DNA of 64,000 bases from an uncultured delta proteobacterium (GTDB lineage Bacteria; Desulfobacterota; Desulfobacteria; Desulfobacterales; JAHEIW01), in assembly GCA_963706575.1 (NCBI GenBank), contig CAVPNL010000001.1, positions 96,001 to 160,000 of the forward strand. Reading direction: 5' to 3'. This document shows positions 1-64,000 of this stretch, piece by piece. The stretch's first letter is position 1. The number at the start of each line of letters is the position of its first letter. Below the pieces are notes generated by a model that was given only the letters and a program-made list of their open reading frames with translations, was not told where the DNA came from and did not search any database. Position numbers and translations under genes: made by a program.

Positions 1-196
1 GACCCCCGATGCGGTATGTATCATCGACAAGGCCCCCAATGTAGAAAACTTTTATTTGACCGGAGGGAATTCGGGTCACGGTTTTTGCCTGGGTCCGATT
101 ACGGGAAGGCTACTAGCGGAATGGATCGTTGATGGCGCACCCTCCATGGATTTGTCGGCGGTGCGCTGGACACGATTTGACGATATTTATCTTTGA
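1..196 (+). CDS. FAD-dependent oxidoreductase (D-amino acid oxidase / sarcosine oxidase beta / HcnC-OoxB family), C-terminal part, truncated by window start
   Basis: Manual translation from base 2: TPDAVCIIDKAPNVENFYLTGGNSGHGFCLGPITGRLLAEWIVDG...*, with the family TPD and GHGF..GP..G motifs. Precedes the 2Fe-2S and FAD subunits. Confidence 0.8.
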   Translation, partial: TPDAVCIIDKAPNVENFYLTGGNSGHGFCLGPITGRLLAEWIVDGAPSMDLSAVRWTRFDDIYL

Positions 197-231
197 TTGA
201 AGATATCCTTATTGAATATTAGGGAGATAGT

Positions 232-546
232 ATGACACAGGACTTGAGAATATGGAAGGATGTGCAACGCGGCCAGGCCTTTAAGATCGAAGTCGATGGT
301 GTAGCGGTTGTGGCTTATGAAGGGGAGACGGTCGCTGCAGCCCTCATGGCAGCCGGCATACGGACAACCAACAGGACGGTTCGGGGAGAAGCGCCCCGTG
401 GGGTTTGTTGCGGCATTGGTCTGTGTTACGGCTGTGCGATGGTCATTGATGGCGTGCCCAATACCCGGACATGTCAGACGCTGGCGCGGCCCGGGATGCG
501 CTTGGAAACCCAGAAAGGCTTGCGGGGATGGGAGGTGGCAGAGTGA
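232..546 (+). CDS. 2Fe-2S subunit (HcnA / sarcosine oxidase alpha N-terminal-like)
   Basis: GETVAAAL motif and CGIGLCYGC...C ligands; GGGAG RBS upstream. Confidence 0.85.
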   Translation: MTQDLRIWKDVQRGQAFKIEVDGVAVVAYEGETVAAALMAAGIRTTNRTVRGEAPRGVCCGIGLCYGCAMVIDGVPNTRTCQTLARPGMRLETQKGLRGWEVAE

Positions 547-1970
547 AAAATCCTGAATTGATCATCATCGGTGCGGGGCCCGGTGGAATCGCCGCTGCAG
601 TTGAAGCCGCAAGGGCAGGGGTAAGCGTCAAAATTTTAGATGAGAATCCGAAACCCGGTGGCCGGATTTACAGCCAGCTCAACGACGGGTTCAAACTGGT
701 AAATCCCGGGTTTCTGGGCCCGGATTATGAAAAGGGAAAAGCGCTTTTTACTGAGTTCGACGCTTTTCGCGAAAAGATCGATTACCTGCATGATGCTTTA
801 GTATTCGGTATATTTGAAAACCGGGTCATGGCCTATCATCAAGCGGGTATAGGACAGCGCCTATCGTTTAACAAGCTTATTGTGGCCACCGGTGCTTACG
901 ACCGACCGGTTCCATTCCCGGGCTGGACCCTGCCGGGTGTCTTGACCGCTGGAGGGGCCCAGACCCTGGTCAAAATGCAAAGGGTGTTGCCGGGCAGAAA
1001 TATTCTTTTTGCCGGCACGGGGCCATTGCAGCTGGTTGTAGCCACCCAGGTCCTGGATGGTGGCGGAACGGTTGAGGCCATCCTGGAGGCCGGTGCAATC
1101 AATAACTGGCTCAAATTACTAAAAGGATTCAGCCGCAATTGGGGGCTTTTGACCGATGGACTGCAATACATGCGCGCCATACGAAAAGCGGGTGTGCCCC
1201 TGTTGCGCAAGCATATCATATTGGAGGCCCGCGGAGACAATCAGGTGGAGGAGGCCGTTATTGCGGAGGTGGACAAGGACTGGCGCGCCATTGAAAAAAC
1301 GCGCCGTACCCTTAAGGTTGATACGATATGCCTCGGTTATGGTCTTGTGCCTTCGGTTGAACTGACGCGGTTGGTGGATTGTCAGCACAGATATGCGCCT
1401 GATCTGGGGGGCTGGATTCCGGCACGAAATGAGGACATGGAAACATCTGTGCCGGGCGTGTTTGCCGTGGGTGACGGCGCCGGCGTAGCCGGCAGCGCCA
1501 TGGCCATGTTTGAAGGAAGAATCGCCGGTATCTCCACCGCCCAATCCCTCGGTTATATTTCACCCGGGGAAGCCCGCAAGCGGAAAAAGCCCTATCTGAA
1601 TAACATGAAAAAAGTGGGGCGTTTGCGGGATGCCCTTAATCGGATATCTTACCCCCGAGCGGGCCTATTTGAACTCGCCAATGATGATACCATTATCTGT
1701 CGATGCGAAGAATTAACACTGGGGGATATTAAAAGCGCCATCAGCAAAGGCACCATCGAAATGAACGAGTTAAAGCGCATGACCCGCATGGGTATGGGTC
1801 GCTGTCAAGGCAGGATGTGCGCGCCGGCCGTCCAGGAAATCATCGCCAGACAGACCCAAACCCCGGCAGCCGAAATCGGGTATCTCAACCAGCGGCCGCC
1901 AACAAAGTTGGTTCCGATTCATGTATTGGAATCTTTGCCGGGAGAATTTGAGATTCGACATGGTTGGTAG
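543..1970 (+). CDS. FAD/NAD(P)-dependent oxidoreductase with C-terminal BFD-like Fe-S domain (HcnB/OoxA family)
   Basis: GAGPGG, ATGA.DRP.PFPGWTLPGV, CRCEE and GMGRCQGRMC motifs. GTG start at 543 overlaps the upstream stop. Confidence 0.88.
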   Translation: MKNPELIIIGAGPGGIAAAVEAARAGVSVKILDENPKPGGRIYSQLNDGFKLVNPGFLGPDYEKGKALFTEFDAFREKIDYLHDALVFGIFENRVMAYHQAGIGQRLSFNKLIVATGAYDRPVPFPGWTLPGVLTAGGAQTLVKMQRVLPGRNILFAGTGPLQLVVATQVLDGGGTVEAILEAGAINNWLKLLKGFSRNWGLLTDGLQYMRAIRKAGVPLLRKHIILEARGDNQVEEAVIAEVDKDWRAIEKTRRTLKVDTICLGYGLVPSVELTRLVDCQHRYAPDLGGWIPARNEDMETSVPGVFAVGDGAGVAGSAMAMFEGRIAGISTAQSLGYISPGEARKRKKPYLNNMKKVGRLRDALNRISYPRAGLFELANDDTIICRCEELTLGDIKSAISKGTIEMNELKRMTRMGMGRCQGRMCAPAVQEIIARQTQTPAAEIGYLNQRPPTKLVPIHVLESLPGEFEIRHGW

Positions 1971-1975
1971 GTTGA

Positions 1976-2270
1976 TTATTCAAGTAGAGAACGGCTAATG
2001 ACAATGTTTTGAATGGACGTTGCGTCCGACCCTGCATTGGGTTCCGTCAATAAAAACGCTCCAATGGCTTCACCGGACATCAATTTGCCCAGGTTTCGGT
2101 CGCGAAGCGCTTTATTCACGATAAGGGAGGCCGCAATCGTCACAACGTTATGAACCGCCAGGGCACAGGTAAACCCGATATCGATCTTGGCCAATTCTTC
2201 ATAAACACGTGCAATGGTGGCCGCCGAACTCCCGTTCCCTTCAAATCCTTTATGTTTTCTAAGGCATCCA
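1976..2270 (-). pseudogene. Internal fragment of an acyl-CoA dehydrogenase
   Basis: Reads ..IARVYEELAKIDIG...IGAFLLTEPNAGSDA.. (ACAD signature); lacks the N-terminus and the C-terminal two-thirds. Confidence 0.7.
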
Positions 2271-2277
2271 TCGTATA

Positions 2278-3240
2278 TTACGACAGATTCTCTAACGCTT
2301 CTCTTGCGGCCTCTTTGACTTCTGCCGCATATTCTCCTTTCAATATGCTTTCCAGCAGAGGCGCTGTTTCAATTGGCGTCATTTGACCCAAAATATACAC
2401 GAGATCTCCCTTTACCCGATTATCAACTTTATCAAACCGCTGCCACAGGGGGTTGATGGTTTGAGCCGCCAGGTCGGGATTTTTCTCGATGAGTTCCTCC
2501 ATCACTACCATCGCACCCAAACGAACCGGCCACTTTGTATGGATCAAAAGCTTATAAAAGGCAGGAAAGATTTCTGCTTTGTTCAGCATCATTTCTGTGA
2601 GTTGACCGGCTTTGCCCTCCTTTAGCATCATTTCCAAAGAGGCCGGCCCTAAAACACTGGGATCGCGGTTTACCATCATCTCAATGATCTCGTTGAGTTG
2701 AATCGTTCCGGTCCAGCGGAATTGTCCTTCTAAAATCAAGGTGGGCACGGATTGAATGCTGTCTTTTTCGGCAAGTTCGGGAAAATGCATCGCGTCGACA
2801 ACCGTTAATCGAATGTTGGGGTTCAAACTTAACAGCGGAAGCAGCTGTTGTACGGCGCCCGGGCAGAATGTGCACTGGGGCGAGACGTAAATAACCAGAT
2901 GGGTTGGCAAATCTATTTGGGTCAACCCGGTCGTTGCTGCCCCCTCAATCTGAGTTGCCTCCCTATCTTTCAATTGAAGGGCTTCAATAAACGGTCCGAC
3001 CTCGGTGCCCGCAGGAATTGCCTGGTACCGCAATCCATTGTGAACCTGGATAGCCGGAACCTCATCCGGATCTCCCTCTTCTTTTTTGACAAGAATTTTC
3101 GGTACCCGTTGAACAAGATCGTCGCAAAATTGCCTCATTGCGGGGCTTTTCTCATGGTCGGATTCAATGAGCTCGATCTGGATTTCTTTTGATAAACTTT
3201 CATTCAGAGCCGCAAACTGCTTTTTTTCGGCAGGCGTCAT
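2278..3240 (-). CDS. Thioredoxin-fold protein (AhpF N-terminal-like) with C-terminal HEAT-like repeats
   Basis: RYQAIPAGTE, CTFC redox motif, IQSVP cis-Pro loop; helical C-terminal domain. Confidence 0.75.
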   Translation of the reverse strand: MTPAEKKQFAALNESLSKEIQIELIESDHEKSPAMRQFCDDLVQRVPKILVKKEEGDPDEVPAIQVHNGLRYQAIPAGTEVGPFIEALQLKDREATQIEGAATTGLTQIDLPTHLVIYVSPQCTFCPGAVQQLLPLLSLNPNIRLTVVDAMHFPELAEKDSIQSVPTLILEGQFRWTGTIQLNEIIEMMVNRDPSVLGPASLEMMLKEGKAGQLTEMMLNKAEIFPAFYKLLIHTKWPVRLGAMVVMEELIEKNPDLAAQTINPLWQRFDKVDNRVKGDLVYILGQMTPIETAPLLESILKGEYAAEVKEAAREALENLS

Positions 3241-3248
3241 TTATTCTC

Positions 3249-3414
3249 GGTTCAGGGTTCAGGGTTCAGGGTTTAGGGTTCAGGGTTTAGGGTTCAGGGT
3301 TCAGAGGTTCAAGGTTTAAGGATTTGTTAAATTAGTTTTATTGGTCTCATTGGTTGAATCGGTTGGTTTGAACTCAACCAATTGAACTTATTAAACCAAT
3401 CAAACCAATATAAC
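3249..3414. repeat. Repeat family B, copy 1: (GGTTYAG)x8 heptamer tract followed by an imperfect palindrome of ~9-mer units
   Basis: Eight contiguous GGTTCAG/GGTTTAG units at 3249-3304. The palindromic part (..TTGGTTGAA...AACCAATTGAAC..AAACCAATCAAACCA) recurs at 36344-36469. Confidence 0.9.
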
Positions 3415-3577
3415 GTGCGGGTGAAACCCGCAATCTTTATTACATGGGGCCTTGCAATGCAAGCTAAAATTCATAGTCTAGGTTTGAATAAAATGATTGA
3501 ATAATTATTCGATCTGTTCAATTATCAATTCAAGGCATTCCTTGACTTGTCGTTTTTTATGATGATATAGGCCATTA

Positions 3578-3723
3578 TAGAACCCTACTCAAAAATGTCT
3601 TTGGGCCCAATATCTTTGTTGGTGCCTCGTTTAAAATCCTCAACATACAACAGTATGCCTGCGGTTTTAAACTCGGCCCCGCCGCGATCTTGAACCAAAA
3701 TCCTATTTTTGAGTAGGGTTCTA
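3578..3723. mobile_element. MITE-like element, family C, copy 1
   Basis: Perfect 19-bp terminal inverted repeats TAGAACCCTACTCAAAAAT / ATTTTTGAGTAGGGTTCTA; internal CATAC..GTATG hairpin; closely similar copy at 17312-17514. Confidence 0.8.
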
Positions 3724-3785
3724 AGAATAATCGATCCGGCTTTGCGGTCTATCGAAGCCTTCGGCAGAAAGGAGAAATCGAGGTT

Positions 3786-4280
3786 ATGGATTCTGAAAGT
3801 CTGTTGAAAGATAAAATTGTATTGGCGGTGGATGATGAGGTCGATGTTACCGATACCATCGTAGAGGTTTTGGACATGTGCCTGGTGCGGAAAGCCAATG
3901 ATTATGAAACCGCCCGTCAGCTTTTGATGAGTTACACGTTTGATATTGTCATCCTGGATATCATGGGCGTAAATGGCTTCGAACTTTTAAAGACCTCTGT
4001 CAAACGGGGGTTCCCCACCGTAATGCTGACCGCCTATGCATTGACACCGGAGGCCCTCGAAAAATCGATTAAACTGGGTGCGGTTTCCTTCCTGCCAAAG
4101 GAAAAAATGAGCGACCTGGACGAATTCTTGGCCGATGTGGTCCTGAAAGGCGGGCAACCGGTCTGGGGCAAGCTCTTTGATAAACTCGGCGATTTTTTCA
4201 ATAAACGCTTCGGGCCGGACTGGAAACAGCGCAACCAATTTTTCGAAGACTTCGAGCAATCCATCAAATCGGAAAAATAG
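3786..4280 (+). CDS. Response regulator receiver protein (no DNA-binding domain)
   Basis: VDDE, ILDIMG (phospho-Asp), MLTA, PK motifs. Confidence 0.9.
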   Translation: MDSESLLKDKIVLAVDDEVDVTDTIVEVLDMCLVRKANDYETARQLLMSYTFDIVILDIMGVNGFELLKTSVKRGFPTVMLTAYALTPEALEKSIKLGAVSFLPKEKMSDLDEFLADVVLKGGQPVWGKLFDKLGDFFNKRFGPDWKQRNQFFEDFEQSIKSEK

Positions 4281-4319
4281 GTTGAGTCCGGATAGAACAA
4301 GACCTGTTTTCGCTTAATT

Positions 4320-4745
4320 ATGAAACTATCCAAGCAACAGATCAAAGAGACGCTCATATGCTGGAATGCGGCCTGGGATACCCACGATCTGGATGGCGTC
4401 ATGGCGCTTTTTCATAAAGACGTCTTATTTGAGAATTGGACAGGTGGTAAGGTCAAAGGAAAAGCGTCTTTGCGCAAGGCCTGGGCGCCCTGGTTTGAAA
4501 AACATGGCGGATTTCGATTCATCCCTGAAGATACCTTCATCGATGAAGCGGAGCAGAAGGCTCTTTATCGCTGGCAGCTCCAATGGCCGTCCCTTGAAGA
4601 AGGCTATGAAGGCCACCCCGAAACTCGCAGGGGTGTGGACGTGATCCACTTCCAAGACGGAAAAATCATCAAAAAACTGACCTATTCTAAAACCACCATC
4701 GAGATCGACGGCCAAAGGCGCCAACTTTTCGTTTCGGGGGCTTAA
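4320..4745 (+). CDS. SnoaL/NTF2-like protein
   Basis: WDTHDLDGVMALF...RGVDVIHFQDGKI pattern. Confidence 0.8.
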   Translation: MKLSKQQIKETLICWNAAWDTHDLDGVMALFHKDVLFENWTGGKVKGKASLRKAWAPWFEKHGGFRFIPEDTFIDEAEQKALYRWQLQWPSLEEGYEGHPETRRGVDVIHFQDGKIIKKLTYSKTTIEIDGQRRQLFVSGA

Positions 4746-5016
4746 GTATAGAATTTGGCATTCAAAGGCAAAAAAAATCGATTTGTAAATCCAGATTAAG
4801 TATTGAATCTATTGGCTTTTGATATAGCAGTTTCTGTAAACGCACACATTGTAGAGGCTGAGGGCAATCATCGGCCTCAATTTGTCTAATATTTTTGCTT
4901 GACAAAAAATCAAATAGCTGTGATATAGCTATCAAATCATCTTTGGCGAATGAATCGTGTTCATTTTTTGAAATTTACTATTCCTAAAAGGGAATACTTC
5001 AAAGCAGGGCTGGGAA

Positions 5017-5526
5017 ATGGAAACAGAAAAACTGCTTCAAGGGAAAAGGGTGTTGATAGTTGATGACGAACCCGACATCCTTGATTCTTTGACTGATCTT
5101 TTGAGCATCTGTATGATTGATCGTGCATCTACATTTGAGGAAGCAAAAGAGCTTCTTGAAACACATAACTACGACGTTGCGGTTCTTGACATCATGGGCG
5201 TTCAGGGATTCAAACTTCTCCAGATTGCAAAAGAACAAGACATTCCTGCTCTAATGCTCACCGCCCATGCTTTAGGCGAAGAGACCTTGACGAAATCCGC
5301 AGAAGAGGGAGCTTCCTACTATGTTCCTAAGCACGAAATAGCAAATATTGATTTGTATGTCGCAGATGTTATTGAGGCCAGAGAGAAAAAGAAGAACCCG
5401 TGGGTCAGGTGGTTCGAGAGACTCGGCCCTTTTTTTGAAAAACGGACAAATTTTAGAGGTCCGAATTGGAGAGAAGATCATAAGAAATTTTGGGATGAGA
5501 AGCTCAAGCAGTTGACAGGCTATTGA
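5017..5526 (+). CDS. Response regulator receiver protein, paralog of 3786-4280
   Basis: VDDE, VLDIMGV, MLTAHA motifs; shares the W..F..LG.FF.KR..GP.W tail. Confidence 0.9.
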   Translation: METEKLLQGKRVLIVDDEPDILDSLTDLLSICMIDRASTFEEAKELLETHNYDVAVLDIMGVQGFKLLQIAKEQDIPALMLTAHALGEETLTKSAEEGASYYVPKHEIANIDLYVADVIEAREKKKNPWVRWFERLGPFFEKRTNFRGPNWREDHKKFWDEKLKQLTGY

Positions 5527-5726
5527 TAATGCTGCTCATATTTCCCTTTGGGATTCATTTTAGGGAAGTGTAACAATACAACTGAACTTAATTTATAAGT
5601 CACAATTTCCTTTTACCATGGGAAAGTTAAACCGGCTTGGTGGTGAAAACGGAAAATTTGTCACCGGTACTGACTTCGGCAGAGGCAATTTCAGCAGCTC
5701 TAAACCATACAAAAGGAGGAAAAATA

Positions 5727-6848
5727 ATGAAGAAAGCATCCCTAATCGTGTTAGCCGTAGTGCTAGCTGTGAGCATGGTTGTTCTGGCCTGGTCTGCGCC
5801 AGCTAGTGCTCGCGAGAAGGTTCAGCTCGATTTCGCTACTTTCTGGCCGGCTGGCGACTTCCAGGCCGGAATCGGGTTCAAGACTTGGATGAAGACCATA
5901 GGGGACCGTGTTAAGGCCGAGACCGACTATGAGATCGAGTGGACCGAGTTCTACGGCGTGCATCCAGCGAAGCTATTGGATGGTATTGAGGCCGGAACTT
6001 ACGATGTCGGGACAAGCGGTCCGGGTTATAGTCCTGGCGTTTTTCCCTTGTGGGCTGGTCCCCAGTACCCAGGCGAAGCTTACAGAAAGAACGCTTACAC
6101 GATGTCGTTGACCATACAGGCACTTCATGAACAGATGCCCGAGCTGCAGGCACAATTCGACCGCACAAAAATGAAGCTGATGCATTTCTGGTCCACTGGG
6201 CCGGGCTACTTCCTTATGACTCCAGATAAAAACGTTCGAACGCTGGCTGACTTTTCAGGTAAGACCATCAGAGCGGCCAACCCCGCATCCGTGGCTTGTA
6301 TTGAAGCTTTGGGAGCAAAACCTCTTTTCGCCCCCATGAGTGTGGCGCTCGAGCGGTTTGAGGCCAAACTGATCGATGGCATCCTCTGTCCCACTGACAC
6401 GCCCAAGGGCTTCGGTCTGGGTTCATATGTGCGGCATGTTACCTTCGCTCCATTCAGCTACCACTTCGTGTTCTTCAAGGTAATGAACAAGGATGCCTAT
6501 GATCGCTTGCCGGCAAAGGTGAAAACTATCTTTGATGAGGTCAACGCTGCCTATCCTGCATACTACGGCCAGTTGAGAACATGGGGTGAGGCAGATGGGC
6601 TAGAGTACATGAAAGGTCTTGAGGGCTACACCTACTATGATGTGCGCGCAGAGAATCCGGCTGAATATGCTAAATGGGTTGGCGCAACAGCTGGTCTCAT
6701 CGACAAGTGGATCGGCGGTGACGCCAAGAAGAAGGCAGTGTGGAACAAGTTCCTCGAACTGGATAAGTACTATAGCACGACGCCCCCGTATTCTACCTGG
6801 ACACACAGCTGGCCAACTCCGCCGGTGCCACCCTCTGGGAAAAAGTAG
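5727..6848 (+). CDS. dctP: TRAP transporter substrate-binding protein
   Basis: Signal peptide, DFSGKTIR motif, AGGAGG RBS; followed by dctQ and dctM. Confidence 0.85.
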   Translation: MKKASLIVLAVVLAVSMVVLAWSAPASAREKVQLDFATFWPAGDFQAGIGFKTWMKTIGDRVKAETDYEIEWTEFYGVHPAKLLDGIEAGTYDVGTSGPGYSPGVFPLWAGPQYPGEAYRKNAYTMSLTIQALHEQMPELQAQFDRTKMKLMHFWSTGPGYFLMTPDKNVRTLADFSGKTIRAANPASVACIEALGAKPLFAPMSVALERFEAKLIDGILCPTDTPKGFGLGSYVRHVTFAPFSYHFVFFKVMNKDAYDRLPAKVKTIFDEVNAAYPAYYGQLRTWGEADGLEYMKGLEGYTYYDVRAENPAEYAKWVGATAGLIDKWIGGDAKKKAVWNKFLELDKYYSTTPPYSTWTHSWPTPPVPPSGKK

Positions 6849-6898
6849 GATGATCAACGTGGATTTGGCGTGATGTCGGTCAGAGTACGGTAAGGAGG

Positions 6899-6941
6899 TT
6901 GGGGTACCCCGGGGAGAAACCCGTGGTACCCCAGCTGTTTT
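6899..6941 (+). terminator. Stem-loop after dctP (terminator or mRNA-stabilising hairpin)
   Basis: TGGGGTACC...GGTACCCCA stem followed by GCTGTTTT. Confidence 0.55.
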
Positions 6942-6990
6942 GAGGGAAAACCTGACTGGTTGCTTAGGACAAAAGACACAGGAGGGCCGG

Positions 6991-7482
6991 ATGAATACTT
7001 TCGAAAAAGTGCTGGGGTTTGTCGCAGAGAAGATGGCCTGGATTGCCATGTTCGCCATTGTGGCGTGTATGGCCCTTGTGGTAACGGATGTGATTAGGTA
7101 TCAAGCTGTCCATAAGCCGCTTCCCGGTACTCACGAGGTTGTGGAGCTGATAGCCTCCGTGATCCTGAGCATGGGAATCGGCTACCTTACGTTTGTGAGA
7201 GGACATGTGGCGGTGGGTATCCTGGTGGACAGCTTTCGGCCCCGAGTGCAGGCCGTCTTTGACCTCGTGACCGGTGTGATTTCTCTTGGCTTTACAATCT
7301 GGCTCACCGAGGGAACGCTCGAAATGGCCATTCGAAATTTCAGATACGGATGGGTGACGGGAGTTTTGGCAATTCCCAGGGCTCCTTTTATGTTTTTGAT
7401 TGCCGTGTCACTGGCACTCGCATGCGTGGTTCTTGTCAGGGACGTGATCAAGTCGGTGATGGTGATCCGAAAAGGAGGTTGA
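6991..7482 (+). CDS. dctQ: TRAP transporter small permease
   Basis: Four hydrophobic segments, GHVAV motif, GGAGG RBS. Confidence 0.9.
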   Translation: MNTFEKVLGFVAEKMAWIAMFAIVACMALVVTDVIRYQAVHKPLPGTHEVVELIASVILSMGIGYLTFVRGHVAVGILVDSFRPRVQAVFDLVTGVISLGFTIWLTEGTLEMAIRNFRYGWVTGVLAIPRAPFMFLIAVSLALACVVLVRDVIKSVMVIRKGG

Positions 7483-7483
7483 G

Positions 7484-8788
7484 ATGGAGCGAGAGCTGAT
7501 AGGAGTCCTATCCGTGATTGTCATGGTTGTGCTTCTTCTTGCCCGCATGCCTGTGGCTTTCGTGATGCTGGTGCTGGGCATGGCCGGTATTGGTTTGATT
7601 AAGGGTACGGCGGCCGCGTTGGGTGCTGCGTCCTCGATTATGTACGGGACATTTGCCAGCTATGCTCTGGTGGTTGTTCCCCTTTTCACCTGGATGGGCT
7701 ACATCGGCTACCACTCCGGCATCAGCGAGCACCTGTACGACGCCGCATACAAACTGGTGGGCCGGCTCAAGGGTGGCCTGGCCATGGCTACCACCATAGC
7801 CTGCGCCGCTTTCGGCGCCATCTGCGGTTCTACGACGGCTACTTCAGCGACCTTCGCGGCCCTGGCATTACCCGAGATGAAGAAACGGGGTTACAATCAC
7901 TCTCTGGCCACAGCCAATGTCGCGGCCTCGGGCATCCTGGGAGTGCTGATTCCGCCCAGCGTCATCTTCATCGTCTATGCCAGTATCACGGCAGAGAGCG
8001 TGGCTAAGCTTTTCATTGCCGGTATCTTTCCCGGCCTGCTTCTGGGAGTTCTTTTCTTGGGTGCCACTTACGTGGTGGTAGCCCTCGATCCGAAAAAGGC
8101 ACCGCCCGGTCCGTATTTTCCCTGGAAACAAAGGATCATTGCGTTGGCTAAAGGAGGGATAGAGGTCATCATCATCTTTGTGGCTGTGATTGGAGGGCTG
8201 CTGGCCGGGTTCTTCACAGGCACCGAGGCCGGATCGGTGGGCTGTTTTGCCACGCTGCTGGTGGTGCTGGCCAGGCGGGTCCTCACCTGGCAGGGCTTTG
8301 TAAACTCGCTGAAAGACACCGTCCGCACATCGACCATGGTCATGTTCCTGGTAGGTGCGGCAGCCGTCTACGGGGAGTTTCTTGGTCTGACACGCCTTCC
8401 CATGCTTGTGGCGGACTGGGTGGTGGCGCTTCCTCTGCCGCCCTGGCTTATCATCATTGCCGTTCTTCTCATCCTCATGACAATGGGCTGCTTTGTCGAC
8501 GCCCTGGCTATGGTTTTGCTGACCATACCCATTTTTTACCCGGCGGCATTGAAGCTGGGCTTCGACGGGACATGGTTCGGGGTTATCATGACGCTGGCCC
8601 TGGGGATGGGCGTGCTGACACCCCCTGTGGGCGCCAATGTCTATGTCGTGTACGCCGTGGACAAGGAAACACCGGTCATGGATATTTTCAGGGGGGTATG
8701 GCCTTACCTGATCGGCCTGTGGATTTGCTGTCTCATCCTGCTGGTTTTCCCCCAGGTTGCCCTTTACCTGCCCAGTTTTATTAAATAG
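7484..8788 (+). CDS. dctM: TRAP transporter large permease
   Basis: LIPPS, TEAG and LTPPVG motifs; polytopic membrane protein. Confidence 0.93.
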   Translation: MERELIGVLSVIVMVVLLLARMPVAFVMLVLGMAGIGLIKGTAAALGAASSIMYGTFASYALVVVPLFTWMGYIGYHSGISEHLYDAAYKLVGRLKGGLAMATTIACAAFGAICGSTTATSATFAALALPEMKKRGYNHSLATANVAASGILGVLIPPSVIFIVYASITAESVAKLFIAGIFPGLLLGVLFLGATYVVVALDPKKAPPGPYFPWKQRIIALAKGGIEVIIIFVAVIGGLLAGFFTGTEAGSVGCFATLLVVLARRVLTWQGFVNSLKDTVRTSTMVMFLVGAAAVYGEFLGLTRLPMLVADWVVALPLPPWLIIIAVLLILMTMGCFVDALAMVLLTIPIFYPAALKLGFDGTWFGVIMTLALGMGVLTPPVGANVYVVYAVDKETPVMDIFRGVWPYLIGLWICCLILLVFPQVALYLPSFIK

Positions 8789-8894
8789 GGCCTGGGGACG
8801 GACCCTGTTTTTGGAGAGCTGAGATTTTCCCTCTCGCCCAAAAAGGGAGACCCCTTCCGGACTTTGATATTTTTTGAAGAAGGAGAAACGGTCG

Positions 8895-9038
8895 ATGGCT
8901 GTGCCTCGTGGTCCTCTGGACCGGGCGCTGCGCTACCGCTGGGTTATTTTCTGGATACTGGCTTGCGGCTATGTGCTGGTCTATTTTCACCGGCTTTGTG
9001 CGGCGGTGCTGGCGGTGGACATGATGCGCATGGCTTAA
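8895..9038 (+). pseudogene. Truncated MFS transporter (N-terminal 47 aa), not in ORF track
   Basis: AAGGAG RBS, then MAVPRGPLDRALRYRWVIFWILACGYVLVYFHRLCAAVLAVDMMRMA*, a typical MFS TM1 (YRW..F...Y..VYFHR). Ends where the IS remnant begins. Confidence 0.7.
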
Positions 9039-9411
9039 CCGAACTTCATCCTCAGAAAAATTATATTGTGTAATATCAGAATGATAGCCGCATAGAAACC
9101 TCGATTTTGACACTACGGATTTTAGAATTCCTATAGGACCGTCTTCACTATTCTCCCAGGTTGATACGATGATTTAGTGCGTCATATATTGCCTGGTGTG
9201 ATGGTTCAGCCTTGGACGATTTTCGGATATGGACAGCTTTATTGTCTTTTCGCTTCATGTTAGTTGTAAGCCGTACCTGTGTTGATTGCTGTTTGCGAAT
9301 TGTCGTCCAGCAAAAATGAATGCCTTGTCGTCGAAGCTTATAGCGAATCGTATGCAAGAGATGGTAGGCAATAGTGGTTATAAAAAGATGACCATCTCAG
9401 CGCCTCTCTTT
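9039..9411 (-). mobile_element. IS1634-family transposase C-terminal remnant with probable element end
   Basis: Minus strand reads KERR*DGHLFITTIAYHLLHTIRYKLRRQGIHFCWTTIRK..HIRKSSKAE..IYDAL, like the IS1634 C-terminus, with an in-frame stop. Boundaries are approximate. Confidence 0.7.
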
Positions 9412-9520
9412 CGCTCAGGATTGAAAACTTCAGCGTATATCACGACGCGATTCCGGCACTTAAAGGCGTATCGATCGAAGTACCCAAAGGCGAAATCGTC
9501 TTGTTTAGCGACTTTCTTTC

Positions 9521-9582
9521 TTGACACACCCGGCGCCTTCCTTTATATTCCACTACTTATACCTAAAGGGTATACTGTATAC
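9521..9582 (+). promoter_or_regulatory. Sigma70-type promoter and candidate operator for acd
   Basis: TTGACA (9521) - 17 bp - TATATT (9544); downstream palindromes TATACC-N5-GGTATA and GTATAC-T-GTATAC. Confidence 0.6.
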
Positions 9583-9627
9583 GAAATTATCATTTTGCCA
9601 AAATAAAATCAGTTTTAGGAGGAAAAA

Positions 9628-10791
9628 ATGGAATTTAGTTTGCCCGAAGAACTCGAGATTCTGAGAAATATGGTGCACGATTTTGCAGAAGAGAAAATTG
9701 CGCCTTTTGCCGATGAATGGGATGAAAAGCATTATTTCCCTTACGAGGAAGCCGTCAAGCCAATGGGCGAGCTGGGCTTATTCGGCACGGTTATCTCTGA
9801 GGCCTATGGTGGATCCGAGATGGGCTGGCTGGCGGCCATGATTATTACCGAAGAAATCGCCCGGGCATCGAGTTCACTCAGGGTCCAGATCAATATGCAG
9901 ACCCTTGGGTGTGCCTATACCATCGAAAAATACGGCAGCGAGGAATTATCAAAAAAATATATTCCCAAACTGGTCAGCGCCGAATATATGGGCGGATTTG
10001 CCATGACCGAACCGGACGCGGGCTCTGATGTCATGGCCATAAAATCGCGGGCCGAAGATAAGGGCGATCACTGGCTTCTAAACGGATCCAAGACCTGGAT
10101 CTCCAATGCCGACGTGGCCGATATCATCATTTATTATGCTTACACCGATCGTGATGCGGCTTCAAAGGGCTTATCGGCTTTTGTCGTTGAGCTTAAAAAT
10201 TTCAACGACGTGCGGACCACGGCTCTGGACAAATTAGGATCCCGATCTTCACCTACAGGAGAAATCTATCTGACCGATACCAAAGTGCCCAAGGAAAACA
10301 TTCTCGGCAAACCCGGTGATGGTGCCAAAATTCTTTTTGGCTCCTTGAATCAAACCCGGCTTTCGGCTGCCGCCGGGGCTGTGGGGGTGGCTCAGGCCTG
10401 CCTGGATGAAGCCGTCAAGTATGCAACCGAGCGCAAGCAATTCGGTAAAGCGATCGGTGAATTCCAGATGAACCAGGATCTCATTGCCCAGATGTCGGCT
10501 GAAATTGAAGCCGCCCGACTGCTGGTTTACAAGGCCGGCTGGGCAAAAGATCAGGGAAGATTAAACAACGGTCTGGATGTGGCCCAGGCAAAATATTTTG
10601 CGGGTGAGGTGGTGACCAAATGTGCCAATTATGCCATGCGGATTCTCGGTGCTTACGGCTATTCCACCGAATATTCCGTGGCGCGCTATTTCCGTGATGC
10701 CCCGACCTATACCATGGTGGAAGGATCTGCCAATATCTGCAAATGGATTATTGCGTTGGATCAGTTGGGCATTCGCAAAGCAAATAGGTAG
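9628..10791 (+). CDS. acd: Glutaryl-CoA dehydrogenase (non-decarboxylating)
   Basis: Closely resembles, from memory, the Desulfococcus multivorans enzyme: FPYEEAV.PMGELG, GRLNNGLDVA.AKY, MVEGSANICK.IIALDQLG.RKANR. Confidence 0.9.
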   Translation: MEFSLPEELEILRNMVHDFAEEKIAPFADEWDEKHYFPYEEAVKPMGELGLFGTVISEAYGGSEMGWLAAMIITEEIARASSSLRVQINMQTLGCAYTIEKYGSEELSKKYIPKLVSAEYMGGFAMTEPDAGSDVMAIKSRAEDKGDHWLLNGSKTWISNADVADIIIYYAYTDRDAASKGLSAFVVELKNFNDVRTTALDKLGSRSSPTGEIYLTDTKVPKENILGKPGDGAKILFGSLNQTRLSAAAGAVGVAQACLDEAVKYATERKQFGKAIGEFQMNQDLIAQMSAEIEAARLLVYKAGWAKDQGRLNNGLDVAQAKYFAGEVVTKCANYAMRILGAYGYSTEYSVARYFRDAPTYTMVEGSANICKWIIALDQLGIRKANR

Positions 10792-10859
10792 GCTGTTATA
10801 TTCGGTCAATTTAAATTGATTTTTTTCTATTCGGGCGGGAGCTGCCTGCTTTAAACAAC

Positions 10860-10964
10860 AAGTGAGCTAAAATGTCTAAAATGAGCTAAAATGCCTAAAA
10901 TTGGAGATAAGGATGGTTTTCTCCTTAATTTTAGGCATTTTAGGCACTTTTAACTTTAGGCATT
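10860..10964. repeat. Repeat family A, copy 1: hairpin with tandem 9/10-mer arms
   Basis: Left arm AAGTGAGCT-AAAATGTCT-AAAATGAGCT-AAAATGCCT-AAAATT; right arm AATTTTAGGCATTTTAGGCACTTT..CTTTAGGCATT. Confidence 0.85.
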
Positions 10965-11038
10965 GTGCACGGTTTTCTCCAGCCTTGACAAATTTACTTA
11001 TTTTAAAAAGAATTAAAGTTGTATGAAAGGAGAAGAAG

Positions 11039-11827
11039 ATGGACATCGTTGTTTTGGTGAAACAGGTGCCGGATACCGAATCACTGGTTCAGATTGCAGA
11101 AGATGGGGTTTCCATTAAAACGCAGGATATCAAATGGACCATGAACCCCTATGATGAACTGGCGGTGGAAGAGGCACTGCAAATCAAAGAAGCTCAGGGG
11201 GGTACGGTAACCATCCTTACCCTGGGACCGGATAAAGCCATTGAGGCGATCCGGACCGCACTTGCCATGGGCGCTGACCAGGGCGTGCATATCAATGATC
11301 CGGCCGCCCAAGGCAGCGATTCCCTGGCCACTGCAAAATTGTTGGCAGCTGCTTTAAAGGACATCCCTTATGATTTGATCATTGCCGGGCATCGGGCTGT
11401 GGATGAGGACAATTATCAGGTGGCCTCGGCCGTCGCTGAATTGCTGGGTATTCCCCAGGTTTCAATGGTCAATAAAGCCGAAATCACTGAAGGCAAGATC
11501 ACCTGCCATCGAACGATTGAAGGTGGTACCGTTGTCGTGGAAGCTTCACTGCCGGCGGTGTTTACCACCCAGCGCGGGCTCAATGAGCCGCGTTACGCAT
11601 CTTTGCCGGGCATCATGAAAGCCAAGAAAAAGCCTGTTGATGTTAAATCAGTCGCCGATCTGGGTGTTGATGCCGCCATGGTGGGCGCAGCCAACCGCAA
11701 AGTCAAGATAAAGGCGCTTAATCTGCCACCTGTAAGGCAGGCGGTCAAAATGATTGAAGGCGAAGCCGCTGCAGATAAAGCAGCAGCGCTGGTAAAAATT
11801 TTACATGAAGAAACAAAAATTATTTAG
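11039..11827 (+). CDS. etfB: Electron transfer flavoprotein beta subunit
   Basis: VKQVPDT, NPYDE.AVEEA and NEPRYASLPGIMKAKKK motifs. Confidence 0.95.
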   Translation: MDIVVLVKQVPDTESLVQIAEDGVSIKTQDIKWTMNPYDELAVEEALQIKEAQGGTVTILTLGPDKAIEAIRTALAMGADQGVHINDPAAQGSDSLATAKLLAAALKDIPYDLIIAGHRAVDEDNYQVASAVAELLGIPQVSMVNKAEITEGKITCHRTIEGGTVVVEASLPAVFTTQRGLNEPRYASLPGIMKAKKKPVDVKSVADLGVDAAMVGAANRKVKIKALNLPPVRQAVKMIEGEAAADKAAALVKILHEETKII

Positions 11828-11839
11828 GGGAGAGCAAAA

Positions 11840-12805
11840 ATGGCACAGGGTGTATTTGCAATAACAGAACAAAGAGACGGGGAACTTCGAAAAGTGAGCC
11901 TTGAAGTCGTGAGCGAGGGCCGACGGGTGGCCGACGGTTTAGGAACTGATTTAACGGCGGTGGTGCTGGGCAGCGGTATCGAAGGCCTTGCGGAAGAACT
12001 TAAAAAATATGGTCCCGATAAAATATGGGTGGCCGACGATCCGGCGCTGGCTGACTATACCACCGATGCTTACACCAATATACTGTCTGGCTTAATTCAG
12101 TCCGCTGATCCGGCAGTTATTATTCTCGGCGCCTCCGCCCAGGGCAAAGATCTATCCGGGCGATTGGCCGCCCGGCTGGACGCCGGTGTAGCCATGGATT
12201 GCACCGCGATAAAATTGGATAACGGCAGTTTAACTTATACCCGACCGATGTTTGGCGGAAAAATTGTTGCAGATGTCGAAATCGCAGGCACGCTTCAAAT
12301 CGTTGCTATTCGACCCAATGTAATGGATATTACCGCAGCAGCCAAAGACAGCGCGATTGAAAAGTCGGCGGTTGAGGTCGGGGAGGTCAAGACCGCAGTG
12401 ATCGAAAAGACCATGGAGACCGGTGATAAAGTTGAACTCACCGAGGCCGATATCATTGTCTCCGGCGGGCGCGGTACCGGTGGCGATTATGCCGCAATTG
12501 AAGCGCTGGCCGCTGAACTGGGTGCCGCGGTCGGCGCCTCCAGATCGGCTGTGGATGAGGGCTGGCGGCCGCACAGCGATCAGGTCGGCCAGACCGGAAA
12601 GACCGTATCGCCGACGCTGTATGTTGCCTGCGGCATTTCCGGTGCGATTCAGCATCTTGCCGGCATGTCGACTTCCAAATATATTGTCGCGATTAACAAA
12701 GATGAGGAAGCACCCATTTTTTCAAAGGCTGATTTCGGTATTGCCGGCGATCTGTTTGATCTGGTTCCCGCGCTTACCGAAGAAGTTAAGAAAGTAAAAG
12801 GATAG
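11840..12805 (+). CDS. etfA: Electron transfer flavoprotein alpha subunit
   Basis: SGGRG, QVGQTGK and GISGAIQHLAGM motifs. Confidence 0.95.
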   Translation: MAQGVFAITEQRDGELRKVSLEVVSEGRRVADGLGTDLTAVVLGSGIEGLAEELKKYGPDKIWVADDPALADYTTDAYTNILSGLIQSADPAVIILGASAQGKDLSGRLAARLDAGVAMDCTAIKLDNGSLTYTRPMFGGKIVADVEIAGTLQIVAIRPNVMDITAAAKDSAIEKSAVEVGEVKTAVIEKTMETGDKVELTEADIIVSGGRGTGGDYAAIEALAAELGAAVGASRSAVDEGWRPHSDQVGQTGKTVSPTLYVACGISGAIQHLAGMSTSKYIVAINKDEEAPIFSKADFGIAGDLFDLVPALTEEVKKVKG

Positions 12806-12862
12806 ACGCCGATTTCCCGATCGGCTAACAAACGAAATCGGTTCCAGATGTATGTATTTCGG

Positions 12863-12896
12863 ATCAGCCCTGCCATCGGCGGGGCTGATTGTTTTT
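12863..12896 (+). terminator. Intrinsic terminator after etfA
   Basis: ATCAGCCCTGCC-ATC-GGCGGGGCTGAT stem followed by TGTTTTT. Confidence 0.7.
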
Positions 12897-12914
12897 GAAA
12901 GAAAGGAGAGACCA

Positions 12915-13307
12915 TTGGATCAGGAAATCGTTGAAAAAACAAAGAAAACGGCCGGACTTTATTTTAAAGATGTTCAAGGTGAAAGGCCATATGATCTCTG
13001 GCGTTCTTTTGACAGGAACCTGGCCAAAGACCTATCGCTTTTTATTACCGGTCAGATGTATGCACGCGAAAAAATTCCGCATCAGACCCGGCAGTTGATC
13101 ACCGTGGCGGCGCTTACCGTGCTCTCCCGGCTGGATGAACTCCGGCTGCACATTCATGCCGCGCTGAACGTGGGGTGTACCCCGCAGGAAATTGCCGAGG
13201 TCATTTTTCAAACGGCTGTTTATGGCGGTATGCCGGCCACTAATCAGGCTTTAAAGACCTTAAGGTCGGTTCTTGAGGAAAAAGGGGAATGGCCGCTGAA
13301 CGATTAG
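12915..13307 (+). CDS. Carboxymuconolactone decarboxylase family protein
   Basis: RQLITVAAL..L...EL.LHI.AALNVG...EI.EVI.Q.AVYGG.P pattern; TTG start after AAGGAG. Confidence 0.85.
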   Translation: MDQEIVEKTKKTAGLYFKDVQGERPYDLWRSFDRNLAKDLSLFITGQMYAREKIPHQTRQLITVAALTVLSRLDELRLHIHAALNVGCTPQEIAEVIFQTAVYGGMPATNQALKTLRSVLEEKGEWPLND

Positions 13308-13615
13308 GAATACGATCATTTAAATACGAATGCCCGATAATTGACACTTAATGACTTAATGAAAAATGTGATTATTTTGGATTTGATAGCTATCCATATC
13401 GCAGCAACACACATTGCGCATCGGTTTTACTTTTGTCGGGAACCCGCTTGCCGTAAATTGGGGCAGTCGGTTGGCAATGGAATGTATTCAATGGCAGGCA
13501 CTTTCTTGCTTGACACGCGAACCCTATTTTTTTTATCTATCTGGCATAACGTCATTTTTTATCGTTCCTCGAGATAGAAATCGACTAAATCAGATTTTAC
13601 CACAGGGAGGCTTAA

Positions 13616-14074
13616 ATGAGTTTAAAATTAAAACAGATCGTCGTATCGATTGAAAACGCTCCCGGCAGGCTGCACGAAGTTACCGAGGCGCTTGGTAACG
13701 CCGGGATTAATCTGCGCGCACTCAACCTGGTTGATACCGGCGCTTTTGGGCAGCTGAGGTTGCTTGTTTCTGATGTGGCGACTGCCCGCAAGATTCTTAT
13801 GGAAATGCAGATTCCGGCTTATGTTAATGAAGTCGTGGCTGCCGAAATCGAGGACAAACCTGGCAGCCTGGCAGAGTTGCTCAAACCGCTGACGCAAGCA
13901 GGTGTAACAGTCATATTTATGTATGCCTTTATCACCTTTGCAAAGGGAAATGCCATTATGATCTTTCGCTTCAGCGATAATGATAAGGCCATAGAGGTTT
14001 TAAGGACCAATGGCACTCATTTGCTGGACTCAGAAGCATTCGGGATCCTATCAACCGAAAGTAATAATTTTTGA
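13616..14074 (+). CDS. Tandem ACT-domain protein
   Basis: IENAPGRL and IEDKPGSL ACT motifs; of the type often linked to paaK/ior loci. Confidence 0.85.
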   Translation: MSLKLKQIVVSIENAPGRLHEVTEALGNAGINLRALNLVDTGAFGQLRLLVSDVATARKILMEMQIPAYVNEVVAAEIEDKPGSLAELLKPLTQAGVTVIFMYAFITFAKGNAIMIFRFSDNDKAIEVLRTNGTHLLDSEAFGILSTESNNF

Positions 14075-14075
14075 A

Positions 14076-16410
14076 ATGACGCTAAGCAAACATAAAAACC
14101 CCTCTAAAAAATCTGCTGTGAAGATGAAGGGGGCAGAGCAAAAGAAAATCCAGAAGGATCGGTATCGCGTTCTGATTGAGGATGTGGCTGATGGGTTCTA
14201 CGAGGCTGATTTAAAAGGGAATTTCAAATTTTTTAATGATGCGCTCTGCCGAATTTTCGGATATTCACGCCAAAAAATCCGGAACAGCAACTTTCAGATT
14301 TACATGGATGATGCCAATGCCGCTATCGCCTATGAAGCCTTTAATAAAATATATCGTACCGGCAAGGGTGTGGTCGATATCAACTGGGAAATCATTCGCA
14401 AAGACGGCGAAAAGCGCCATCTGGAAATTTCCGCCAACCTGATTCGTGACAACGGCGGCAAACCCATCGGTTTCAGGGGGATTGCCAGGGATGTTACCGA
14501 TAAAGTCATCGCTCAGCTCGCGTTGAGTGAGTCTGAGACCTGTGCGCTGGAGCTGTCAGAGCAAAGCCGCCGTGCGGAGCTGCGCTATCGGGCGTTTTTA
14601 AAATTTTTACCCATACCGGTGTTTGTCTTTAATCTGGATAATACGGTGTCCTATCTGAATCCGGCTTTTGAAGAAGTGTTTGGCTGGCGCCTTGAAGAGG
14701 TGGATGGCAAGAAAATACCGTTCGTGCCCGAAAAATATAAGGAACAGACGATTGAGGGCATCCGGCGTCTGCACAAAGAAAAAGTTCTGCGTGGCTTTGA
14801 AACCAAACGGTTTACCAAGGACGGACGGCTGCTGGATATTATTGTTGATGGTGCCATCTTCTATGATGAAGACGGGCAGCCTGCCGGTCAGGTCGTCACC
14901 CTGCGCGATGTGACCCGCGAAAAACGCAGTGCGCGCGTCAATCAGGCTCTTTTTCAGGATTGCCCGCGCCATGTATCAGTATCGGGGTTTGGATCAGCGC
15001 TTGGAGCTGATTACCAAGGAAGTTCAGGATCTGCTGGGCCTTGAGGGCACCATGGTTATTTTGCTCGACGAAGCCAATCAGGAATTCTTTTTCCGCGAAG
15101 CCGTATTTGATAAAACCGAAACCGGCAAGAAGTTTAAGGAACTGCGCTACCCGGTGGACAAAGGCATCGCCGGATTGGTATACCGCACCGGCAAGCCTCA
15201 AATCGTACAGGATGCCTATAAAAGTCCATATTTCTCCCGTGAAGTCGACCTGCAGGCCATGCATCGCACGCGGAACATGGCCGACGTACCTTTAGAGATT
15301 GAGGGACGAATAATCGGTGTTTTGTGCGCCGTCAACAAAAAGGAGGGTGATTTTGATCAGTCCGATATTGAGCTGTTGACGACGATCGGTAATCTGGTTG
15401 CACTGCCGATTGAAAACGCCGGCATCAACGAAGAACTCAAACGGTCTTACGAAGATGTCAAAAGCCTTAACCGCACCAAAGACCGTGTGATTCATCATCT
15501 GTCTCATGAATTAAAAACCCCGGTCTCAATTTTGTCTGCATCTTTGAATCTTTTAAAAAAACGACTATCAGAAATGACCGACCAGCGCTGGGACCGGATT
15601 TTTGAGCGGGCTCAAAGAAACCTGCAGCGCTTGCTCGAGATGCAATATCAGCTGGAAGATATCCTGCGCGAAAAGGACTATAAAACCCATCACATGCTAT
15701 CGGCCCTGCTGGATGCGTCGGTGGATGAACTGGAAGTATTGATTTCACTGGGTTTGGGAGAAAAGGATATTATCGCAAAAATCCGGCAGCACATCGATGA
15801 CACCTACGGTCCCCGGGAATCCAAATCAGAGGTGATCGAGCTGGGCCCTTTCGTAAAGGACAAAATTAAAGCTCTGCGTCCCAAATTTGCGCATCGAAAG
15901 TGCCGCCTGCGAACCTATGCATCTGAGACCGCACCCATCTACATCCCTGCGGAGGTTTTGGGAAAGGTTGTGGAAGGCCTGGTTCGCAACGCCGTTGAGA
16001 ATACGCCCGATGGCGCAAACATATCTGTAAAGGTGCGCAAAGGTGAAATTGGCCCCGAATTTGAAGTCAAAGACAGCGGCATCGGTATCAGTGAAGAAAA
16101 TTTACGGTTAATCTTTGAAAATTATTTTACATCCTATGATACCATGCAGTACTCTACCCGTCAGCCCTATGATTTTAAAGCGGGCGGGAAAGGCTTTGAT
16201 TTACTGCGTATGAAAATATTTTCAGAAAGGTATAACTTCAGAATTAAGATGACATCCCGGCCCTGTCATTTAATCGACAAAGAAGGGTTTGAATGCCCGG
16301 GTAGTGTCGCCGATTGTGTGCCGGATGTTGATACGAAAGATTGCCGCAACACCGGCGGAACAACCGTGAAGGTGCAATTCTATCCCGCCGATCGATTTAC
16401 CAAAAGATAG
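14076..16410 (+). CDS. PAS-PAS-GAF sensor histidine kinase (apparent +1 frameshift at T-run 14950-14954)
   Basis: Two PAS domains, GAF, HELKTP H-box and NAVENTP N-box. Removing one T joins the two ORFs as NQALFRIARAMY. Confidence 0.85.
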
Positions 16411-16500
16411 TTTTGCGGTAAAAAAAAAGTTAAGACTGCGGCGCAGATCTTATGGACATTTGGATTAAACCGATAAACGATTTATTTAAAGGCCCGTACC

Positions 16501-17314
16501 ATGAGCGAACAAAACGAACACAAAGATAATATTCAGCCGACTGGAGAAAAGGCCGAGCAATTTTTCAGGGAAATTGAAATCGAATTTCTGGTCCATGAAC
16601 TCAAAGACCCCATCGCCGTTATTGAAACCGGCCTGCGGACCCTGTTGGAGCGCCAGGATAAGTTCGGGGTTTTATCTGCCCGCCAGGAAAGCACCTTAAA
16701 GCGCACGTTAAGAAATTCAAAAAAAGCCCGAGAGCTGCTTCACAACTTACTTGAGATTGGACGCTCAGAATCCGGATGCTTTATCGGTGAGCGCTTTCAA
16801 CCGGCAGAATCGGCTTTTCAGGCCTTAAAAGATGCGCTCGAGACGCATGCATGGAATGTATTTGAAAAATTTGGCACCTATGACAATCAAACGAAAGCAC
16901 TTGAGTTTCTGCAAACCAGCGGTATTTCTTTTGCAGTGGCACCAACGGTAGATGGCTTGGAGATGTTTCAAGATGAAGTTAAATTTCGCCAGATTATCGG
17001 CAATTTGATTAAAAACGCGCTTCATCACTGCAAACAGAGGGTGGACATCCGGCTGGAACTGGATGGAGAAGATCTGGTCATAGCGGTCAGCGATGATGGG
17101 CCCGGCATTGAGCCGGAAAATCATGAAATGGTATTTCAACGCTATGCCCAGGTAAAAGAGTGCTCTATTGTGCCGCGTAAGGGCCACGGCCTCGGCCTGG
17201 CCGGTGCCAACATTATTTCCCGCTGCCTGGGGGGCAGCCTCGAGTCTGGAAAGTGAGAAAGGCAAAGGGGCTACCTTTCGATTAACAGTACCCATAAGAC
17301 TGGCCGACGATTAA
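16501..17314 (+). CDS. Sensor-less histidine kinase (apparent +1 frameshift near 17245)
   Basis: HELKDP, NLIKNA, DDGPGI and GHGLGL motifs. The corrected C-terminus is LESEKGKGATFRLTVPIRLADD*. Confidence 0.85.
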
Positions 17315-17514
17315 AACCCACCTCAAAAATGTCTTTTGGCCTCCCGCCTTTGGCGGGATTGGTGCCTCGTTTCAAATCCTCGACATACAAAAAAGTATGC
17401 CTCCGGTTTGCGACCCACAAGGCGTTTAAGATCAGATGGGGAATCCAGCAACGCTGGGAAACGAGGCCCCGTCGCGATCTTGAACCAAAATCCTATTTTT
17501 GAGATGGGTTTTTA
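17312..17514. mobile_element. MITE-like element, family C, copy 2
   Basis: TIRs TAAAACCCACCTCAAAAAT / ATTTTTGAGATGGGTTTTTA. Shares TTGGTGCCTCGTTT.AAATCCTC.ACATAC and CGCGATCTTGAACCAAAATCCTATTTTTGAG with copy 1. Overlaps the kinase stop codon. Confidence 0.8.
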
Positions 17515-17527
17515 GTTTTAATACAAT

Positions 17528-19388
17528 TCAATACAGCGCTTTAGCCACATCTTTGAGGCCTAACGCCTCCAGTTTTTGCTTTTTAGGCTTTCCGGAGTGA
17601 AGGTCCCAATCCATTTCGGTGTACCAGTCTCTAACCAAAAGGTCGATATCGCAGTGTCTGCCAACAAGAGGCCCTTTTTCTGGAGGAGGCGTCTTGTATA
17701 CCCGATCGGGAACATGAAATTCCAATGGGTTTAAGCCTTCCCGGATGTTAAACGCCTGTTGTAAATTCGCAATTCGCTCGCCAATCAATATTAATTCATC
17801 GAAATCGATATCCCATCCAGTTACACAACCGATAAACTCGTGAGTCGCATTTACCGGAATCGTTATATGGCCGAACAGGCAGAATCCCGCACTTGTTGCT
17901 GCGTTTGTCAGGCTCATGATACGCTTTTGCTCGGCCCCCTCTGTTTTCAAAGGAATCTAAATCGTAAGGCGGCATTCCAAGGTCCGGGTGCCGGAATTCA
18001 CCCTCGCCGGAAGCACGTGTATGGCGTGCAGGTGCTGGAGCAGCCTTATAGGTCGCTCCCAAGCCGAGACGGATCTGGGCTCGAGGATCGTGCATTGGTA
18101 GTTCCTGGCCTTTGATATGGATGGCATATTTTTCTGCTCCGTTCCCTATTTTTTCAGCGGCCAACTTGACGCCATCGGCTAATATATCTCCAAAGCCTTC
18201 TCTTCTCGCAATCTTTTCAGCCATGGCGATGATCGCTCTGTGATTTCCCCAGGTGAGTTCAATACCATCCGTATCTTTCTGACGAATGATTCCATTTTCA
18301 AAACATTCGATCGCAAAGGCAATTGTGCAACCGGTTGATATGGTATCCAGCCCTTGACGATTACAAATATCGTTGGATAGAATAATAGATTCAATATCGC
18401 TATTCAGACACATGCTGCCAAAAGCCCCAATCGTCTCATATTCTGGTTTGTGGACACCTGCAGCATATTTGTACTTTCCCAGGCCTTGCTTCATGATTCC
18501 GCCGCAGTGCATGGGGCAGTTCCAGCATCCATATCGTTTTTCTTGCCTTTTGATAAAGTTTTCACCCGAAATTTCCTCCAGGTCAGGCATGTCAAGGATA
18601 CTTCCGGCCCAATTCTTAATCGGAAGGCGTCCGTTCATGACCGAGCCGGGAATCATGGCGCTGGTTCCAATATCATGGAAGAATGAAAACCACGGATTTT
18701 CCTTCATTTCGGGTAAATAGTTTTTGCGTAACTGATCCAGTTTTTCTTTCTCAACGACGGGTACCTTTTTTTTCCCACGAACCGCCAATGCTTTAAGACC
18801 TTTCGAACCCATGACGGCCCCAATTCCTGAACGTCCTGCGGCTCTGCCCTTATTCGTAATAATGGCTGATATTAAGGATATTTTTTCTCCAGCAGGGCCG
18901 ATACAGGCAACTCGAACGTCTTTGCCATGCTCGCTTTTCAACAGATCCTCAGTGTCGTGTGTGTCCTTTCCCCAGATAAACTGCGCATCCCTGAGCTCGG
19001 CCTTGCCCTCGTCGATCAAAAGATATACGGGCTTTTCTGATGCGCCGGTGAAGAAAACAGCGTCGTACCCGGCGAACTTGAGGTATGGGCCGAAATCTCC
19101 TCCAGAGTTTGCATCACCCCACGTATCTGTCAGCGGAGATTTAGCGACAACGGTGAATCTTCCGCAAAAAGGAACCGTCGTTCCTGTCACCGGACCCGTT
19201 AAAAAGCCAAGAATGTTGTCCGGCCCTAAAGGATCGACCCCCCTTAGCTGGCGGTTGAAAAGAATATGAGCGCCCATTCCATAGCCTCCGAGAAATTGAC
19301 GGCAAATTTCATCCTCAAGCGTATCTTCAATAATTTCAGATGTTGTAAGATTTACAAATAAAATCTTTCCCATGTATCCGCCAGTCAT
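17528..19388 (-). CDS. aor: Tungsten aldehyde:ferredoxin oxidoreductase family protein (apparent +1 frameshift at C-run 17935-17939)
   Basis: GYMGKILFVNL, KSPLT, GRAAGRSG.GAVMGSK, CWNCPMHC, PEYET and DTISTG motifs; C-terminus continues in the next frame. Confidence 0.88.
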
Positions 19389-19437
19389 ATTCACCTCCTA
19401 TTTAAAAAAGAAATTAGAGAAAACCGATCGAATCATT

Positions 19438-20007
19438 TCAGTCTAAATAAATCCCTTTGGTGAAAATTCGGTTAAAAATTTCAGAAAGCCGGGCAGGGGA
19501 GATCTTACCTTTTGGGTCATACCAGCGATAGGCCCAGCTGACCATCCCGAAAAAAGCGAAGGCACATGCTTTCGTATCCAAATCAACCATTTTACCATCA
19601 GCTTTTAGTTCATCCAAGATTTTCATGAGGCTGTTGGCATAGATTCTTTGCTTCTCTTTTATTTCTTCTTTGTGTTCAGGGTTGAGCGCGTCCTGATTGT
19701 GAACCAACAATTTCATTTTATTAAAATCGACCGCTGCCTGGGTATGAATTTTGAGGATGTCGGATAATTTTACTTTGAGACTTTTTTGGCTTCCTTCAAT
19801 CTCCTGAATCAGGCTCAGGCCGGTGCTGATGGTCTCTTCCAATATCTGGTATAGCAGATCTTCTTTGCTGTCGAAATAATAGTACACGGCTGCCGGGCTT
19901 ATTCCGGCCGACCGGGCAATGTCCCGGGTTGTCGCAGACTGAAATCCGCGTTCAGCAAATACCTTTGCGGCCGCATTGCGAATTAATTTTCTTTTTTCTT
20001 CTTTCAT
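19438..20007 (-). CDS. TetR family transcriptional regulator (KstR2-like C-terminus)
   Basis: FAERGF..TT.DIA..AG.S.A.VYYYF.SKEDLL HTH; W.YRWY.P.G tail. Confidence 0.92.
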   Translation of the reverse strand: MKEEKRKLIRNAAAKVFAERGFQSATTRDIARSAGISPAAVYYYFDSKEDLLYQILEETISTGLSLIQEIEGSQKSLKVKLSDILKIHTQAAVDFNKMKLLVHNQDALNPEHKEEIKEKQRIYANSLMKILDELKADGKMVDLDTKACAFAFFGMVSWAYRWYDPKGKISPARLSEIFNRIFTKGIYLD

Positions 20008-20029
20008 CAAAAATCTCCAAATTTTTTGT

Positions 20030-20045
20030 CTGATTGATCAATCAG
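20030..20045. promoter_or_regulatory. Candidate TetR operator 1
   Basis: Perfect 16-bp palindrome CTGATTGATCAATCAG just upstream of tetR. Confidence 0.7.
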
Positions 20046-20241
20046 GCCATTCGTTCAATTAATAGAATGAACTTCACCTGGGCGTCAATAGGATTTTGAA
20101 TCATCTTTAGGTCTCAAGCGTGCTTATGTATTCGCTGCTAAAATCTCGAATAAAGTTATAACTATCTAAAATAATATTAAAATTTTTATTAAAAATACCT
20201 TGACACCAGGTTCCAAAGAGGATATTTATTTTGAACAATTG

Positions 20242-20265
20242 ATCTGATTGAACGATCAGTCAGAT
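20242..20265. promoter_or_regulatory. Candidate TetR operator 2
   Basis: ATCTGATTGAACGATCAGTCAGAT has the same CTGATTGA half-site and lies upstream of hcrA. Confidence 0.65.
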
Positions 20266-20299
20266 TTTTATGAAAAGTAATTCCAAAAGAGGTCAATTC

Positions 20300-22621
20300 A
20301 TGAAAACACATCGCATCATTGGGAAACGGCTTCCCCGGATCGATTCAAAGGATAAAGTTACCGGGAAAGCGCTTTACACGGATGATATGTCCTTGCCGGG
20401 CATGCTATGCGGTTTGATCTTACGCAGCCCTTTGCCGCATGCCAAAATCATTCGTATCGATACATCGAAAGCCTTAAAAGTATCCGGGGTCAAGGCGATT
20501 GTAACCGCTGAGGACACGCCCAAAATTAAATTCGGCATTATTTCCAGATCGCCCAAATATATGGATGAGTACCCATTAGCTGTGGATAAGGTTCGCTTTA
20601 TCGGAGAGGAAGTGGCTGCTGTGGCAGCGGTCGATGCCGACGCTGCAATGGAAGCGTTGGACTTGATTCAAGTTCAATATGAAGAACTGCCGGCAGTATA
20701 CGACCCGGAGGAAGCCCGGAATCCGGCAGCCCCTCAAATTCACGAGCATGCCCCGCTGAACATTAGCCGTGAGTATCACATCAAAAGAGGCGACCCTGCC
20801 GCCGCTTTTAGCAAATGCGCACTGGTACGCGAAGACATATTTACAACCCAATCGGCCATTCATGCTTATATGGAGCCCCGGGTTGCCCTGGCTTACTGGG
20901 ACCAAGGCAGAGCGTTGACGGTTTATACATCAACCCAGACACCGTACTACGTTCAACAGCACCTGGGGCGGACCTTAGATATCAATCCGGATAACATCCG
21001 GGTGATAAAGCCCCATGTGGGCGGCGGTTTTGGCGGTAAATCAGATGGGTTGTCCGCGGTAGAATTTTGTGCAGCATTGCTGGCCAAACATACAGATCGG
21101 CCGGTGAAAATCGTCTGTTCGCGGGATGAAGAATTTACAGCTGCCAGAAGAAAACACCCGGTAAAGATCACCATGAAAACCGGTGTTAGCAAAACCGGAA
21201 TGATTTTGGCGCGACAGTGTAAAGCGGTGTTGGACGGTGGCGCATACTGCAGCCTGGGTCCGCTAACAACGATTTTAATGGGAACCTTTCAAACGCTGCC
21301 TTTCGGTTTTGAGCATTATCAATACGATGGTTACCGAATTTATACCAACAAGCCGCCCTGTGGGGCTATGCGGGGCCACGGTGGCCCCCAGATTCATTTT
21401 GCTCAGGATATTCAGTTAGATATGATCGCCGAAGCGTTGGGTTTGGATCCGGTGGAGATGGCGATGAAAAACGGTCTGCAAAAGGGAGATGAATCAGCGG
21501 CAGGCTTTAAAATCGTTAGCTCCGGGTTTCGAGAATGCCTGCAAAAGGTTTCGGCCGAGGCCGGGTGGAAGCAGAATAGAAAATCAAAAAATAAGGGGAG
21601 CAGCCCCAAAGCATATGGCATCGGCCTGGGGTGCGGCGGGTTTCCGTCCGGTGCGGGGTTTTACTTCAACAAAACGACTTCTGCCCATTCGTCCGTAATT
21701 ATAAAGGCCGGTGAAGGCGGCGGGTTAAATGTGCTTACCGGAGCCTCCGATATCGGCCAGGGATCTGACAGTGTGATCTGCCAGATCATTGCCGAGGTTT
21801 TGGGGCTGTCTTTGGAAGACATCCATCTGACAAGTGCAGATACCCACCTGACACCGCCGGATATGGGGACCTATTCGAGCCGGGTGACGGTCGCAGCCGG
21901 CAATGCAGCCTTAAATGCAGCCAAAGCCGCCAGGGATGAGATTTTTCGCATTGCGGCGGACCATCTGGAAGCAAATCCAGATGATCTAGTCGCCAATGAC
22001 CGCAGGATTTATGTCGATGGAAGCCCGGATCGATTCATATCCTTTGCCGATGCAGTCAATCAATATCAGAGAAAAAACGAGGGATCACCTTTGCTGGTCA
22101 AAGGTTCTTACAATTCTCCGGATCCATTGTCTCCCACCTACAGTTTTGGGGCGTATATATGCGAAGTTGAGGTCGATCTGAGAACGGGTGAGTTTAAAAT
22201 ACTCAGGTTTTCGGTGGCCCATGATTGTGGGCAACCGCTTAACCCCATGTCAGTGGAAGGGCAAATAGAAGGCTGTATCGGAATGGGCATGGGATATGCC
22301 ATCCAGGAACAACTGGATTTCGAAGATGGCCAGACCTTAAACCCGTCCTTTATGGGATATTCATTACCCACAGCCAACCAGATGCCAGAAATTAACATTG
22401 CCCATATCGTTACAGAGGATCCACACGGACCTTTTGGGGCCAAGGAAACCGGGGAGGGTTCTCTGGACCCGGCTGCACCTGCAATTTGCAACGCGATATA
22501 CAATGCGACGGGTGTGCGAATTATGGATCTCCCCGTCACAGCGGAGAAAATTTTAAAAGGATTAAAAAAAAAGGAGTCGCAGGATGCAAAATCGACTGAT
22601 CGAATTGACAGTAAACGGTGA
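20300..22621 (+). CDS. hcrA: Xanthine-dehydrogenase-family Mo subunit, 4-hydroxybenzoyl-CoA reductase alpha-like
   Basis: GGGFGGK, PPCGAMRGHG, G(T/S)YSSRVT and GPFGAKE motifs as in HcrA; partner subunits adjacent. Confidence 0.75.
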   Translation: MKTHRIIGKRLPRIDSKDKVTGKALYTDDMSLPGMLCGLILRSPLPHAKIIRIDTSKALKVSGVKAIVTAEDTPKIKFGIISRSPKYMDEYPLAVDKVRFIGEEVAAVAAVDADAAMEALDLIQVQYEELPAVYDPEEARNPAAPQIHEHAPLNISREYHIKRGDPAAAFSKCALVREDIFTTQSAIHAYMEPRVALAYWDQGRALTVYTSTQTPYYVQQHLGRTLDINPDNIRVIKPHVGGGFGGKSDGLSAVEFCAALLAKHTDRPVKIVCSRDEEFTAARRKHPVKITMKTGVSKTGMILARQCKAVLDGGAYCSLGPLTTILMGTFQTLPFGFEHYQYDGYRIYTNKPPCGAMRGHGGPQIHFAQDIQLDMIAEALGLDPVEMAMKNGLQKGDESAAGFKIVSSGFRECLQKVSAEAGWKQNRKSKNKGSSPKAYGIGLGCGGFPSGAGFYFNKTTSAHSSVIIKAGEGGGLNVLTGASDIGQGSDSVICQIIAEVLGLSLEDIHLTSADTHLTPPDMGTYSSRVTVAAGNAALNAAKAARDEIFRIAADHLEANPDDLVANDRRIYVDGSPDRFISFADAVNQYQRKNEGSPLLVKGSYNSPDPLSPTYSFGAYICEVEVDLRTGEFKILRFSVAHDCGQPLNPMSVEGQIEGCIGMGMGYAIQEQLDFEDGQTLNPSFMGYSLPTANQMPEINIAHIVTEDPHGPFGAKETGEGSLDPAAPAICNAIYNATGVRIMDLPVTAEKILKGLKKKESQDAKSTDRIDSKR

Positions 22622-23060
22622 GATTCGTGAGGTGGCGGTTAAAGCCAATGATACGCTTCTGGAGGTGCTGAGAGAAAAACTGAGTCTGATCGGTACCAAA
22701 GAAGCCTGCGGCATGGGTGAATGCGGCGCTTGTACTGTTTTAATCGATCGCAAGCCGGTGCTGTCCTGTCTTACCTTAGCCGTTGACGCAAACGGCAAAG
22801 AAATCATTACCATAGAAGGCGTATCCTCCCCAAAGGGTCTGGATGCGGTTCAGGAATCATTCATTAACCAGGGTGCGGTTCAATGCGGGTACTGTACGCC
22901 CGGGATGGTACTTACGGCCAAAGACCTTTTATCCCGCAACCCAAGCCCCAGCGAAGAACAAATCCGTGCAGCGATCTCAGGAAATTTATGCCGCTGTACA
23001 GGTTACACGAAGATTGTAGAAGCCATTCAGGCTGCGGCCGAGGGAGGTGTCAGCAAATGA
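22584..23060 (+). CDS. hcrC: 2x[2Fe-2S] subunit
   Basis: CGMGECGAC and QCGYC...CRC motifs. Confidence 0.8.
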   Translation: MQNRLIELTVNGEIREVAVKANDTLLEVLREKLSLIGTKEACGMGECGACTVLIDRKPVLSCLTLAVDANGKEIITIEGVSSPKGLDAVQESFINQGAVQCGYCTPGMVLTAKDLLSRNPSPSEEQIRAAISGNLCRCTGYTKIVEAIQAAAEGGVSK

Positions 23061-24055
23061 ACAGTAACCGGCTACCAAAGTTGACCTGCTTTGAACCCAA
23101 AACGATCGATGAGGCGGTCGAGATTAAAAAAGAGTTCGGAAAAGATGCCGTCATTTTGGCCGGCGGAACCGATGTCCTCCCGCTTCTCAAGCGCCGCAAC
23201 ATCGGCGCCCGAACGCTGCTCAATCTCAAAACCATTCCGGAATTAGGTCAGATTGAATCGAATGCTAACGGAAAAATCAAAATCGGGGCAACCACGACGC
23301 TACGGGATATCATCGATTCTGATTTGATCGTCGACGCATTTCCTCTTTTGGTTGAAGCGGCTGCTTCGGTTGCCTACAATCAAATCAGAAATATGGCGAC
23401 CCTGATCGGCAATCTCTGCCTAGACAATAAGTGCACTTACTACAATCAATCCAAATTTTGGTGGCAAACCCGGGCGGATTGCATCAAGCGTGGTGGAATT
23501 CAGTGTTATGCGGTCAAAGGCGGTGAACAATGTTTTGCTTTAGCTGTTGGTGACACCGTCCCCGCATTGATTGCCCTGGATGCAGAATTAAGCATCATTG
23601 GGCCCAATAGTGTACGCCGAATACCCGTGACGAAATTTTATACCGGAAACGGCCGCAAGCCCTATCAGCTAAATGATGATGAACTTGTTTGCGCTATTGA
23701 GCTGAGCGCTTCTTCTGATGGTTGGCGTAACGGATTTCTAAAAAAAAGTGTGCGCGGCGCTGTCGATTTTGCCCTCGCAGCCATGGCGATGCGCTTAAGG
23801 CCAAAGGGCCGCAAAATTGAAGACATTCGGATTGTTTTAAACGGGATTTCGGTAAAACCGATAGAGGCGAAAATGGCCCAGAGATACCTTATTGGGAAAG
23901 ACATCAACAAAGACACAATCGATGCGGCTGTTAAATTGATATTGAAGGAATCCGTTCCGCTATCTTCGATTGGGACTACAGTTGCGGTCCGCAGAAAAAT
24001 GATCGCGGCTATGTTCGAAGATCTTTTATATCGTTTAAATCCAAACCACTTCTAG
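23057..24055 (+). CDS. hcrB: FAD subunit with 4Fe-4S insertion
   Basis: AGGTD and QIRNMAT..GNLC motifs, plus the HcrB-type insert CTYYNQSKFW....C.K.GG..C........C. Confidence 0.8.
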   Translation: MNSNRLPKLTCFEPKTIDEAVEIKKEFGKDAVILAGGTDVLPLLKRRNIGARTLLNLKTIPELGQIESNANGKIKIGATTTLRDIIDSDLIVDAFPLLVEAAASVAYNQIRNMATLIGNLCLDNKCTYYNQSKFWWQTRADCIKRGGIQCYAVKGGEQCFALAVGDTVPALIALDAELSIIGPNSVRRIPVTKFYTGNGRKPYQLNDDELVCAIELSASSDGWRNGFLKKSVRGAVDFALAAMAMRLRPKGRKIEDIRIVLNGISVKPIEAKMAQRYLIGKDINKDTIDAAVKLILKESVPLSSIGTTVAVRRKMIAAMFEDLLYRLNPNHF

Positions 24056-24474
24056 AGAAATGGTATGGGCTTACCGGTTCGGTAAGCCAGGGCTGAACAC
24101 GTGGCAATCAGGGCACCCGTTTCATCGGTGACCTTGATATCAAAGTTTGCGGTTTTTTTGGTTTGACTGATTCGACGCGCAACCGCGCGCAACCGCGCGC
24201 CGGCTGTTGGACTGGCCACATAGGTCACGTTCATATTCAAGGCCACAACGATGGTCCCCTCGGTTTGACAGGCAGTCTCAAATGCTTCGTCAATAAGCCC
24301 AAATAGGGCACCCCCGTGAGCATGTTGATAGATATTGTCCATGCGATCCGGATCATATTTCATTTCAACCACCGAATAACCCAGATCTAATTCTTCCAGT
24401 GTTATATTCAAGGCCTGCGCAAATGGTTCTTTTCTCACCGCTTTAAATAACGCCTCCTTTAACTTTGCGTCCAT
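24052..24474 (-). CDS. PaaI-family hotdog thioesterase
   Basis: N....HGGALFGLIDEA motif. Confidence 0.88.
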   Translation of the reverse strand: MDAKLKEALFKAVRKEPFAQALNITLEELDLGYSVVEMKYDPDRMDNIYQHAHGGALFGLIDEAFETACQTEGTIVVALNMNVTYVASPTAGARLRAVARRISQTKKTANFDIKVTDETGALIATCSALAYRTGKPIPFL

Positions 24475-24630
24475 CTCCGTTCTCCTATCTTTGCATAATG
24501 GCACTGTTTTTTAAGATCGATTCATACTTATTAGCGGGATCATCGTTTGCATGCAAGTTCTTTTAAACCTGGCATTATCAAACACCCTTTTTTCTTGAAT
24601 AACCGCAAGAGTCATCTTAAGTTTAAACCT

Positions 24631-25431
24631 ATGGACGACGATCAATTTCGGCAACTACTGGATCGGTTTGATTTTTCCTGGTCCGGATATCGCAAGGTCA
24701 GAAAAGGCGTTAAAAAGCGCATATCGCGGCATATGCAGGAATTTAAATGCCCAAATATCAATGCCTACCTGGATCTGCTGAATAAAAGTGAAGAACTGCG
24801 GCAAGAATTTGAAAAACGGATGGCCGTTTCTATCAGCCGGTTTTTCCGGGACCGACAGCTCTGGGTTGACCTGGAAGACGATGTTTTGCCCCGCCTGATT
24901 GGAACAGATTCGAAAAGGCTTTTCGTATGGTCGGCCGGTTGTGCACGTGGTGAAGAGGTGTATAGTTTCAAAATCGTCTGGGACCGCCTGAATAAAAAAT
25001 ACGAGCAATTACCTGAAGTTGAGATTATGGCGACGGATATACATTCGGATTATATCGACAAGGGCAGGGCAGGGGTATATGCCAAAAGCAGTATGAAGGA
25101 GGTTCCCCCGGAAATTCGGGAGCACTATTTTGATATTAGAAAAAGCGGCAGTCGTTTTGATATAAAAGCCGCTTTTAAAAGAGACATTCAATGGAAGGTT
25201 CAGGATATTTTCAGCGATCCTCCCGGATCCGCATTTGATATTATCTTTATAAGAAACAATCTGTTAACGTACTACAAGGCCCATTTAAAAATAGAGGGTC
25301 TGAAAAGAATTATCAAGGCCCTTGCGCCTGGTGGATGGCTGATTGTGGGTTCCCACGAAAAATTGCCGTCAGCGGTTTCAAATATGCAACGCCACGATTC
25401 CATTCCGTGGGCTTACCGGCAATATCTTTAA
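24631..25431 (+). CDS. CheR-type SAM-dependent methyltransferase (orphan)
   Basis: SRFFRD, WSAGCARGEEVYS and FDIIFIRN motifs. Confidence 0.88.
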   Translation: MDDDQFRQLLDRFDFSWSGYRKVRKGVKKRISRHMQEFKCPNINAYLDLLNKSEELRQEFEKRMAVSISRFFRDRQLWVDLEDDVLPRLIGTDSKRLFVWSAGCARGEEVYSFKIVWDRLNKKYEQLPEVEIMATDIHSDYIDKGRAGVYAKSSMKEVPPEIREHYFDIRKSGSRFDIKAAFKRDIQWKVQDIFSDPPGSAFDIIFIRNNLLTYYKAHLKIEGLKRIIKALAPGGWLIVGSHEKLPSAVSNMQRHDSIPWAYRQYL

Positions 25432-25440
25432 AGTTTGTTT

Positions 25441-25645
25441 TAGAAGTGGTTTCAAAACCCCATCTAAGGCCCAATGGCTGCGTTGCCCCGCTTGCGGGAT
25501 TCGCATCTGATTTTTATAGCATTAGGGTGCAGCACAGGCCTCCGATAAATGCTCACATACCCATATGTATGCTGAGAACAACGACTTTCTCGATCGGCCT
25601 GCGCCTTGCCCTTGAACCTGATCTGAGACTTTGAAACCACTTCTA
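25441..25645. mobile_element. MITE-like element related to family C
   Basis: Perfect 16-bp TIRs TAGAAGTGGTTTCAAA / TTTGAAACCACTTCTA; shares GGCCCAAT, CATAC..GTATGC and CTTGAACC with copy 1. Confidence 0.75.
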
Positions 25646-25652
25646 TCTTAAG

Positions 25653-25757
25653 CTATTTTTTTTGTTCGCTTTTTGTCTTTTTCTTGCGCGGTCTTTTGAC
25701 TCCATAGGACTTGCGAAATAACTTTCCCTTTTTTGTGCGTCTATCGCCTTTACCCAT
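25653..25757 (-). CDS. thx: 30S ribosomal protein THX (bTHX/PSRP4 family), 34 aa, not in ORF track
   Basis: [34 protein letters not shown] matches Thermus Thx ([27 protein letters not shown], from memory); GGGAGG RBS. Confidence 0.9.
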   Translation of the reverse strand: [34 protein letters not shown]

Positions 25758-25908
25758 CTAACTGTTTCCCTCCCTTAAGATAGTATTTCAGACACGTTTC
25801 TTATGAGGCCTTATTATCTATGCCTTTCATAACCCATTATCCCTGCTTTTTCAAGCAACAGAATTTGTTCTCAACTTGCAGCAATCCAAATTTATTTAAA
25901 GGCCCCAG

Positions 25909-26700
25909 TTAAAGTTTTGCGACCGGGTTCAAAAAACTGCATGGCATCAATGCGGCGCATTTGCCGCAGACATCGGTGGTCTCGGGCAGGTCCGAGAAAT
26001 AATCCAAGATGTCCCGATTTTCGTTCAGCCGAGCCCAGCACGTCTGCCGATCAAACCCATTCTCACCCAATGCGTCCACCGGACAGGCTTCAATGCATTT
26101 TCCGCACTTCTTCCCGGCTTTTAACAGACAGACCACATCCGTATCAATCACCGGATATTCGCCCAAATCGGCCTCTGTCACCAAACTTCCCAGACGACCG
26201 GCACAGCCCACCGGTGTAATAAGCAGGCAATGGGTGCCGAAGCGCCCCAGGTTTGCCAGATGGGCCAAATGCTTGTGTGACCAGCGGGCCATTAATATGT
26301 CTTCATCGAAATTGTGAGTGGCCGGTGTTAACCCGGATTTAATGCCCTCACCAGCAAGTAATTTTTCCATCCCCTGGCTTAAACGGTCGATTAAATCGTT
26401 GGTTTGAACATAGGCCAGGCCCCAGTTGCGACAGGGCCGGTCGCCTTTTTGATTTTCTTTTACCAGCTCGCGTTTAAACGGAACAAAGAAGACAATCAAT
26501 GATTTGGCGGACGGCAACAAATCATGGGGATGCAAGTGCTCATTAAATGCCACCTGTGGCAAAATATCGAAGCGCTCATCTATGGGGGCGCTGACCAACA
26601 ACGGTTTCTGCCAGAAGCCTTCAGTGCCGATACGATCCGGTTCTGCAGCCACGTAGTCCTCTGCAAAGGACCGTAATTTTTCTATGGGGATATCACGCAT
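25909..26700 (-). CDS. QueG/epoxyqueuosine-reductase-like Fe-S protein
   Basis: WSHKH.A.LA.LG.FG, RLGSLVT, C......CGKCIEACP and CGKC.....PC motifs. Confidence 0.75.
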   Translation of the reverse strand: MRDIPIEKLRSFAEDYVAAEPDRIGTEGFWQKPLLVSAPIDERFDILPQVAFNEHLHPHDLLPSAKSLIVFFVPFKRELVKENQKGDRPCRNWGLAYVQTNDLIDRLSQGMEKLLAGEGIKSGLTPATHNFDEDILMARWSHKHLAHLANLGRFGTHCLLITPVGCAGRLGSLVTEADLGEYPVIDTDVVCLLKAGKKCGKCIEACPVDALGENGFDRQTCWARLNENRDILDYFSDLPETTDVCGKCAALMPCSFLNPVAKL

Positions 26701-26740
26701 ACATTTCACCCGCCTCTCTAAATTGCGCCTGTACCCTTAT

Positions 26741-26783
26741 AGTGCCTAAAGTGAACTAAAGTTCGAAGTGACTAAAGTTAAGG
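26741..26783. repeat. Repeat family A, single arm
   Basis: AGTGCCT-AAAGTGAACT-AAAGTTCG-AAGTGACT-AAAGTT. Confidence 0.75.
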
Positions 26784-26797
26784 TATTGAAACCCGTT

Positions 26798-27556
26798 TTA
26801 GAACCGAATGGACAGACACGTCAAGCCCCCATCCATCTTTTGCATTTCACTTACATCCAGTTCGATAATCGGCAGCCCCAGGCGCTTAAGTTTTGTTTTT
26901 GTACCCGGGAACCCCTTGGGCATTAAGAGGTGATCGTTTATCCAGAGGGTGTTGGCAGAATATTCCTCCTCTTTGTTCACAATGATTTTGTCGTATCCGT
27001 TAAGTGCCTCGTGGCTTGTAAAATCTTGCGCAACGAGCATGCTGTTTTTACCAACATAATTCACGCTGGATTTGAAGTGTAATCCGGCGCCGACCTGAAT
27101 AGTTGTAAAGGTCTTTTGATGTTTTTGCAGTATTCCGCCCAATTGTTTGGCGCCTTCCAGGTTGGTGCGCTCTGAGATCCCGATAAAAAAGTGATTGCCG
27201 ATCATCAGAACATCTCCACCATCCAGCGTGCCGGGAGTTTGAATGTGTTCAACCTCGCGATATTGCCGCAGAACTTCAGCAATCGATTCTTCTTCGCCCC
27301 GTCTTGAAGCAGCACCGGGTCGGGTAATGACAGCGACCTCCGGCATTACCACTGCGGTATCCTCCACAAAATGGGCGTCCGGATAATTCGGCTGTGGGTC
27401 GAGTTCGATCACATCGATCCCAATTGTTTTCAGGGCATCCACATAGGACGCGTACTGCTTTAAAATCAGTTCATAATTCGGCGGGCCGAGGTTGGCCGTC
27501 GTGAGCCCCTCGATAAAATTTTTACCGGGTTTTCTGGTTAAGGCATAGGTAAACAT
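26798..27556 (-). CDS. Dimethylarginine dimethylaminohydrolase (amidinotransferase family)
   Basis: PDAHFVED, LDGGDV, LHFKS and DGGLTCLS catalytic motifs. Confidence 0.9.
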   Translation of the reverse strand: MFTYALTRKPGKNFIEGLTTANLGPPNYELILKQYASYVDALKTIGIDVIELDPQPNYPDAHFVEDTAVVMPEVAVITRPGAASRRGEEESIAEVLRQYREVEHIQTPGTLDGGDVLMIGNHFFIGISERTNLEGAKQLGGILQKHQKTFTTIQVGAGLHFKSSVNYVGKNSMLVAQDFTSHEALNGYDKIIVNKEEEYSANTLWINDHLLMPKGFPGTKTKLKRLGLPIIELDVSEMQKMDGGLTCLSIRF

Positions 27557-27572
27557 CTTGCTTAATCCGATT

Positions 27573-27923
27573 TTACTTCCTTTTCTGCCAGAAACGCACC
27601 ACCTGCATGACTTCTCTGACATAGGCACATTCACATTTTGACGGACAGGGATCGAGTTGATCTTCATGCAGGCAATATTCCTGGCATTCTTTTGTGCCCG
27701 TAAGTCGGTCCGCAAAAACCGGTCCATTGTAAAGGTCTTTGAAATTTCCGGCTGGAATGCCGAGCGTTGTGCCACATTCTAAATGATTGAATAAAAAGAA
27801 CCCCAGATCCAGCTGCTCGAAATTGACCTGGTAACCAATCATGTCGGTAGTGGGATCCTCCAGAAAATCTTTACGCGATTGCCATCGGTGGCCGCACATT
27901 GTGCATATTTTAAATTCATTCAT
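27573..27923 (-). CDS. Cys-rich hypothetical protein (possible metal binding)
   Basis: CxxC, HxxC, CxxxC and CxxxCxC; in an operon-like run, overlapping the upstream stop. Confidence 0.7.
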   Translation of the reverse strand: MNEFKICTMCGHRWQSRKDFLEDPTTDMIGYQVNFEQLDLGFFLFNHLECGTTLGIPAGNFKDLYNGPVFADRLTGTKECQEYCLHEDQLDPCPSKCECAYVREVMQVVRFWQKRK

Positions 27924-28479
27924 TGTTTACCAGTCTTTGAAATAAATTCTTTATGACTTACCACCTTGGCATATGCGGAACCCAAAGCTGCCATGAAAGA
28001 CGCGTGGACATCCTGGGCCAATATCTTTTTCCTTCCAAAATCGAGATTTCGCGTTGCGCAGGCATCGTGTATTACCGTGCACCCGAAACCGAAATCGGCG
28101 GCTGCCCGGGTTGTTGCGTCGATGCACATATGACTCATGGCCCCACAGATCACAATGTTTTCAACCCCGGCGTTTTTAAGCGCATCCAAAAGCGGTGTTT
28201 CACGAAAACTGTTCGGATAATGTTTCTGTATCACCAACTCATTCGGGTGGGGCTCTAACCGCAGAGTGGATTTCTGACCCTTTTGTGTCCGGTAGAAAAA
28301 AAGTTGCGCCTTGATAATTTGAAATGTGTTGGATGTGAAACGTTGGCCACCGGTTTTCGCGGAAAAGAGCCAGCAATTGACCTGCCTTTTCGCCGGCTGC
28401 GTCCATTTCGATCCAATTCCATGCGGCCGCCCGCAAAATAATCATTCTGAATATCAACTAGTATTAAAGCAGTTTTCAT
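27920..28479 (-). CDS. Isochorismatase/cysteine hydrolase (two apparent +1 frameshifts, near 28413 and 28253)
   Basis: MKTALILVDIQNDYF, K.YPNSF and GAMSHMCIDAT motifs lie in three successive frames. Confidence 0.8.
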
Positions 28480-28531
28480 TTTATTCCTCTCTAAATCGTT
28501 TTTCTGTACTTTAAATTTTATCCAAGTATAC

Positions 28532-28651
28532 AAAAGTGCCTAAAATGAACTAAAATGAGCTAAAATGCCTAAAGTTATGGTGTCGCTACGCTTCATCGTT
28601 TTTAAATAAAAATGACGGAATTCCTAAACTTTAGTCGCTTTAGATCACTTT
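28532..28651. repeat. Repeat family A, copy with core
   Basis: Arms AAAGTGCCT-AAAATGAACT-AAAATGAGCT-AAAATGCCT-AAAGTT and AACTTTAGTCGCTTTAGATCACTTT; core GTGTCGCTACGCT is similar to the 43286 copy. Confidence 0.85.
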
Positions 28652-28668
28652 CTTTTGTAACCAGCTTA

Positions 28669-29334
28669 CTAACCTTTTTCCATTGAGCTTATGAATGCAT
28701 CCGCCTCTTTGATGGATGCCTCCATTTCCTTGATCAGGCGGGCGACATCGGTTTCAATGGAGGCCAGCTCGCTTTGCAATGAGGCAATGGCCTGGGCGTT
28801 TAAATTATGCTTGAGGTATAACACCTGATCCTGGAAAGCGGACAGAACCGGGTCGATTTTTCTTTCGGCGCGCTTCATGGCACCGATTAATTGGGCGTAC
28901 TTATTCTTCGTTTCTCTAAGTTTACGGGCGCTCGATTTCCTTAAGCTGCTGCTGCTGTACTGATTTAACTCCTCCTGCCATTCGGCAAAGAGGTCCTCGG
29001 CCACATCTTCAACAGCTGCAATCCGGCTGCGGACGGCATCGGCTTTGATGGCGCTTTCTTCATATTCATTTTTTAACTGGTCATATTTTTCTTCCAGGTC
29101 GCCGCCCCGGAAGCCCAGCACACTGCTGAATTTTTCAAGCGCCGATTCAAATTGCTCTTTGGCTTCTTGCTGGGCATCGCGAGCATCCTGTACGCGATCC
29201 ACCATGATATCGCGCTTGTGGTAACCCATGCTCTCCATGGTTTTGTAATAAGTGGATTCGCAACCGAACATCAGGCAGACGGCTGCAATTGCGATAACCC
29301 AATACGATCTGTTGTTAAAAATGGATCTCTTCAT
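28669..29334 (-). CDS. DUF2959 family coiled-coil lipoprotein
   Basis: Lipobox LMFGC; YY.TME.MG.HKRDI.VDRV and LYLKHNLNAQAI motifs. Confidence 0.85.
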   Translation of the reverse strand: MKRSIFNNRSYWVIAIAAVCLMFGCESTYYKTMESMGYHKRDIMVDRVQDARDAQQEAKEQFESALEKFSSVLGFRGGDLEEKYDQLKNEYEESAIKADAVRSRIAAVEDVAEDLFAEWQEELNQYSSSSLRKSSARKLRETKNKYAQLIGAMKRAERKIDPVLSAFQDQVLYLKHNLNAQAIASLQSELASIETDVARLIKEMEASIKEADAFISSMEKG

Positions 29335-29355
29335 TGTGATTCTCCATTTCATGCT

Positions 29356-30045
29356 TTAGGACAGGGCCTCTTTTAAGGCGGCGCGGGAAAGCAAACGCGT
29401 TGAGTCCAACACGGGCAGGGGGCAATCGTCCGGATCAACCAGCAATGGAATTTCCGTGCACCCCAAAACCGCCGCATCACACCCGCGGCTTTTTAATTTT
29501 TCAATAACATCATTGAAATAGCGACGTGATTTCTCGGTGAAAACCCCGTTTACAAGCTCTTTAAAGATGATTTCATCGATGCGCTCACGATCATCTTCTT
29601 CCGGTATCTGACTGTCAATGTCAAATTTTTTTAATGTAGCGGGATATACCGGGCCCGTCACGAGGTATTTCGTGCCTAAAATCGCCAGTTGTTTAAAGCC
29701 GTCTTCTATGGCTTTATTGGCGACAGCCTCTGCAATGTGGAGCCAGGGAATAGGTGACTTCTGTTTTACAAAATCAAAAGCCTCATGGATGGTATTGTCC
29801 GGGCAAATCGCAAATTCGGCTCCGATCTTGTAAACCTTTTGAGCTGACGAAAGCATGAGCGCCGCTACTTTTTCCCAATCTCCCGCACGAATGGGGACCA
29901 TGTATTCAGCTAACGGGTGCGTGTGCATGCTGACCTCCGGATGCATATGCTCACCCATTAAGGGCGGTGCTTCGCCGCATATGGTACGATAGCACAGCGC
30001 AGCTCCCTCGGCGCTGCAGCCCACAATTCCAATGTGCTTTGGCAT
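29356..30045 (-). CDS. Aspartate/glutamate racemase family protein
   Basis: CPDNT.H and LGCTEIP cofactor-independent racemase motifs. Confidence 0.88.
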   Translation of the reverse strand: MPKHIGIVGCSAEGAALCYRTICGEAPPLMGEHMHPEVSMHTHPLAEYMVPIRAGDWEKVAALMLSSAQKVYKIGAEFAICPDNTIHEAFDFVKQKSPIPWLHIAEAVANKAIEDGFKQLAILGTKYLVTGPVYPATLKKFDIDSQIPEEDDRERIDEIIFKELVNGVFTEKSRRYFNDVIEKLKSRGCDAAVLGCTEIPLLVDPDDCPLPVLDSTRLLSRAALKEALS

Positions 30046-30078
30046 GTTTGATGTCCTTTCTTTAATTTTCAACGGTAA

Positions 30079-30489
30079 TTATACGGTAAATAAAACGATC
30101 GCGATAAATGCGAATACCATTCCGGCGCCTTCTTTCAAGGTGATGGGCTCTTTCAAAATGAAATAGGCCAAAGCGATGGTGATCACCGGATTCAGGGCGA
30201 CAAGTGTGGCGATAACGGAAACCTTGCCTTTGGGCATGGCAAAAAGGTAAAACAGGGCCCCCAGCATACCCAGCAGCCCGGTAACAAAAGCCAGAGATAC
30301 GCCTTTGGGATGAATTTCAGGTTTAAAGCTCATGGAAAATAAGATGATGAGCGCAAAAATGGCGCTGCCCAAGCCTTCAAAAAGCGAAGCGCTCAGCGGA
30401 TTAATGTATCGGGTGGTAATTTTGGGGATAAAGCCCCAGATACCCCAACAGATCATTGTCATGCTTGCCGGTAACAGCCATTCTTTCAT
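30079..30489 (-). CDS. EamA/DMT family small transporter
   Basis: Five hydrophobic segments, ILKEPIT motif. Confidence 0.85.
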   Translation of the reverse strand: MKEWLLPASMTMICWGIWGFIPKITTRYINPLSASLFEGLGSAIFALIILFSMSFKPEIHPKGVSLAFVTGLLGMLGALFYLFAMPKGKVSVIATLVALNPVITIALAYFILKEPITLKEGAGMVFAFIAIVLFTV

Positions 30490-30773
30490 TTTTCGATTTT
30501 CCGTTTACCTGAGCGGCTTTTTTTATTTTATGGCCTTGCGAGCATACGCCATAAAATATAATTTCAGATTTTTATTAATTTTAATACAAGCTTAAGGTAT
30601 TAAGATAATTGGGCTAGTTTTAGCAAGCTTTTTTAGAAAAATTAGCCTAAACAGGACGATGAATGCCTGCAGCGCTCAAATTGGGTGTGTTTGATAGGCT
30701 GGACAATTAAAATTCCTTGACAGGGGGGCACCTATTAAACTTAGAATGAACCTTCTAATAAAAGTGAGAAAGC

Positions 30774-32933
30774 ATGACTGAATTTAAATATTCCAATATC
30801 AAAAAGGAAATACAAACTTACGGATTTGACGGGGTTGTCAAAAGCCATTGCCGAATGTGTCACGGCGGCTGCGGAGTTCTAGTCTATACCAAAAACGGCA
30901 AAGTTGCCAAGATTGCCGGTGATCCGGATTGCCCCATTAATCACGGCACGCTTTGCAGCAAGGGGCTTGCATCGGCCCAGCTGGTATATCATCCGGATCG
31001 ATTGACCTATCCTGTTCGAAGAGTCGGACCCAAGGCAAGCGGCCAATGGGAGCGAATTTCATGGGATGAGGCCCTGAATCACATCGCTGAAAAGATTCTT
31101 GTCTATAAGGACCAATTCGGGGCTGAATCTGTTGTAATGGGTTACGGGACCGGCAGGGAGAACGAGGCGGTCATTTATCGTTTTGCCAATCTGCTGGGGA
31201 GCCCCAACGTTCTGACCGCAGGTCACTTTTGCTATGGCCCGCGAATTGCCACCAGCATTATCACCTGCGGAACCAACCCCATTGCCGATTATGAAAACCA
31301 CCCCCGCTGCATCATGGTCTGGGGCAACAATCTGGTGATCAGCAACCCGGATTGTTACAAGGGCGAACCGTTTTCGGTCAGTCTGAATAAAGGCGCCAAA
31401 CTCATTGCGGTTGACCCGCGGTTGACCCGCATCGCGGCTCGCGCGGATGTATGGCTGCAACTCAGGCCCGGAACGGATGCCGCCCTTGCCCTGGGGATTT
31501 TGAATGTGATTGTGAATGAGGAGCTCTACGACCGGGAATTTGTGGAAAATTTCGTGTACGGTTGGGAGCCGTTCGTAAAGCGGGTCAACGAATACCCTTT
31601 GGAGAAGGTTGAAGAAATCACCTGGGTTTCCAAAGAAAAAATTCAGCAGGCCGCGCGGCTGTTCGCAACCACCAAACCGGCGGTTGTTCAGTGGGGGGTG
31701 GCCATTGAACAGCAGATCAATTGTGCCGATAACGACCGCTTGCTGATGGCACTCATGGGGATTACCGGAAACATCGATGTGCCCGGCGGGCAAGTCCTGT
31801 TTCAGACGCCTAGAATCCGGAATGTGGGCTATTTCGGCGCCCACCGGATGCTGCCCGATACGCAGCGTGAAAAACGTTTAGGCGGTGACCGGTTTCGCCT
31901 GGCCGGAAATTTTGCCATCATCAATCCAAAGTGTGTCTGGGACGCTATTCTCGATGAAAAGCCCTATCCGGTGAAAATGCTTTTTTTTATCAGCTCAAAT
32001 CCCGTCATGACCCGGGCCAATGCCAAAGAGGTTTACCGGGCGCTCGAAAAAGTGGATTTTATGGCGGTTTCTGATTTTTTTATGACCCCGACGGCTGAAC
32101 TGGCGGATATAGTGTTGCCGGCGGCCACCTGGCTTGAAATGGACTACATCGGAGATTACTGGAAACGACACGGTTACATTTTACCCAGACGTAAAGTGGT
32201 TCAGGTGGGGGAATGCCGGTCCGATCATGAAATGCTCAATGATCTGGCCCATCGTGTGGGCCAGGGGGAGCACTGGTGGGATGATTTTGAACAGGCGCTG
32301 GATTGGATATTGGAACCGCTGGGGATTTCATGGCAGGATTTCAAGCAGATGGACTACATGCGCGGCGAGGTGATCAACCAAAAGTATAAAGTAAAGGGAT
32401 TCAGCACACCGAGCCGGAAGTTTGAGCTATATTCCACCTCGCTAGAAAAATGGGGCTATGACCCCCTCCCGCAACACCGGGAACCACCAGAAAGCCCCTA
32501 CAGTACTCCTGACCGTTTCAAAGACTATCCGTATATCCTGATTACCGGCCGCAGGCAGCCCGGGTTTTTTCATACGGAAAACAGGCAGATCTCCTGGCTG
32601 CGTGAGCTTCACAGAGACCCAACAGTGGAAATCCATCCCCTGACCGCCAAGAAGGAAGGCATCAATGAGGGCGACTGGGTGGTTATTGAATCTCCCCGGG
32701 GTAAGGTCAGACAGCGGGCCAAATTATTTGAAGGTATGGACCCGCGAGTGGTTTCTGCCGAGCATGCCTGGTGGTTTCCTGAAAAAAATGACCCCGCTCA
32801 CGGATGGGAGGAATCCAACATCAATATTTTGACCGACAATGCATACGAGACCTGCGACCCCGCTATGGGCGCGACCCATGTCAGGACTCTCCTTTGCAGA
32901 ATATATCCTGAAAATCAAGGAACCGACTCATGA
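30774..32933 (+). CDS. Mo/W-bisPGD oxidoreductase, acetylene-hydratase-like family, paralog 1
   Basis: CRMCHGGC...C 4Fe-4S motif, AGHFC metal-ligand Cys, KPYPVK, FFMTPTAELAD; no Tat signal. Confidence 0.85.
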   Translation: MTEFKYSNIKKEIQTYGFDGVVKSHCRMCHGGCGVLVYTKNGKVAKIAGDPDCPINHGTLCSKGLASAQLVYHPDRLTYPVRRVGPKASGQWERISWDEALNHIAEKILVYKDQFGAESVVMGYGTGRENEAVIYRFANLLGSPNVLTAGHFCYGPRIATSIITCGTNPIADYENHPRCIMVWGNNLVISNPDCYKGEPFSVSLNKGAKLIAVDPRLTRIAARADVWLQLRPGTDAALALGILNVIVNEELYDREFVENFVYGWEPFVKRVNEYPLEKVEEITWVSKEKIQQAARLFATTKPAVVQWGVAIEQQINCADNDRLLMALMGITGNIDVPGGQVLFQTPRIRNVGYFGAHRMLPDTQREKRLGGDRFRLAGNFAIINPKCVWDAILDEKPYPVKMLFFISSNPVMTRANAKEVYRALEKVDFMAVSDFFMTPTAELADIVLPAATWLEMDYIGDYWKRHGYILPRRKVVQVGECRSDHEMLNDLAHRVGQGEHWWDDFEQALDWILEPLGISWQDFKQMDYMRGEVINQKYKVKGFSTPSRKFELYSTSLEKWGYDPLPQHREPPESPYSTPDRFKDYPYILITGRRQPGFFHTENRQISWLRELHRDPTVEIHPLTAKKEGINEGDWVVIESPRGKVRQRAKLFEGMDPRVVSAEHAWWFPEKNDPAHGWEESNINILTDNAYETCDPAMGATHVRTLLCRIYPENQGTDS

Positions 32934-33391
32934 AAACCTATGACCTGGAAATTGATAACGAAGCCTGCTGGGGTTGTAAGACCTGTGAAGTTGCCTGTAA
33001 ACAGGAGAACAGGGCACCTGACGGTGTCAAACTCATTTCTGTTTCGGAAGACGGGCCCGGGATGATCGCTGGAAAGCTCGATTTTGTTTACCGGGTAAAT
33101 CTGTGCAGACACTGCGATGACGCACCCTGTGCTGACGCCTGCCCCGAAGAAGCGATTGTCAGGCGATCCGACGGTATGGTGGTCATGGATTATGATCTGT
33201 GCACCGGTTGTCAGTCCTGCATCTCAGCGTGTCCGTACGATGCCATTGAATTTGACGATAATAAAGACATTGCCCAAAAGTGCAATCTTTGTCATCACCG
33301 GATTGAAAACGGTCTCATCCCCGCCTGCGCGGATAATGTCTGTCCGGCGCATTGCATATATTTTTCAATCAACGACACCCCTCCGCCTTGA
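32930..33391 (+). CDS. DmsB-like multi-[4Fe-4S] subunit
   Basis: CWGCKTCEVAC, CRHCDDAPC...C, CTGCQSCISACP and KCNLC motifs; ATGA overlap with upstream gene. Confidence 0.9.
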   Translation: MKTYDLEIDNEACWGCKTCEVACKQENRAPDGVKLISVSEDGPGMIAGKLDFVYRVNLCRHCDDAPCADACPEEAIVRRSDGMVVMDYDLCTGCQSCISACPYDAIEFDDNKDIAQKCNLCHHRIENGLIPACADNVCPAHCIYFSINDTPPP

Positions 33392-33503
33392 TTTTATCCT
33401 TGCAACAAGATAGAGAGGGCAATAGAGTAAAAAAGGACGCAGACAATTATGGAAAGAGCGGCTTACTGCGATTTCCGGTGCACATTTAAAAAGGAAAACT
33501 GAA

Positions 33504-33911
33504 ATGGTCAAATTTATGGTTAAATTTGTTGTTCTGATGTTGCTGCTGATGGGATGTGCTGGTCTTGCTAAGGAAGAAAAAAATTGGATGAAGTTTGACC
33601 AGACATCCAAGGCTTATCTTCTGGCGCTTCGCTGGGGAGAATATGAGGGCGCCTATGGTTTTAGAGGACATCCGAATATTAATGATAAAAAACCGGATTT
33701 TCAGGACCTCAGTGATGTCAGGGTAACATCTTACAAAGTCAAACAAACGATTATTTCAGAAAACAAAATGATCGTTATACAATTAGTCGATTTTCAGTAC
33801 TACCGGATGCGAAATGTAACCGTGAGAACCCTCACCGATCACCAAAAATGGAAATTTGACGAAGAAAAGGAAAAATGGTATCTCCTCAGTGATTTGCCGC
33901 ACTTTGAGTAA
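33504..33911 (+). CDS. Hypothetical lipoprotein
   Basis: Signal peptide with lipobox LMGC; Y..ALRWG motif. Confidence 0.7.
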   Translation: MVKFMVKFVVLMLLLMGCAGLAKEEKNWMKFDQTSKAYLLALRWGEYEGAYGFRGHPNINDKKPDFQDLSDVRVTSYKVKQTIISENKMIVIQLVDFQYYRMRNVTVRTLTDHQKWKFDEEKEKWYLLSDLPHFE

Positions 33912-34163
33912 ACATTAATTTTACACATATAAATTCGTTACGACTAGGACAGTATCAATCGATCCTGCATTGTTCTCCTACCTTGCCAATTAAAACACCT
34001 GCTGTTTTGGATGTTTTATGCAGGGAATCCTGCAAAATTTTCTCTCCCGAATAAATGTTCACTATATTTCAGAATGAAAAAAATGCTCGCATAGGCAGCG
34101 GAGTCATATCCTTAAAAAGTATTGACAATTTTTATGGTTCTGCTTAACAGATATTATCTTTAA

Positions 34164-34176
34164 TAAGTCAGACTTA
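34164..34176. promoter_or_regulatory. Candidate FadR/GntR operator upstream of rdhA1
   Basis: Palindrome TAAGTC-A-GACTTA, resembling FadR-subfamily GTCNGAC sites; TTGACA at 34122. Confidence 0.55.
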
Positions 34177-34198
34177 ATTATCGATAAAGAGGGGTATT

Positions 34199-35386
34199 AT
34201 GAGTATTGCAGCAACATTTCAGCGAGCATACAGAGCAAAAAAACTGGATCCTTATCCGCTGGAGATTCTCAAAAGAGTCGATCGCCCCACAACAAGGGTC
34301 ATAGACCATGAAATTCAACGGGTCGATGAGCGTGAAAGTGGTTTTAACCGGGCGCTGCGAGGCGACTGGGGACCCCAGCTTTCAAAGGAGAGGCATCGCT
34401 TTGTCGCCAAACATCCGTTATCGGGCGCTCTGGTCAATATGCAGTTCACCCTGAGTGAGCTTGTAGATGGTATGGCCGCCGCCAAAGAAGCCCCCGGCAC
34501 GGGCGACCCGGTTAAGATGGCGCGCCATATCAAAGAAGCCGCTTATTTTTTGCGCGCCGATCAGGTCGGGATCTGTAAATTGCCACCTTATGCGGTTTAC
34601 AGCCACGGCATGGACACCGGGGAACCCGTTGAACTGAATCATCGTTATGCCATTGCCATTTTAATCGATCAGGATTTTAAAACGGCTGATGCCAGCGTTG
34701 GAAACGACTGGATCAGCAATTCGATGAGTTTTTTGGCCTATTCCACCTCGGGATTTATTGCCTGTATCCTGGCCGACTATATTCGCAGACTGGGCTACTC
34801 CGCGCGTGCCCATCATGCCCGCAATTATCAAGTCGTGCTGCCGCCTATTTTGCTCTGGGCCGGTCTGGGAGAGATGTGCCGCATCGGAGATATCGTGCTC
34901 AATCCGTTTTTAGGACCGAGATTTAAGGCCGCCGTAGTTACCACCGATCTGCCCCTGGCCATAGACAAGCCCATCGATTTTGGGGTTCAGGACTTCTGTT
35001 CAAAATGCAAACAATGTGCGCGCTATTGTCCGTCGGGTGCGATTCCTTTTGGTGACAAGGTGATTTATAACGGCTACGAAAAATGGCCGAATGATATGGG
35101 AAAATGCACCAAACAGCGGGTGGGAAACAAGCAAGGCTCGGGTTGCGGCGTTTGTGTATGCGTCTGTCCCTGGAACAAACCCTACACACCGTTCCATCGA
35201 TTTATACAGTGGTCCATGCGCAACATCCCCGTAGCCCGGAACTTTGCCGTATGGGGAGATGAGCTTTTTGGATACGATCAACCCAATCTTAAAAACAAGT
35301 GGTGGCTGGATCTGGAGGATGTGGATGGAGAACTGGTGGTTCCAGCCCATGCAGGCTCCAGAGGTAACTTCCGGGAACCCAAATAA
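34199..35386 (+). CDS. rdhA: Reductive dehalogenase, soluble catabolic (NpRdhA/BhbA-like) type, no Tat signal
   Basis: YPLE.LKRVDRPTT, RVDERE..F.RA, AGLGE..R.G, LNPFLGPRFK...TTDLPL, CSKCKQCARYCP and CGVCVCVCPW motifs. Confidence 0.88.
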   Translation: MSIAATFQRAYRAKKLDPYPLEILKRVDRPTTRVIDHEIQRVDERESGFNRALRGDWGPQLSKERHRFVAKHPLSGALVNMQFTLSELVDGMAAAKEAPGTGDPVKMARHIKEAAYFLRADQVGICKLPPYAVYSHGMDTGEPVELNHRYAIAILIDQDFKTADASVGNDWISNSMSFLAYSTSGFIACILADYIRRLGYSARAHHARNYQVVLPPILLWAGLGEMCRIGDIVLNPFLGPRFKAAVVTTDLPLAIDKPIDFGVQDFCSKCKQCARYCPSGAIPFGDKVIYNGYEKWPNDMGKCTKQRVGNKQGSGCGVCVCVCPWNKPYTPFHRFIQWSMRNIPVARNFAVWGDELFGYDQPNLKNKWWLDLEDVDGELVVPAHAGSRGNFREPK

Positions 35387-35388
35387 AA

Positions 35389-35549
35389 ACCTAAATGGAT
35401 CGATTGCCGATCTTAGTCCGCCTGCGGCGGATCAGATGCCGTCCCGCATCCGTCATACTTTCTAGCGGATAGCGGAACAACATCTTCCTTGTAGCTGTGG
35501 CAATCCTCCAGAGGCGAATTTTCGACCTCGACAATCGCTCAGCTTAGGT
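35389..35549. repeat. Degenerate MITE-like element with a nested CCGCCTGCGGCGG hairpin
   Basis: Imperfect TIRs ACCTAAATGGATCGATTGCCGA / TCGACAATCGCTCAGCTTAGGT; starts 3 bp after the rdhA stop. Confidence 0.55.
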
Positions 35550-35579
35550 AAAAAGAAAAATTTTTTGGAAATAAAGCCA

Positions 35580-36338
35580 ATGGAAACTGAAGCATCGAAG
35601 CAAAAAAATATCGGGGAAGGCATGTTTCGACCCCTGAAAAAGAAACGGTTTTCCGATCAGATTGCGGATCTGATTCAGAAAAAAATTTTGGAGGACAGCC
35701 TTGAAGTCGGCACCAACCTTCCTTCGGAAAAAGCGATGGCAGATGAGTTTCAGGTCAGCCGTTCCGTGATCAGGGAAGCCCTGAGGATATTGGAGATATC
35801 GGGTCTTGTCAGTATCAAAAAGGGACCCACCGGTGGGATTTTTGTCTCCAACGTATATCATGCGCCCATCAAAAGATCGCTGAATAATCTGATCACCTGC
35901 GGTGAGGTTACGGTTGACCATCTCTATGATGCGCGTCTTTTGATCGAACCGCACATTGCCGGGCAGGCCGCCTTACACGCCGGTGAGGCGGATTTAGAAA
36001 AGTTTCGTGCACTATTTGAGGATTCTGCCGCCCATCTTGATGATCCCGTGCGCCTCAAAAAGAACAATCTTGAATTTCACCTATTGTTGGCGCGAGCTTC
36101 CGGTAACCCGGTTCTGACGGTAATGCTGGAGTCTGTATTTGAATTGTTGGCCGAACGAACCCTGAGTTATCTTGATCTCGAACTCGAAAGAAAATTTTTC
36201 AAAATCCATAAAGCGATATTCGAAGTGATTACCCGACGGCAACCTGAAGAAACCAGCCGGCTTATTCGGGAAGATATCATTGATGTCATGGAGACCTTGA
36301 AAACATTCAACAAGCACGAAGAGGTCGGGACCACCTAA
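35580..36338 (+). CDS. FadR/GntR family transcriptional regulator (start may be 35622)
   Basis: LPSE..MA.EF.VSRSVIREAL HTH and FCD domain (FH..LA.ASGN). Confidence 0.92.
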   Translation: METEASKQKNIGEGMFRPLKKKRFSDQIADLIQKKILEDSLEVGTNLPSEKAMADEFQVSRSVIREALRILEISGLVSIKKGPTGGIFVSNVYHAPIKRSLNNLITCGEVTVDHLYDARLLIEPHIAGQAALHAGEADLEKFRALFEDSAAHLDDPVRLKKNNLEFHLLLARASGNPVLTVMLESVFELLAERTLSYLDLELERKFFKIHKAIFEVITRRQPEETSRLIREDIIDVMETLKTFNKHEEVGTT

Positions 36339-36343
36339 AGGTT

Positions 36344-36469
36344 GGTTCAGGGCTCAAGGGTTTCACCGGTTCAAAGTCTTGTTACATTAGTTTAATTTGT
36401 CTCATTGGTTGAATTGGTTGGCTTAAACCGAACCAATTGAACGAATTAAACCAATCAAACCACTTAGAC
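36344..36469. repeat. Repeat family B, copy 2
   Basis: Degenerate GGTTCAG units, then TTGTTACATTAGTTTAATTTGTCTCATTGGTTGAATTGGTTGG...AACCAATTGAAC..ATTAAACCAATCAAACCA, colinear with 3324-3408. Confidence 0.85.
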
Positions 36470-36582
36470 ACAAATGATTTTTCTTAAACTTAATATGCGA
36501 TCGTTGAACTTTTGAACGAGAAGATCAACATCTGAAGCCATGAATTAACGGGATTGGATTAACACATTGGGAGTGTACGTAA

Positions 36583-38031
36583 ATGACTAATCTGTTAGGT
36601 TACATCGTTATTCTGGGACTTGCGCTCCAGGCTTTTATCGGACTCGCATTTTTGATTTCCTCCATCTGGGAAAAGGAAGAGCGGGCCTCGATATTTGCCG
36701 GCATTCAATTTTTAGGCATGTTCGGCTTACTGATTCTTTTTATCTACTGGCAGGCGAGCCGATTTTTCGAATCCGGTACCGGCCTTTTCATCTTAATCAG
36801 TTCTTTTATCGTCGGGATTCTGGCTGTCGTTTTTTGTGTGAGGCAGACACCGGTGAATCAACGCGCTTTGGAAGGCACCCGGGGTTTGATTGTCGGTGAG
36901 GTCAAACGTTTTGATGAGCGCAAGCACGTTTTTGCCAGAAACCGGGCCCTTAAACCGGGATCGGATCAATACAATGCGTTCTACAAGGAAAACCCGGAAC
37001 TTGAAGCAGGCGATGCCGCCAGAAGAGAAAAAGGCGGACCCATGGGCCATCCGGGCCGAGTAGACCGACCTCATGACGGCCCCAATGTGGCGGGCACCCT
37101 GGCATCGCTGTCGCTCTGCCTGTGGCTTTCATCTTTAGATAAGGTTAAGCCCCAGGCCCATCCGGAGTGTAAAGGTAAAAAGGTCGACATGAGTCCTGAA
37201 GAAGCCACTGTGCGGGTTAAAGGCTTCGCTAAAAATAGGGGCGCTGTTTTGGTGGGAGTCACCGAGATCAACCCCCTTTGGGTTTTTTCGCACAAAGGCG
37301 AGATTTTCCACGAAAATTGGGAGGACTGGGGCAGGCCCCTCGAAGCCAAGCATAAATATGCCATCGTGTTTGCCGAGGAGATGGATTTTGAAATGATCGG
37401 ATCGGCTCCGCATACACCGACGGTCATGGAAAGCATGAGCGCTTATGCCAAAGGCGCATTTATTGCCGCTCAACTTGCTAACTTCGTTGTCAATATGGGT
37501 TATTCGGCAACGACCGATCAACTGCGCTACTATGAAGAGTTGCTGGTTCCCCTGGCGGTGGATGCAGGCCTGGGAGAAGCGGGCCGCCTCGGGTATCTAT
37601 TGACACAGAAATATGGCCCGCGCGTGAGGTTGAGTGCTGTTACAACTGATCTTCCGCTGGTCCCCGACAAGCCGGTCGATATTGGTGTTGAACATTTTTG
37701 CAAAATTTGTAAAAAATGTGCAGTCTGTTGCCCTTCAAACTCCATACCGCTGGATGACCAAAAGGAGGTCAACGGGACGCTGCGCTGGAAATTAAATGCT
37801 GAAACCTGCTTTGACTACTGGGGGAAAGTCGGCACCGACTGCAACGTCTGCATGAAGGTGTGCCCCTGGAGTCATGCGAATACAATGCCCCACCAGTTGA
37901 TAAAGTGGCTGGTGAGTCGCAACAGCATTTCAAGACACCTCTTTGCGGTCATGGATGATATTTTTTACGGCAAACGCCCCAAGGCCAGACCGGCCCCCAA
38001 ATGGGCGCAGTTTAAACCCTATCATAAATGA
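36583..38031 (+). CDS. rdhA: Reductive dehalogenase with about three N-terminal transmembrane helices
   Basis: Hydrophobic first ~86 aa, no twin-arginine motif. RFDER..VFAR, DAGLGE.GR.G, GPRVRL..VTTDLPL, CKICKKCAVCCP and CNVCMKVCPW motifs. Confidence 0.88.
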   Translation: MTNLLGYIVILGLALQAFIGLAFLISSIWEKEERASIFAGIQFLGMFGLLILFIYWQASRFFESGTGLFILISSFIVGILAVVFCVRQTPVNQRALEGTRGLIVGEVKRFDERKHVFARNRALKPGSDQYNAFYKENPELEAGDAARREKGGPMGHPGRVDRPHDGPNVAGTLASLSLCLWLSSLDKVKPQAHPECKGKKVDMSPEEATVRVKGFAKNRGAVLVGVTEINPLWVFSHKGEIFHENWEDWGRPLEAKHKYAIVFAEEMDFEMIGSAPHTPTVMESMSAYAKGAFIAAQLANFVVNMGYSATTDQLRYYEELLVPLAVDAGLGEAGRLGYLLTQKYGPRVRLSAVTTDLPLVPDKPVDIGVEHFCKICKKCAVCCPSNSIPLDDQKEVNGTLRWKLNAETCFDYWGKVGTDCNVCMKVCPWSHANTMPHQLIKWLVSRNSISRHLFAVMDDIFYGKRPKARPAPKWAQFKPYHK

Positions 38032-38125
38032 TATTTTACAAATACGGCTTTGTACATCCGTACAAAGAAGAGATAAGTGCAACCCTATAATCTAACATAA
38101 TCACACCTACGAAAAAGGCTTGCTT

Positions 38126-39460
38126 ATGGACGTTAAACAAAAATATTGGAATCCTGTTCTGGAAACCCTGCCGCAGGAAAAAATTCATCAACTGCAGCTC
38201 AAAAAGTTCAAGCAGATTTTCAGGTGGACCTATGAGCATTCAAAATTCCACCGGCAGCTTTATGAGCAGGCTGGTATAAAGCCCGATGATATCCGGTCTT
38301 TTGAGAATATCCGGCAGGTACCCAAAGTGGAAAAGGCCATGATGCGGGACATCCAGCGTAAGGAGCCGTTTCCGTATGGTGATGCCCTCTGTGTGCCGCT
38401 TGATGAGGTCACCATCTTTCGCCAGACAAGCGGCACCACCGGCCAGCCCGTCTACCAGCCCGACACCTGGCAGGATTGGGAATGGTGGATGGAGTGCTGG
38501 TCGTATATCCTCTGGGCTCAGGGATACCGCCCGCAGGATCGGGTGTTTATGCCTTTTGGTTATAATATATTTGTGGCCTTCTGGGCCGGCCATTATGCTG
38601 CTGAAAAGATCGGTTGCGAAGTGATACCGGGAGGAGTTCTGGATACAAAGGCGCGGATTTTAAAGATCCAGGAACTGCAGGCCACAGCCATGATGGGCAC
38701 CCCCACCTATATTCTGGGGATGGCCGAAACTGCCCGCCTGAAAATGGGTATAGACCCCGCCCAGTTGCCGATCAGCAAAATTACCTGTGCCGGTGAAAGC
38801 GGTGCCAGCATTCCCAGCACCAAAAAGCGGCTGGAAGAGGCCTGGGGTGCCAAGGTTTACGATCACGCCGGCGCAACCGAAATCGGCGCCTGGTCATTTG
38901 AATGCACCGAACAACCCGGCGGCATGCATGCCAATGAAGCCTTGTTTCTGGTGGAAATCGAAGATTTTGAAACCGGTGAGATCATCGAGACGCCCGGGCG
39001 CAGAGGCAAAATGGTCATCACCGCCCTGGACCGTATGGCCCAGCCCTGTGTACGTTTTGATTCCAAAGATGTCATCGAATGGGCGGCCGAGCCGTGTTCC
39101 TGCGGCCGGACCTCACGCTTGATCAAGGGCGGCGTGGTGGGCCGGGCGGATGATATCACCAAGGTAAAAGGGGTGCTGCTGGCGCCATCGGCGATTGAAG
39201 AAGTGGTGCGCAGCATCGAAGGTTTGGGCGATGAATATGAAGTCATCGTGGAAAAAGCGGGGGATTCCGATCGGATCAAGCTCAGGGTGGAGGTGTTGCC
39301 GCAGGCCGAGGAACAATGCACGCTGATAGAAACCGAGCTGGTCGACCAGCTCAGGCTGAAGACCAATTTGCGGTATGATATTGAAATCTGCGGTTACGAA
39401 ACCCTGCCGCGGTATGAAGTCAAGGCCAAGCGTTTTAAAGACTTACGCAAAAAAAAGTAG
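38126..39460 (+). CDS. paaK: Phenylacetate-CoA ligase family protein
   Basis: TSGTTG, GATE, C.CGRT and GRADD..KVKGV motifs. Confidence 0.85.
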   Translation: MDVKQKYWNPVLETLPQEKIHQLQLKKFKQIFRWTYEHSKFHRQLYEQAGIKPDDIRSFENIRQVPKVEKAMMRDIQRKEPFPYGDALCVPLDEVTIFRQTSGTTGQPVYQPDTWQDWEWWMECWSYILWAQGYRPQDRVFMPFGYNIFVAFWAGHYAAEKIGCEVIPGGVLDTKARILKIQELQATAMMGTPTYILGMAETARLKMGIDPAQLPISKITCAGESGASIPSTKKRLEEAWGAKVYDHAGATEIGAWSFECTEQPGGMHANEALFLVEIEDFETGEIIETPGRRGKMVITALDRMAQPCVRFDSKDVIEWAAEPCSCGRTSRLIKGGVVGRADDITKVKGVLLAPSAIEEVVRSIEGLGDEYEVIVEKAGDSDRIKLRVEVLPQAEEQCTLIETELVDQLRLKTNLRYDIEICGYETLPRYEVKAKRFKDLRKKK

Positions 39461-39501
39461 AGCTAAGTTTTCAATAGTTGAGGGGCCGGGAAATTTCAAT
39501 T

Positions 39502-39573
39502 GTTATGCCCGCCTATGCGGGCATCCAGCTTTTTAGCAAGATATCTCTGGATTCCCGCTTGCGCGGGAATGAC
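39502..39573. repeat. REP-like inverted doublet (GTCATTCCCGC..GCGGGAATCCAG type)
   Basis: GTTATGCCCGCCTATGCGGGCATCCAG ... CTGGATTCCCGCTTGCGCGGGAATGAC. Confidence 0.8.
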
Positions 39574-39641
39574 TATTTAGCAATAAATAATTCTGAGAAT
39601 TCTGAAAATCCTGTCGAATAAAATAAAAATGAGGAAAAGCG

Positions 39642-39821
39642 ATGGCACAGCAAATCGATTTAAATCAAATCAATGACAAGATTCAGCTGATGAAGAAAAC
39701 GGCTGAGGAACTCAACCGCATCGGGGAAGATTTTCCGGCGATTGCTCGCAACACCGTGCGCATACTGGCCAGTGTCAAAATGCTGGAAATCAATGTATCG
39801 GATTTGGTTGAATTGGGATAA
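39642..39821 (+). CDS. Small hypothetical helical protein, 59 aa, not in ORF track
   Basis: GAGG RBS; MAQQIDLNQINDKIQLMKKTAEELNRIGEDFPAIARNTVRILASVKMLEINVSDLVELG*. Confidence 0.75.
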   Translation: MAQQIDLNQINDKIQLMKKTAEELNRIGEDFPAIARNTVRILASVKMLEINVSDLVELG

Positions 39822-39893
39822 TTGCCACTTATCGTTCACCGCCCACTTTTAATTTCGAAATACAACCCCTGCCGCATGGCCTAATGGTATATC

Positions 39894-40505
39894 ATGAACT
39901 GGGAACAATTTACTCAAGAACTGTTTAGACTGGCTGAACCATACCTGGAAACAAGGAATGATCTTCTTCATACCCGGGTCGCGCATCAATACGCCGTGTA
40001 TCTTCTTGAAAAAGAAGCTGGCGACAAAAAGATAGTTGAACCCGCTGTTATTCTCCACGATGTTGGCTGGTCCCAGCTAAAACCCGAGGAGATAAAGATC
40101 GCCTTTGGAGCGAATGCCAAAGGTGAAAGAGCCAAGCAGCTGAATCGTATCCACGAAGTGGAGGGGGCCAGAATCGCCCGGGAGATTCTCACAAAACTGA
40201 ATTATGACCGGTTGTCCATTGATATAATTGCTCGGATCATTGAAAAGCATGATTCCGGTAAAAATCCTCAAACGATCGAAGAGAAACTGGTCAAGGATGC
40301 AGACAGACTTTGGCGATTTTCCAAAATCGGTTACTATCATGAGATGGAGCGGCAGAATACAACCCATGAAGCCAGGTACCATTTTCTAATCCAGAATATG
40401 GGTAAATGGTTCTTTACAAAAACAGCGAAAGAGCTGGCCGATACGGAACTTCAAGAGCGTGTCAAAGAGCATTCAGATCTTAAGGCATCGCAGAAAAAGG
40501 TGTAA
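39894..40505 (+). CDS. HD-domain phosphohydrolase
   Basis: H...ILHDVGW...HE.EGA...HD...DAD motifs. Confidence 0.88.
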   Translation: MNWEQFTQELFRLAEPYLETRNDLLHTRVAHQYAVYLLEKEAGDKKIVEPAVILHDVGWSQLKPEEIKIAFGANAKGERAKQLNRIHEVEGARIAREILTKLNYDRLSIDIIARIIEKHDSGKNPQTIEEKLVKDADRLWRFSKIGYYHEMERQNTTHEARYHFLIQNMGKWFFTKTAKELADTELQERVKEHSDLKASQKKV

Positions 40506-40541
40506 AAAATTTTAGCGGTTAAATAGCAGGGAGACCCTACG

Positions 40542-41981
40542 ATGGAAAGCGGTTTGCGGCTGAAATTGTTAACTTCAGAAGAGATAACGACGATTTTTGA
40601 AAAGTGCCAAGATGTATTGTCAAAGAAAGGTATGAAGATTGATCATCCGCATGTCTTGAAAATGCTGGACAAAGCGGGTGCACGGGTTGATTTTAAAAGT
40701 CGTCAGGTTCGGTTCCCTAAGGACATCATCGGAGCGGCACTGGATAATGTGCCGCACTGTTTTCTGCTGGCGGGCAGAGATGAACGCCATGATATGGTTC
40801 TCCCTGACCCCAACGGTGTCTTTCATGTCCGCAATGGTTCAGGTGCTTTTAGATATTTCGATCCCGAATCGGATGTGTTCCGCTATGTAACCTTGGCAGA
40901 TGTAAAAATCTGTGCCCAATTCGTGGAAGCCTTGGACGAAATAAGCTTTTGCGCCTTTCCTTCTCCTACCGATGCGCCGAAACAAACCGCCGATATCCAT
41001 GCGCTCAAAGTATTATTAGAAAATACGTCCAAACATATAAATGTTCAACCCTACAGTGCTGAGAGCGTTGAATATCTTTTAGCATTAGCCCAGGTTGTTG
41101 CTGGGTCTGCGGCTCTTAGCAAGCGGCCTGTCATCAGCTTGAGCCCCAACGCTTTCACACCCCTTGGTTTAAAGGCCTATGACGTAGAGGTCATTCTTCA
41201 GTCGACTCGTCTTGGCGTGCCGATACATTGCTGGAGCTTGCCCAGTGCCGGGGCGACTTCCCCGATCACTATCGCCGGAAGCATCCTTCTGATGGGAGTC
41301 GAAATATTATGCATGATCGTTTTGAGTCAGTTGTTGCAGCCCGGTACGCCTGTTATTGCCAACCCGTTCCCCTTTACGACAGACATGGCAACCGGGAATA
41401 GCCTTAATTCGAGTGTTGAAGTTACACTGACAACAGCGGCTGCTGTTGATTATATAAAGCGTGCTTACCGCGTTCCGGTTCATACATATGGGTTTGGCAC
41501 GGATTCTCCAGTAACAGATGGTCAGGCATCGACAGAAACATCGCTGAAGGGGTTGATGGCGTCTTTAGCGGGGGCTGATTTGTTAAGTGGAGCCGGGATG
41601 GTTGAATCGATCAATGGGTTTAGTCTTATTCAATTGCTAGTCGATAATAACCTGGTAGGCCTTTTAAAACGGCTTAACAGAGGGGTGAAGGTTGATGATG
41701 ATACCCTGGCCTGGAAAGAAATTATGAGCACGGATCCGGGCAGCAATTTTCTTGAAAGAATTCATACTTTTGAGCATTGCCGCGAAGCATTGCGTCCTAA
41801 ATTTTTTATCCAAAAAGAATGGGAAGTATGGAACTCAGAAGGAAAGAAGGATCTATATGCCCGTGCTTTTGAAGCCTACAAAGTTTTAAAAGATGGTTTG
41901 CAGCCGGATCCTTTACCCGATGATATTCGAAAAGAACTAAACGCGATCGTAAAAAAAGCTGATGAAAAACTGGCAAAATAG
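40542..41981 (+). CDS. mttB: Trimethylamine methyltransferase superfamily protein (non-pyrrolysine)
   Basis: NTSKH, AGATSP.T.AG, TDS...DGQA..E and AG.VES motifs; no in-frame TAG. Confidence 0.85.
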   Translation: MESGLRLKLLTSEEITTIFEKCQDVLSKKGMKIDHPHVLKMLDKAGARVDFKSRQVRFPKDIIGAALDNVPHCFLLAGRDERHDMVLPDPNGVFHVRNGSGAFRYFDPESDVFRYVTLADVKICAQFVEALDEISFCAFPSPTDAPKQTADIHALKVLLENTSKHINVQPYSAESVEYLLALAQVVAGSAALSKRPVISLSPNAFTPLGLKAYDVEVILQSTRLGVPIHCWSLPSAGATSPITIAGSILLMGVEILCMIVLSQLLQPGTPVIANPFPFTTDMATGNSLNSSVEVTLTTAAAVDYIKRAYRVPVHTYGFGTDSPVTDGQASTETSLKGLMASLAGADLLSGAGMVESINGFSLIQLLVDNNLVGLLKRLNRGVKVDDDTLAWKEIMSTDPGSNFLERIHTFEHCREALRPKFFIQKEWEVWNSEGKKDLYARAFEAYKVLKDGLQPDPLPDDIRKELNAIVKKADEKLAK

Positions 41982-42021
41982 CCATCTGTGCGATCTTCTG
42001 GAGAAATTCGAGGAGGAATTA

Positions 42022-42153
42022 ATGGAAACCATTCCAGAAATAATGGCCGCTGTTTTGCTGACCGGTCACGGTGGTTTCGACCGGCTGGAATACCGCACGG
42101 ATGTTCCGGCACTGGAGGGCAAAATTGAGCGGCCTTCGAAAATAGATGGGTAA
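42022..42153 (+). pseudogene. N-terminal fragment of an MDR-family alcohol dehydrogenase
   Basis: AGGAGG RBS, then METIPEIMAAVLLTGHGGFDRLEYRTDVP; similarity to the family then stops abruptly. Confidence 0.65.
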
Positions 42154-42169
42154 ACGTCTGGAGGTTTTT

Positions 42170-43291
42170 ATGCCGCATATACTGGGATCCAACGAACTTC
42201 TGGAGGATGTTCATAAAAGGGAATTATGCATCGGCTGCGGTGCCTGTGTGGATATTTGTCCGTATTTTAAAAATTATAAAGGCAAGACAGCCCAGCTGTT
42301 TCCGTGTACCTTAGAACAGGGTCGTTGCTATGGATACTGCCCTAAAGCCGAGGTCGACCTGGATGAGCTCTCACAGGCTATCCAGGGTGTGCCTTATGAC
42401 GGCAGCCCCTTGGGAGACTATCGGGAAGTGCTGGCTGCACGGGCGGGTGGCAAAATTAAAAAGGGCACATTTCAATCCGGCGGTACGGTCACGGCGTTGC
42501 TTACCTTTGCATTCAAGGCCGGTTCGATCGACGCTGCCGCATTGACGGATCGCAAGGTCTTGACCCCGGTGCCCCGCATCGTGACGGACTGGAAGGACGT
42601 AACGCGATGCGCCAGTTCCAAATTCATGGCCGCACCCACGATATCTTCGGTAAATCTGGCGGTTCGGCAAGGCTACCAGAGCATCGGGGTGGTGGGAACC
42701 CCCTGCCAGGTGGTGGCCGTGGCTCAGATGAAGACCAACCCCCTGGCAGAAGAAGCCCATAAGGTTCCGCTGTCCCTTACGGTGGGCTTGTTTTGTAACT
42801 GGTCCCTGGACACCCGACAGTTGATCGATTTATTATCGCAAAAACTGGATATATGCGGAATCGTGGGAATGGACATTCCGCCACCGCCGGCCAATATCCT
42901 GGTTCTGGATACCGCCACCGGCAGGGTGGAGATTTCGCTTTCCGAAATCAAACCGCTGATCCCGCATACCTGTTTTATCTGTCCGGACATGACTTCGGAA
43001 TTGGCCGATGTTTCAGTGGGGATGTTTGAAGGACGGCCGGGATGGAACACCCTGATCCTGCGCTCCGCCAAGGGTGTTGAGCTCATTGAACACGCCCGCA
43101 GGGAAGGCTATGTCGAAACCGAGGATTTTCCGGCAGAAAATCTAAAATATCTCTCTCGGGCGGCAGCCGAGAAGAAAGATCGAGCCCTGCGAACACTGAT
43201 CCGCAGGGAATTGATTAATAACAAAGGAGAGGAACGCGCTGCGGTGCGAATACCGCAGACTGTTGTCGATCGGATACTGAAAAAGAAGTGA
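42170..43291 (+). CDS. FrhB/FdhB-family Fe-S flavoprotein
   Basis: CIGCGACVDICP, QSGG.VTALL, VGTPCQ, GLFC and C.ICPD.TSELADVSVG motifs. Confidence 0.88.
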   Translation: MPHILGSNELLEDVHKRELCIGCGACVDICPYFKNYKGKTAQLFPCTLEQGRCYGYCPKAEVDLDELSQAIQGVPYDGSPLGDYREVLAARAGGKIKKGTFQSGGTVTALLTFAFKAGSIDAAALTDRKVLTPVPRIVTDWKDVTRCASSKFMAAPTISSVNLAVRQGYQSIGVVGTPCQVVAVAQMKTNPLAEEAHKVPLSLTVGLFCNWSLDTRQLIDLLSQKLDICGIVGMDIPPPPANILVLDTATGRVEISLSEIKPLIPHTCFICPDMTSELADVSVGMFEGRPGWNTLILRSAKGVELIEHARREGYVETEDFPAENLKYLSRAAAEKKDRALRTLIRRELINNKGEERAAVRIPQTVVDRILKKK

Positions 43292-43454
43292 CTAAAGTGA
43301 GCTAAAATGCCTAAAGTGCCTAAAGTTATTGTCTCGCTTCGCTCGATCTCTTTTAATATGATCGTTTTACCCTGTTGCTCAGCCCTGAGGCTCTCGACGG
43401 GCAGGATTCCTTAACTTTAGTCACTTTAGTTCACTTCTCACTTTAGCTCACTTT
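43286..43454. repeat. Repeat family A, longest copy, with nested insert
   Basis: Arms AAGTGACT-AAAGTGAGCT-AAAATGCCT-AAAGTGCCT-AAAGTT and AACTTT-AGTCACTTT-AGTTCACTT-CTCACTTT-AGCTCACTTT. The first unit contains the frhB stop codon. Confidence 0.88.
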
Positions 43455-43473
43455 CTTTTAAAATGGAGGCATT

Positions 43474-45408
43474 ATGTCTATAATTTCGTATGGCCGGAAA
43501 GGGGAGCGGTACCTGGTCATGGGCAACGAGGCTATCGCCCGCGGGGCGCTGGAGGCCGGCGTCAGTGTCGCCGCCGGTTATCCCGGCACCCCTTCATCCG
43601 AAATCATCGAAAGCCTGGCAAAGGTTTCAAAAGACCAGAATCTTTACGTGGAATGGTCGGTGAATGAGAAAGTGGCCATGGAGGTGGCCGCCGCCGCCTC
43701 CTTTGCCGGCCTGAGATCGCTGTGCGTCATGAAGCAAAACGGCGTCAACGTCGGATCGGATTTCCTTTTGCATCTAGCGCTGACGGGCGTCCGGGGCGGA
43801 ATGGTGCTGGTGCACTGTGATGATCCCGGGGCACTTTCCAGCGCCAATGAGGGGGAATCCAGACATTTTGCACGGATGCTGGAACTTCCGTTACTGGAAC
43901 CCGGCGATTTCCAGGAAGCTAAAGATATGATAAAAATGGCCTTTGAGCTCTCCGAAGAGATCCACAATGTTGTCATGGTTCGCAGTGTGACCCGGTTGTC
44001 CCATGCCAGCGGCAACGTGGTTTTCGGCGAGCTTAAACCAACGGAGAAAAAAGCCTTTTTTAAACACGGCGGATTTATACTGGATTCTCTGGAAGGTCCC
44101 ATGGCCAGCTTGCCGGTACCTTATCGACACGAAAAACAGCAAGAAAAATTAAAACAGGCCACTGCCCGGTTTGAAGAATCTCCGTTTAATTCTTACAGTG
44201 GCCCTGAGGCGCCGGAGATTTTATTGATTACCAGCAGTGCCTGTCATCTTTACAGCAAAGAGGCCATCAGCTTTTTGGGTGTTGCCGATCGGGTCGGTTT
44301 ACTGAAGCTGGGCACAACCTGGCCGCTGCCGCCCAGGTTGATGGAGAAATATCTTGGCATCACCGATAAGATTCTGATTGTCGAAGAAGTCATTCCGTTT
44401 CTCGAAGAAAATATCAAAATCCTGGCGGCAGAGCTGGCATCCAGGATTGGCCCCAAAACCTTTTATGGCAAACGCACGGGCGATGTCCCCTCCACCAATG
44501 AAATGAATCCGGATCTGGTGGCGACGGCCGTATCCAGGATTTTAGATATGAATTACCAGGCCGTACCCGAAGCTTATGCCAAAAGGTCCCAGGAAGTCGT
44601 TCTTTCAGGCGCCCCTGGCCGCGATATGACGTTTTGCGCCGGCTGCCCCCATCGGGCCTCGTTCTGGACCATCCACAACGCCCTGCAGATGGACGGCCGG
44701 GAGGGTTTTGTCTGCGGTGATATCGGCTGCTATTCCTTGGCCGTGCTTCCCACCGGTTTCAGTACATTGAAGACGCTGCATGCCATGGGAAGCGGTGTCG
44801 GACTTGCCAGCGGCTTTGGCAAACTGGGTCAATTCGGCATGAATCAGCCCGTTCTGGCCACCGTGGGGGATTCCACTTTTTTCCATGCAGTCCTGCCGGC
44901 TCTGGTCAACGCCATTCACCACCAATCAGATATCACTATCGTGGTGCTGGATAACAGCGGAACAGCGATGACCGGTTTTCAACCCCATCCGGGCCTACCG
45001 GTGGATGCCGGCGGTGATGAAGTTCCGGCTCTGGACGTGGCCAAAATATGTGAAGCCATGGGCGCCACGGTAAGAATCAGCGATCCCTTTGATATCGAAA
45101 AAACCCAACAAACTATTTTTGAGCTCTTTGAAATCAAAGGACTCAAAGTTCTGGTGTTGAAACAGATGTGTGCGCTGAGTCCGGAAAAGAAGGCCCAAAA
45201 AATGTTTGATGTATCTGTGGATGAAAATATCTGTCTGGGCCAAAGCTGCGGGTGCAATCAGCTCTGTACCCGGATATTCAAATGCCCCGGTCTGAATTGG
45301 GATAAGGATAAGCGGGTGTCTCAAATCGATGAAGTCATCTGTGTCGGCTGCGGGGTGTGCGCATCGATCTGCCCCTCGGGCGCAATCCAGAAAAAGGAGG
45401 TGGCTTAA
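43474..45408 (+). CDS. iorA: Indolepyruvate:ferredoxin oxidoreductase alpha subunit
   Basis: GNEAIARG, YPGTPSSE, FCAGCPHR, GDIGCY and GDSTFFH motifs; C-terminal ferredoxin. Confidence 0.93.
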   Translation: MSIISYGRKGERYLVMGNEAIARGALEAGVSVAAGYPGTPSSEIIESLAKVSKDQNLYVEWSVNEKVAMEVAAAASFAGLRSLCVMKQNGVNVGSDFLLHLALTGVRGGMVLVHCDDPGALSSANEGESRHFARMLELPLLEPGDFQEAKDMIKMAFELSEEIHNVVMVRSVTRLSHASGNVVFGELKPTEKKAFFKHGGFILDSLEGPMASLPVPYRHEKQQEKLKQATARFEESPFNSYSGPEAPEILLITSSACHLYSKEAISFLGVADRVGLLKLGTTWPLPPRLMEKYLGITDKILIVEEVIPFLEENIKILAAELASRIGPKTFYGKRTGDVPSTNEMNPDLVATAVSRILDMNYQAVPEAYAKRSQEVVLSGAPGRDMTFCAGCPHRASFWTIHNALQMDGREGFVCGDIGCYSLAVLPTGFSTLKTLHAMGSGVGLASGFGKLGQFGMNQPVLATVGDSTFFHAVLPALVNAIHHQSDITIVVLDNSGTAMTGFQPHPGLPVDAGGDEVPALDVAKICEAMGATVRISDPFDIEKTQQTIFELFEIKGLKVLVLKQMCALSPEKKAQKMFDVSVDENICLGQSCGCNQLCTRIFKCPGLNWDKDKRVSQIDEVICVGCGVCASICPSGAIQKKEVA

Positions 45409-45411
45409 CCC

Positions 45412-46035
45412 ATGAAAAATGCGAGTCTGCCATGTGATCCTTATAATGTCATTATTACCGGTGTCGGAGGGCAGGGCAATGTCATGGCCTCCCGCGTTGT
45501 CGGCAACATGTTGTCCCGCAAGAACTTGAATATCACCATTGGCGAGACCTTCGGTGCTTCCCAGCGCGGCGGGTCGGTGATGAGCCATTTGCGCATATCA
45601 GCGGAGTCTTACTGGTCGCCGCAGATTCCCCGAGGCAAGTGCCACCTGGTCATTTCTTTAGAACCCACCGAAGCCATCCGGGTGTTGATGAACTACGGAA
45701 ACCCGAGCGTCAGGGTTCTTTGCAATACACGGCCGGTTCACGCCATCGGCGTGATATCCGGTGAGCAGCGCTACCCGTCTTTGGAAGAGGTCAAATCATG
45801 GATAGAGGAATTGTCTGAAGATTGCTGGTTTTTAGCGGCGACCGAAAGGGCGCTGGAGCTGGGAAATCCGATTTTGGGCAACATCATGATGATCGGCGCT
45901 GTCGCCGGCATCGGCGTATTGCCGCTGGATAGAGACAGCTTTGAAGCCGCCATCTCTGAAGCGCTGTCCGGCGACAAACTGGCGCTAAACCTCAAGGCCT
46001 ATGATTTAGGTGTGCGTATGGTAAAGGGCATTTGA
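45412..46035 (+). CDS. iorB: Indolepyruvate:ferredoxin oxidoreductase beta subunit
   Basis: GVGGQG and GASQRGGSV.SH.R motifs. Confidence 0.93.
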   Translation: MKNASLPCDPYNVIITGVGGQGNVMASRVVGNMLSRKNLNITIGETFGASQRGGSVMSHLRISAESYWSPQIPRGKCHLVISLEPTEAIRVLMNYGNPSVRVLCNTRPVHAIGVISGEQRYPSLEEVKSWIEELSEDCWFLAATERALELGNPILGNIMMIGAVAGIGVLPLDRDSFEAAISEALSGDKLALNLKAYDLGVRMVKGI

Positions 46036-46056
46036 GCTTAAATTAGAGGAATCCGC

Positions 46057-48048
46057 ATGCGCGCTGGGTACAGCAAAATAGCATGCCGTTATCGAAGCCT
46101 GACAGGCGTGGCCGTGTTCCTGGTGTTAATAATTTGTGGGGGGATCGCGGGACCTGCTGTTGCATCTCCGGTTGAACCGATTCTCCAGCTGACACCGGAT
46201 ATAGAGCGCTATTTCCTTGGTCCCTATTTGGCATATATTGAGGACCCGCAAAAAAAGCTGACCATAGATGATGTGTCTTCTCCGCAGATGTCGGCGCGTT
46301 TTATCAGGCATACGGGCAAGATCCTCAATTTAGGCCTAAATTCTTCAGCCTATTGGATTCGTTTCACCGTAGATGCATTCAAAGATCAAATCTCCCAGAA
46401 AAAGTGGCTGCTGTACTTCGACTGGCCGAACAGGATAGATTATGCCTCCCTCTTCATACCCAAATTCCCAGATGCCGGTTGGTTTGCCAAGGAGGTGGGG
46501 CGCATTTTGCCAACCGGACCCGACCCCCACCCCAGCACTCCGACCGCTTTCCTGCCCCCTGAAAATTTTATTCAACCCGTAACCTTCTATCTGAGGGTGG
46601 AGAGCTCAGAAGCCAAGCTCATACCGTTGCAAATTTTAACCGATGAGGCCTACCAGGGCGTGTCGCGCGCGCGGTCGCTATGGTTCGGTGTCTATTACGG
46701 CATCATGCTGGCCATGTTTTTATATAATCTCATTTTGCTAATTTCGCTGCGCGAACTCAATCGTTTTTATTACCTGATGTATCTAATATTTATTGGCCTG
46801 TTGTTCTTGGAAGCCAATGGACTGTTGTCGGAGCGTTTTCAGATTGGGATTCATCTGGGTCAGGTTCTGGTATTGATCTTTATTTCCCTCACTTTTTTCT
46901 GGGGCAATTTATTCGCCAAATCCTTTTTAATCACAAAAGAAAACGCACCATTTTTTGATAAATTATTGTCCGGCGCCACGATTTTGGCACTTGTTCTGGC
47001 GGCAATGATTCCGCTGGTGAATCTAGCCTGGATGACGGTAGCCATCAGCCTCCAGTCGATACTGGTCCCGCCAATATTCCTGCTCGCCGCTCTCGTTTGC
47101 TGGCGACGTGGGTTCCGACCGGCGCGTTTCTTCCTGCTCGCATTTGCACTTCTGGCGTTGAGCACCATGTATGAAGCTTTGGCAATTTTCGGCGTATTGC
47201 CGTATTTCACACCGTACAGCGGACAATTCGGTTCAGCAATCGAGGTCATTCTTCTGCAGCTGGCCCTGGCAGACCGCTTCAGAACCTTGAGCCTGGAACA
47301 TGACATGATAAAACAGTCGCTCGATCTGGCGCGTGAAGTCCAGCAAAACCTTTTGCCCAATGAAAATCCTCAGATGGATAGATTGGATATCGCCGGTCGA
47401 AGCATTTATTGTGATGAAACCGGCGGCGATTATTATGATTTTATTACCAGTGATACGGATGAAAACGGTCAACTCACCATCGCCATCGGTGATGTATCCG
47501 GACATGGCATTTCCTCTGCCTTGCTGATGGCCACGGTGCGCTCGTCTTTGCGGCAGCGCTTATCACAACCGGGGAATGCAGGAGGCATTATCTCCGATGT
47601 TAACCGTCAGCTGGTTAGAGATGTGGAGGATTCGGGCCAATTTATGACCCTTTTTTACTTGAATATTGATGCGACGAAAATGCACGCCCATTGGGTTCGA
47701 GCCGGGCATGATCCTGCCATTTTTTATGATCCCGCTACAGACTCGTTTGAGGAACTTGGTGGATCGGGAATGGCTTTGGGGATAGAAGGAGATTACAAAT
47801 ATAAGGCGTATTTAAAAACAGCTCTGGATAGAGGACAAATAATTTTCCTAAGCACAGACGGAACCTGGGAGGCGGTTAACCCCAAAGGAGACATGTTTGG
47901 TAAAGAGCGAATCTACGATATCATTCGAAAAAATTCGTCATTAAGTGCGAATGAAATTATCAATATAATCTTAGGGTCTTTAAAAAGTTTTCAACAAGGT
48001 GCTCAAATAGAAGATGATATAACCCTGGTGGTTATTAAAATTATTTAA
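46057..48048 (+). CDS. 7TM-DISM sensor fused to a SpoIIE/PP2C phosphatase
   Basis: DISMED2-like periplasmic domain, seven TM segments (YYG..LAM..YN), and GGDYYD, GDVSGHG, TDG, DDIT motifs. Confidence 0.88.
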   Translation: MRAGYSKIACRYRSLTGVAVFLVLIICGGIAGPAVASPVEPILQLTPDIERYFLGPYLAYIEDPQKKLTIDDVSSPQMSARFIRHTGKILNLGLNSSAYWIRFTVDAFKDQISQKKWLLYFDWPNRIDYASLFIPKFPDAGWFAKEVGRILPTGPDPHPSTPTAFLPPENFIQPVTFYLRVESSEAKLIPLQILTDEAYQGVSRARSLWFGVYYGIMLAMFLYNLILLISLRELNRFYYLMYLIFIGLLFLEANGLLSERFQIGIHLGQVLVLIFISLTFFWGNLFAKSFLITKENAPFFDKLLSGATILALVLAAMIPLVNLAWMTVAISLQSILVPPIFLLAALVCWRRGFRPARFFLLAFALLALSTMYEALAIFGVLPYFTPYSGQFGSAIEVILLQLALADRFRTLSLEHDMIKQSLDLAREVQQNLLPNENPQMDRLDIAGRSIYCDETGGDYYDFITSDTDENGQLTIAIGDVSGHGISSALLMATVRSSLRQRLSQPGNAGGIISDVNRQLVRDVEDSGQFMTLFYLNIDATKMHAHWVRAGHDPAIFYDPATDSFEELGGSGMALGIEGDYKYKAYLKTALDRGQIIFLSTDGTWEAVNPKGDMFGKERIYDIIRKNSSLSANEIINIILGSLKSFQQGAQIEDDITLVVIKII

Positions 48049-48096
48049 TGCAGATCTCCCATTTATGGGTATTGATAGATATTTTGAATTCCTGGA

Positions 48097-48832
48097 TTAG
48101 GTAATACCCAGCTTATCCAGTAGTTGCCTGACATATTCCGGTCCGTCCGGTTTATAGGCAGGCAGGACCCATGGCATGTCCTGCAATGTTTGCAGCAGGG
48201 AGGGCAACAGATCAAATGGGATGGAAATAATTTGCCGGCCTTCTGGAAATAGTTTTCTGCGCTTCATGCCATGACCCAGACCCGTGACGAAATAATTCAG
48301 TTCCCCCGTTAAAAATGGGTAGCTGTATGTCCAGGCACAGCCGATCGCCGGTGAGAACTTGCTTACCCAGATTTTTGCTGACCGATAGCTCATTGCCCTG
48401 AGTATAATTTCCGTCTGATGGGTGCTGGCGAGCAGGATCAATAAATCGGGCTCGAATCGGAGCTGATCTAGCGGGGAAAAAGCAACATAATTAACGATGC
48501 CTCTGCCGATTTTTGGAATATGTAAGTAAAGCCGACTTGCGGAACGCGGCGCTTCAAAGATTTTCAACCCGGCGCCGAAATCTCCATTTACAAAAGGCTC
48601 ACCAATATCCGCCTGCCCCAATACATACATGTCCGGCCTCACAGGCATGGTTTGCGGCGTCGGCAAAAAAAGCACTGCCGCCCTGTGCCTTCTTAAGCAT
48701 TTCGCAGAGCGCCATTTTTTCTTCAAGCCGTTCTACCATGTCCGGCCGTTTAGACAGGAATTTAACGCCCACCGGCGGTACCTCGAAGTCAAACTTGTCC
48801 AAAATAGCGACATATTCTTTAGTGAGAATCAT
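48097..48832 (-). CDS. DUF169 family protein (apparent +1 frameshift near 48630)
   Basis: PVGVKF, LCEM.K.A, H.C..G.YVLG and PDLLI motifs split over two frames. Confidence 0.75.
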
Positions 48833-48940
48833 ATGAAACGGACCCTTTCCCTTTTATCCCTTACTGTTGGAGCGTCTTGTAAGGCAGATTGGATGATATA
48901 AAGGGGATACCAAAAGTTGTTTTTTCGTTTCAATGCGGGT

Positions 48941-48970
48941 TTCCAGGAGCTCTTGATAGAGCTCCTGGAA
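48941..48970. terminator. Perfect hairpin downstream of the ABC substrate-binding gene
   Basis: TTCCAGGAGCTCT-TGAT-AGAGCTCCTGGAA, a 13-bp stem; no clear U-tract. Confidence 0.55.
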
Positions 48971-48986
48971 TAGTAATGAGTTGTGC

Positions 48987-50243
48987 CTATTTCTTTGTAA
49001 AAATGTGGCGCAATGGGAAGATACCCACTTTTACCGACTTGCCCTTCTGAACCTGGTCAATACGTACCTGATCAACACCCTCGATATCGCCCTTACCATA
49101 GGTGAGTGGCGTACTGCTGATGTCACCGGTGGGAAGGTTTTTGATCTGGTAAAAGCCATGCTGCAACACATCACCCGGTGTAAGCTTTTCAAAAGGCACT
49201 TTCTGCATGGCCAGCCGCAAGGCCTCGACCTGGATCATGGCTTCCAGGACTCCTGCCTCATACATGATGTGGGTAATCCGCTTGCCGGAACGATACTTAT
49301 CCTGCAGGTCGCTGCAGAACTTTATCCCGGGGGTGGCAAGGTCATCCATGGGGCGGAAGCTACCGGCGCAGACATAACCGTCACCCAACTCCCCCATGGC
49401 CTCAGCGAACACAGCAGCGTGACCGGGTGCGGGGACGCCAAAGGTCATCTTATGCGCTAGATGGGGTCCCATGCCCAGTCTGGCCATCTCTTTAACCGTT
49501 GGCTGTGAGCCGGGATTGATCATAACACCCAGAGCGAGGTCAACACCTTTTTGCTTGAGCCAGGTAAGCTGGGTGGTGGGCGGCGAGGTCGGTACCAAAG
49601 GTACATATTGGGTGCCCACAAACTCATAGCCGGTCTTCTGGAGATACGCTTTCATCTCAGGTATCTCAATCGACCGACCCATGGCGTTGTCGGCAGTCAG
49701 GTAAGCAACCTTCGGCTTTCTCGCCTCCTTCCAGCTCGTTTTGAACCAATCAGCGATGGCGGCTATAGAATCGGTATAAATCGGGTAATAGGTGAAGCAG
49801 CTTTGAGGCGGCGACAGGTAGTAGGGGCCGGTGGCCATACTGGTGCCGCCCATCTGGTCCTCCCACATTCTGTCTTTGAGTGCCAGCGCTATGGGTGAGC
49901 CCGATATCCTGCCGACCAGCATTCCTTTGGCTTTGAGCTCCTCATAGATTGACAGCGCCTTGGGAGGTTTGAGCTCATCATCGCGCCACATCACCTCCAG
50001 TTTTATATCGGCGGGAAATTTTTCTTTACGCCAGGGCGCCAAATTTTTGGTCGCATTTACATATGCGACATAATCCTCAATCGCAGCCAGCACCGCCGCT
50101 GAATCCTCAGCAAAGGGCCCGGTTAGCGACTGGGTGCCACCGACATATAGTACTTTCTCAGCTTGAGCGTTGACGGGCAATAACAATACTGCCGCCAACA
50201 GGATTGGCATTGAAGCTCGCAACATCCATTTTATTTTAGCCAT
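48987..50243 (-). CDS. ABC transporter substrate-binding protein (LivJ/K-like type I fold)
   Basis: Signal peptide and SLTGPFA motif; last transport gene of a liv-type operon. Confidence 0.85.
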   Translation of the reverse strand: MAKIKWMLRASMPILLAAVLLLPVNAQAEKVLYVGGTQSLTGPFAEDSAAVLAAIEDYVAYVNATKNLAPWRKEKFPADIKLEVMWRDDELKPPKALSIYEELKAKGMLVGRISGSPIALALKDRMWEDQMGGTSMATGPYYLSPPQSCFTYYPIYTDSIAAIADWFKTSWKEARKPKVAYLTADNAMGRSIEIPEMKAYLQKTGYEFVGTQYVPLVPTSPPTTQLTWLKQKGVDLALGVMINPGSQPTVKEMARLGMGPHLAHKMTFGVPAPGHAAVFAEAMGELGDGYVCAGSFRPMDDLATPGIKFCSDLQDKYRSGKRITHIMYEAGVLEAMIQVEALRLAMQKVPFEKLTPGDVLQHGFYQIKNLPTGDISSTPLTYGKGDIEGVDQVRIDQVQKGKSVKVGIFPLRHIFTKK

Positions 50244-50320
50244 TATGATACCCTCCTTTACGACTGTTGGGTTAATGAACGCTATGAAATAGGCATTCTG
50301 CCGGATTGAATCACCTCCTT

Positions 50321-51376
50321 TCACTCAATTTCTTGATGAGAAAAAGGCCAAAGCCTGAAATACGTCTTAATCATCTCCCAGCGGTGATGAAGCCCCCGCG
50401 GCTCAAAAATCAGAAAGATGATGATGATCATTCCGTGGGAAATGAGGGCCAGCGAGGCGGCCGCCTGCGGGGCAACGGCGGCGGCCAGGATCGGTCCGGC
50501 AACTGTGACGAGCTCATCCAGCACCTTGAGCGCAACGACGCCGAAAATAGCCCCTGCCGTACTGCCCATGCCCCCCACGATCAACATCCCCAGATACCAG
50601 ACGGAATCCATAAAAGGAAACTGTTCTATGCTGGCGAATCTAACGTAGTGAACCAGCAGCGATCCGGCCACTCCGGCATAGATACAGCCGATAAAAAATG
50701 CCTGCAGCTTGTAGCTCCACAGACTGACGCCCATGACCTCCGCCGCCAGGTCATTGTCCCGGATGGCGATAAAGGCTCTGCCGGCCCTGGTTCTGACGAT
50801 GTTGTGAGCCGTGATTGTCGCCAGGACAACAAAAACCATCACCAGGTAGTAATAGTTGGTTTTGGAACTCAGCACAATACCGCCGATCACGGGTTTGGGC
50901 ACAAGCAACCCATCGGTGCCACCGGTGATGCTGCGGAGCTGGATGATGATCCAGATAATAATAAATTGGGCCGCGATGGTCGCCATAATGAGATAGAAGC
51001 CCTTGATTTTCAGAGATGGCAGGCCGAAGAGCAAACCGGCTATTCCCGCAGCTAGGGCGCCGCAGGGAAGCGCAGCCCAGAATGGCCAGCCGAGCTTGGC
51101 GCACAAAATAGCCGAGGTATAACCGCCGACCGCCATGAATCCCGAATGGCCGATGGAGATTTGACCGCAGTAACCGGTCAGAATATTGAGTCCGTGGATG
51201 CTGACAACAGCAATCCCCATGGTCGTCAGGATGGTCAGCATCCTGTCGCTTAAAAAAAGAGGGCAAGCGAAAAGAAAAACGAGCAACGTCGCCACTGTTC
51301 CCCATTGCCGCCTGGAGCTCAGGATCGCCATTTCCTGTGCATAATTTTCATGAAAGGTTCCGGTGCGCAAGCTCAT
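50321..51376 (-). CDS. livM: Branched-chain-type ABC permease
   Basis: GLNILTGYCGQISIGH, GFYL.MATIA and GRAFIAIRDN motifs. Confidence 0.9.
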   Translation of the reverse strand: MSLRTGTFHENYAQEMAILSSRRQWGTVATLLVFLFACPLFLSDRMLTILTTMGIAVVSIHGLNILTGYCGQISIGHSGFMAVGGYTSAILCAKLGWPFWAALPCGALAAGIAGLLFGLPSLKIKGFYLIMATIAAQFIIIWIIIQLRSITGGTDGLLVPKPVIGGIVLSSKTNYYYLVMVFVVLATITAHNIVRTRAGRAFIAIRDNDLAAEVMGVSLWSYKLQAFFIGCIYAGVAGSLLVHYVRFASIEQFPFMDSVWYLGMLIVGGMGSTAGAIFGVVALKVLDELVTVAGPILAAAVAPQAAASLALISHGMIIIIFLIFEPRGLHHRWEMIKTYFRLWPFSHQEIE

Positions 51377-51379
51377 TGA

Positions 51380-52267
51380 TTAAACCCTTTCTATATGTGC
51401 AAGGCCGAAGAGCCCGTGCGGTCTGAAGACCAGGACGATGATCATCACAAAAAAAGGGAATACCTGGGCCAATCCGCCGCCGGGCAGTAACGGGTCCAGG
51501 TACCCGGCAGCCACATTCTCCAGCATTCCCAGTATGATGCCGGCGACAATGGCCCCGCCAATTGAGTTGACCCCGCCCAGCAGCACGACCGCGAAGGCCT
51601 TGAGACCGATAAGGGCCAGATCCATATTCGCTCCGGATACGCCCCCCAGCAGGATGCCGCCGATGACGCCGACGACACTGGCGATGATCCACGAGGCGGC
51701 ATAGACGGTTGTGGCCTTGATACCCACACTCTGCACCACCTGCAGATCCTCGGCCGTGGCCCGCATGGCCAGCCCGATCTTGGTATAGCGGAAAAGGAGC
51801 ATGAGCAGCGCTACACAAATGATAGACACGATCAGTCCGATCAAAGACTCCGAAGGTATGGATATCTCGCCGACTTTCATGGTTATGGTCGGCAATAATC
51901 CATGGTAAGCCTTGTATTCGGCACCCCAGAGCAGGGTTGCCAGCCCCCCCAATACCGTGGAAAGGGCGATGGTCATCATGACGACGGCCAGCACGGGTTG
52001 ACCGATCAGCGGGCGCAGCATCAGGCGCTCGATCAACAGACCCATGACGATGGCCACTGCGATTGCCGCCAGCAAAGCGGCCCATATCGGCAGGCCGAAC
52101 GGAACCAGAAAGGTCCAGCCGAGATAGCCACCGATCAAAACAAAGTGCCCCTGGGCAATGTTAAATACCTCCGAGCATTTCAGAATGATCACAAAGCCGA
52201 TGGCGATCAGGGCATAGACCATGCCCTGGGCAAGGCCGGTTACGACTAATTGCAGAAAGAAAGTCAT
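51380..52267 (-). CDS. livH: Branched-chain-type ABC permease
   Basis: G.VYALIAIGF, FNIAQG and TKIGLAMRA motifs. Confidence 0.9.
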   Translation of the reverse strand: MTFFLQLVVTGLAQGMVYALIAIGFVIILKCSEVFNIAQGHFVLIGGYLGWTFLVPFGLPIWAALLAAIAVAIVMGLLIERLMLRPLIGQPVLAVVMMTIALSTVLGGLATLLWGAEYKAYHGLLPTITMKVGEISIPSESLIGLIVSIICVALLMLLFRYTKIGLAMRATAEDLQVVQSVGIKATTVYAASWIIASVVGVIGGILLGGVSGANMDLALIGLKAFAVVLLGGVNSIGGAIVAGIILGMLENVAAGYLDPLLPGGGLAQVFPFFVMIIVLVFRPHGLFGLAHIERV

Positions 52268-54223
52268 CAGCCAGCTCCTTCAACAGACTCAATGCGAATC
52301 GTAGTATTTATTGTTCCCATGCGATCGTCACGGTCTCCGACCTGGGCTTCTATCGGCGCCTCGGTCTTATCCGCATAGACTGCATCGATCAGCTCACGGT
52401 AACGCTCTTCCAAAAATGTCTTTCTCAGCTTCCGGGTTCTGGTTAACTCGGCTTCATCAGGGTCAAATTCCTTGTGCAGATTGACATATTTTTTCACCTT
52501 AGAGCCGGGGGGCAACGTTTGGTTGACTCTGTCGATATCTTGCCTCACCAGCTCATAAACCTCCGGCGCCTGGGAAAGTTCGCCAAAGGAAGTATAAGCC
52601 ACTCTCTTTTGTCCTGCCCACCTGCTGACGTTATCATAGTTAATGATGATGATCGCCGAAACGTAGGCGCCTTTCGGGTCGGCCAGTACCCAGGCGTCCT
52701 TTATATAAGGACTGAAACGCAGCCGGCTTTCTATATTCTGAGGCGCCAATGTTTCGCCAATACCCAGTTCAATCAGATCCTGGATTCTATCTATAAATAC
52801 AATATGTCCGTCCTCTCGTATGAAGGCGCTGTCTCCACTATGAAACCACCCATCTTTCAGCACCGCGTCTGTTTTTTCCGGGTCCTTATGGTAACCGACG
52901 AAGACACCGGGTTGCCGATAAATGAGTTCGCCATCATCGGATATTTTTACCTCCGTACCCTGCGTGAGCGGGACCGACCGTCTCAAGATGGATGTCATCA
53001 TTATCGGCGCCGGTAAGGGCTCCTCCTTCCGTTGATCCATACAGGCTTTTGAGCGGAAGATTGAGCGCATGATAGAACCTGAAGGCATCCGGGCTGAGTA
53101 TCGCCCCGGTCGAATAACAGATTCTGGCATTTGACAAACCCAGGCTGCTTTTGATCGACCTAAAGAGGATGATATCGGCGAAAAAATAAAGTATTTTCAA
53201 GAACACGCCTGGTTTTTGCTTGCGATACTTTAATTCAGCCATTTTCTCGCCAATGGGCATTAGCATCCGGAAGGCAAAGCGCTTGATGGCATCCGCGCCT
53301 AGAATCCGTTCCTGCACCATAGCGGCCTGACTTTCCCATGGTCGCGCCCCGTAGAACACAATGCTGGGTCCGGTTTCCTGGCTATCCCGCTGTTGGGTTT
53401 CCGGCGCTTCAGCGAAGTTGAGGATACCGGCCGATAACAGATGGCAACCAATCCCCGTCCATTGCTCATTTATCCAGACGGGTGGCAGATAGGGGACAAT
53501 ATTATCTTCCTCAGTCCAGGGATCGAGCTGCAAAAGATAGTCGGCACCTGCCCTCAATGTCCGGTAAGTATGGATAGCCCCTTTAGGCGCAGACCCTGTG
53601 GTCCCCGCAGTGTAGATAATGGCGCAGACATCATCCGCGCGGCCGGCCTCCACGTTCTGCTCGAAGCGCCCGGGGTGTTCGGCTCCAAAAGTTTCCCCCA
53701 GCTTTAGCGCCTCCCGATATCCGACCAAAATATCGTCATCATATCGGGCCAGACCCTTGTAGCTCCAATAAATAATCTTTTTGAGCCGGGGAAGCGCGTC
53801 CTTGATTTGCAGAAACTTATCAACTTGCTCCTGGCCTTCAACCACCGCAAATCTCGCATCAGAATTTTCGGCAATGGTTTTTATCTCCAATGGCAGTAAA
53901 TCCGAAAACAATCCCACAGACACGCCATGGTTGGCCTGGGCCGCCAGCTCGGCATAGTACCATTGGGGGGCATTATCCCCGATAATCAAGACCTTGTCTC
54001 CGGGCTCAAAACCCAAAGCCAGTAAACCCAGTGCCAGGTGTTTAACATTGAGATAATAGTCCTTCCAGGTATGAGGATGCCAAACACCATAGTGCTTATG
54101 ACGCATGGCTCTGCGATGATCGCCATATTTTTCGTAATTATATTTGAGTACCTTGGGCCAGGTATCACCTTTTTCTTTATAATGTTGCTTCATCCCGATT
54201 ATCTGTTCCCCATGTTCTTCCAT
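52267..54223 (-). CDS. Long-chain acyl-CoA synthetase-like AMP-binding protein (apparent +1 frameshift near 52960-52972)
   Basis: YTAGTTG..PKG, YGSTE, SGD and ELTRTRKL motifs; the two ORFs overlap at ETVGP. Confidence 0.82.
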
Positions 54224-55017
54224 TAGCCCAGCCATCGCTTCCGTCGCCGGTAATGCTTCACTTCCCGATAACTCTTTTGAGAACCAACCGCCGATAATCC
54301 CATATAGAATTCACGCACGTCCTCATTATCCTTTAAATTCTCTGCCGGACCGCTAAGGACAACCCGGCCATTCTCCAAAACATGACCGTAATCGGCGATA
54401 CCCAGGGCAGCTCTGACATTTTGCTCCACAAGCAGTATGGCCATATTTTGCTCGGCATTGATCCTGCGGATAATTTCATATATTTCCTGAACCAGAAGCG
54501 GGGCGAGACCGAGTGAAGGCTCATCCAAAAGCATCAGTTTGGGACGTGCCATAAGTGCCCGCCCGATCACCAGCATCTGCTGTTCGCCGCCGGATAGATA
54601 GCCGCTCATACGGCGGCGCAGGCGTTTGATGGGCGGGAAGTAATCAAAAACCATTTCCATATCCTGCTTGACTTCACGTCGGTCTTTGCGGCAGTAAGCC
54701 CCCACGAGCAAATTTTCCTCTACGCTGAGATGCTCAAGAACCCTGCGCCCTTCCATTGCCTGGCTGATGCCCAAAACCGCAATGTTTTCGGGACCCAACC
54801 GGTCTAAACGCTTTCCATCAAACTCGATGCTGCCGTCGGTGACTTCGCCCTCTTCGGTTTTGAGCATTCCTGAGATGGCCTTTAACGTCGTCGTTTTGCC
54901 GCCGCCATTGGCTCCGAGCAGCGCAACGATTTGGCCATCGGCCACTGTTAGCGATACGCCACGCAGCACCTGGATAACATTCATATAGACGACATCAATA
55001 TTGTTTAGTTGCAGCAT
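54223..55017 (-). CDS. livF: ABC ATP-binding protein
   Basis: GANGGGKT, LSGGEQQM and LLDEPSLGLAP motifs. Confidence 0.92.
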   Translation of the reverse strand: MLQLNNIDVVYMNVIQVLRGVSLTVADGQIVALLGANGGGKTTTLKAISGMLKTEEGEVTDGSIEFDGKRLDRLGPENIAVLGISQAMEGRRVLEHLSVEENLLVGAYCRKDRREVKQDMEMVFDYFPPIKRLRRRMSGYLSGGEQQMLVIGRALMARPKLMLLDEPSLGLAPLLVQEIYEIIRRINAEQNMAILLVEQNVRAALGIADYGHVLENGRVVLSGPAENLKDNEDVREFYMGLSAVGSQKSYREVKHYRRRKRWLG

Positions 55018-55091
55018 TTTGTTTCATCTACCTCAGAAGCTGTTATAAGGCTTTGAAACAGCTTTCATCGATTTTATTCTTAAGGTAAGGA

Positions 55092-55910
55092 CTACTTTTC
55101 CTGCCCCAGGTAAGCACGGATAACCTCGGGATTACTTTTAATTTCGTCAGGTGTCCCCTCGGCAATCATGCGTCCGAAATCAAGGACAATAATCCGGTCG
55201 GCAATATCCATTACCACTCCCATATCGTGTTCGACCAGGATGATGCTGCGAATCCCATCTCGCAGAATGGGTGTGTCGGGATAGGTGGCTCCCTGGCCTT
55301 CAAATATATCCAGTATAAAGCGGGCGATGTCCTCCTTTTCCTCCAGATTCATCCCAGCCATGGGCTCGTCAAGCAGCAGTACTTTTGGCTCCAGCGCCAA
55401 AGCTCTTCCGAGCTCAACTCGCTTCTGCATCCCATACGGCAGGACGCCGACCACTTTCTTTCGCATCGGTGCCATTTCTAAAAAGTCGATGATCTCCTCG
55501 ACAGTTCGACGGTGCTTGATTTCTTCCTGTAGCGCCCAGCCCAAGTATAGCGCACCGCTGATAAAGTTTTGTTTCATCAGCACGTGTCGGGCAGCCATGA
55601 TGTTATCCTGAGTGCTGAGTCCCGTGTAGAGCTCGATATTCTGGAAAGTTCGGGCAATGCCAAGTTTAGTCAGTTTATCGGGGCGCATGCGGGTAATTTT
55701 TTGCCCATCATAGTAGATCTCGCCCTCCTGTGGTTTGTAAAAACCATTAATGCAATTGAGCAGGGCGGTCTTGCCCGCTCCATTGGGTCCAATGATAGCC
55801 AGGATTTCATTATCCCTGACGTTCAGGCTCACTTGATCAAGGGCATAGACACCGCCAAAGCTAAGCATTAGGTTGTCAATCCGTATTTTAACCTGCCTAT
55901 CATTTTCCAT
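55092..55910 (-). CDS. livG: ABC ATP-binding protein
   Basis: GPNGAGKT, ARTFQN, LLDEPMAG and VEHDM motifs. Confidence 0.92.
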   Translation of the reverse strand: MENDRQVKIRIDNLMLSFGGVYALDQVSLNVRDNEILAIIGPNGAGKTALLNCINGFYKPQEGEIYYDGQKITRMRPDKLTKLGIARTFQNIELYTGLSTQDNIMAARHVLMKQNFISGALYLGWALQEEIKHRRTVEEIIDFLEMAPMRKKVVGVLPYGMQKRVELGRALALEPKVLLLDEPMAGMNLEEKEDIARFILDIFEGQGATYPDTPILRDGIRSIILVEHDMGVVMDIADRIIVLDFGRMIAEGTPDEIKSNPEVIRAYLGQEK

Positions 55911-55993
55911 TTATTAAATCTCCGGATGCATTCAACTTCGATCTTTTCTAGTATCAGAGGACGTAAAAACACACAAGAAAGTATTCCCGTTAG

Positions 55994-56455
55994 CTATTCC
56001 TCCTTTGGGGTTGTCATCTCAAAAACAGCCGCAACGTTCTTTTTGCTGCCAAAACGGATACAGCCGGTTGGACAGACAGTCATACAGGCCGGCGATTTGC
56101 TTTCGGCGAGCCGCTGAATGCAGAGATCGCACTTTACGGCAATCTCTTGATGGTCTTCGAATTGCATGGCGCCAAAGGGACAGGCTTCTATGCATTCCCT
56201 GCACCCGATACAAAGATCATCGTCAATTAAAACAATACCTTGTTCATTTCTGGAAATCGCTTCAACCGGACAGGCCTCTTTGCAGGGGGCTTTGGCACAA
56301 TGGTGGCAGTAGATGGGGATAAAATCGGAAATTTTTTCAAGCACTCGCACCAGTCGGGGTCCCACTCCCAGTGCGTGTTCCTGCTTGCAGGCAACCTCAC
56401 AGGCATGACAGCCCATACAGTCCTTCTTGCGGAATACCAACGAGATCTTATCCAT
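55994..56455 (-). CDS. DmsB-like multi-[4Fe-4S] subunit
   Basis: CMGCHACEVAC, CHHC..APC...C, CIGCRECIEACP and KCDLC motifs. Confidence 0.9.
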   Translation of the reverse strand: MDKISLVFRKKDCMGCHACEVACKQEHALGVGPRLVRVLEKISDFIPIYCHHCAKAPCKEACPVEAISRNEQGIVLIDDDLCIGCRECIEACPFGAMQFEDHQEIAVKCDLCIQRLAESKSPACMTVCPTGCIRFGSKKNVAAVFEMTTPKEE

Positions 56456-56466
56456 CTCCTTTCCTC

Positions 56467-58557
56467 CTATTCATCTTCGCAGCGATATATGTTGCACAAC
56501 AAGACTCTCAGATTCGTCGCACCCATCACCGGGTCCATGGATTCGTGAGAATTGTCTGTCAGTAGATTAATGTTGGAGATGTCCCAGCCGTGATCGGTGT
56601 CCTTGATCTCCGGATACCACCAGCCATGCTCGGCGACGATCACTGCGGGGTCGATACCATCATTCAACTTGGCCTTTTCTTTGGCACGGCCGCGCGGTGA
56701 TTCGATCCAGACCCAGTCTCCTTCACAGATACCGTGTTTCTCGGCTGTTGTGGGATGGATCTCAACTATGGGATCGGGCCGGATCTCCCTGAGCCAGGGT
56801 ATCTGTCGGTTGGCAGAGTGAAAAAATGTGGGCGTGCGCAGACCGGCGTTTAGAATATAAGGGTATTTCTCAGCCAGATCAGGTCGGGAAACCGGACTTT
56901 CGGGAACCTCCGTGTATTTGGGTAGCGGATCGCGCCTCCATTTCTCAAAAATGGTGGAATACAGCTCGATTTTACGCGTAGGGGTGGAAAAACCATTTTT
57001 CTTGTATTTGTAAAATTTCTGTTCGCCCTGAAGGTAGCCTTTCTGCTTGAATTCCTCCCAGCTAAGGCCGGTCGGTTCGAGCAGCCAGTCTAGAGAATCC
57101 TCGATGGTGTCCCACCACTGCTGGCCCATTCGCTTGCCCAGTTCCATAAAAATTTTGTGGTCCTGCCAGCATTCGCCGATTTCAACCACCTTTTGTCTGG
57201 CCAGCACGTAGCCGTGATATTTCCAGTTTTCCGACACGTGATCCTGTTCGAGCCAGGTGCCGGCTGGCAAAAAGATGTCTGCCAGTTCAGCGGTCGGGGT
57301 CATGAAGAAATCCGATACTGCCAGAAAATTCAATTTTTTAAGGGCTTTATAAACCTCACGGGCATTCGCTCTGGACACCACGGGGTTGCTTGCCACCAGG
57401 TATCCAGCTTTGACCGGATAGGGTTTGCCGGTCAAAATCGCATCCCAGGCACACTTGGGTGTAACAATCGTCATGCGTGAGGCCAATTTGTATTGATCCC
57501 CACCCAGTCGCTTTTTTCGTTGCTCTTCAGACAGTGACCGATTCGCAGAAAATTCAGATATTTTCCGAGTTCCGGGGGGAGCATGAAAAACATTGCCACC
57601 GGGGGCATCCAGGTTACCGGTAACCGCCATGAGACCGACTGCGGTTCGGGTAAAATCGGTGCAATTGATGGTTTGTTCCGTCGGCACCCCCCAGTGGATC
57701 CCGGCCGGCTTTGTATTCGCATACAGGCGTGCGGCTTGACGGATAAGGTCCGGTTTTACCCAGGTGATCTCTGCCACGCGCTCGAGGGAATAGTCCCTGT
57801 TAATTCGGTCCACAAAGGCTTCCCAGCCGTGAATATAATTGGTCACAAAATCCGCGTCATACAGTTCTTCTTCAATGATGACATGAAAAAAACCCAGAGC
57901 CAGGGCCGCATCCGTACCCGGCCGCAGCTGAAGCCAGAGGTCAGCTCGTTTTGCCAGAAAACCTTTGCGCGGGTCAATGACGATCAGTTTGGCTCCTTTT
58001 TCATAAGCCCGCCAGAAACTGACGCCTTTGTATTCATCCGGGTTGGTCCACAGCGGATTGCAGGCCCACATGACAATGCATCTAGGATTATTGGCGTAGT
58101 CGATAGCGGGGTGTCGGCCGCATGTGGTCAGGGTAGCGCCGATGCGGGAGAGGTAACACATGTGGCCGGCTGTTAACATATTGGGAGTGCCTAATAAATT
58201 ACCAAAACGCGAGAAGTGGCTTTCGAAATCCCGACCGGTGCCCTGGCCGACGATGATGGACTCGGGACCGAATTCTGCGATAACCTTTTTAAACTTCGCG
58301 GAAACCGTATCCAGGGCCTCGTCCCAGGTAATTCGTTCCCAGTTTCCACCGGTTTTTTTCATGGGATAAAGGACCCGATCCGGGTGATAGGCTAGCTGAG
58401 TGATCGCCAGCCCTTTGGTACACATGCTTCCGTGACTTATCGGTGAATCCGGATCTCCCTCCACCTTTATGACTTTGCCGTCTTGTACATGGGCGATTAC
58501 CCCGCAACCGCCGTGACAGCTTCGGCAAACCGTTTTTACGTGTTCAACTTGCGACAT
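56467..58557 (-). CDS. Mo/W-bisPGD oxidoreductase, acetylene-hydratase-like family, paralog 2
   Basis: CRSCHGGC, AGHMC, KPYPVK and DPVMGATNLR motifs; colinear with paralog 1; no Tat signal. Confidence 0.85.
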   Translation of the reverse strand: MSQVEHVKTVCRSCHGGCGVIAHVQDGKVIKVEGDPDSPISHGSMCTKGLAITQLAYHPDRVLYPMKKTGGNWERITWDEALDTVSAKFKKVIAEFGPESIIVGQGTGRDFESHFSRFGNLLGTPNMLTAGHMCYLSRIGATLTTCGRHPAIDYANNPRCIVMWACNPLWTNPDEYKGVSFWRAYEKGAKLIVIDPRKGFLAKRADLWLQLRPGTDAALALGFFHVIIEEELYDADFVTNYIHGWEAFVDRINRDYSLERVAEITWVKPDLIRQAARLYANTKPAGIHWGVPTEQTINCTDFTRTAVGLMAVTGNLDAPGGNVFHAPPGTRKISEFSANRSLSEEQRKKRLGGDQYKLASRMTIVTPKCAWDAILTGKPYPVKAGYLVASNPVVSRANAREVYKALKKLNFLAVSDFFMTPTAELADIFLPAGTWLEQDHVSENWKYHGYVLARQKVVEIGECWQDHKIFMELGKRMGQQWWDTIEDSLDWLLEPTGLSWEEFKQKGYLQGEQKFYKYKKNGFSTPTRKIELYSTIFEKWRRDPLPKYTEVPESPVSRPDLAEKYPYILNAGLRTPTFFHSANRQIPWLREIRPDPIVEIHPTTAEKHGICEGDWVWIESPRGRAKEKAKLNDGIDPAVIVAEHGWWYPEIKDTDHGWDISNINLLTDNSHESMDPVMGATNLRVLLCNIYRCEDE

Positions 58558-58602
58558 TTACTCCTCCTATAATTACAAAGTCTCCAACTATTGTTTGTCC
58601 GT

Positions 58603-60186
58603 TCAATATCGTTTACGGATTTCCTTTTTAAGAATTTTTCCCTGGGCATTTTTTGGAAGAGATTCAACAAACTCTAAGGACTTAGGCGCCTTGTAGGAAG
58701 CCAGGTGCGTTTTGCTAAAATCGATAATGTCATTTTCCGTCGTAACGGCGTCGTCCCTCAAAACGACCACCGCATGAACACGCTCCACCCATACCGGATC
58801 GGGGATTCCCACAACGGCAACTTCGGCAATTGCAGGATGCCTATAGAGGACGTCTTCAACTTCACGGGAATATACATTTTCGCCACCGCTTACAATCATG
58901 TCCTTTTTGCGGTCGACAATATATATAAATCCTTTTTCATCATAGTATCCAAGGTCGCCGGTATGCAGCCACCCCTCAATCAAAACCTCTCGGGTTTCGT
59001 CCGGTCTGTTCCAGTATTCAACCATGAGGGAATCACTGCGGGCAATGATCTCACCGACTGTTCCGGGCGGCACATCATGGTTTTCCTCATCGACCACTCT
59101 GACGTGAACACCAAGACTCGGTTGCCCGCAGGAACTTAACACTTTTTGCTCTTCCGCGGTCCCGTCCAGGACCTGGTGATTTTTCCTGGGAAGGGCACAA
59201 AGCTGGGGTCCTGATTCGGTCTGTCCATATCCCTGTGAAAAAATTGGGCCGAATATCTCAAGTCCCTTTTTTAATAACTCCAGCGGCATGGGAGATGCAG
59301 CATAATAGATTCTATTCAGACTGCTCAGGTCGTAATCTTTAAAATCATGACAGGACAGTATAGAATTTAGCTGGGTGGGGACAATTTGCATATCGGTTGC
59401 TTTTTCATTTTGAATTATCTGAAGGACGGCAACCGGATCAAAAGATTTTTGCGGCATGATCACATTACAGCCCCCAACCAGGAAAAAGGGCCACACATGA
59501 CAATCTCCACCGATGTGGAAAAATGGTAATACCAAGACATGTCTGTCTTCGGGCTTAACGCCCATCTCCAGAGCTTTAATGCGGGTGTTATCCAGCTTGC
59601 GGAAATGAGTATAGAGGGCGCCGCGAGGGACACCCGTGGTACCACTGGTGTAAAAAATAAGGTAGGGGTCCTCCCGGGCCACACTCAGATCCGGTTCATG
59701 CGATGGGCAGGCCGCGACCATCTCACGATGAGAAAGCATATCAGGAACCGAATCGCCGAAGGTGATATGGTTTTTAACTTTAGGAAGGCGGGAACGCAAG
59801 CTTCCGACAGTGTCATGAAGATCCGGACCGATAAAGAGGGTATTGGCCCCGGAATAATTAATGAGATATTCAAGCTCATCTTCGTGCAGCCTGGGGTTAA
59901 AGGGTGAAGCGATAAATCCCCCCTTCATTGCAGCCCCATAAACATCGGCGTACTCGAGACAATTCCATGACAGAATGCCGATGACATCCCCCTTTTTGGC
60001 CCCTGATGCGTAAAGTGCATGGATCAGACTGTTCACCCTTGCATTGAACTGGGCGAACGTTATTCTTTGGGAGCCGCATACAAAGGCCTCGCTATCGGGA
60101 TTAAGCAGTGCATTTCGATAAATAATGTCAGCAAAGGTTCCGATTTGATACCGGCTCAATTCCTTTAACACAAGCTTGCTTGTCAT
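58603..60186 (-). CDS. Acyl/aryl-CoA ligase (FadD-like)
   Basis: YTSGTTGVPRG, GYGQTE, HTGD, DRKKDMIVSGGENV and GKILK motifs. Confidence 0.9.
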   Translation of the reverse strand: MTSKLVLKELSRYQIGTFADIIYRNALLNPDSEAFVCGSQRITFAQFNARVNSLIHALYASGAKKGDVIGILSWNCLEYADVYGAAMKGGFIASPFNPRLHEDELEYLINYSGANTLFIGPDLHDTVGSLRSRLPKVKNHITFGDSVPDMLSHREMVAACPSHEPDLSVAREDPYLIFYTSGTTGVPRGALYTHFRKLDNTRIKALEMGVKPEDRHVLVLPFFHIGGDCHVWPFFLVGGCNVIMPQKSFDPVAVLQIIQNEKATDMQIVPTQLNSILSCHDFKDYDLSSLNRIYYAASPMPLELLKKGLEIFGPIFSQGYGQTESGPQLCALPRKNHQVLDGTAEEQKVLSSCGQPSLGVHVRVVDEENHDVPPGTVGEIIARSDSLMVEYWNRPDETREVLIEGWLHTGDLGYYDEKGFIYIVDRKKDMIVSGGENVYSREVEDVLYRHPAIAEVAVVGIPDPVWVERVHAVVVLRDDAVTTENDIIDFSKTHLASYKAPKSLEFVESLPKNAQGKILKKEIRKRY

Positions 60187-60241
60187 ACCGTCGGCCTCCA
60201 ACTATTCGCTTTTCGCTCTCCGAATCTCCTTAATACTAAAG

Positions 60242-60258
60242 ATATTGATTATCAATAT
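60242..60258. promoter_or_regulatory. Candidate MarR operator
   Basis: Palindrome ATATTGAT-T-ATCAATAT; ATTGATATA half-sites recur at about 60442-60465 in the divergent intergenic region. Confidence 0.6.
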
Positions 60259-60509
60259 TTAAACTTAAATCAAGTGTCAATCTCTTTTATAATAAATTAA
60301 GGATATTGAAAAAAACATAAATGCCTGTTTATGGAAGCTCACCAATAGGAATTTCAATGCTGATTATAGAGAAAATTCTTGCGTTTTTTGAATAAAGATT
60401 ATTATAAATAAAGTTAAAAATGTATAGAATATAGCCAATATATTGATATACTAAACATTGATATAATTCACACTGATTTAAATGAATATTTAGAATTGAA
60501 GGAAATAGT

Positions 60510-60971
60510 ATGGTTTACGGTACTTACAAGAGCGATCTTAGCACTAATGAAAAGGTCCTGATGGCCATTGTGAGAGCTGCAGAAATCTTCAAAAGAAATC
60601 ATTCCGGTGTTTTCAGGAATTATGGTCTCTCCTTTCCACAATACAATGTCCTGAGGGTTCTGGAAGCTTCTAAAAAAGGTAGGAACAAGATAAGCGATGT
60701 CAGCCGCATTATGCTCGTTCCGGGCGCGAATATTACCGGTATCGCCAAGCGTCTGGAAAAGGACGGATTTATCGTTAAGAAATCCGATCCCGCAGATGAT
60801 CGCGTAACTATCCTTGAAATTACGCCCAAAGGAAAAAAAACCCTGAAGAATATTGAAAAGGAGAAAGATGAGTGGCTGGAATTGATGTTGAAGAATTTAT
60901 CCGACAATCAAAAACGCGTGCTCCTGGACAAAATCAAACGAATCTTAAAAAACAGTATGAACAAAAAGTAA
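60510..60971 (+). CDS. MarR family transcriptional regulator
   Basis: LSFPQYNVL, RLEKDG and DDR....ITPKG motifs. Confidence 0.92.
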   Translation: MVYGTYKSDLSTNEKVLMAIVRAAEIFKRNHSGVFRNYGLSFPQYNVLRVLEASKKGRNKISDVSRIMLVPGANITGIAKRLEKDGFIVKKSDPADDRVTILEITPKGKKTLKNIEKEKDEWLELMLKNLSDNQKRVLLDKIKRILKNSMNKK

Positions 60972-60979
60972 TATCTCCG

Positions 60980-61006
60980 ACGCTCGCTCATTAATGGAGC
61001 GAGCGT
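60980..61006 (+). terminator. Hairpin after marR
   Basis: ACGCTCGCTC-N7-GAGCGAGCGT; no U-tract. Confidence 0.45.
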
Positions 61007-61148
61007 AACCGTTCGTTGATTACATTCTTGTAACGCTTTCATATTTTTTGCTTCATTTTAATTTTTTTTTGACCTCTCCTTTTAACATCATGACGTCTAC
61101 GCAATTTTATCCCTTTCTAAATATATTGGAATTTAGCAAAATTTTAGC

Positions 61149-61182
61149 AGAATCCCCCGCGGCTTGCCGCGGGGAGCTTCAC
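61149..61182 (+). mobile_element. Solo IS200/IS605-type end hairpin
   Basis: AGAATCCCCCGCGGCTTGCCGCGGGGAGCTTCAC resembles IS605-group subterminal hairpins; no tnpA or tnpB nearby. Confidence 0.5.
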
Positions 61183-61226
61183 TCACGCTTATTTTTTTCT
61201 TGACAAGATTGGCACAAATTTCTATT

Positions 61227-61265
61227 TGTTAGTAATATAGTAATAATGTTACTATAATAGTAACA
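61227..61265. promoter_or_regulatory. Tandem palindromic operator upstream of iclR
   Basis: Perfect TGTTACTAT-A-ATAGTAACA (61247-61265), preceded 20 bp earlier by the degenerate copy TGTTAGTAATATAGTAATA. Confidence 0.65.
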
Positions 61266-61278
61266 CTGCTAATTCATT

Positions 61279-62076
61279 ATGAGAAGAGAATCACACAATT
61301 CTTCCAAACAATACTATTCCACCTCCCTGGAAAGGGGGATGAGCATCCTGAGGCTTTTCACCCAGGATCGCAGCACCTGGACCCTTACCCAAATTTCCAA
61401 AAACCTGGATATCAATAAAACATCGACGTTCCGCTTTGTGAATACGTTGGTTCAACTCGGATATCTCAGAAAAGATCCCCACACCAAATTGATCAGTTTA
61501 GGCGCACAAGTGATGACCTTGGGGGCAAGTTTTTACCGAACGGACGACATCTACGAAGTCGGTAAACCTTTGATTAAAGAAGCTTTTGAGACCTATCAGG
61601 TGAACACCGAATTGGCTTTGTACAATGAAGATATGATCGTCGTGGTCTATCGAAGAGAGGCCCGGGAATCCTTTGTCCCCCGATTTCCCATATCGCGCCG
61701 CAAGGAGCAATTTTATTGTTCCTCCCTGGGAAAAGCCATTCTGTCCGCCCTGCCACAGGATGAAATGATGCAAATCGTGGAAGATTTGCCCAACGAAAAA
61801 AAAACGGCCAACACACTTTCGAATAAGGCGGATCTTATCGCTGATTTGGAAAAATCAAGAGAAAGGGGCTATGCCTTAAATAATGAGGAATGGGTTCCGG
61901 GCCTGATCGCCATTTCCGCTCCCTTGATCAATTTGCATACGAATGAGGTCAAGGGCGCCGTTTGCTTTGATTTTTCCACCATTCAACACTCAATAAAGAA
62001 AGTCGAGAAGAAATATGCCCGGGTCATTATTAAATTGGCAAGTGATATATCCCAGTTGTTAAGTACCATTCGATAA
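61279..62076 (+). CDS. IclR family transcriptional regulator
   Basis: SLERG.SIL, CSSLGKAIL and RGYA....E..PG..AISAP motifs. Confidence 0.93.
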   Translation: MRRESHNSSKQYYSTSLERGMSILRLFTQDRSTWTLTQISKNLDINKTSTFRFVNTLVQLGYLRKDPHTKLISLGAQVMTLGASFYRTDDIYEVGKPLIKEAFETYQVNTELALYNEDMIVVVYRREARESFVPRFPISRRKEQFYCSSLGKAILSALPQDEMMQIVEDLPNEKKTANTLSNKADLIADLEKSRERGYALNNEEWVPGLIAISAPLINLHTNEVKGAVCFDFSTIQHSIKKVEKKYARVIIKLASDISQLLSTIR

Positions 62077-62163
62077 TACCTGAATCGTGCAAAATTCAGG
62101 TAATAAGCCTTAGCGTTTTTAGATCTTTGAACAAGACTGACAGAGCAGGAGATCAAACCCAAA

Positions 62164-63489
62164 ATGAGCACATCAAAAAGTTATGTCTTCGGGCGCGCCA
62201 AAGAAGGCGCGCTTCCTAAAGTTCACAAAGCTGAAGGTGTATGGATAGAAGATGACCGCGGAAATCGCTATCTGAATGCCAGCGGCGGCGCCGCCGTGAC
62301 GAATGTGGGGCATGGGCGTCGGGAAATTGCAGAAGCACTCCATCAACAGGTCCTACAGCATGACTATATTCACCCGACGGCTTTTGTCTCGCCGGTGGTC
62401 GAGGACCTGGCTGCCGCTCTGGCACGCCGCGCACCGGCGGGAATCGAACGGTTTTACTTTCTATCGGGTGGCGGCGAAGCGGTTGAGGCATCCATTAAGA
62501 TGGCCCGGCAGATCCATCTGGCAAATGGGCGGCCCGAGAGAATCCGGCTCATTTCCCGCTGGAAATCATATCACGGCTTGAGCCTGGGTGCCCTATCGGC
62601 CATGGGTCGCACCGCCTTCCGCGAGCCGTTTACACCCCTTCTGGGCGATGTTGTTCATATTCCACCGCCGTATTGTCTGCGCTGTTCTTACGGCCTGGCC
62701 TATCCCGGGTGCGAGCTGCGATGTGCGCTGGCCCTGGATGAAACCATCCAGAATGTTGGACCCAAGGTCGTTTCCGCTTTTATCGGCGAAACCGTCAGCG
62801 GTGCCTCACTGGGGGTCTATGCGCCTCCCGCGGGTTACTGGAAAGTCATCCGCGAGATATGTGATCGGTACGACGTATTATTGATTCAAGATGAAGTCAT
62901 GTGCGGATTGGGCCGCACCGGTCGCTGGTTCGCCAGTGAACATTACGACATCAGTCCCGACATCGTCATTTTAGGTAAGGGCCTGGGGGGCGGCGCGATC
63001 GCGCTCTCGGCCGCCGGGCTGCAGGCGGCGCACTTCGAAGCCTTACAGTCGGCTGGCGGTTTCGTGCACGGCGGCACGTACTCGCATCACCCGGTTGCCG
63101 CTGCTGTCGGACTGGCAACCATAAAAATTTTAGAAAAGGAAAATTTGATCGAGCGCGCAGATCGTATCGGTAATGTGCTTGGTGATAAATTAAAGAATAA
63201 ATTGTCCGGTTGCCCGCATGTCGCTGATGTTCGCGGTCTGGGCATGTTCTGGGGAGTGGAACTGGTCGAAGATAAAGATTCTCTTCGACCGTTCCCGCGT
63301 GAAGCGCAAATGGTAGAGCGCGTCTGGCAACGCGTATTTGACAAAGGCGTCATCGTTTACAAGGCCTTTGGCTTAGCCGGCAGTGATGGTGATGCCATCA
63401 TCATAGCCCCGGCCTTTACGATCACAGACAAAGACATCGATATTTTGGTCGATTCATTGGCACAGGGCTTAGAAGAAACCATCGAATGA
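62164..63489 (+). CDS. Class III (omega) aminotransferase
   Basis: SYHG, DEVMCG.GRTG, GKG (PLP lysine) and HGGTY motifs. Confidence 0.9.
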   Translation: MSTSKSYVFGRAKEGALPKVHKAEGVWIEDDRGNRYLNASGGAAVTNVGHGRREIAEALHQQVLQHDYIHPTAFVSPVVEDLAAALARRAPAGIERFYFLSGGGEAVEASIKMARQIHLANGRPERIRLISRWKSYHGLSLGALSAMGRTAFREPFTPLLGDVVHIPPPYCLRCSYGLAYPGCELRCALALDETIQNVGPKVVSAFIGETVSGASLGVYAPPAGYWKVIREICDRYDVLLIQDEVMCGLGRTGRWFASEHYDISPDIVILGKGLGGGAIALSAAGLQAAHFEALQSAGGFVHGGTYSHHPVAAAVGLATIKILEKENLIERADRIGNVLGDKLKNKLSGCPHVADVRGLGMFWGVELVEDKDSLRPFPREAQMVERVWQRVFDKGVIVYKAFGLAGSDGDAIIIAPAFTITDKDIDILVDSLAQGLEETIE

Positions 63490-63538
63490 ATAAGGGTGGG
63501 CGCGTCCATCGGATGAAAATTAATGAAAAGGAGGTAAT

Positions 63539-64000
63539 ATGATGTACGGTTGGATGGGAAAAATTCTCAGGGTTAATTTGAGTAATGGTGAAATCAATGA
63601 AGAAGCACTGGACCCGCAGATTATCAGAGATTATGTCGGCGGCAGAGGTTTGGCCATCTATTACATGCTCAAAGAAGTGGACCCCAACTGTGATGCATTG
63701 GGCAAAGAAAACAAATTGATCATGACCGCCGGCCCCCTGACGGGTACCAAAGCTCCGACCGGTGGACGTTACATGGTCACCACCAAGTCTCCTTTGACAG
63801 GTGCCATCACCTGTTCGAATTCCGGGGGGAACTTTCCCGCTGAACTCAAAAAATCCGGATTTGATGCCATCATTGTCGAAGGCAGGGCGGCGGAACCGGT
63901 TTATCTTTGGATCGATGATGGCAAGGCAGAACTGAAACCTGCCGGGCACCTGTGGGGCAAGGATACGCACGAGACCGACGATGCCATCCGGGCCGAGACC
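63539..64000 (+). CDS. aor: Tungsten aldehyde:ferredoxin oxidoreductase, N-terminal part, runs off window; not in ORF track
   Basis: AGGAGG RBS; MMYGWMGKILRVNLS...YVGGRGLA...GPLTGT..P..GRY.V.TKSPLTG....SNSGG. Confidence 0.9.
   Translation, partial: MMYGWMGKILRVNLSNGEINEEALDPQIIRDYVGGRGLAIYYMLKEVDPNCDALGKENKLIMTAGPLTGTKAPTGGRYMVTTKSPLTGAITCSNSGGNFPAELKKSGFDAIIVEGRAAEPVYLWIDDGKAELKPAGHLWGKDTHETDDAIRAET

Follow-up and report, generated by a model that had tools for sequence, protein, structure and literature searches.

A ferredoxin-linked molybdopterin enzyme of the acetylene hydratase/catechol dehydroxylase radiation in Desulfobacterota, a candidate cytoplasmic reductive dehydroxylase of aromatic acids

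What could be the function of a molybdenum or tungsten enzyme whose best match of solved structure is acetylene hydratase (AH), a non-redox hydratase, and whose gene overlaps that of a ferredoxin? This question is raised by two genes on the forward strand of a 64,000-nucleotide stretch of DNA from an uncultured delta proteobacterium of the order Desulfobacterales (contig CAVPNL010000001.1, positions 96,001 to 160,000; hereinafter, the window). The first gene (30774-32933) encodes the catalytic subunit of 719 amino acids (the query), with the Pfam domains Molybdop_Fe4S4, Molybdopterin and Molydop_binding, and the second (32930-33391) encodes a DmsB/TtrB-like electron-transfer subunit of 153 amino acids, in which 16 of the 17 cysteines belong to four 4Fe-4S motifs. 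The stop codon of the former and the start codon of the latter overlap in ATGA, and the sequence AAGGAA is located 7 nt ahead of the ferredoxin start. The larger protein passes no NCBIfam cut-off, and the smaller one matches the TtrB and DmsB models with scores below their cut-offs. Upstream, the pair is set off by a gap of its own, and the genes ahead of it, on the opposite strand, are unrelated. A scan of the window gave 4 promoter-like sites against 5.3 expected and 7 terminator-like sites against 4.9 expected, and thus no promoter or terminator signal; at most 9% of the sequence words of the pair were present in the RNA runs, and in three RNA libraries, contigs of relatives span parts of both genes, which is no proof of transcription or of a single transcript.

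The catalytic subunit shows the molybdopterin domains, the N-terminal 4Fe-4S motif and the cysteine metal ligand of the DMSO reductase (bis-MGD) superfamily. The cluster motif CRMCHGGC (30849..30872, forward strand) supplies C26, C29 and C33, with C61 as the fourth ligand, and the metal ligand, Cys153, is part of CYGPR (31230..31244, forward strand). The best match in the PDB is AH (2e7z), with 408 bits compared with 230 for the runner-up; in this alignment, CQSCDINC of AH stands opposite CRMCHGGC and AMYMC opposite AGHFC, so the AH motifs quoted in the initial annotation are correct. As that annotation also had it, the metal-ligand cysteine (AH Cys141) is kept, and the place of AH Asp13 is occupied by histidine, His30 (codon 30861-30863, forward strand); both equivalences were confirmed with the full AH sequence from L199. 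Next to the ligand, Tyr154 stands for AH Ile142 and Arg157 for AH Thr145. By its sequence, the query is assigned to the Mo/W-bis-MGD enzymes of the AH/catechol dehydroxylase radiation.

So is this protein an AH in which the aspartate has been replaced, as it was originally framed? The residues found at this site across the radiation indicate otherwise. Among the best 150 representatives of 50% clusters, 145 have Cys in the metal-ligand column, and the 131 in which the Asp13 site is readable include 44 with His, 14 with Gly, 11 with Tyr, 9 with Pro, 8 with Ser and 5 with Asp. Given that His is the commonest residue at the site, His30 is, in the sequences compared, the rule in the radiation and not a special loss of the AH aspartate; the histidine itself is no surprise. 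In the alignment files of PMC7028382 (first columns of the rows), the enzymes of the Streptomyces CC-1065 and yatakemycin clusters have CRMCHGGC, the same as the query, the protein of the 3,5-dihydroxybenzoate cluster of Thauera AR-1 has CRSCHGGC, and Gordonibacter Cldh, Dodh and an eadh1-labelled protein have GCH[EN]GC; Eggerthella Dadh, Hcdh and Cadh have CRxCGKxEC, that is, Gly-Lys instead of His. According to second-hand, genetic evidence, the Streptomyces enzyme is linked to reductive dehydroxylation by knock-out, and the Thauera gene is linked to growth on 3,5-dihydroxybenzoate (PMC7028382). The window itself encodes a sister paralogue of the query (56467-58557) with the motif CRSCHGGC, as in the Thauera aromatica AR-1 homologue, which was compared on its first residues only.

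The query and the dehydroxylases have in common GTxR, CxxPR, NxD and FH[ST]ExRQ, with CxxPR found in polysulfide reductase as well. When five motifs are scored (His or Gly-Lys, GTxR, CxxxR, [NH]xD and F[HN][ST]xxR), the query, Cldh, Dodh and eadh1 reach 5 each, the Eggerthella types 4 and AH 0, and 18 of the 150 cluster representatives score at least 4; because the motifs were chosen after inspection of the alignment, they describe the similarity and do not test it. Furthermore, an insert of 24 residues that the AH branch has, and that we take to be part of the loop closing the usual funnel in AH, is missing from the query and from every dehydroxylase aligned.

Can phylogenetic analysis place the query with respect to these enzymes? 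Reference sequences were fetched by motif: for Cldh, Dodh and eadh1, their counterparts in G. pamelaeae CCUG 55131; the Streptomyces enzymes; Eggerthella-type proteins (G043 and G059); and AH (G160 and G138). They were named by eye, by comparing their N-termini with the supplement of PMC7028382 or with 2e7z, and the Eggerthella-type rows are relatives of the assayed proteins, not the assayed proteins themselves. A DNA pattern for AH applied to whole collections gave 11 genome matches, with no named AH carrier among them, and a single metagenome match that encodes no molybdoenzyme; a class-wide search yielded three AH genes. In FastTree (197/198 rows), the query clade, two host paralogues and the Streptomyces enzymes are joined with a support of 0.956, and in IQ-TREE the query and the Streptomyces enzymes are united with an SH-aLRT of 85 (64 chosen rows) or 97 (53 rows). 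The branch that holds the query together with the Streptomyces, Gordonibacter and Eggerthella enzymes and without AH has an SH-aLRT of 93 (64 rows) or 94 (53 rows); it is unstarred, its values are SH-aLRT only, with no bootstrap, the deep branches are short and many unassigned proteins fall inside. A single clade of the query group and the AH group is rejected (p-AU 0.019). The phylogenetic check against DMSO reductase family references that the initial annotation proposed hence sets the query apart from AH and near the Streptomyces enzymes; the Eggerthella enzymes, which it had named as kin, do belong to the branch that excludes AH but have Gly-Lys, not His, at the Asp13 site. The Gordonibacter clade, with a support of 100, leaves the query outside. 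The host has a protein of its own on the Gordonibacter branch (C12:65939-68245). BLAST scores against the query are 539 bits for the Streptomyces enzyme L160, 489 for eadh1, 460 for Cldh, 438 for Dodh and 382 for AH; the dehydroxylase references are 35-42% identical to the query and AH 34%, and at such distances chemistry changes within the family. The biochemically characterized relatives on the query's side of the tree are all reductive catechol dehydroxylases.

The best 120 homologues are 82-92% identical to the query, and 80 orthologous loci were collected at 73-94% identity, chiefly from Desulfobacterota, with further carriers, by record titles, in Actinomycetota, Alpha- and Gammaproteobacteria, Spirochaetia and NC10; cultured carriers include Desulforhopalus singaporensis DSM 12130 (76%) and strain NaphS2 (83%). 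CxxCHGGC is present in 119 of the best 120 homologues (the remaining sequence begins within the motif, with the His still present), and all 120 have AGHxCYGPR, so these motifs are not due to chance; the RRxF motif of a Tat signal is absent from all 120. A ferredoxin gene lies 3' of the enzyme gene in 73 of the 80 loci, and the other seven reach the contig edge within 50 bp of the gene; in the loci read, no membrane anchor gene follows the ferredoxin. The overlap of four bases recurs in 30 of these 73 loci, and the gap is at least 140 bp in 13, so that translational coupling is not universal across the clade: the coupled DmsB-like ferredoxin noticed at the outset stands as a partner and as an overlap in the window, not as a general arrangement. 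The fixation of this ferredoxin in the clade, combined with the lack of such a ferredoxin at three AH loci, lends good support to a redox role, and the earlier suggestion of a cytoplasmic two-subunit redox enzyme distinct from AH is borne out by the partner gene, the missing Tat signal and the rejected AH grouping. The distribution is patchy, with orthologues above 70% identity in 3 of 251 genomes of one order and 5 of 201 genomes of one class; a search of plasmids gave no match above 41% identity.

The AlphaFold model of the catalytic subunit (pLDDT 79, pTM 0.83) is unreliable at residues 150-167 and 185-197, with pLDDT below 50 near the ligand loop. Foldseek searches with this model retrieve 2e7z first, with a TM score of 0.87; however, no catechol dehydroxylase is among the PDB sequence or fold matches listed, so AH leads them by default. 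The predicted complex of the enzyme and the ferredoxin scores 0.94 compared with 0.00 for the best control, on a scale where the mark is attained by 116 of 157 solved pairs and 2 of 215 mismatched ones; across runs, contact agreement is at least 89% and the pLDDT of the partner at least 88. Residues 17-25 of the partner are predicted to contact residues 59-66 of the enzyme, including the cluster ligand C61, to which the first cluster motif of the partner would thereby lie next. Because similar complexes have already been solved, the score of 0.94 shows likeness, not binding.

How does this pair compare with the known dehydroxylases? The nearest named branch in three trees is that of the Streptomyces CC-1065/yatakemycin enzyme, for which reductive dehydroxylation is the putative role (Wu 2017, cited in PMC7028382) and which is 38-42% identical to the query and has in common with it CRMCHGGC, an HxCxxPR ligand loop, the lack of a Tat signal and a length of about 700 amino acids. 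Unlike the query, this enzyme works in a biosynthetic setting and is devoid of the equivalents of AH Trp293, Trp472 and Arg606, and none of 21 Streptomyces/Kitasatospora loci has such a ferredoxin within 6 kb. The Gordonibacter-type enzymes (Dodh, Cldh and Gp Hcdh), for which a soluble pair of catalytic and Fe-S subunits, both cytoplasmic, has already been described (PMC11887054), are 35-39% identical to the query, with His at the Asp13 site and all five motifs, and the substrate of Dodh, 3,4-dihydroxyphenylacetate, is the one suggested below for the query; Gordonibacter urolithinfaciens has been used as a host to produce such enzymes (PMC11887054). However, their catalytic subunits, reported to lack the cluster motif (PMC11574389), are without its first Cys (xPGCH), whereas C26, C29, C33 and C61 are all present in the query, which forms a separate branch, and their partners consist of 110-125 amino acids (121, with 8 Cys, for Dodh) compared with 153 and four clusters here. 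The Eggerthella-type enzymes (Dadh, Hcdh and Cadh) resemble the query in the N-terminal 4Fe-4S motif, the four-cluster partner and the Cys ligand in CxxPR but differ in the Tat signal and membrane anchor (PMC11585353), in size (about 1000-1100 amino acids) and in having Gly-Lys instead of His. Judging by these features, the query architecture fits neither gut type, as the full motif and the four-cluster partner are combined with His and with the lack of export and of an anchor.

Could the gene neighbourhood point to a substrate? In most loci, the two genes stand alone amid unrelated neighbours. The neighbourhood set comprised 84 loci, the 80 described above and four from genome searches, of which 65 have 2.5 kb of room downstream. 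In 14 of the 84, which belong to Actinomycetota, Desulfobacterota, Spirochaetia, Alpha- and Gammaproteobacteria, the start of a PaaK-like ligase gene is found no more than 1.6 kb downstream; 51 of the 65 with room have no such gene. Within a set of nine of these ligases, drawn from Actinomycetota, Desulfobacterota and Spirochaetia, pairwise identities are 53-93%. The PaaK-like gene of the window, 4.7 kb from the pair, belongs to another subfamily (about 30% identity), and the downstream block of lipoprotein, RdhA and PaaK genes that includes it recurs in only 7 loci, at 88-92% identity, which argues for inherited gene order rather than for a part of the system. Directly upstream of the enzyme gene, there is an IclR gene in 8 of the 84 loci and an AraC gene in 5; HpaA, the regulator of 4-hydroxyphenylacetate utilization, is the top model for all four AraC proteins scanned, at 105-130 bits with a cut-off of 275, and has no match in the host genome. 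In one genome (G947), a pad cluster runs on, along a single strand, into the genes of a 74% orthologue, of its ferredoxin and of a ligase. The order is a 912-residue Mo enzyme, Fe-S and membrane-type subunits, PadG, PadH and PadI (these scoring above cut-off), a ligase, an oxidoreductase of arylpyruvate type, another ligase, an AraC protein, the orthologue, the ferredoxin and the third ligase. The 912-residue enzyme is presumably PadB, by its position and architecture, with no match to a PadB model. Across the orthologue-bearing genomes tested, PadG is above cut-off in none of five and PadI in one of five; the host has padEFGHI-like genes elsewhere, apparently split, with no close match to the PadB candidate of G947.

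These observations, along with the trees and the His that the query has in common with the Gordonibacter and Streptomyces enzymes, incline us to regard the pair as a cytoplasmic enzyme that reductively dehydroxylates an aromatic acid, a reading that the initial annotation had also offered and that we would put somewhat ahead of even chances. As for the substrate, the gene context (the ligase, the regulators and the pad cluster) favours 3,4-dihydroxyphenylacetate over other acids, although we offer it tentatively; such an activity would be convergent with that of Dodh. A soluble α-β Mo/W-bis-MGD oxidoreductase of this kind would strip a hydroxyl from a catechol-type phenylacetate in the cytoplasm, and the monohydroxy acid would then be activated by the PaaK-like ligase and enter anaerobic breakdown. 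Electrons from a low-potential donor, such as a ferredoxin, would cross the four clusters of the partner to reach the N-terminal cluster and then Mo/W(IV). The leaving hydroxyl might bind to the metal while the neighbouring hydroxyl tautomerizes, with oxygen atom transfer and rearomatization leading to product release, a mechanism that is the same as the one proposed for Dadh (see also 10.1101/2025.01.17.632430); His30 could serve as a second-shell acid/base for proton transfer. One might even envisage, with due caution, a third catechol dehydroxylase architecture, defined by its own N-terminal cluster, a soluble four-cluster partner and the lack of export, and catabolic rather than respiratory, in which 3,4-dihydroxyphenylacetate or a similar plant- or tyrosine-derived acid is converted to the monohydroxy acid and handed over by a dedicated ligase to the anaerobic degradation of aromatics, both in sulfate reducers of sediments and in four further lineages; general acid/base catalysis by the His would then be typical of the dehydroxylase side of the radiation, with AH Asp13 as the special case.

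Which other activities could accommodate these findings? Another oxygen transfer on an arylacetate or its CoA ester, either water-dependent hydroxylation of the ring or side chain or removal of an alpha-hydroxyl beside a carbonyl, as in corticoid dehydroxylation, is a doubtful but real contender: the ligases, the regulators and the pad cluster fix the class of substrate better than the direction of the reaction, a four-cluster partner suits both directions, a related gut enzyme is reported to perform non-catechol alpha-ketol dehydroxylation (PMC11574389), and the Thauera homologue sits in the cluster of an oxidative pathway (PMC7028382). This reading has to contend with the reductive catechol dehydroxylation catalysed by all biochemically characterized relatives in the query's part of the tree and with the lack, after the ferredoxin in the loci read, of a membrane anchor that would serve a quinone acceptor. 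The isolation of the pair amid unrelated neighbours in most loci, together with its housekeeping-like conservation at 73-94% across phyla, would also be expected of a stand-alone cytoplasmic reductase of a non-aromatic oxygenated compound, such as a sulfoxide or an N-oxide, with the ligase link limited to some lineages. We consider this unlikely, given that one ligase subfamily (the nine copies, in three phyla) accompanies the enzyme, that the query scores far under the cut-offs of the S/N-oxide reductase models and that the orthologues are distributed so patchily.

A non-redox hydratase in which His does the work of Asp13 appears highly improbable, even though AH is the best solved match in both sequence and fold, at 34% identity, and the query retains the cluster ligands and the equivalents of Cys141, Lys48, Trp293, Trp472 and Arg606. 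In AH, Asp13 hydrogen-bonds the metal-bound water, and the Asp13Ala variant has lost all activity (PMC12096430); in the query, not only Asp13 but also Ile14, Ile113, Ile142 and Trp179 are changed, the AH insert is missing, and AH, on its separate branch, has a similar ferredoxin at none of three loci. The identification of the query as AH was therefore rejected, in view of His30, the partner encoded at 73 of 80 loci and the p-AU of 0.019. It is just as hard to believe that the pair represents phenylacetyl-CoA:acceptor oxidoreductase (PadBC) in soluble form, a reading for which one could cite the neighbouring PaaK-like ligases, the one pad cluster and a host with padEFGHI-like genes that lacks a close match to the PadB candidate. 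G947 has, directly ahead of padGHI, the separate 912-residue Mo enzyme with its Fe-S and membrane-type subunit genes, and the orthologue lies 11 kb farther along; an aligned stretch of 265 residues between the 912-residue protein and the query shows only 23% identity, and both genes are present in the same genome, which sets the query apart from PadB as an enzyme that works alongside it.

A reductive dehydroxylase thus remains our preferred reading, and how much of it is new? Environmental homologues of the wider class were listed as uncharacterized in 2020 (PMC7028382), PMC10100899 and PMC5109826 provide family background only, and passages of PMC11061730, PMC4148979, PMC13416013, PMC12016498 and PMC6308299 contain nothing on the query clade. 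In a literature search that covered only a minority of subscription papers, no work on this clade, or on the His that occupies the position of Asp13, came to light; the function of this His may have been resolved already in a manuscript on a catechol dehydroxylase active site that is cited as submitted. The biochemically characterized bis-MGD catechol dehydroxylases in the publications that we found are all from two gut genera, whereas the query clade consists of small soluble pairs, 73-94% identical, in environmental bacteria of several phyla. If the proposed function is correct, the pair would offer a simple system for testing the role of the residue at the Asp13 site and, should it be a dehydroxylase for hydroxylated phenylacetates, it would provide a new entry step for plant-derived phenolics in anoxic carbon cycling.

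The query enzyme and its close homologues have in common a conserved N-terminal extension of approximately 20 residues (window 30774-30830), which is absent from acetylene hydratase (AH) and from the host's two sister paralogues and which, in the predicted complex, rests on the ferredoxin. These paralogues, a sister branch of the query in the tree, are likewise His-type enzymes, with His at the place of AH Asp13. The second His-type enzyme of the host, encoded together with its own four-cluster ferredoxin on the reverse strand (window 55994-58557), consists of 696 aa, with 58% identity to the query, and this pair is flanked by genes for acyl-CoA ligases and for ABC transport; the enzyme's motif, CRSCHGGC, is that of the Thauera AR-1 protein. 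The third, at C5:22522-24633, adjoins IclR and TRAP genes. At another locus, L008 (4899-10671), a paralogue and an orthologue of the query, each with a ferredoxin, form a tandem array bounded by genes for IclR, a pair of PaaK-like ligases and a TRAP transporter.

Downstream of the query pair, two reductive-dehalogenase-like genes on the forward strand (window 34199-35386 and 36583-38031), both above the TIGR02486 cut-off, enclose a GntR regulator gene; the product of the second has a hydrophobic stretch at its N-terminal end, and a PaaK-like ligase gene (38120-39460) follows. RdhA-like genes are also found near query orthologues at loci L021, L027 and L028. Also on this strand are a three-gene xanthine-oxidase-family cluster (20270-24055), for which the alpha and beta models of 4-hydroxybenzoyl-CoA reductase score best without either reaching its cut-off, and a single run (40542-46035) encoding an MttB-like methyltransferase (score below the model cut-off), an FrhB-like Fe-S protein and an IorAB-like oxidoreductase. 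Elsewhere in the host, padEFGHI-like genes (C1:348678-353493) are apparently broken into short frames, and no close match to the PadB candidate of G947, the genome in which a query orthologue adjoins a pad cluster, was found in the host genome.

In the host, the AH/catechol dehydroxylase radiation is represented by no fewer than six full-length proteins. One, at C12:65939-68245 (motif WSAGPGCH), next to an aldehyde:ferredoxin oxidoreductase-like gene, is placed by the tree in the Gordonibacter-type branch, here in a sediment-type Desulfobacterales genome. A Gordonibacter protein, L139 (G001:C4:238758-240863), has Asp at the Asp13 site in the alignment and clusters with AH in the tree (support 100); it is a gut relative of true AH.
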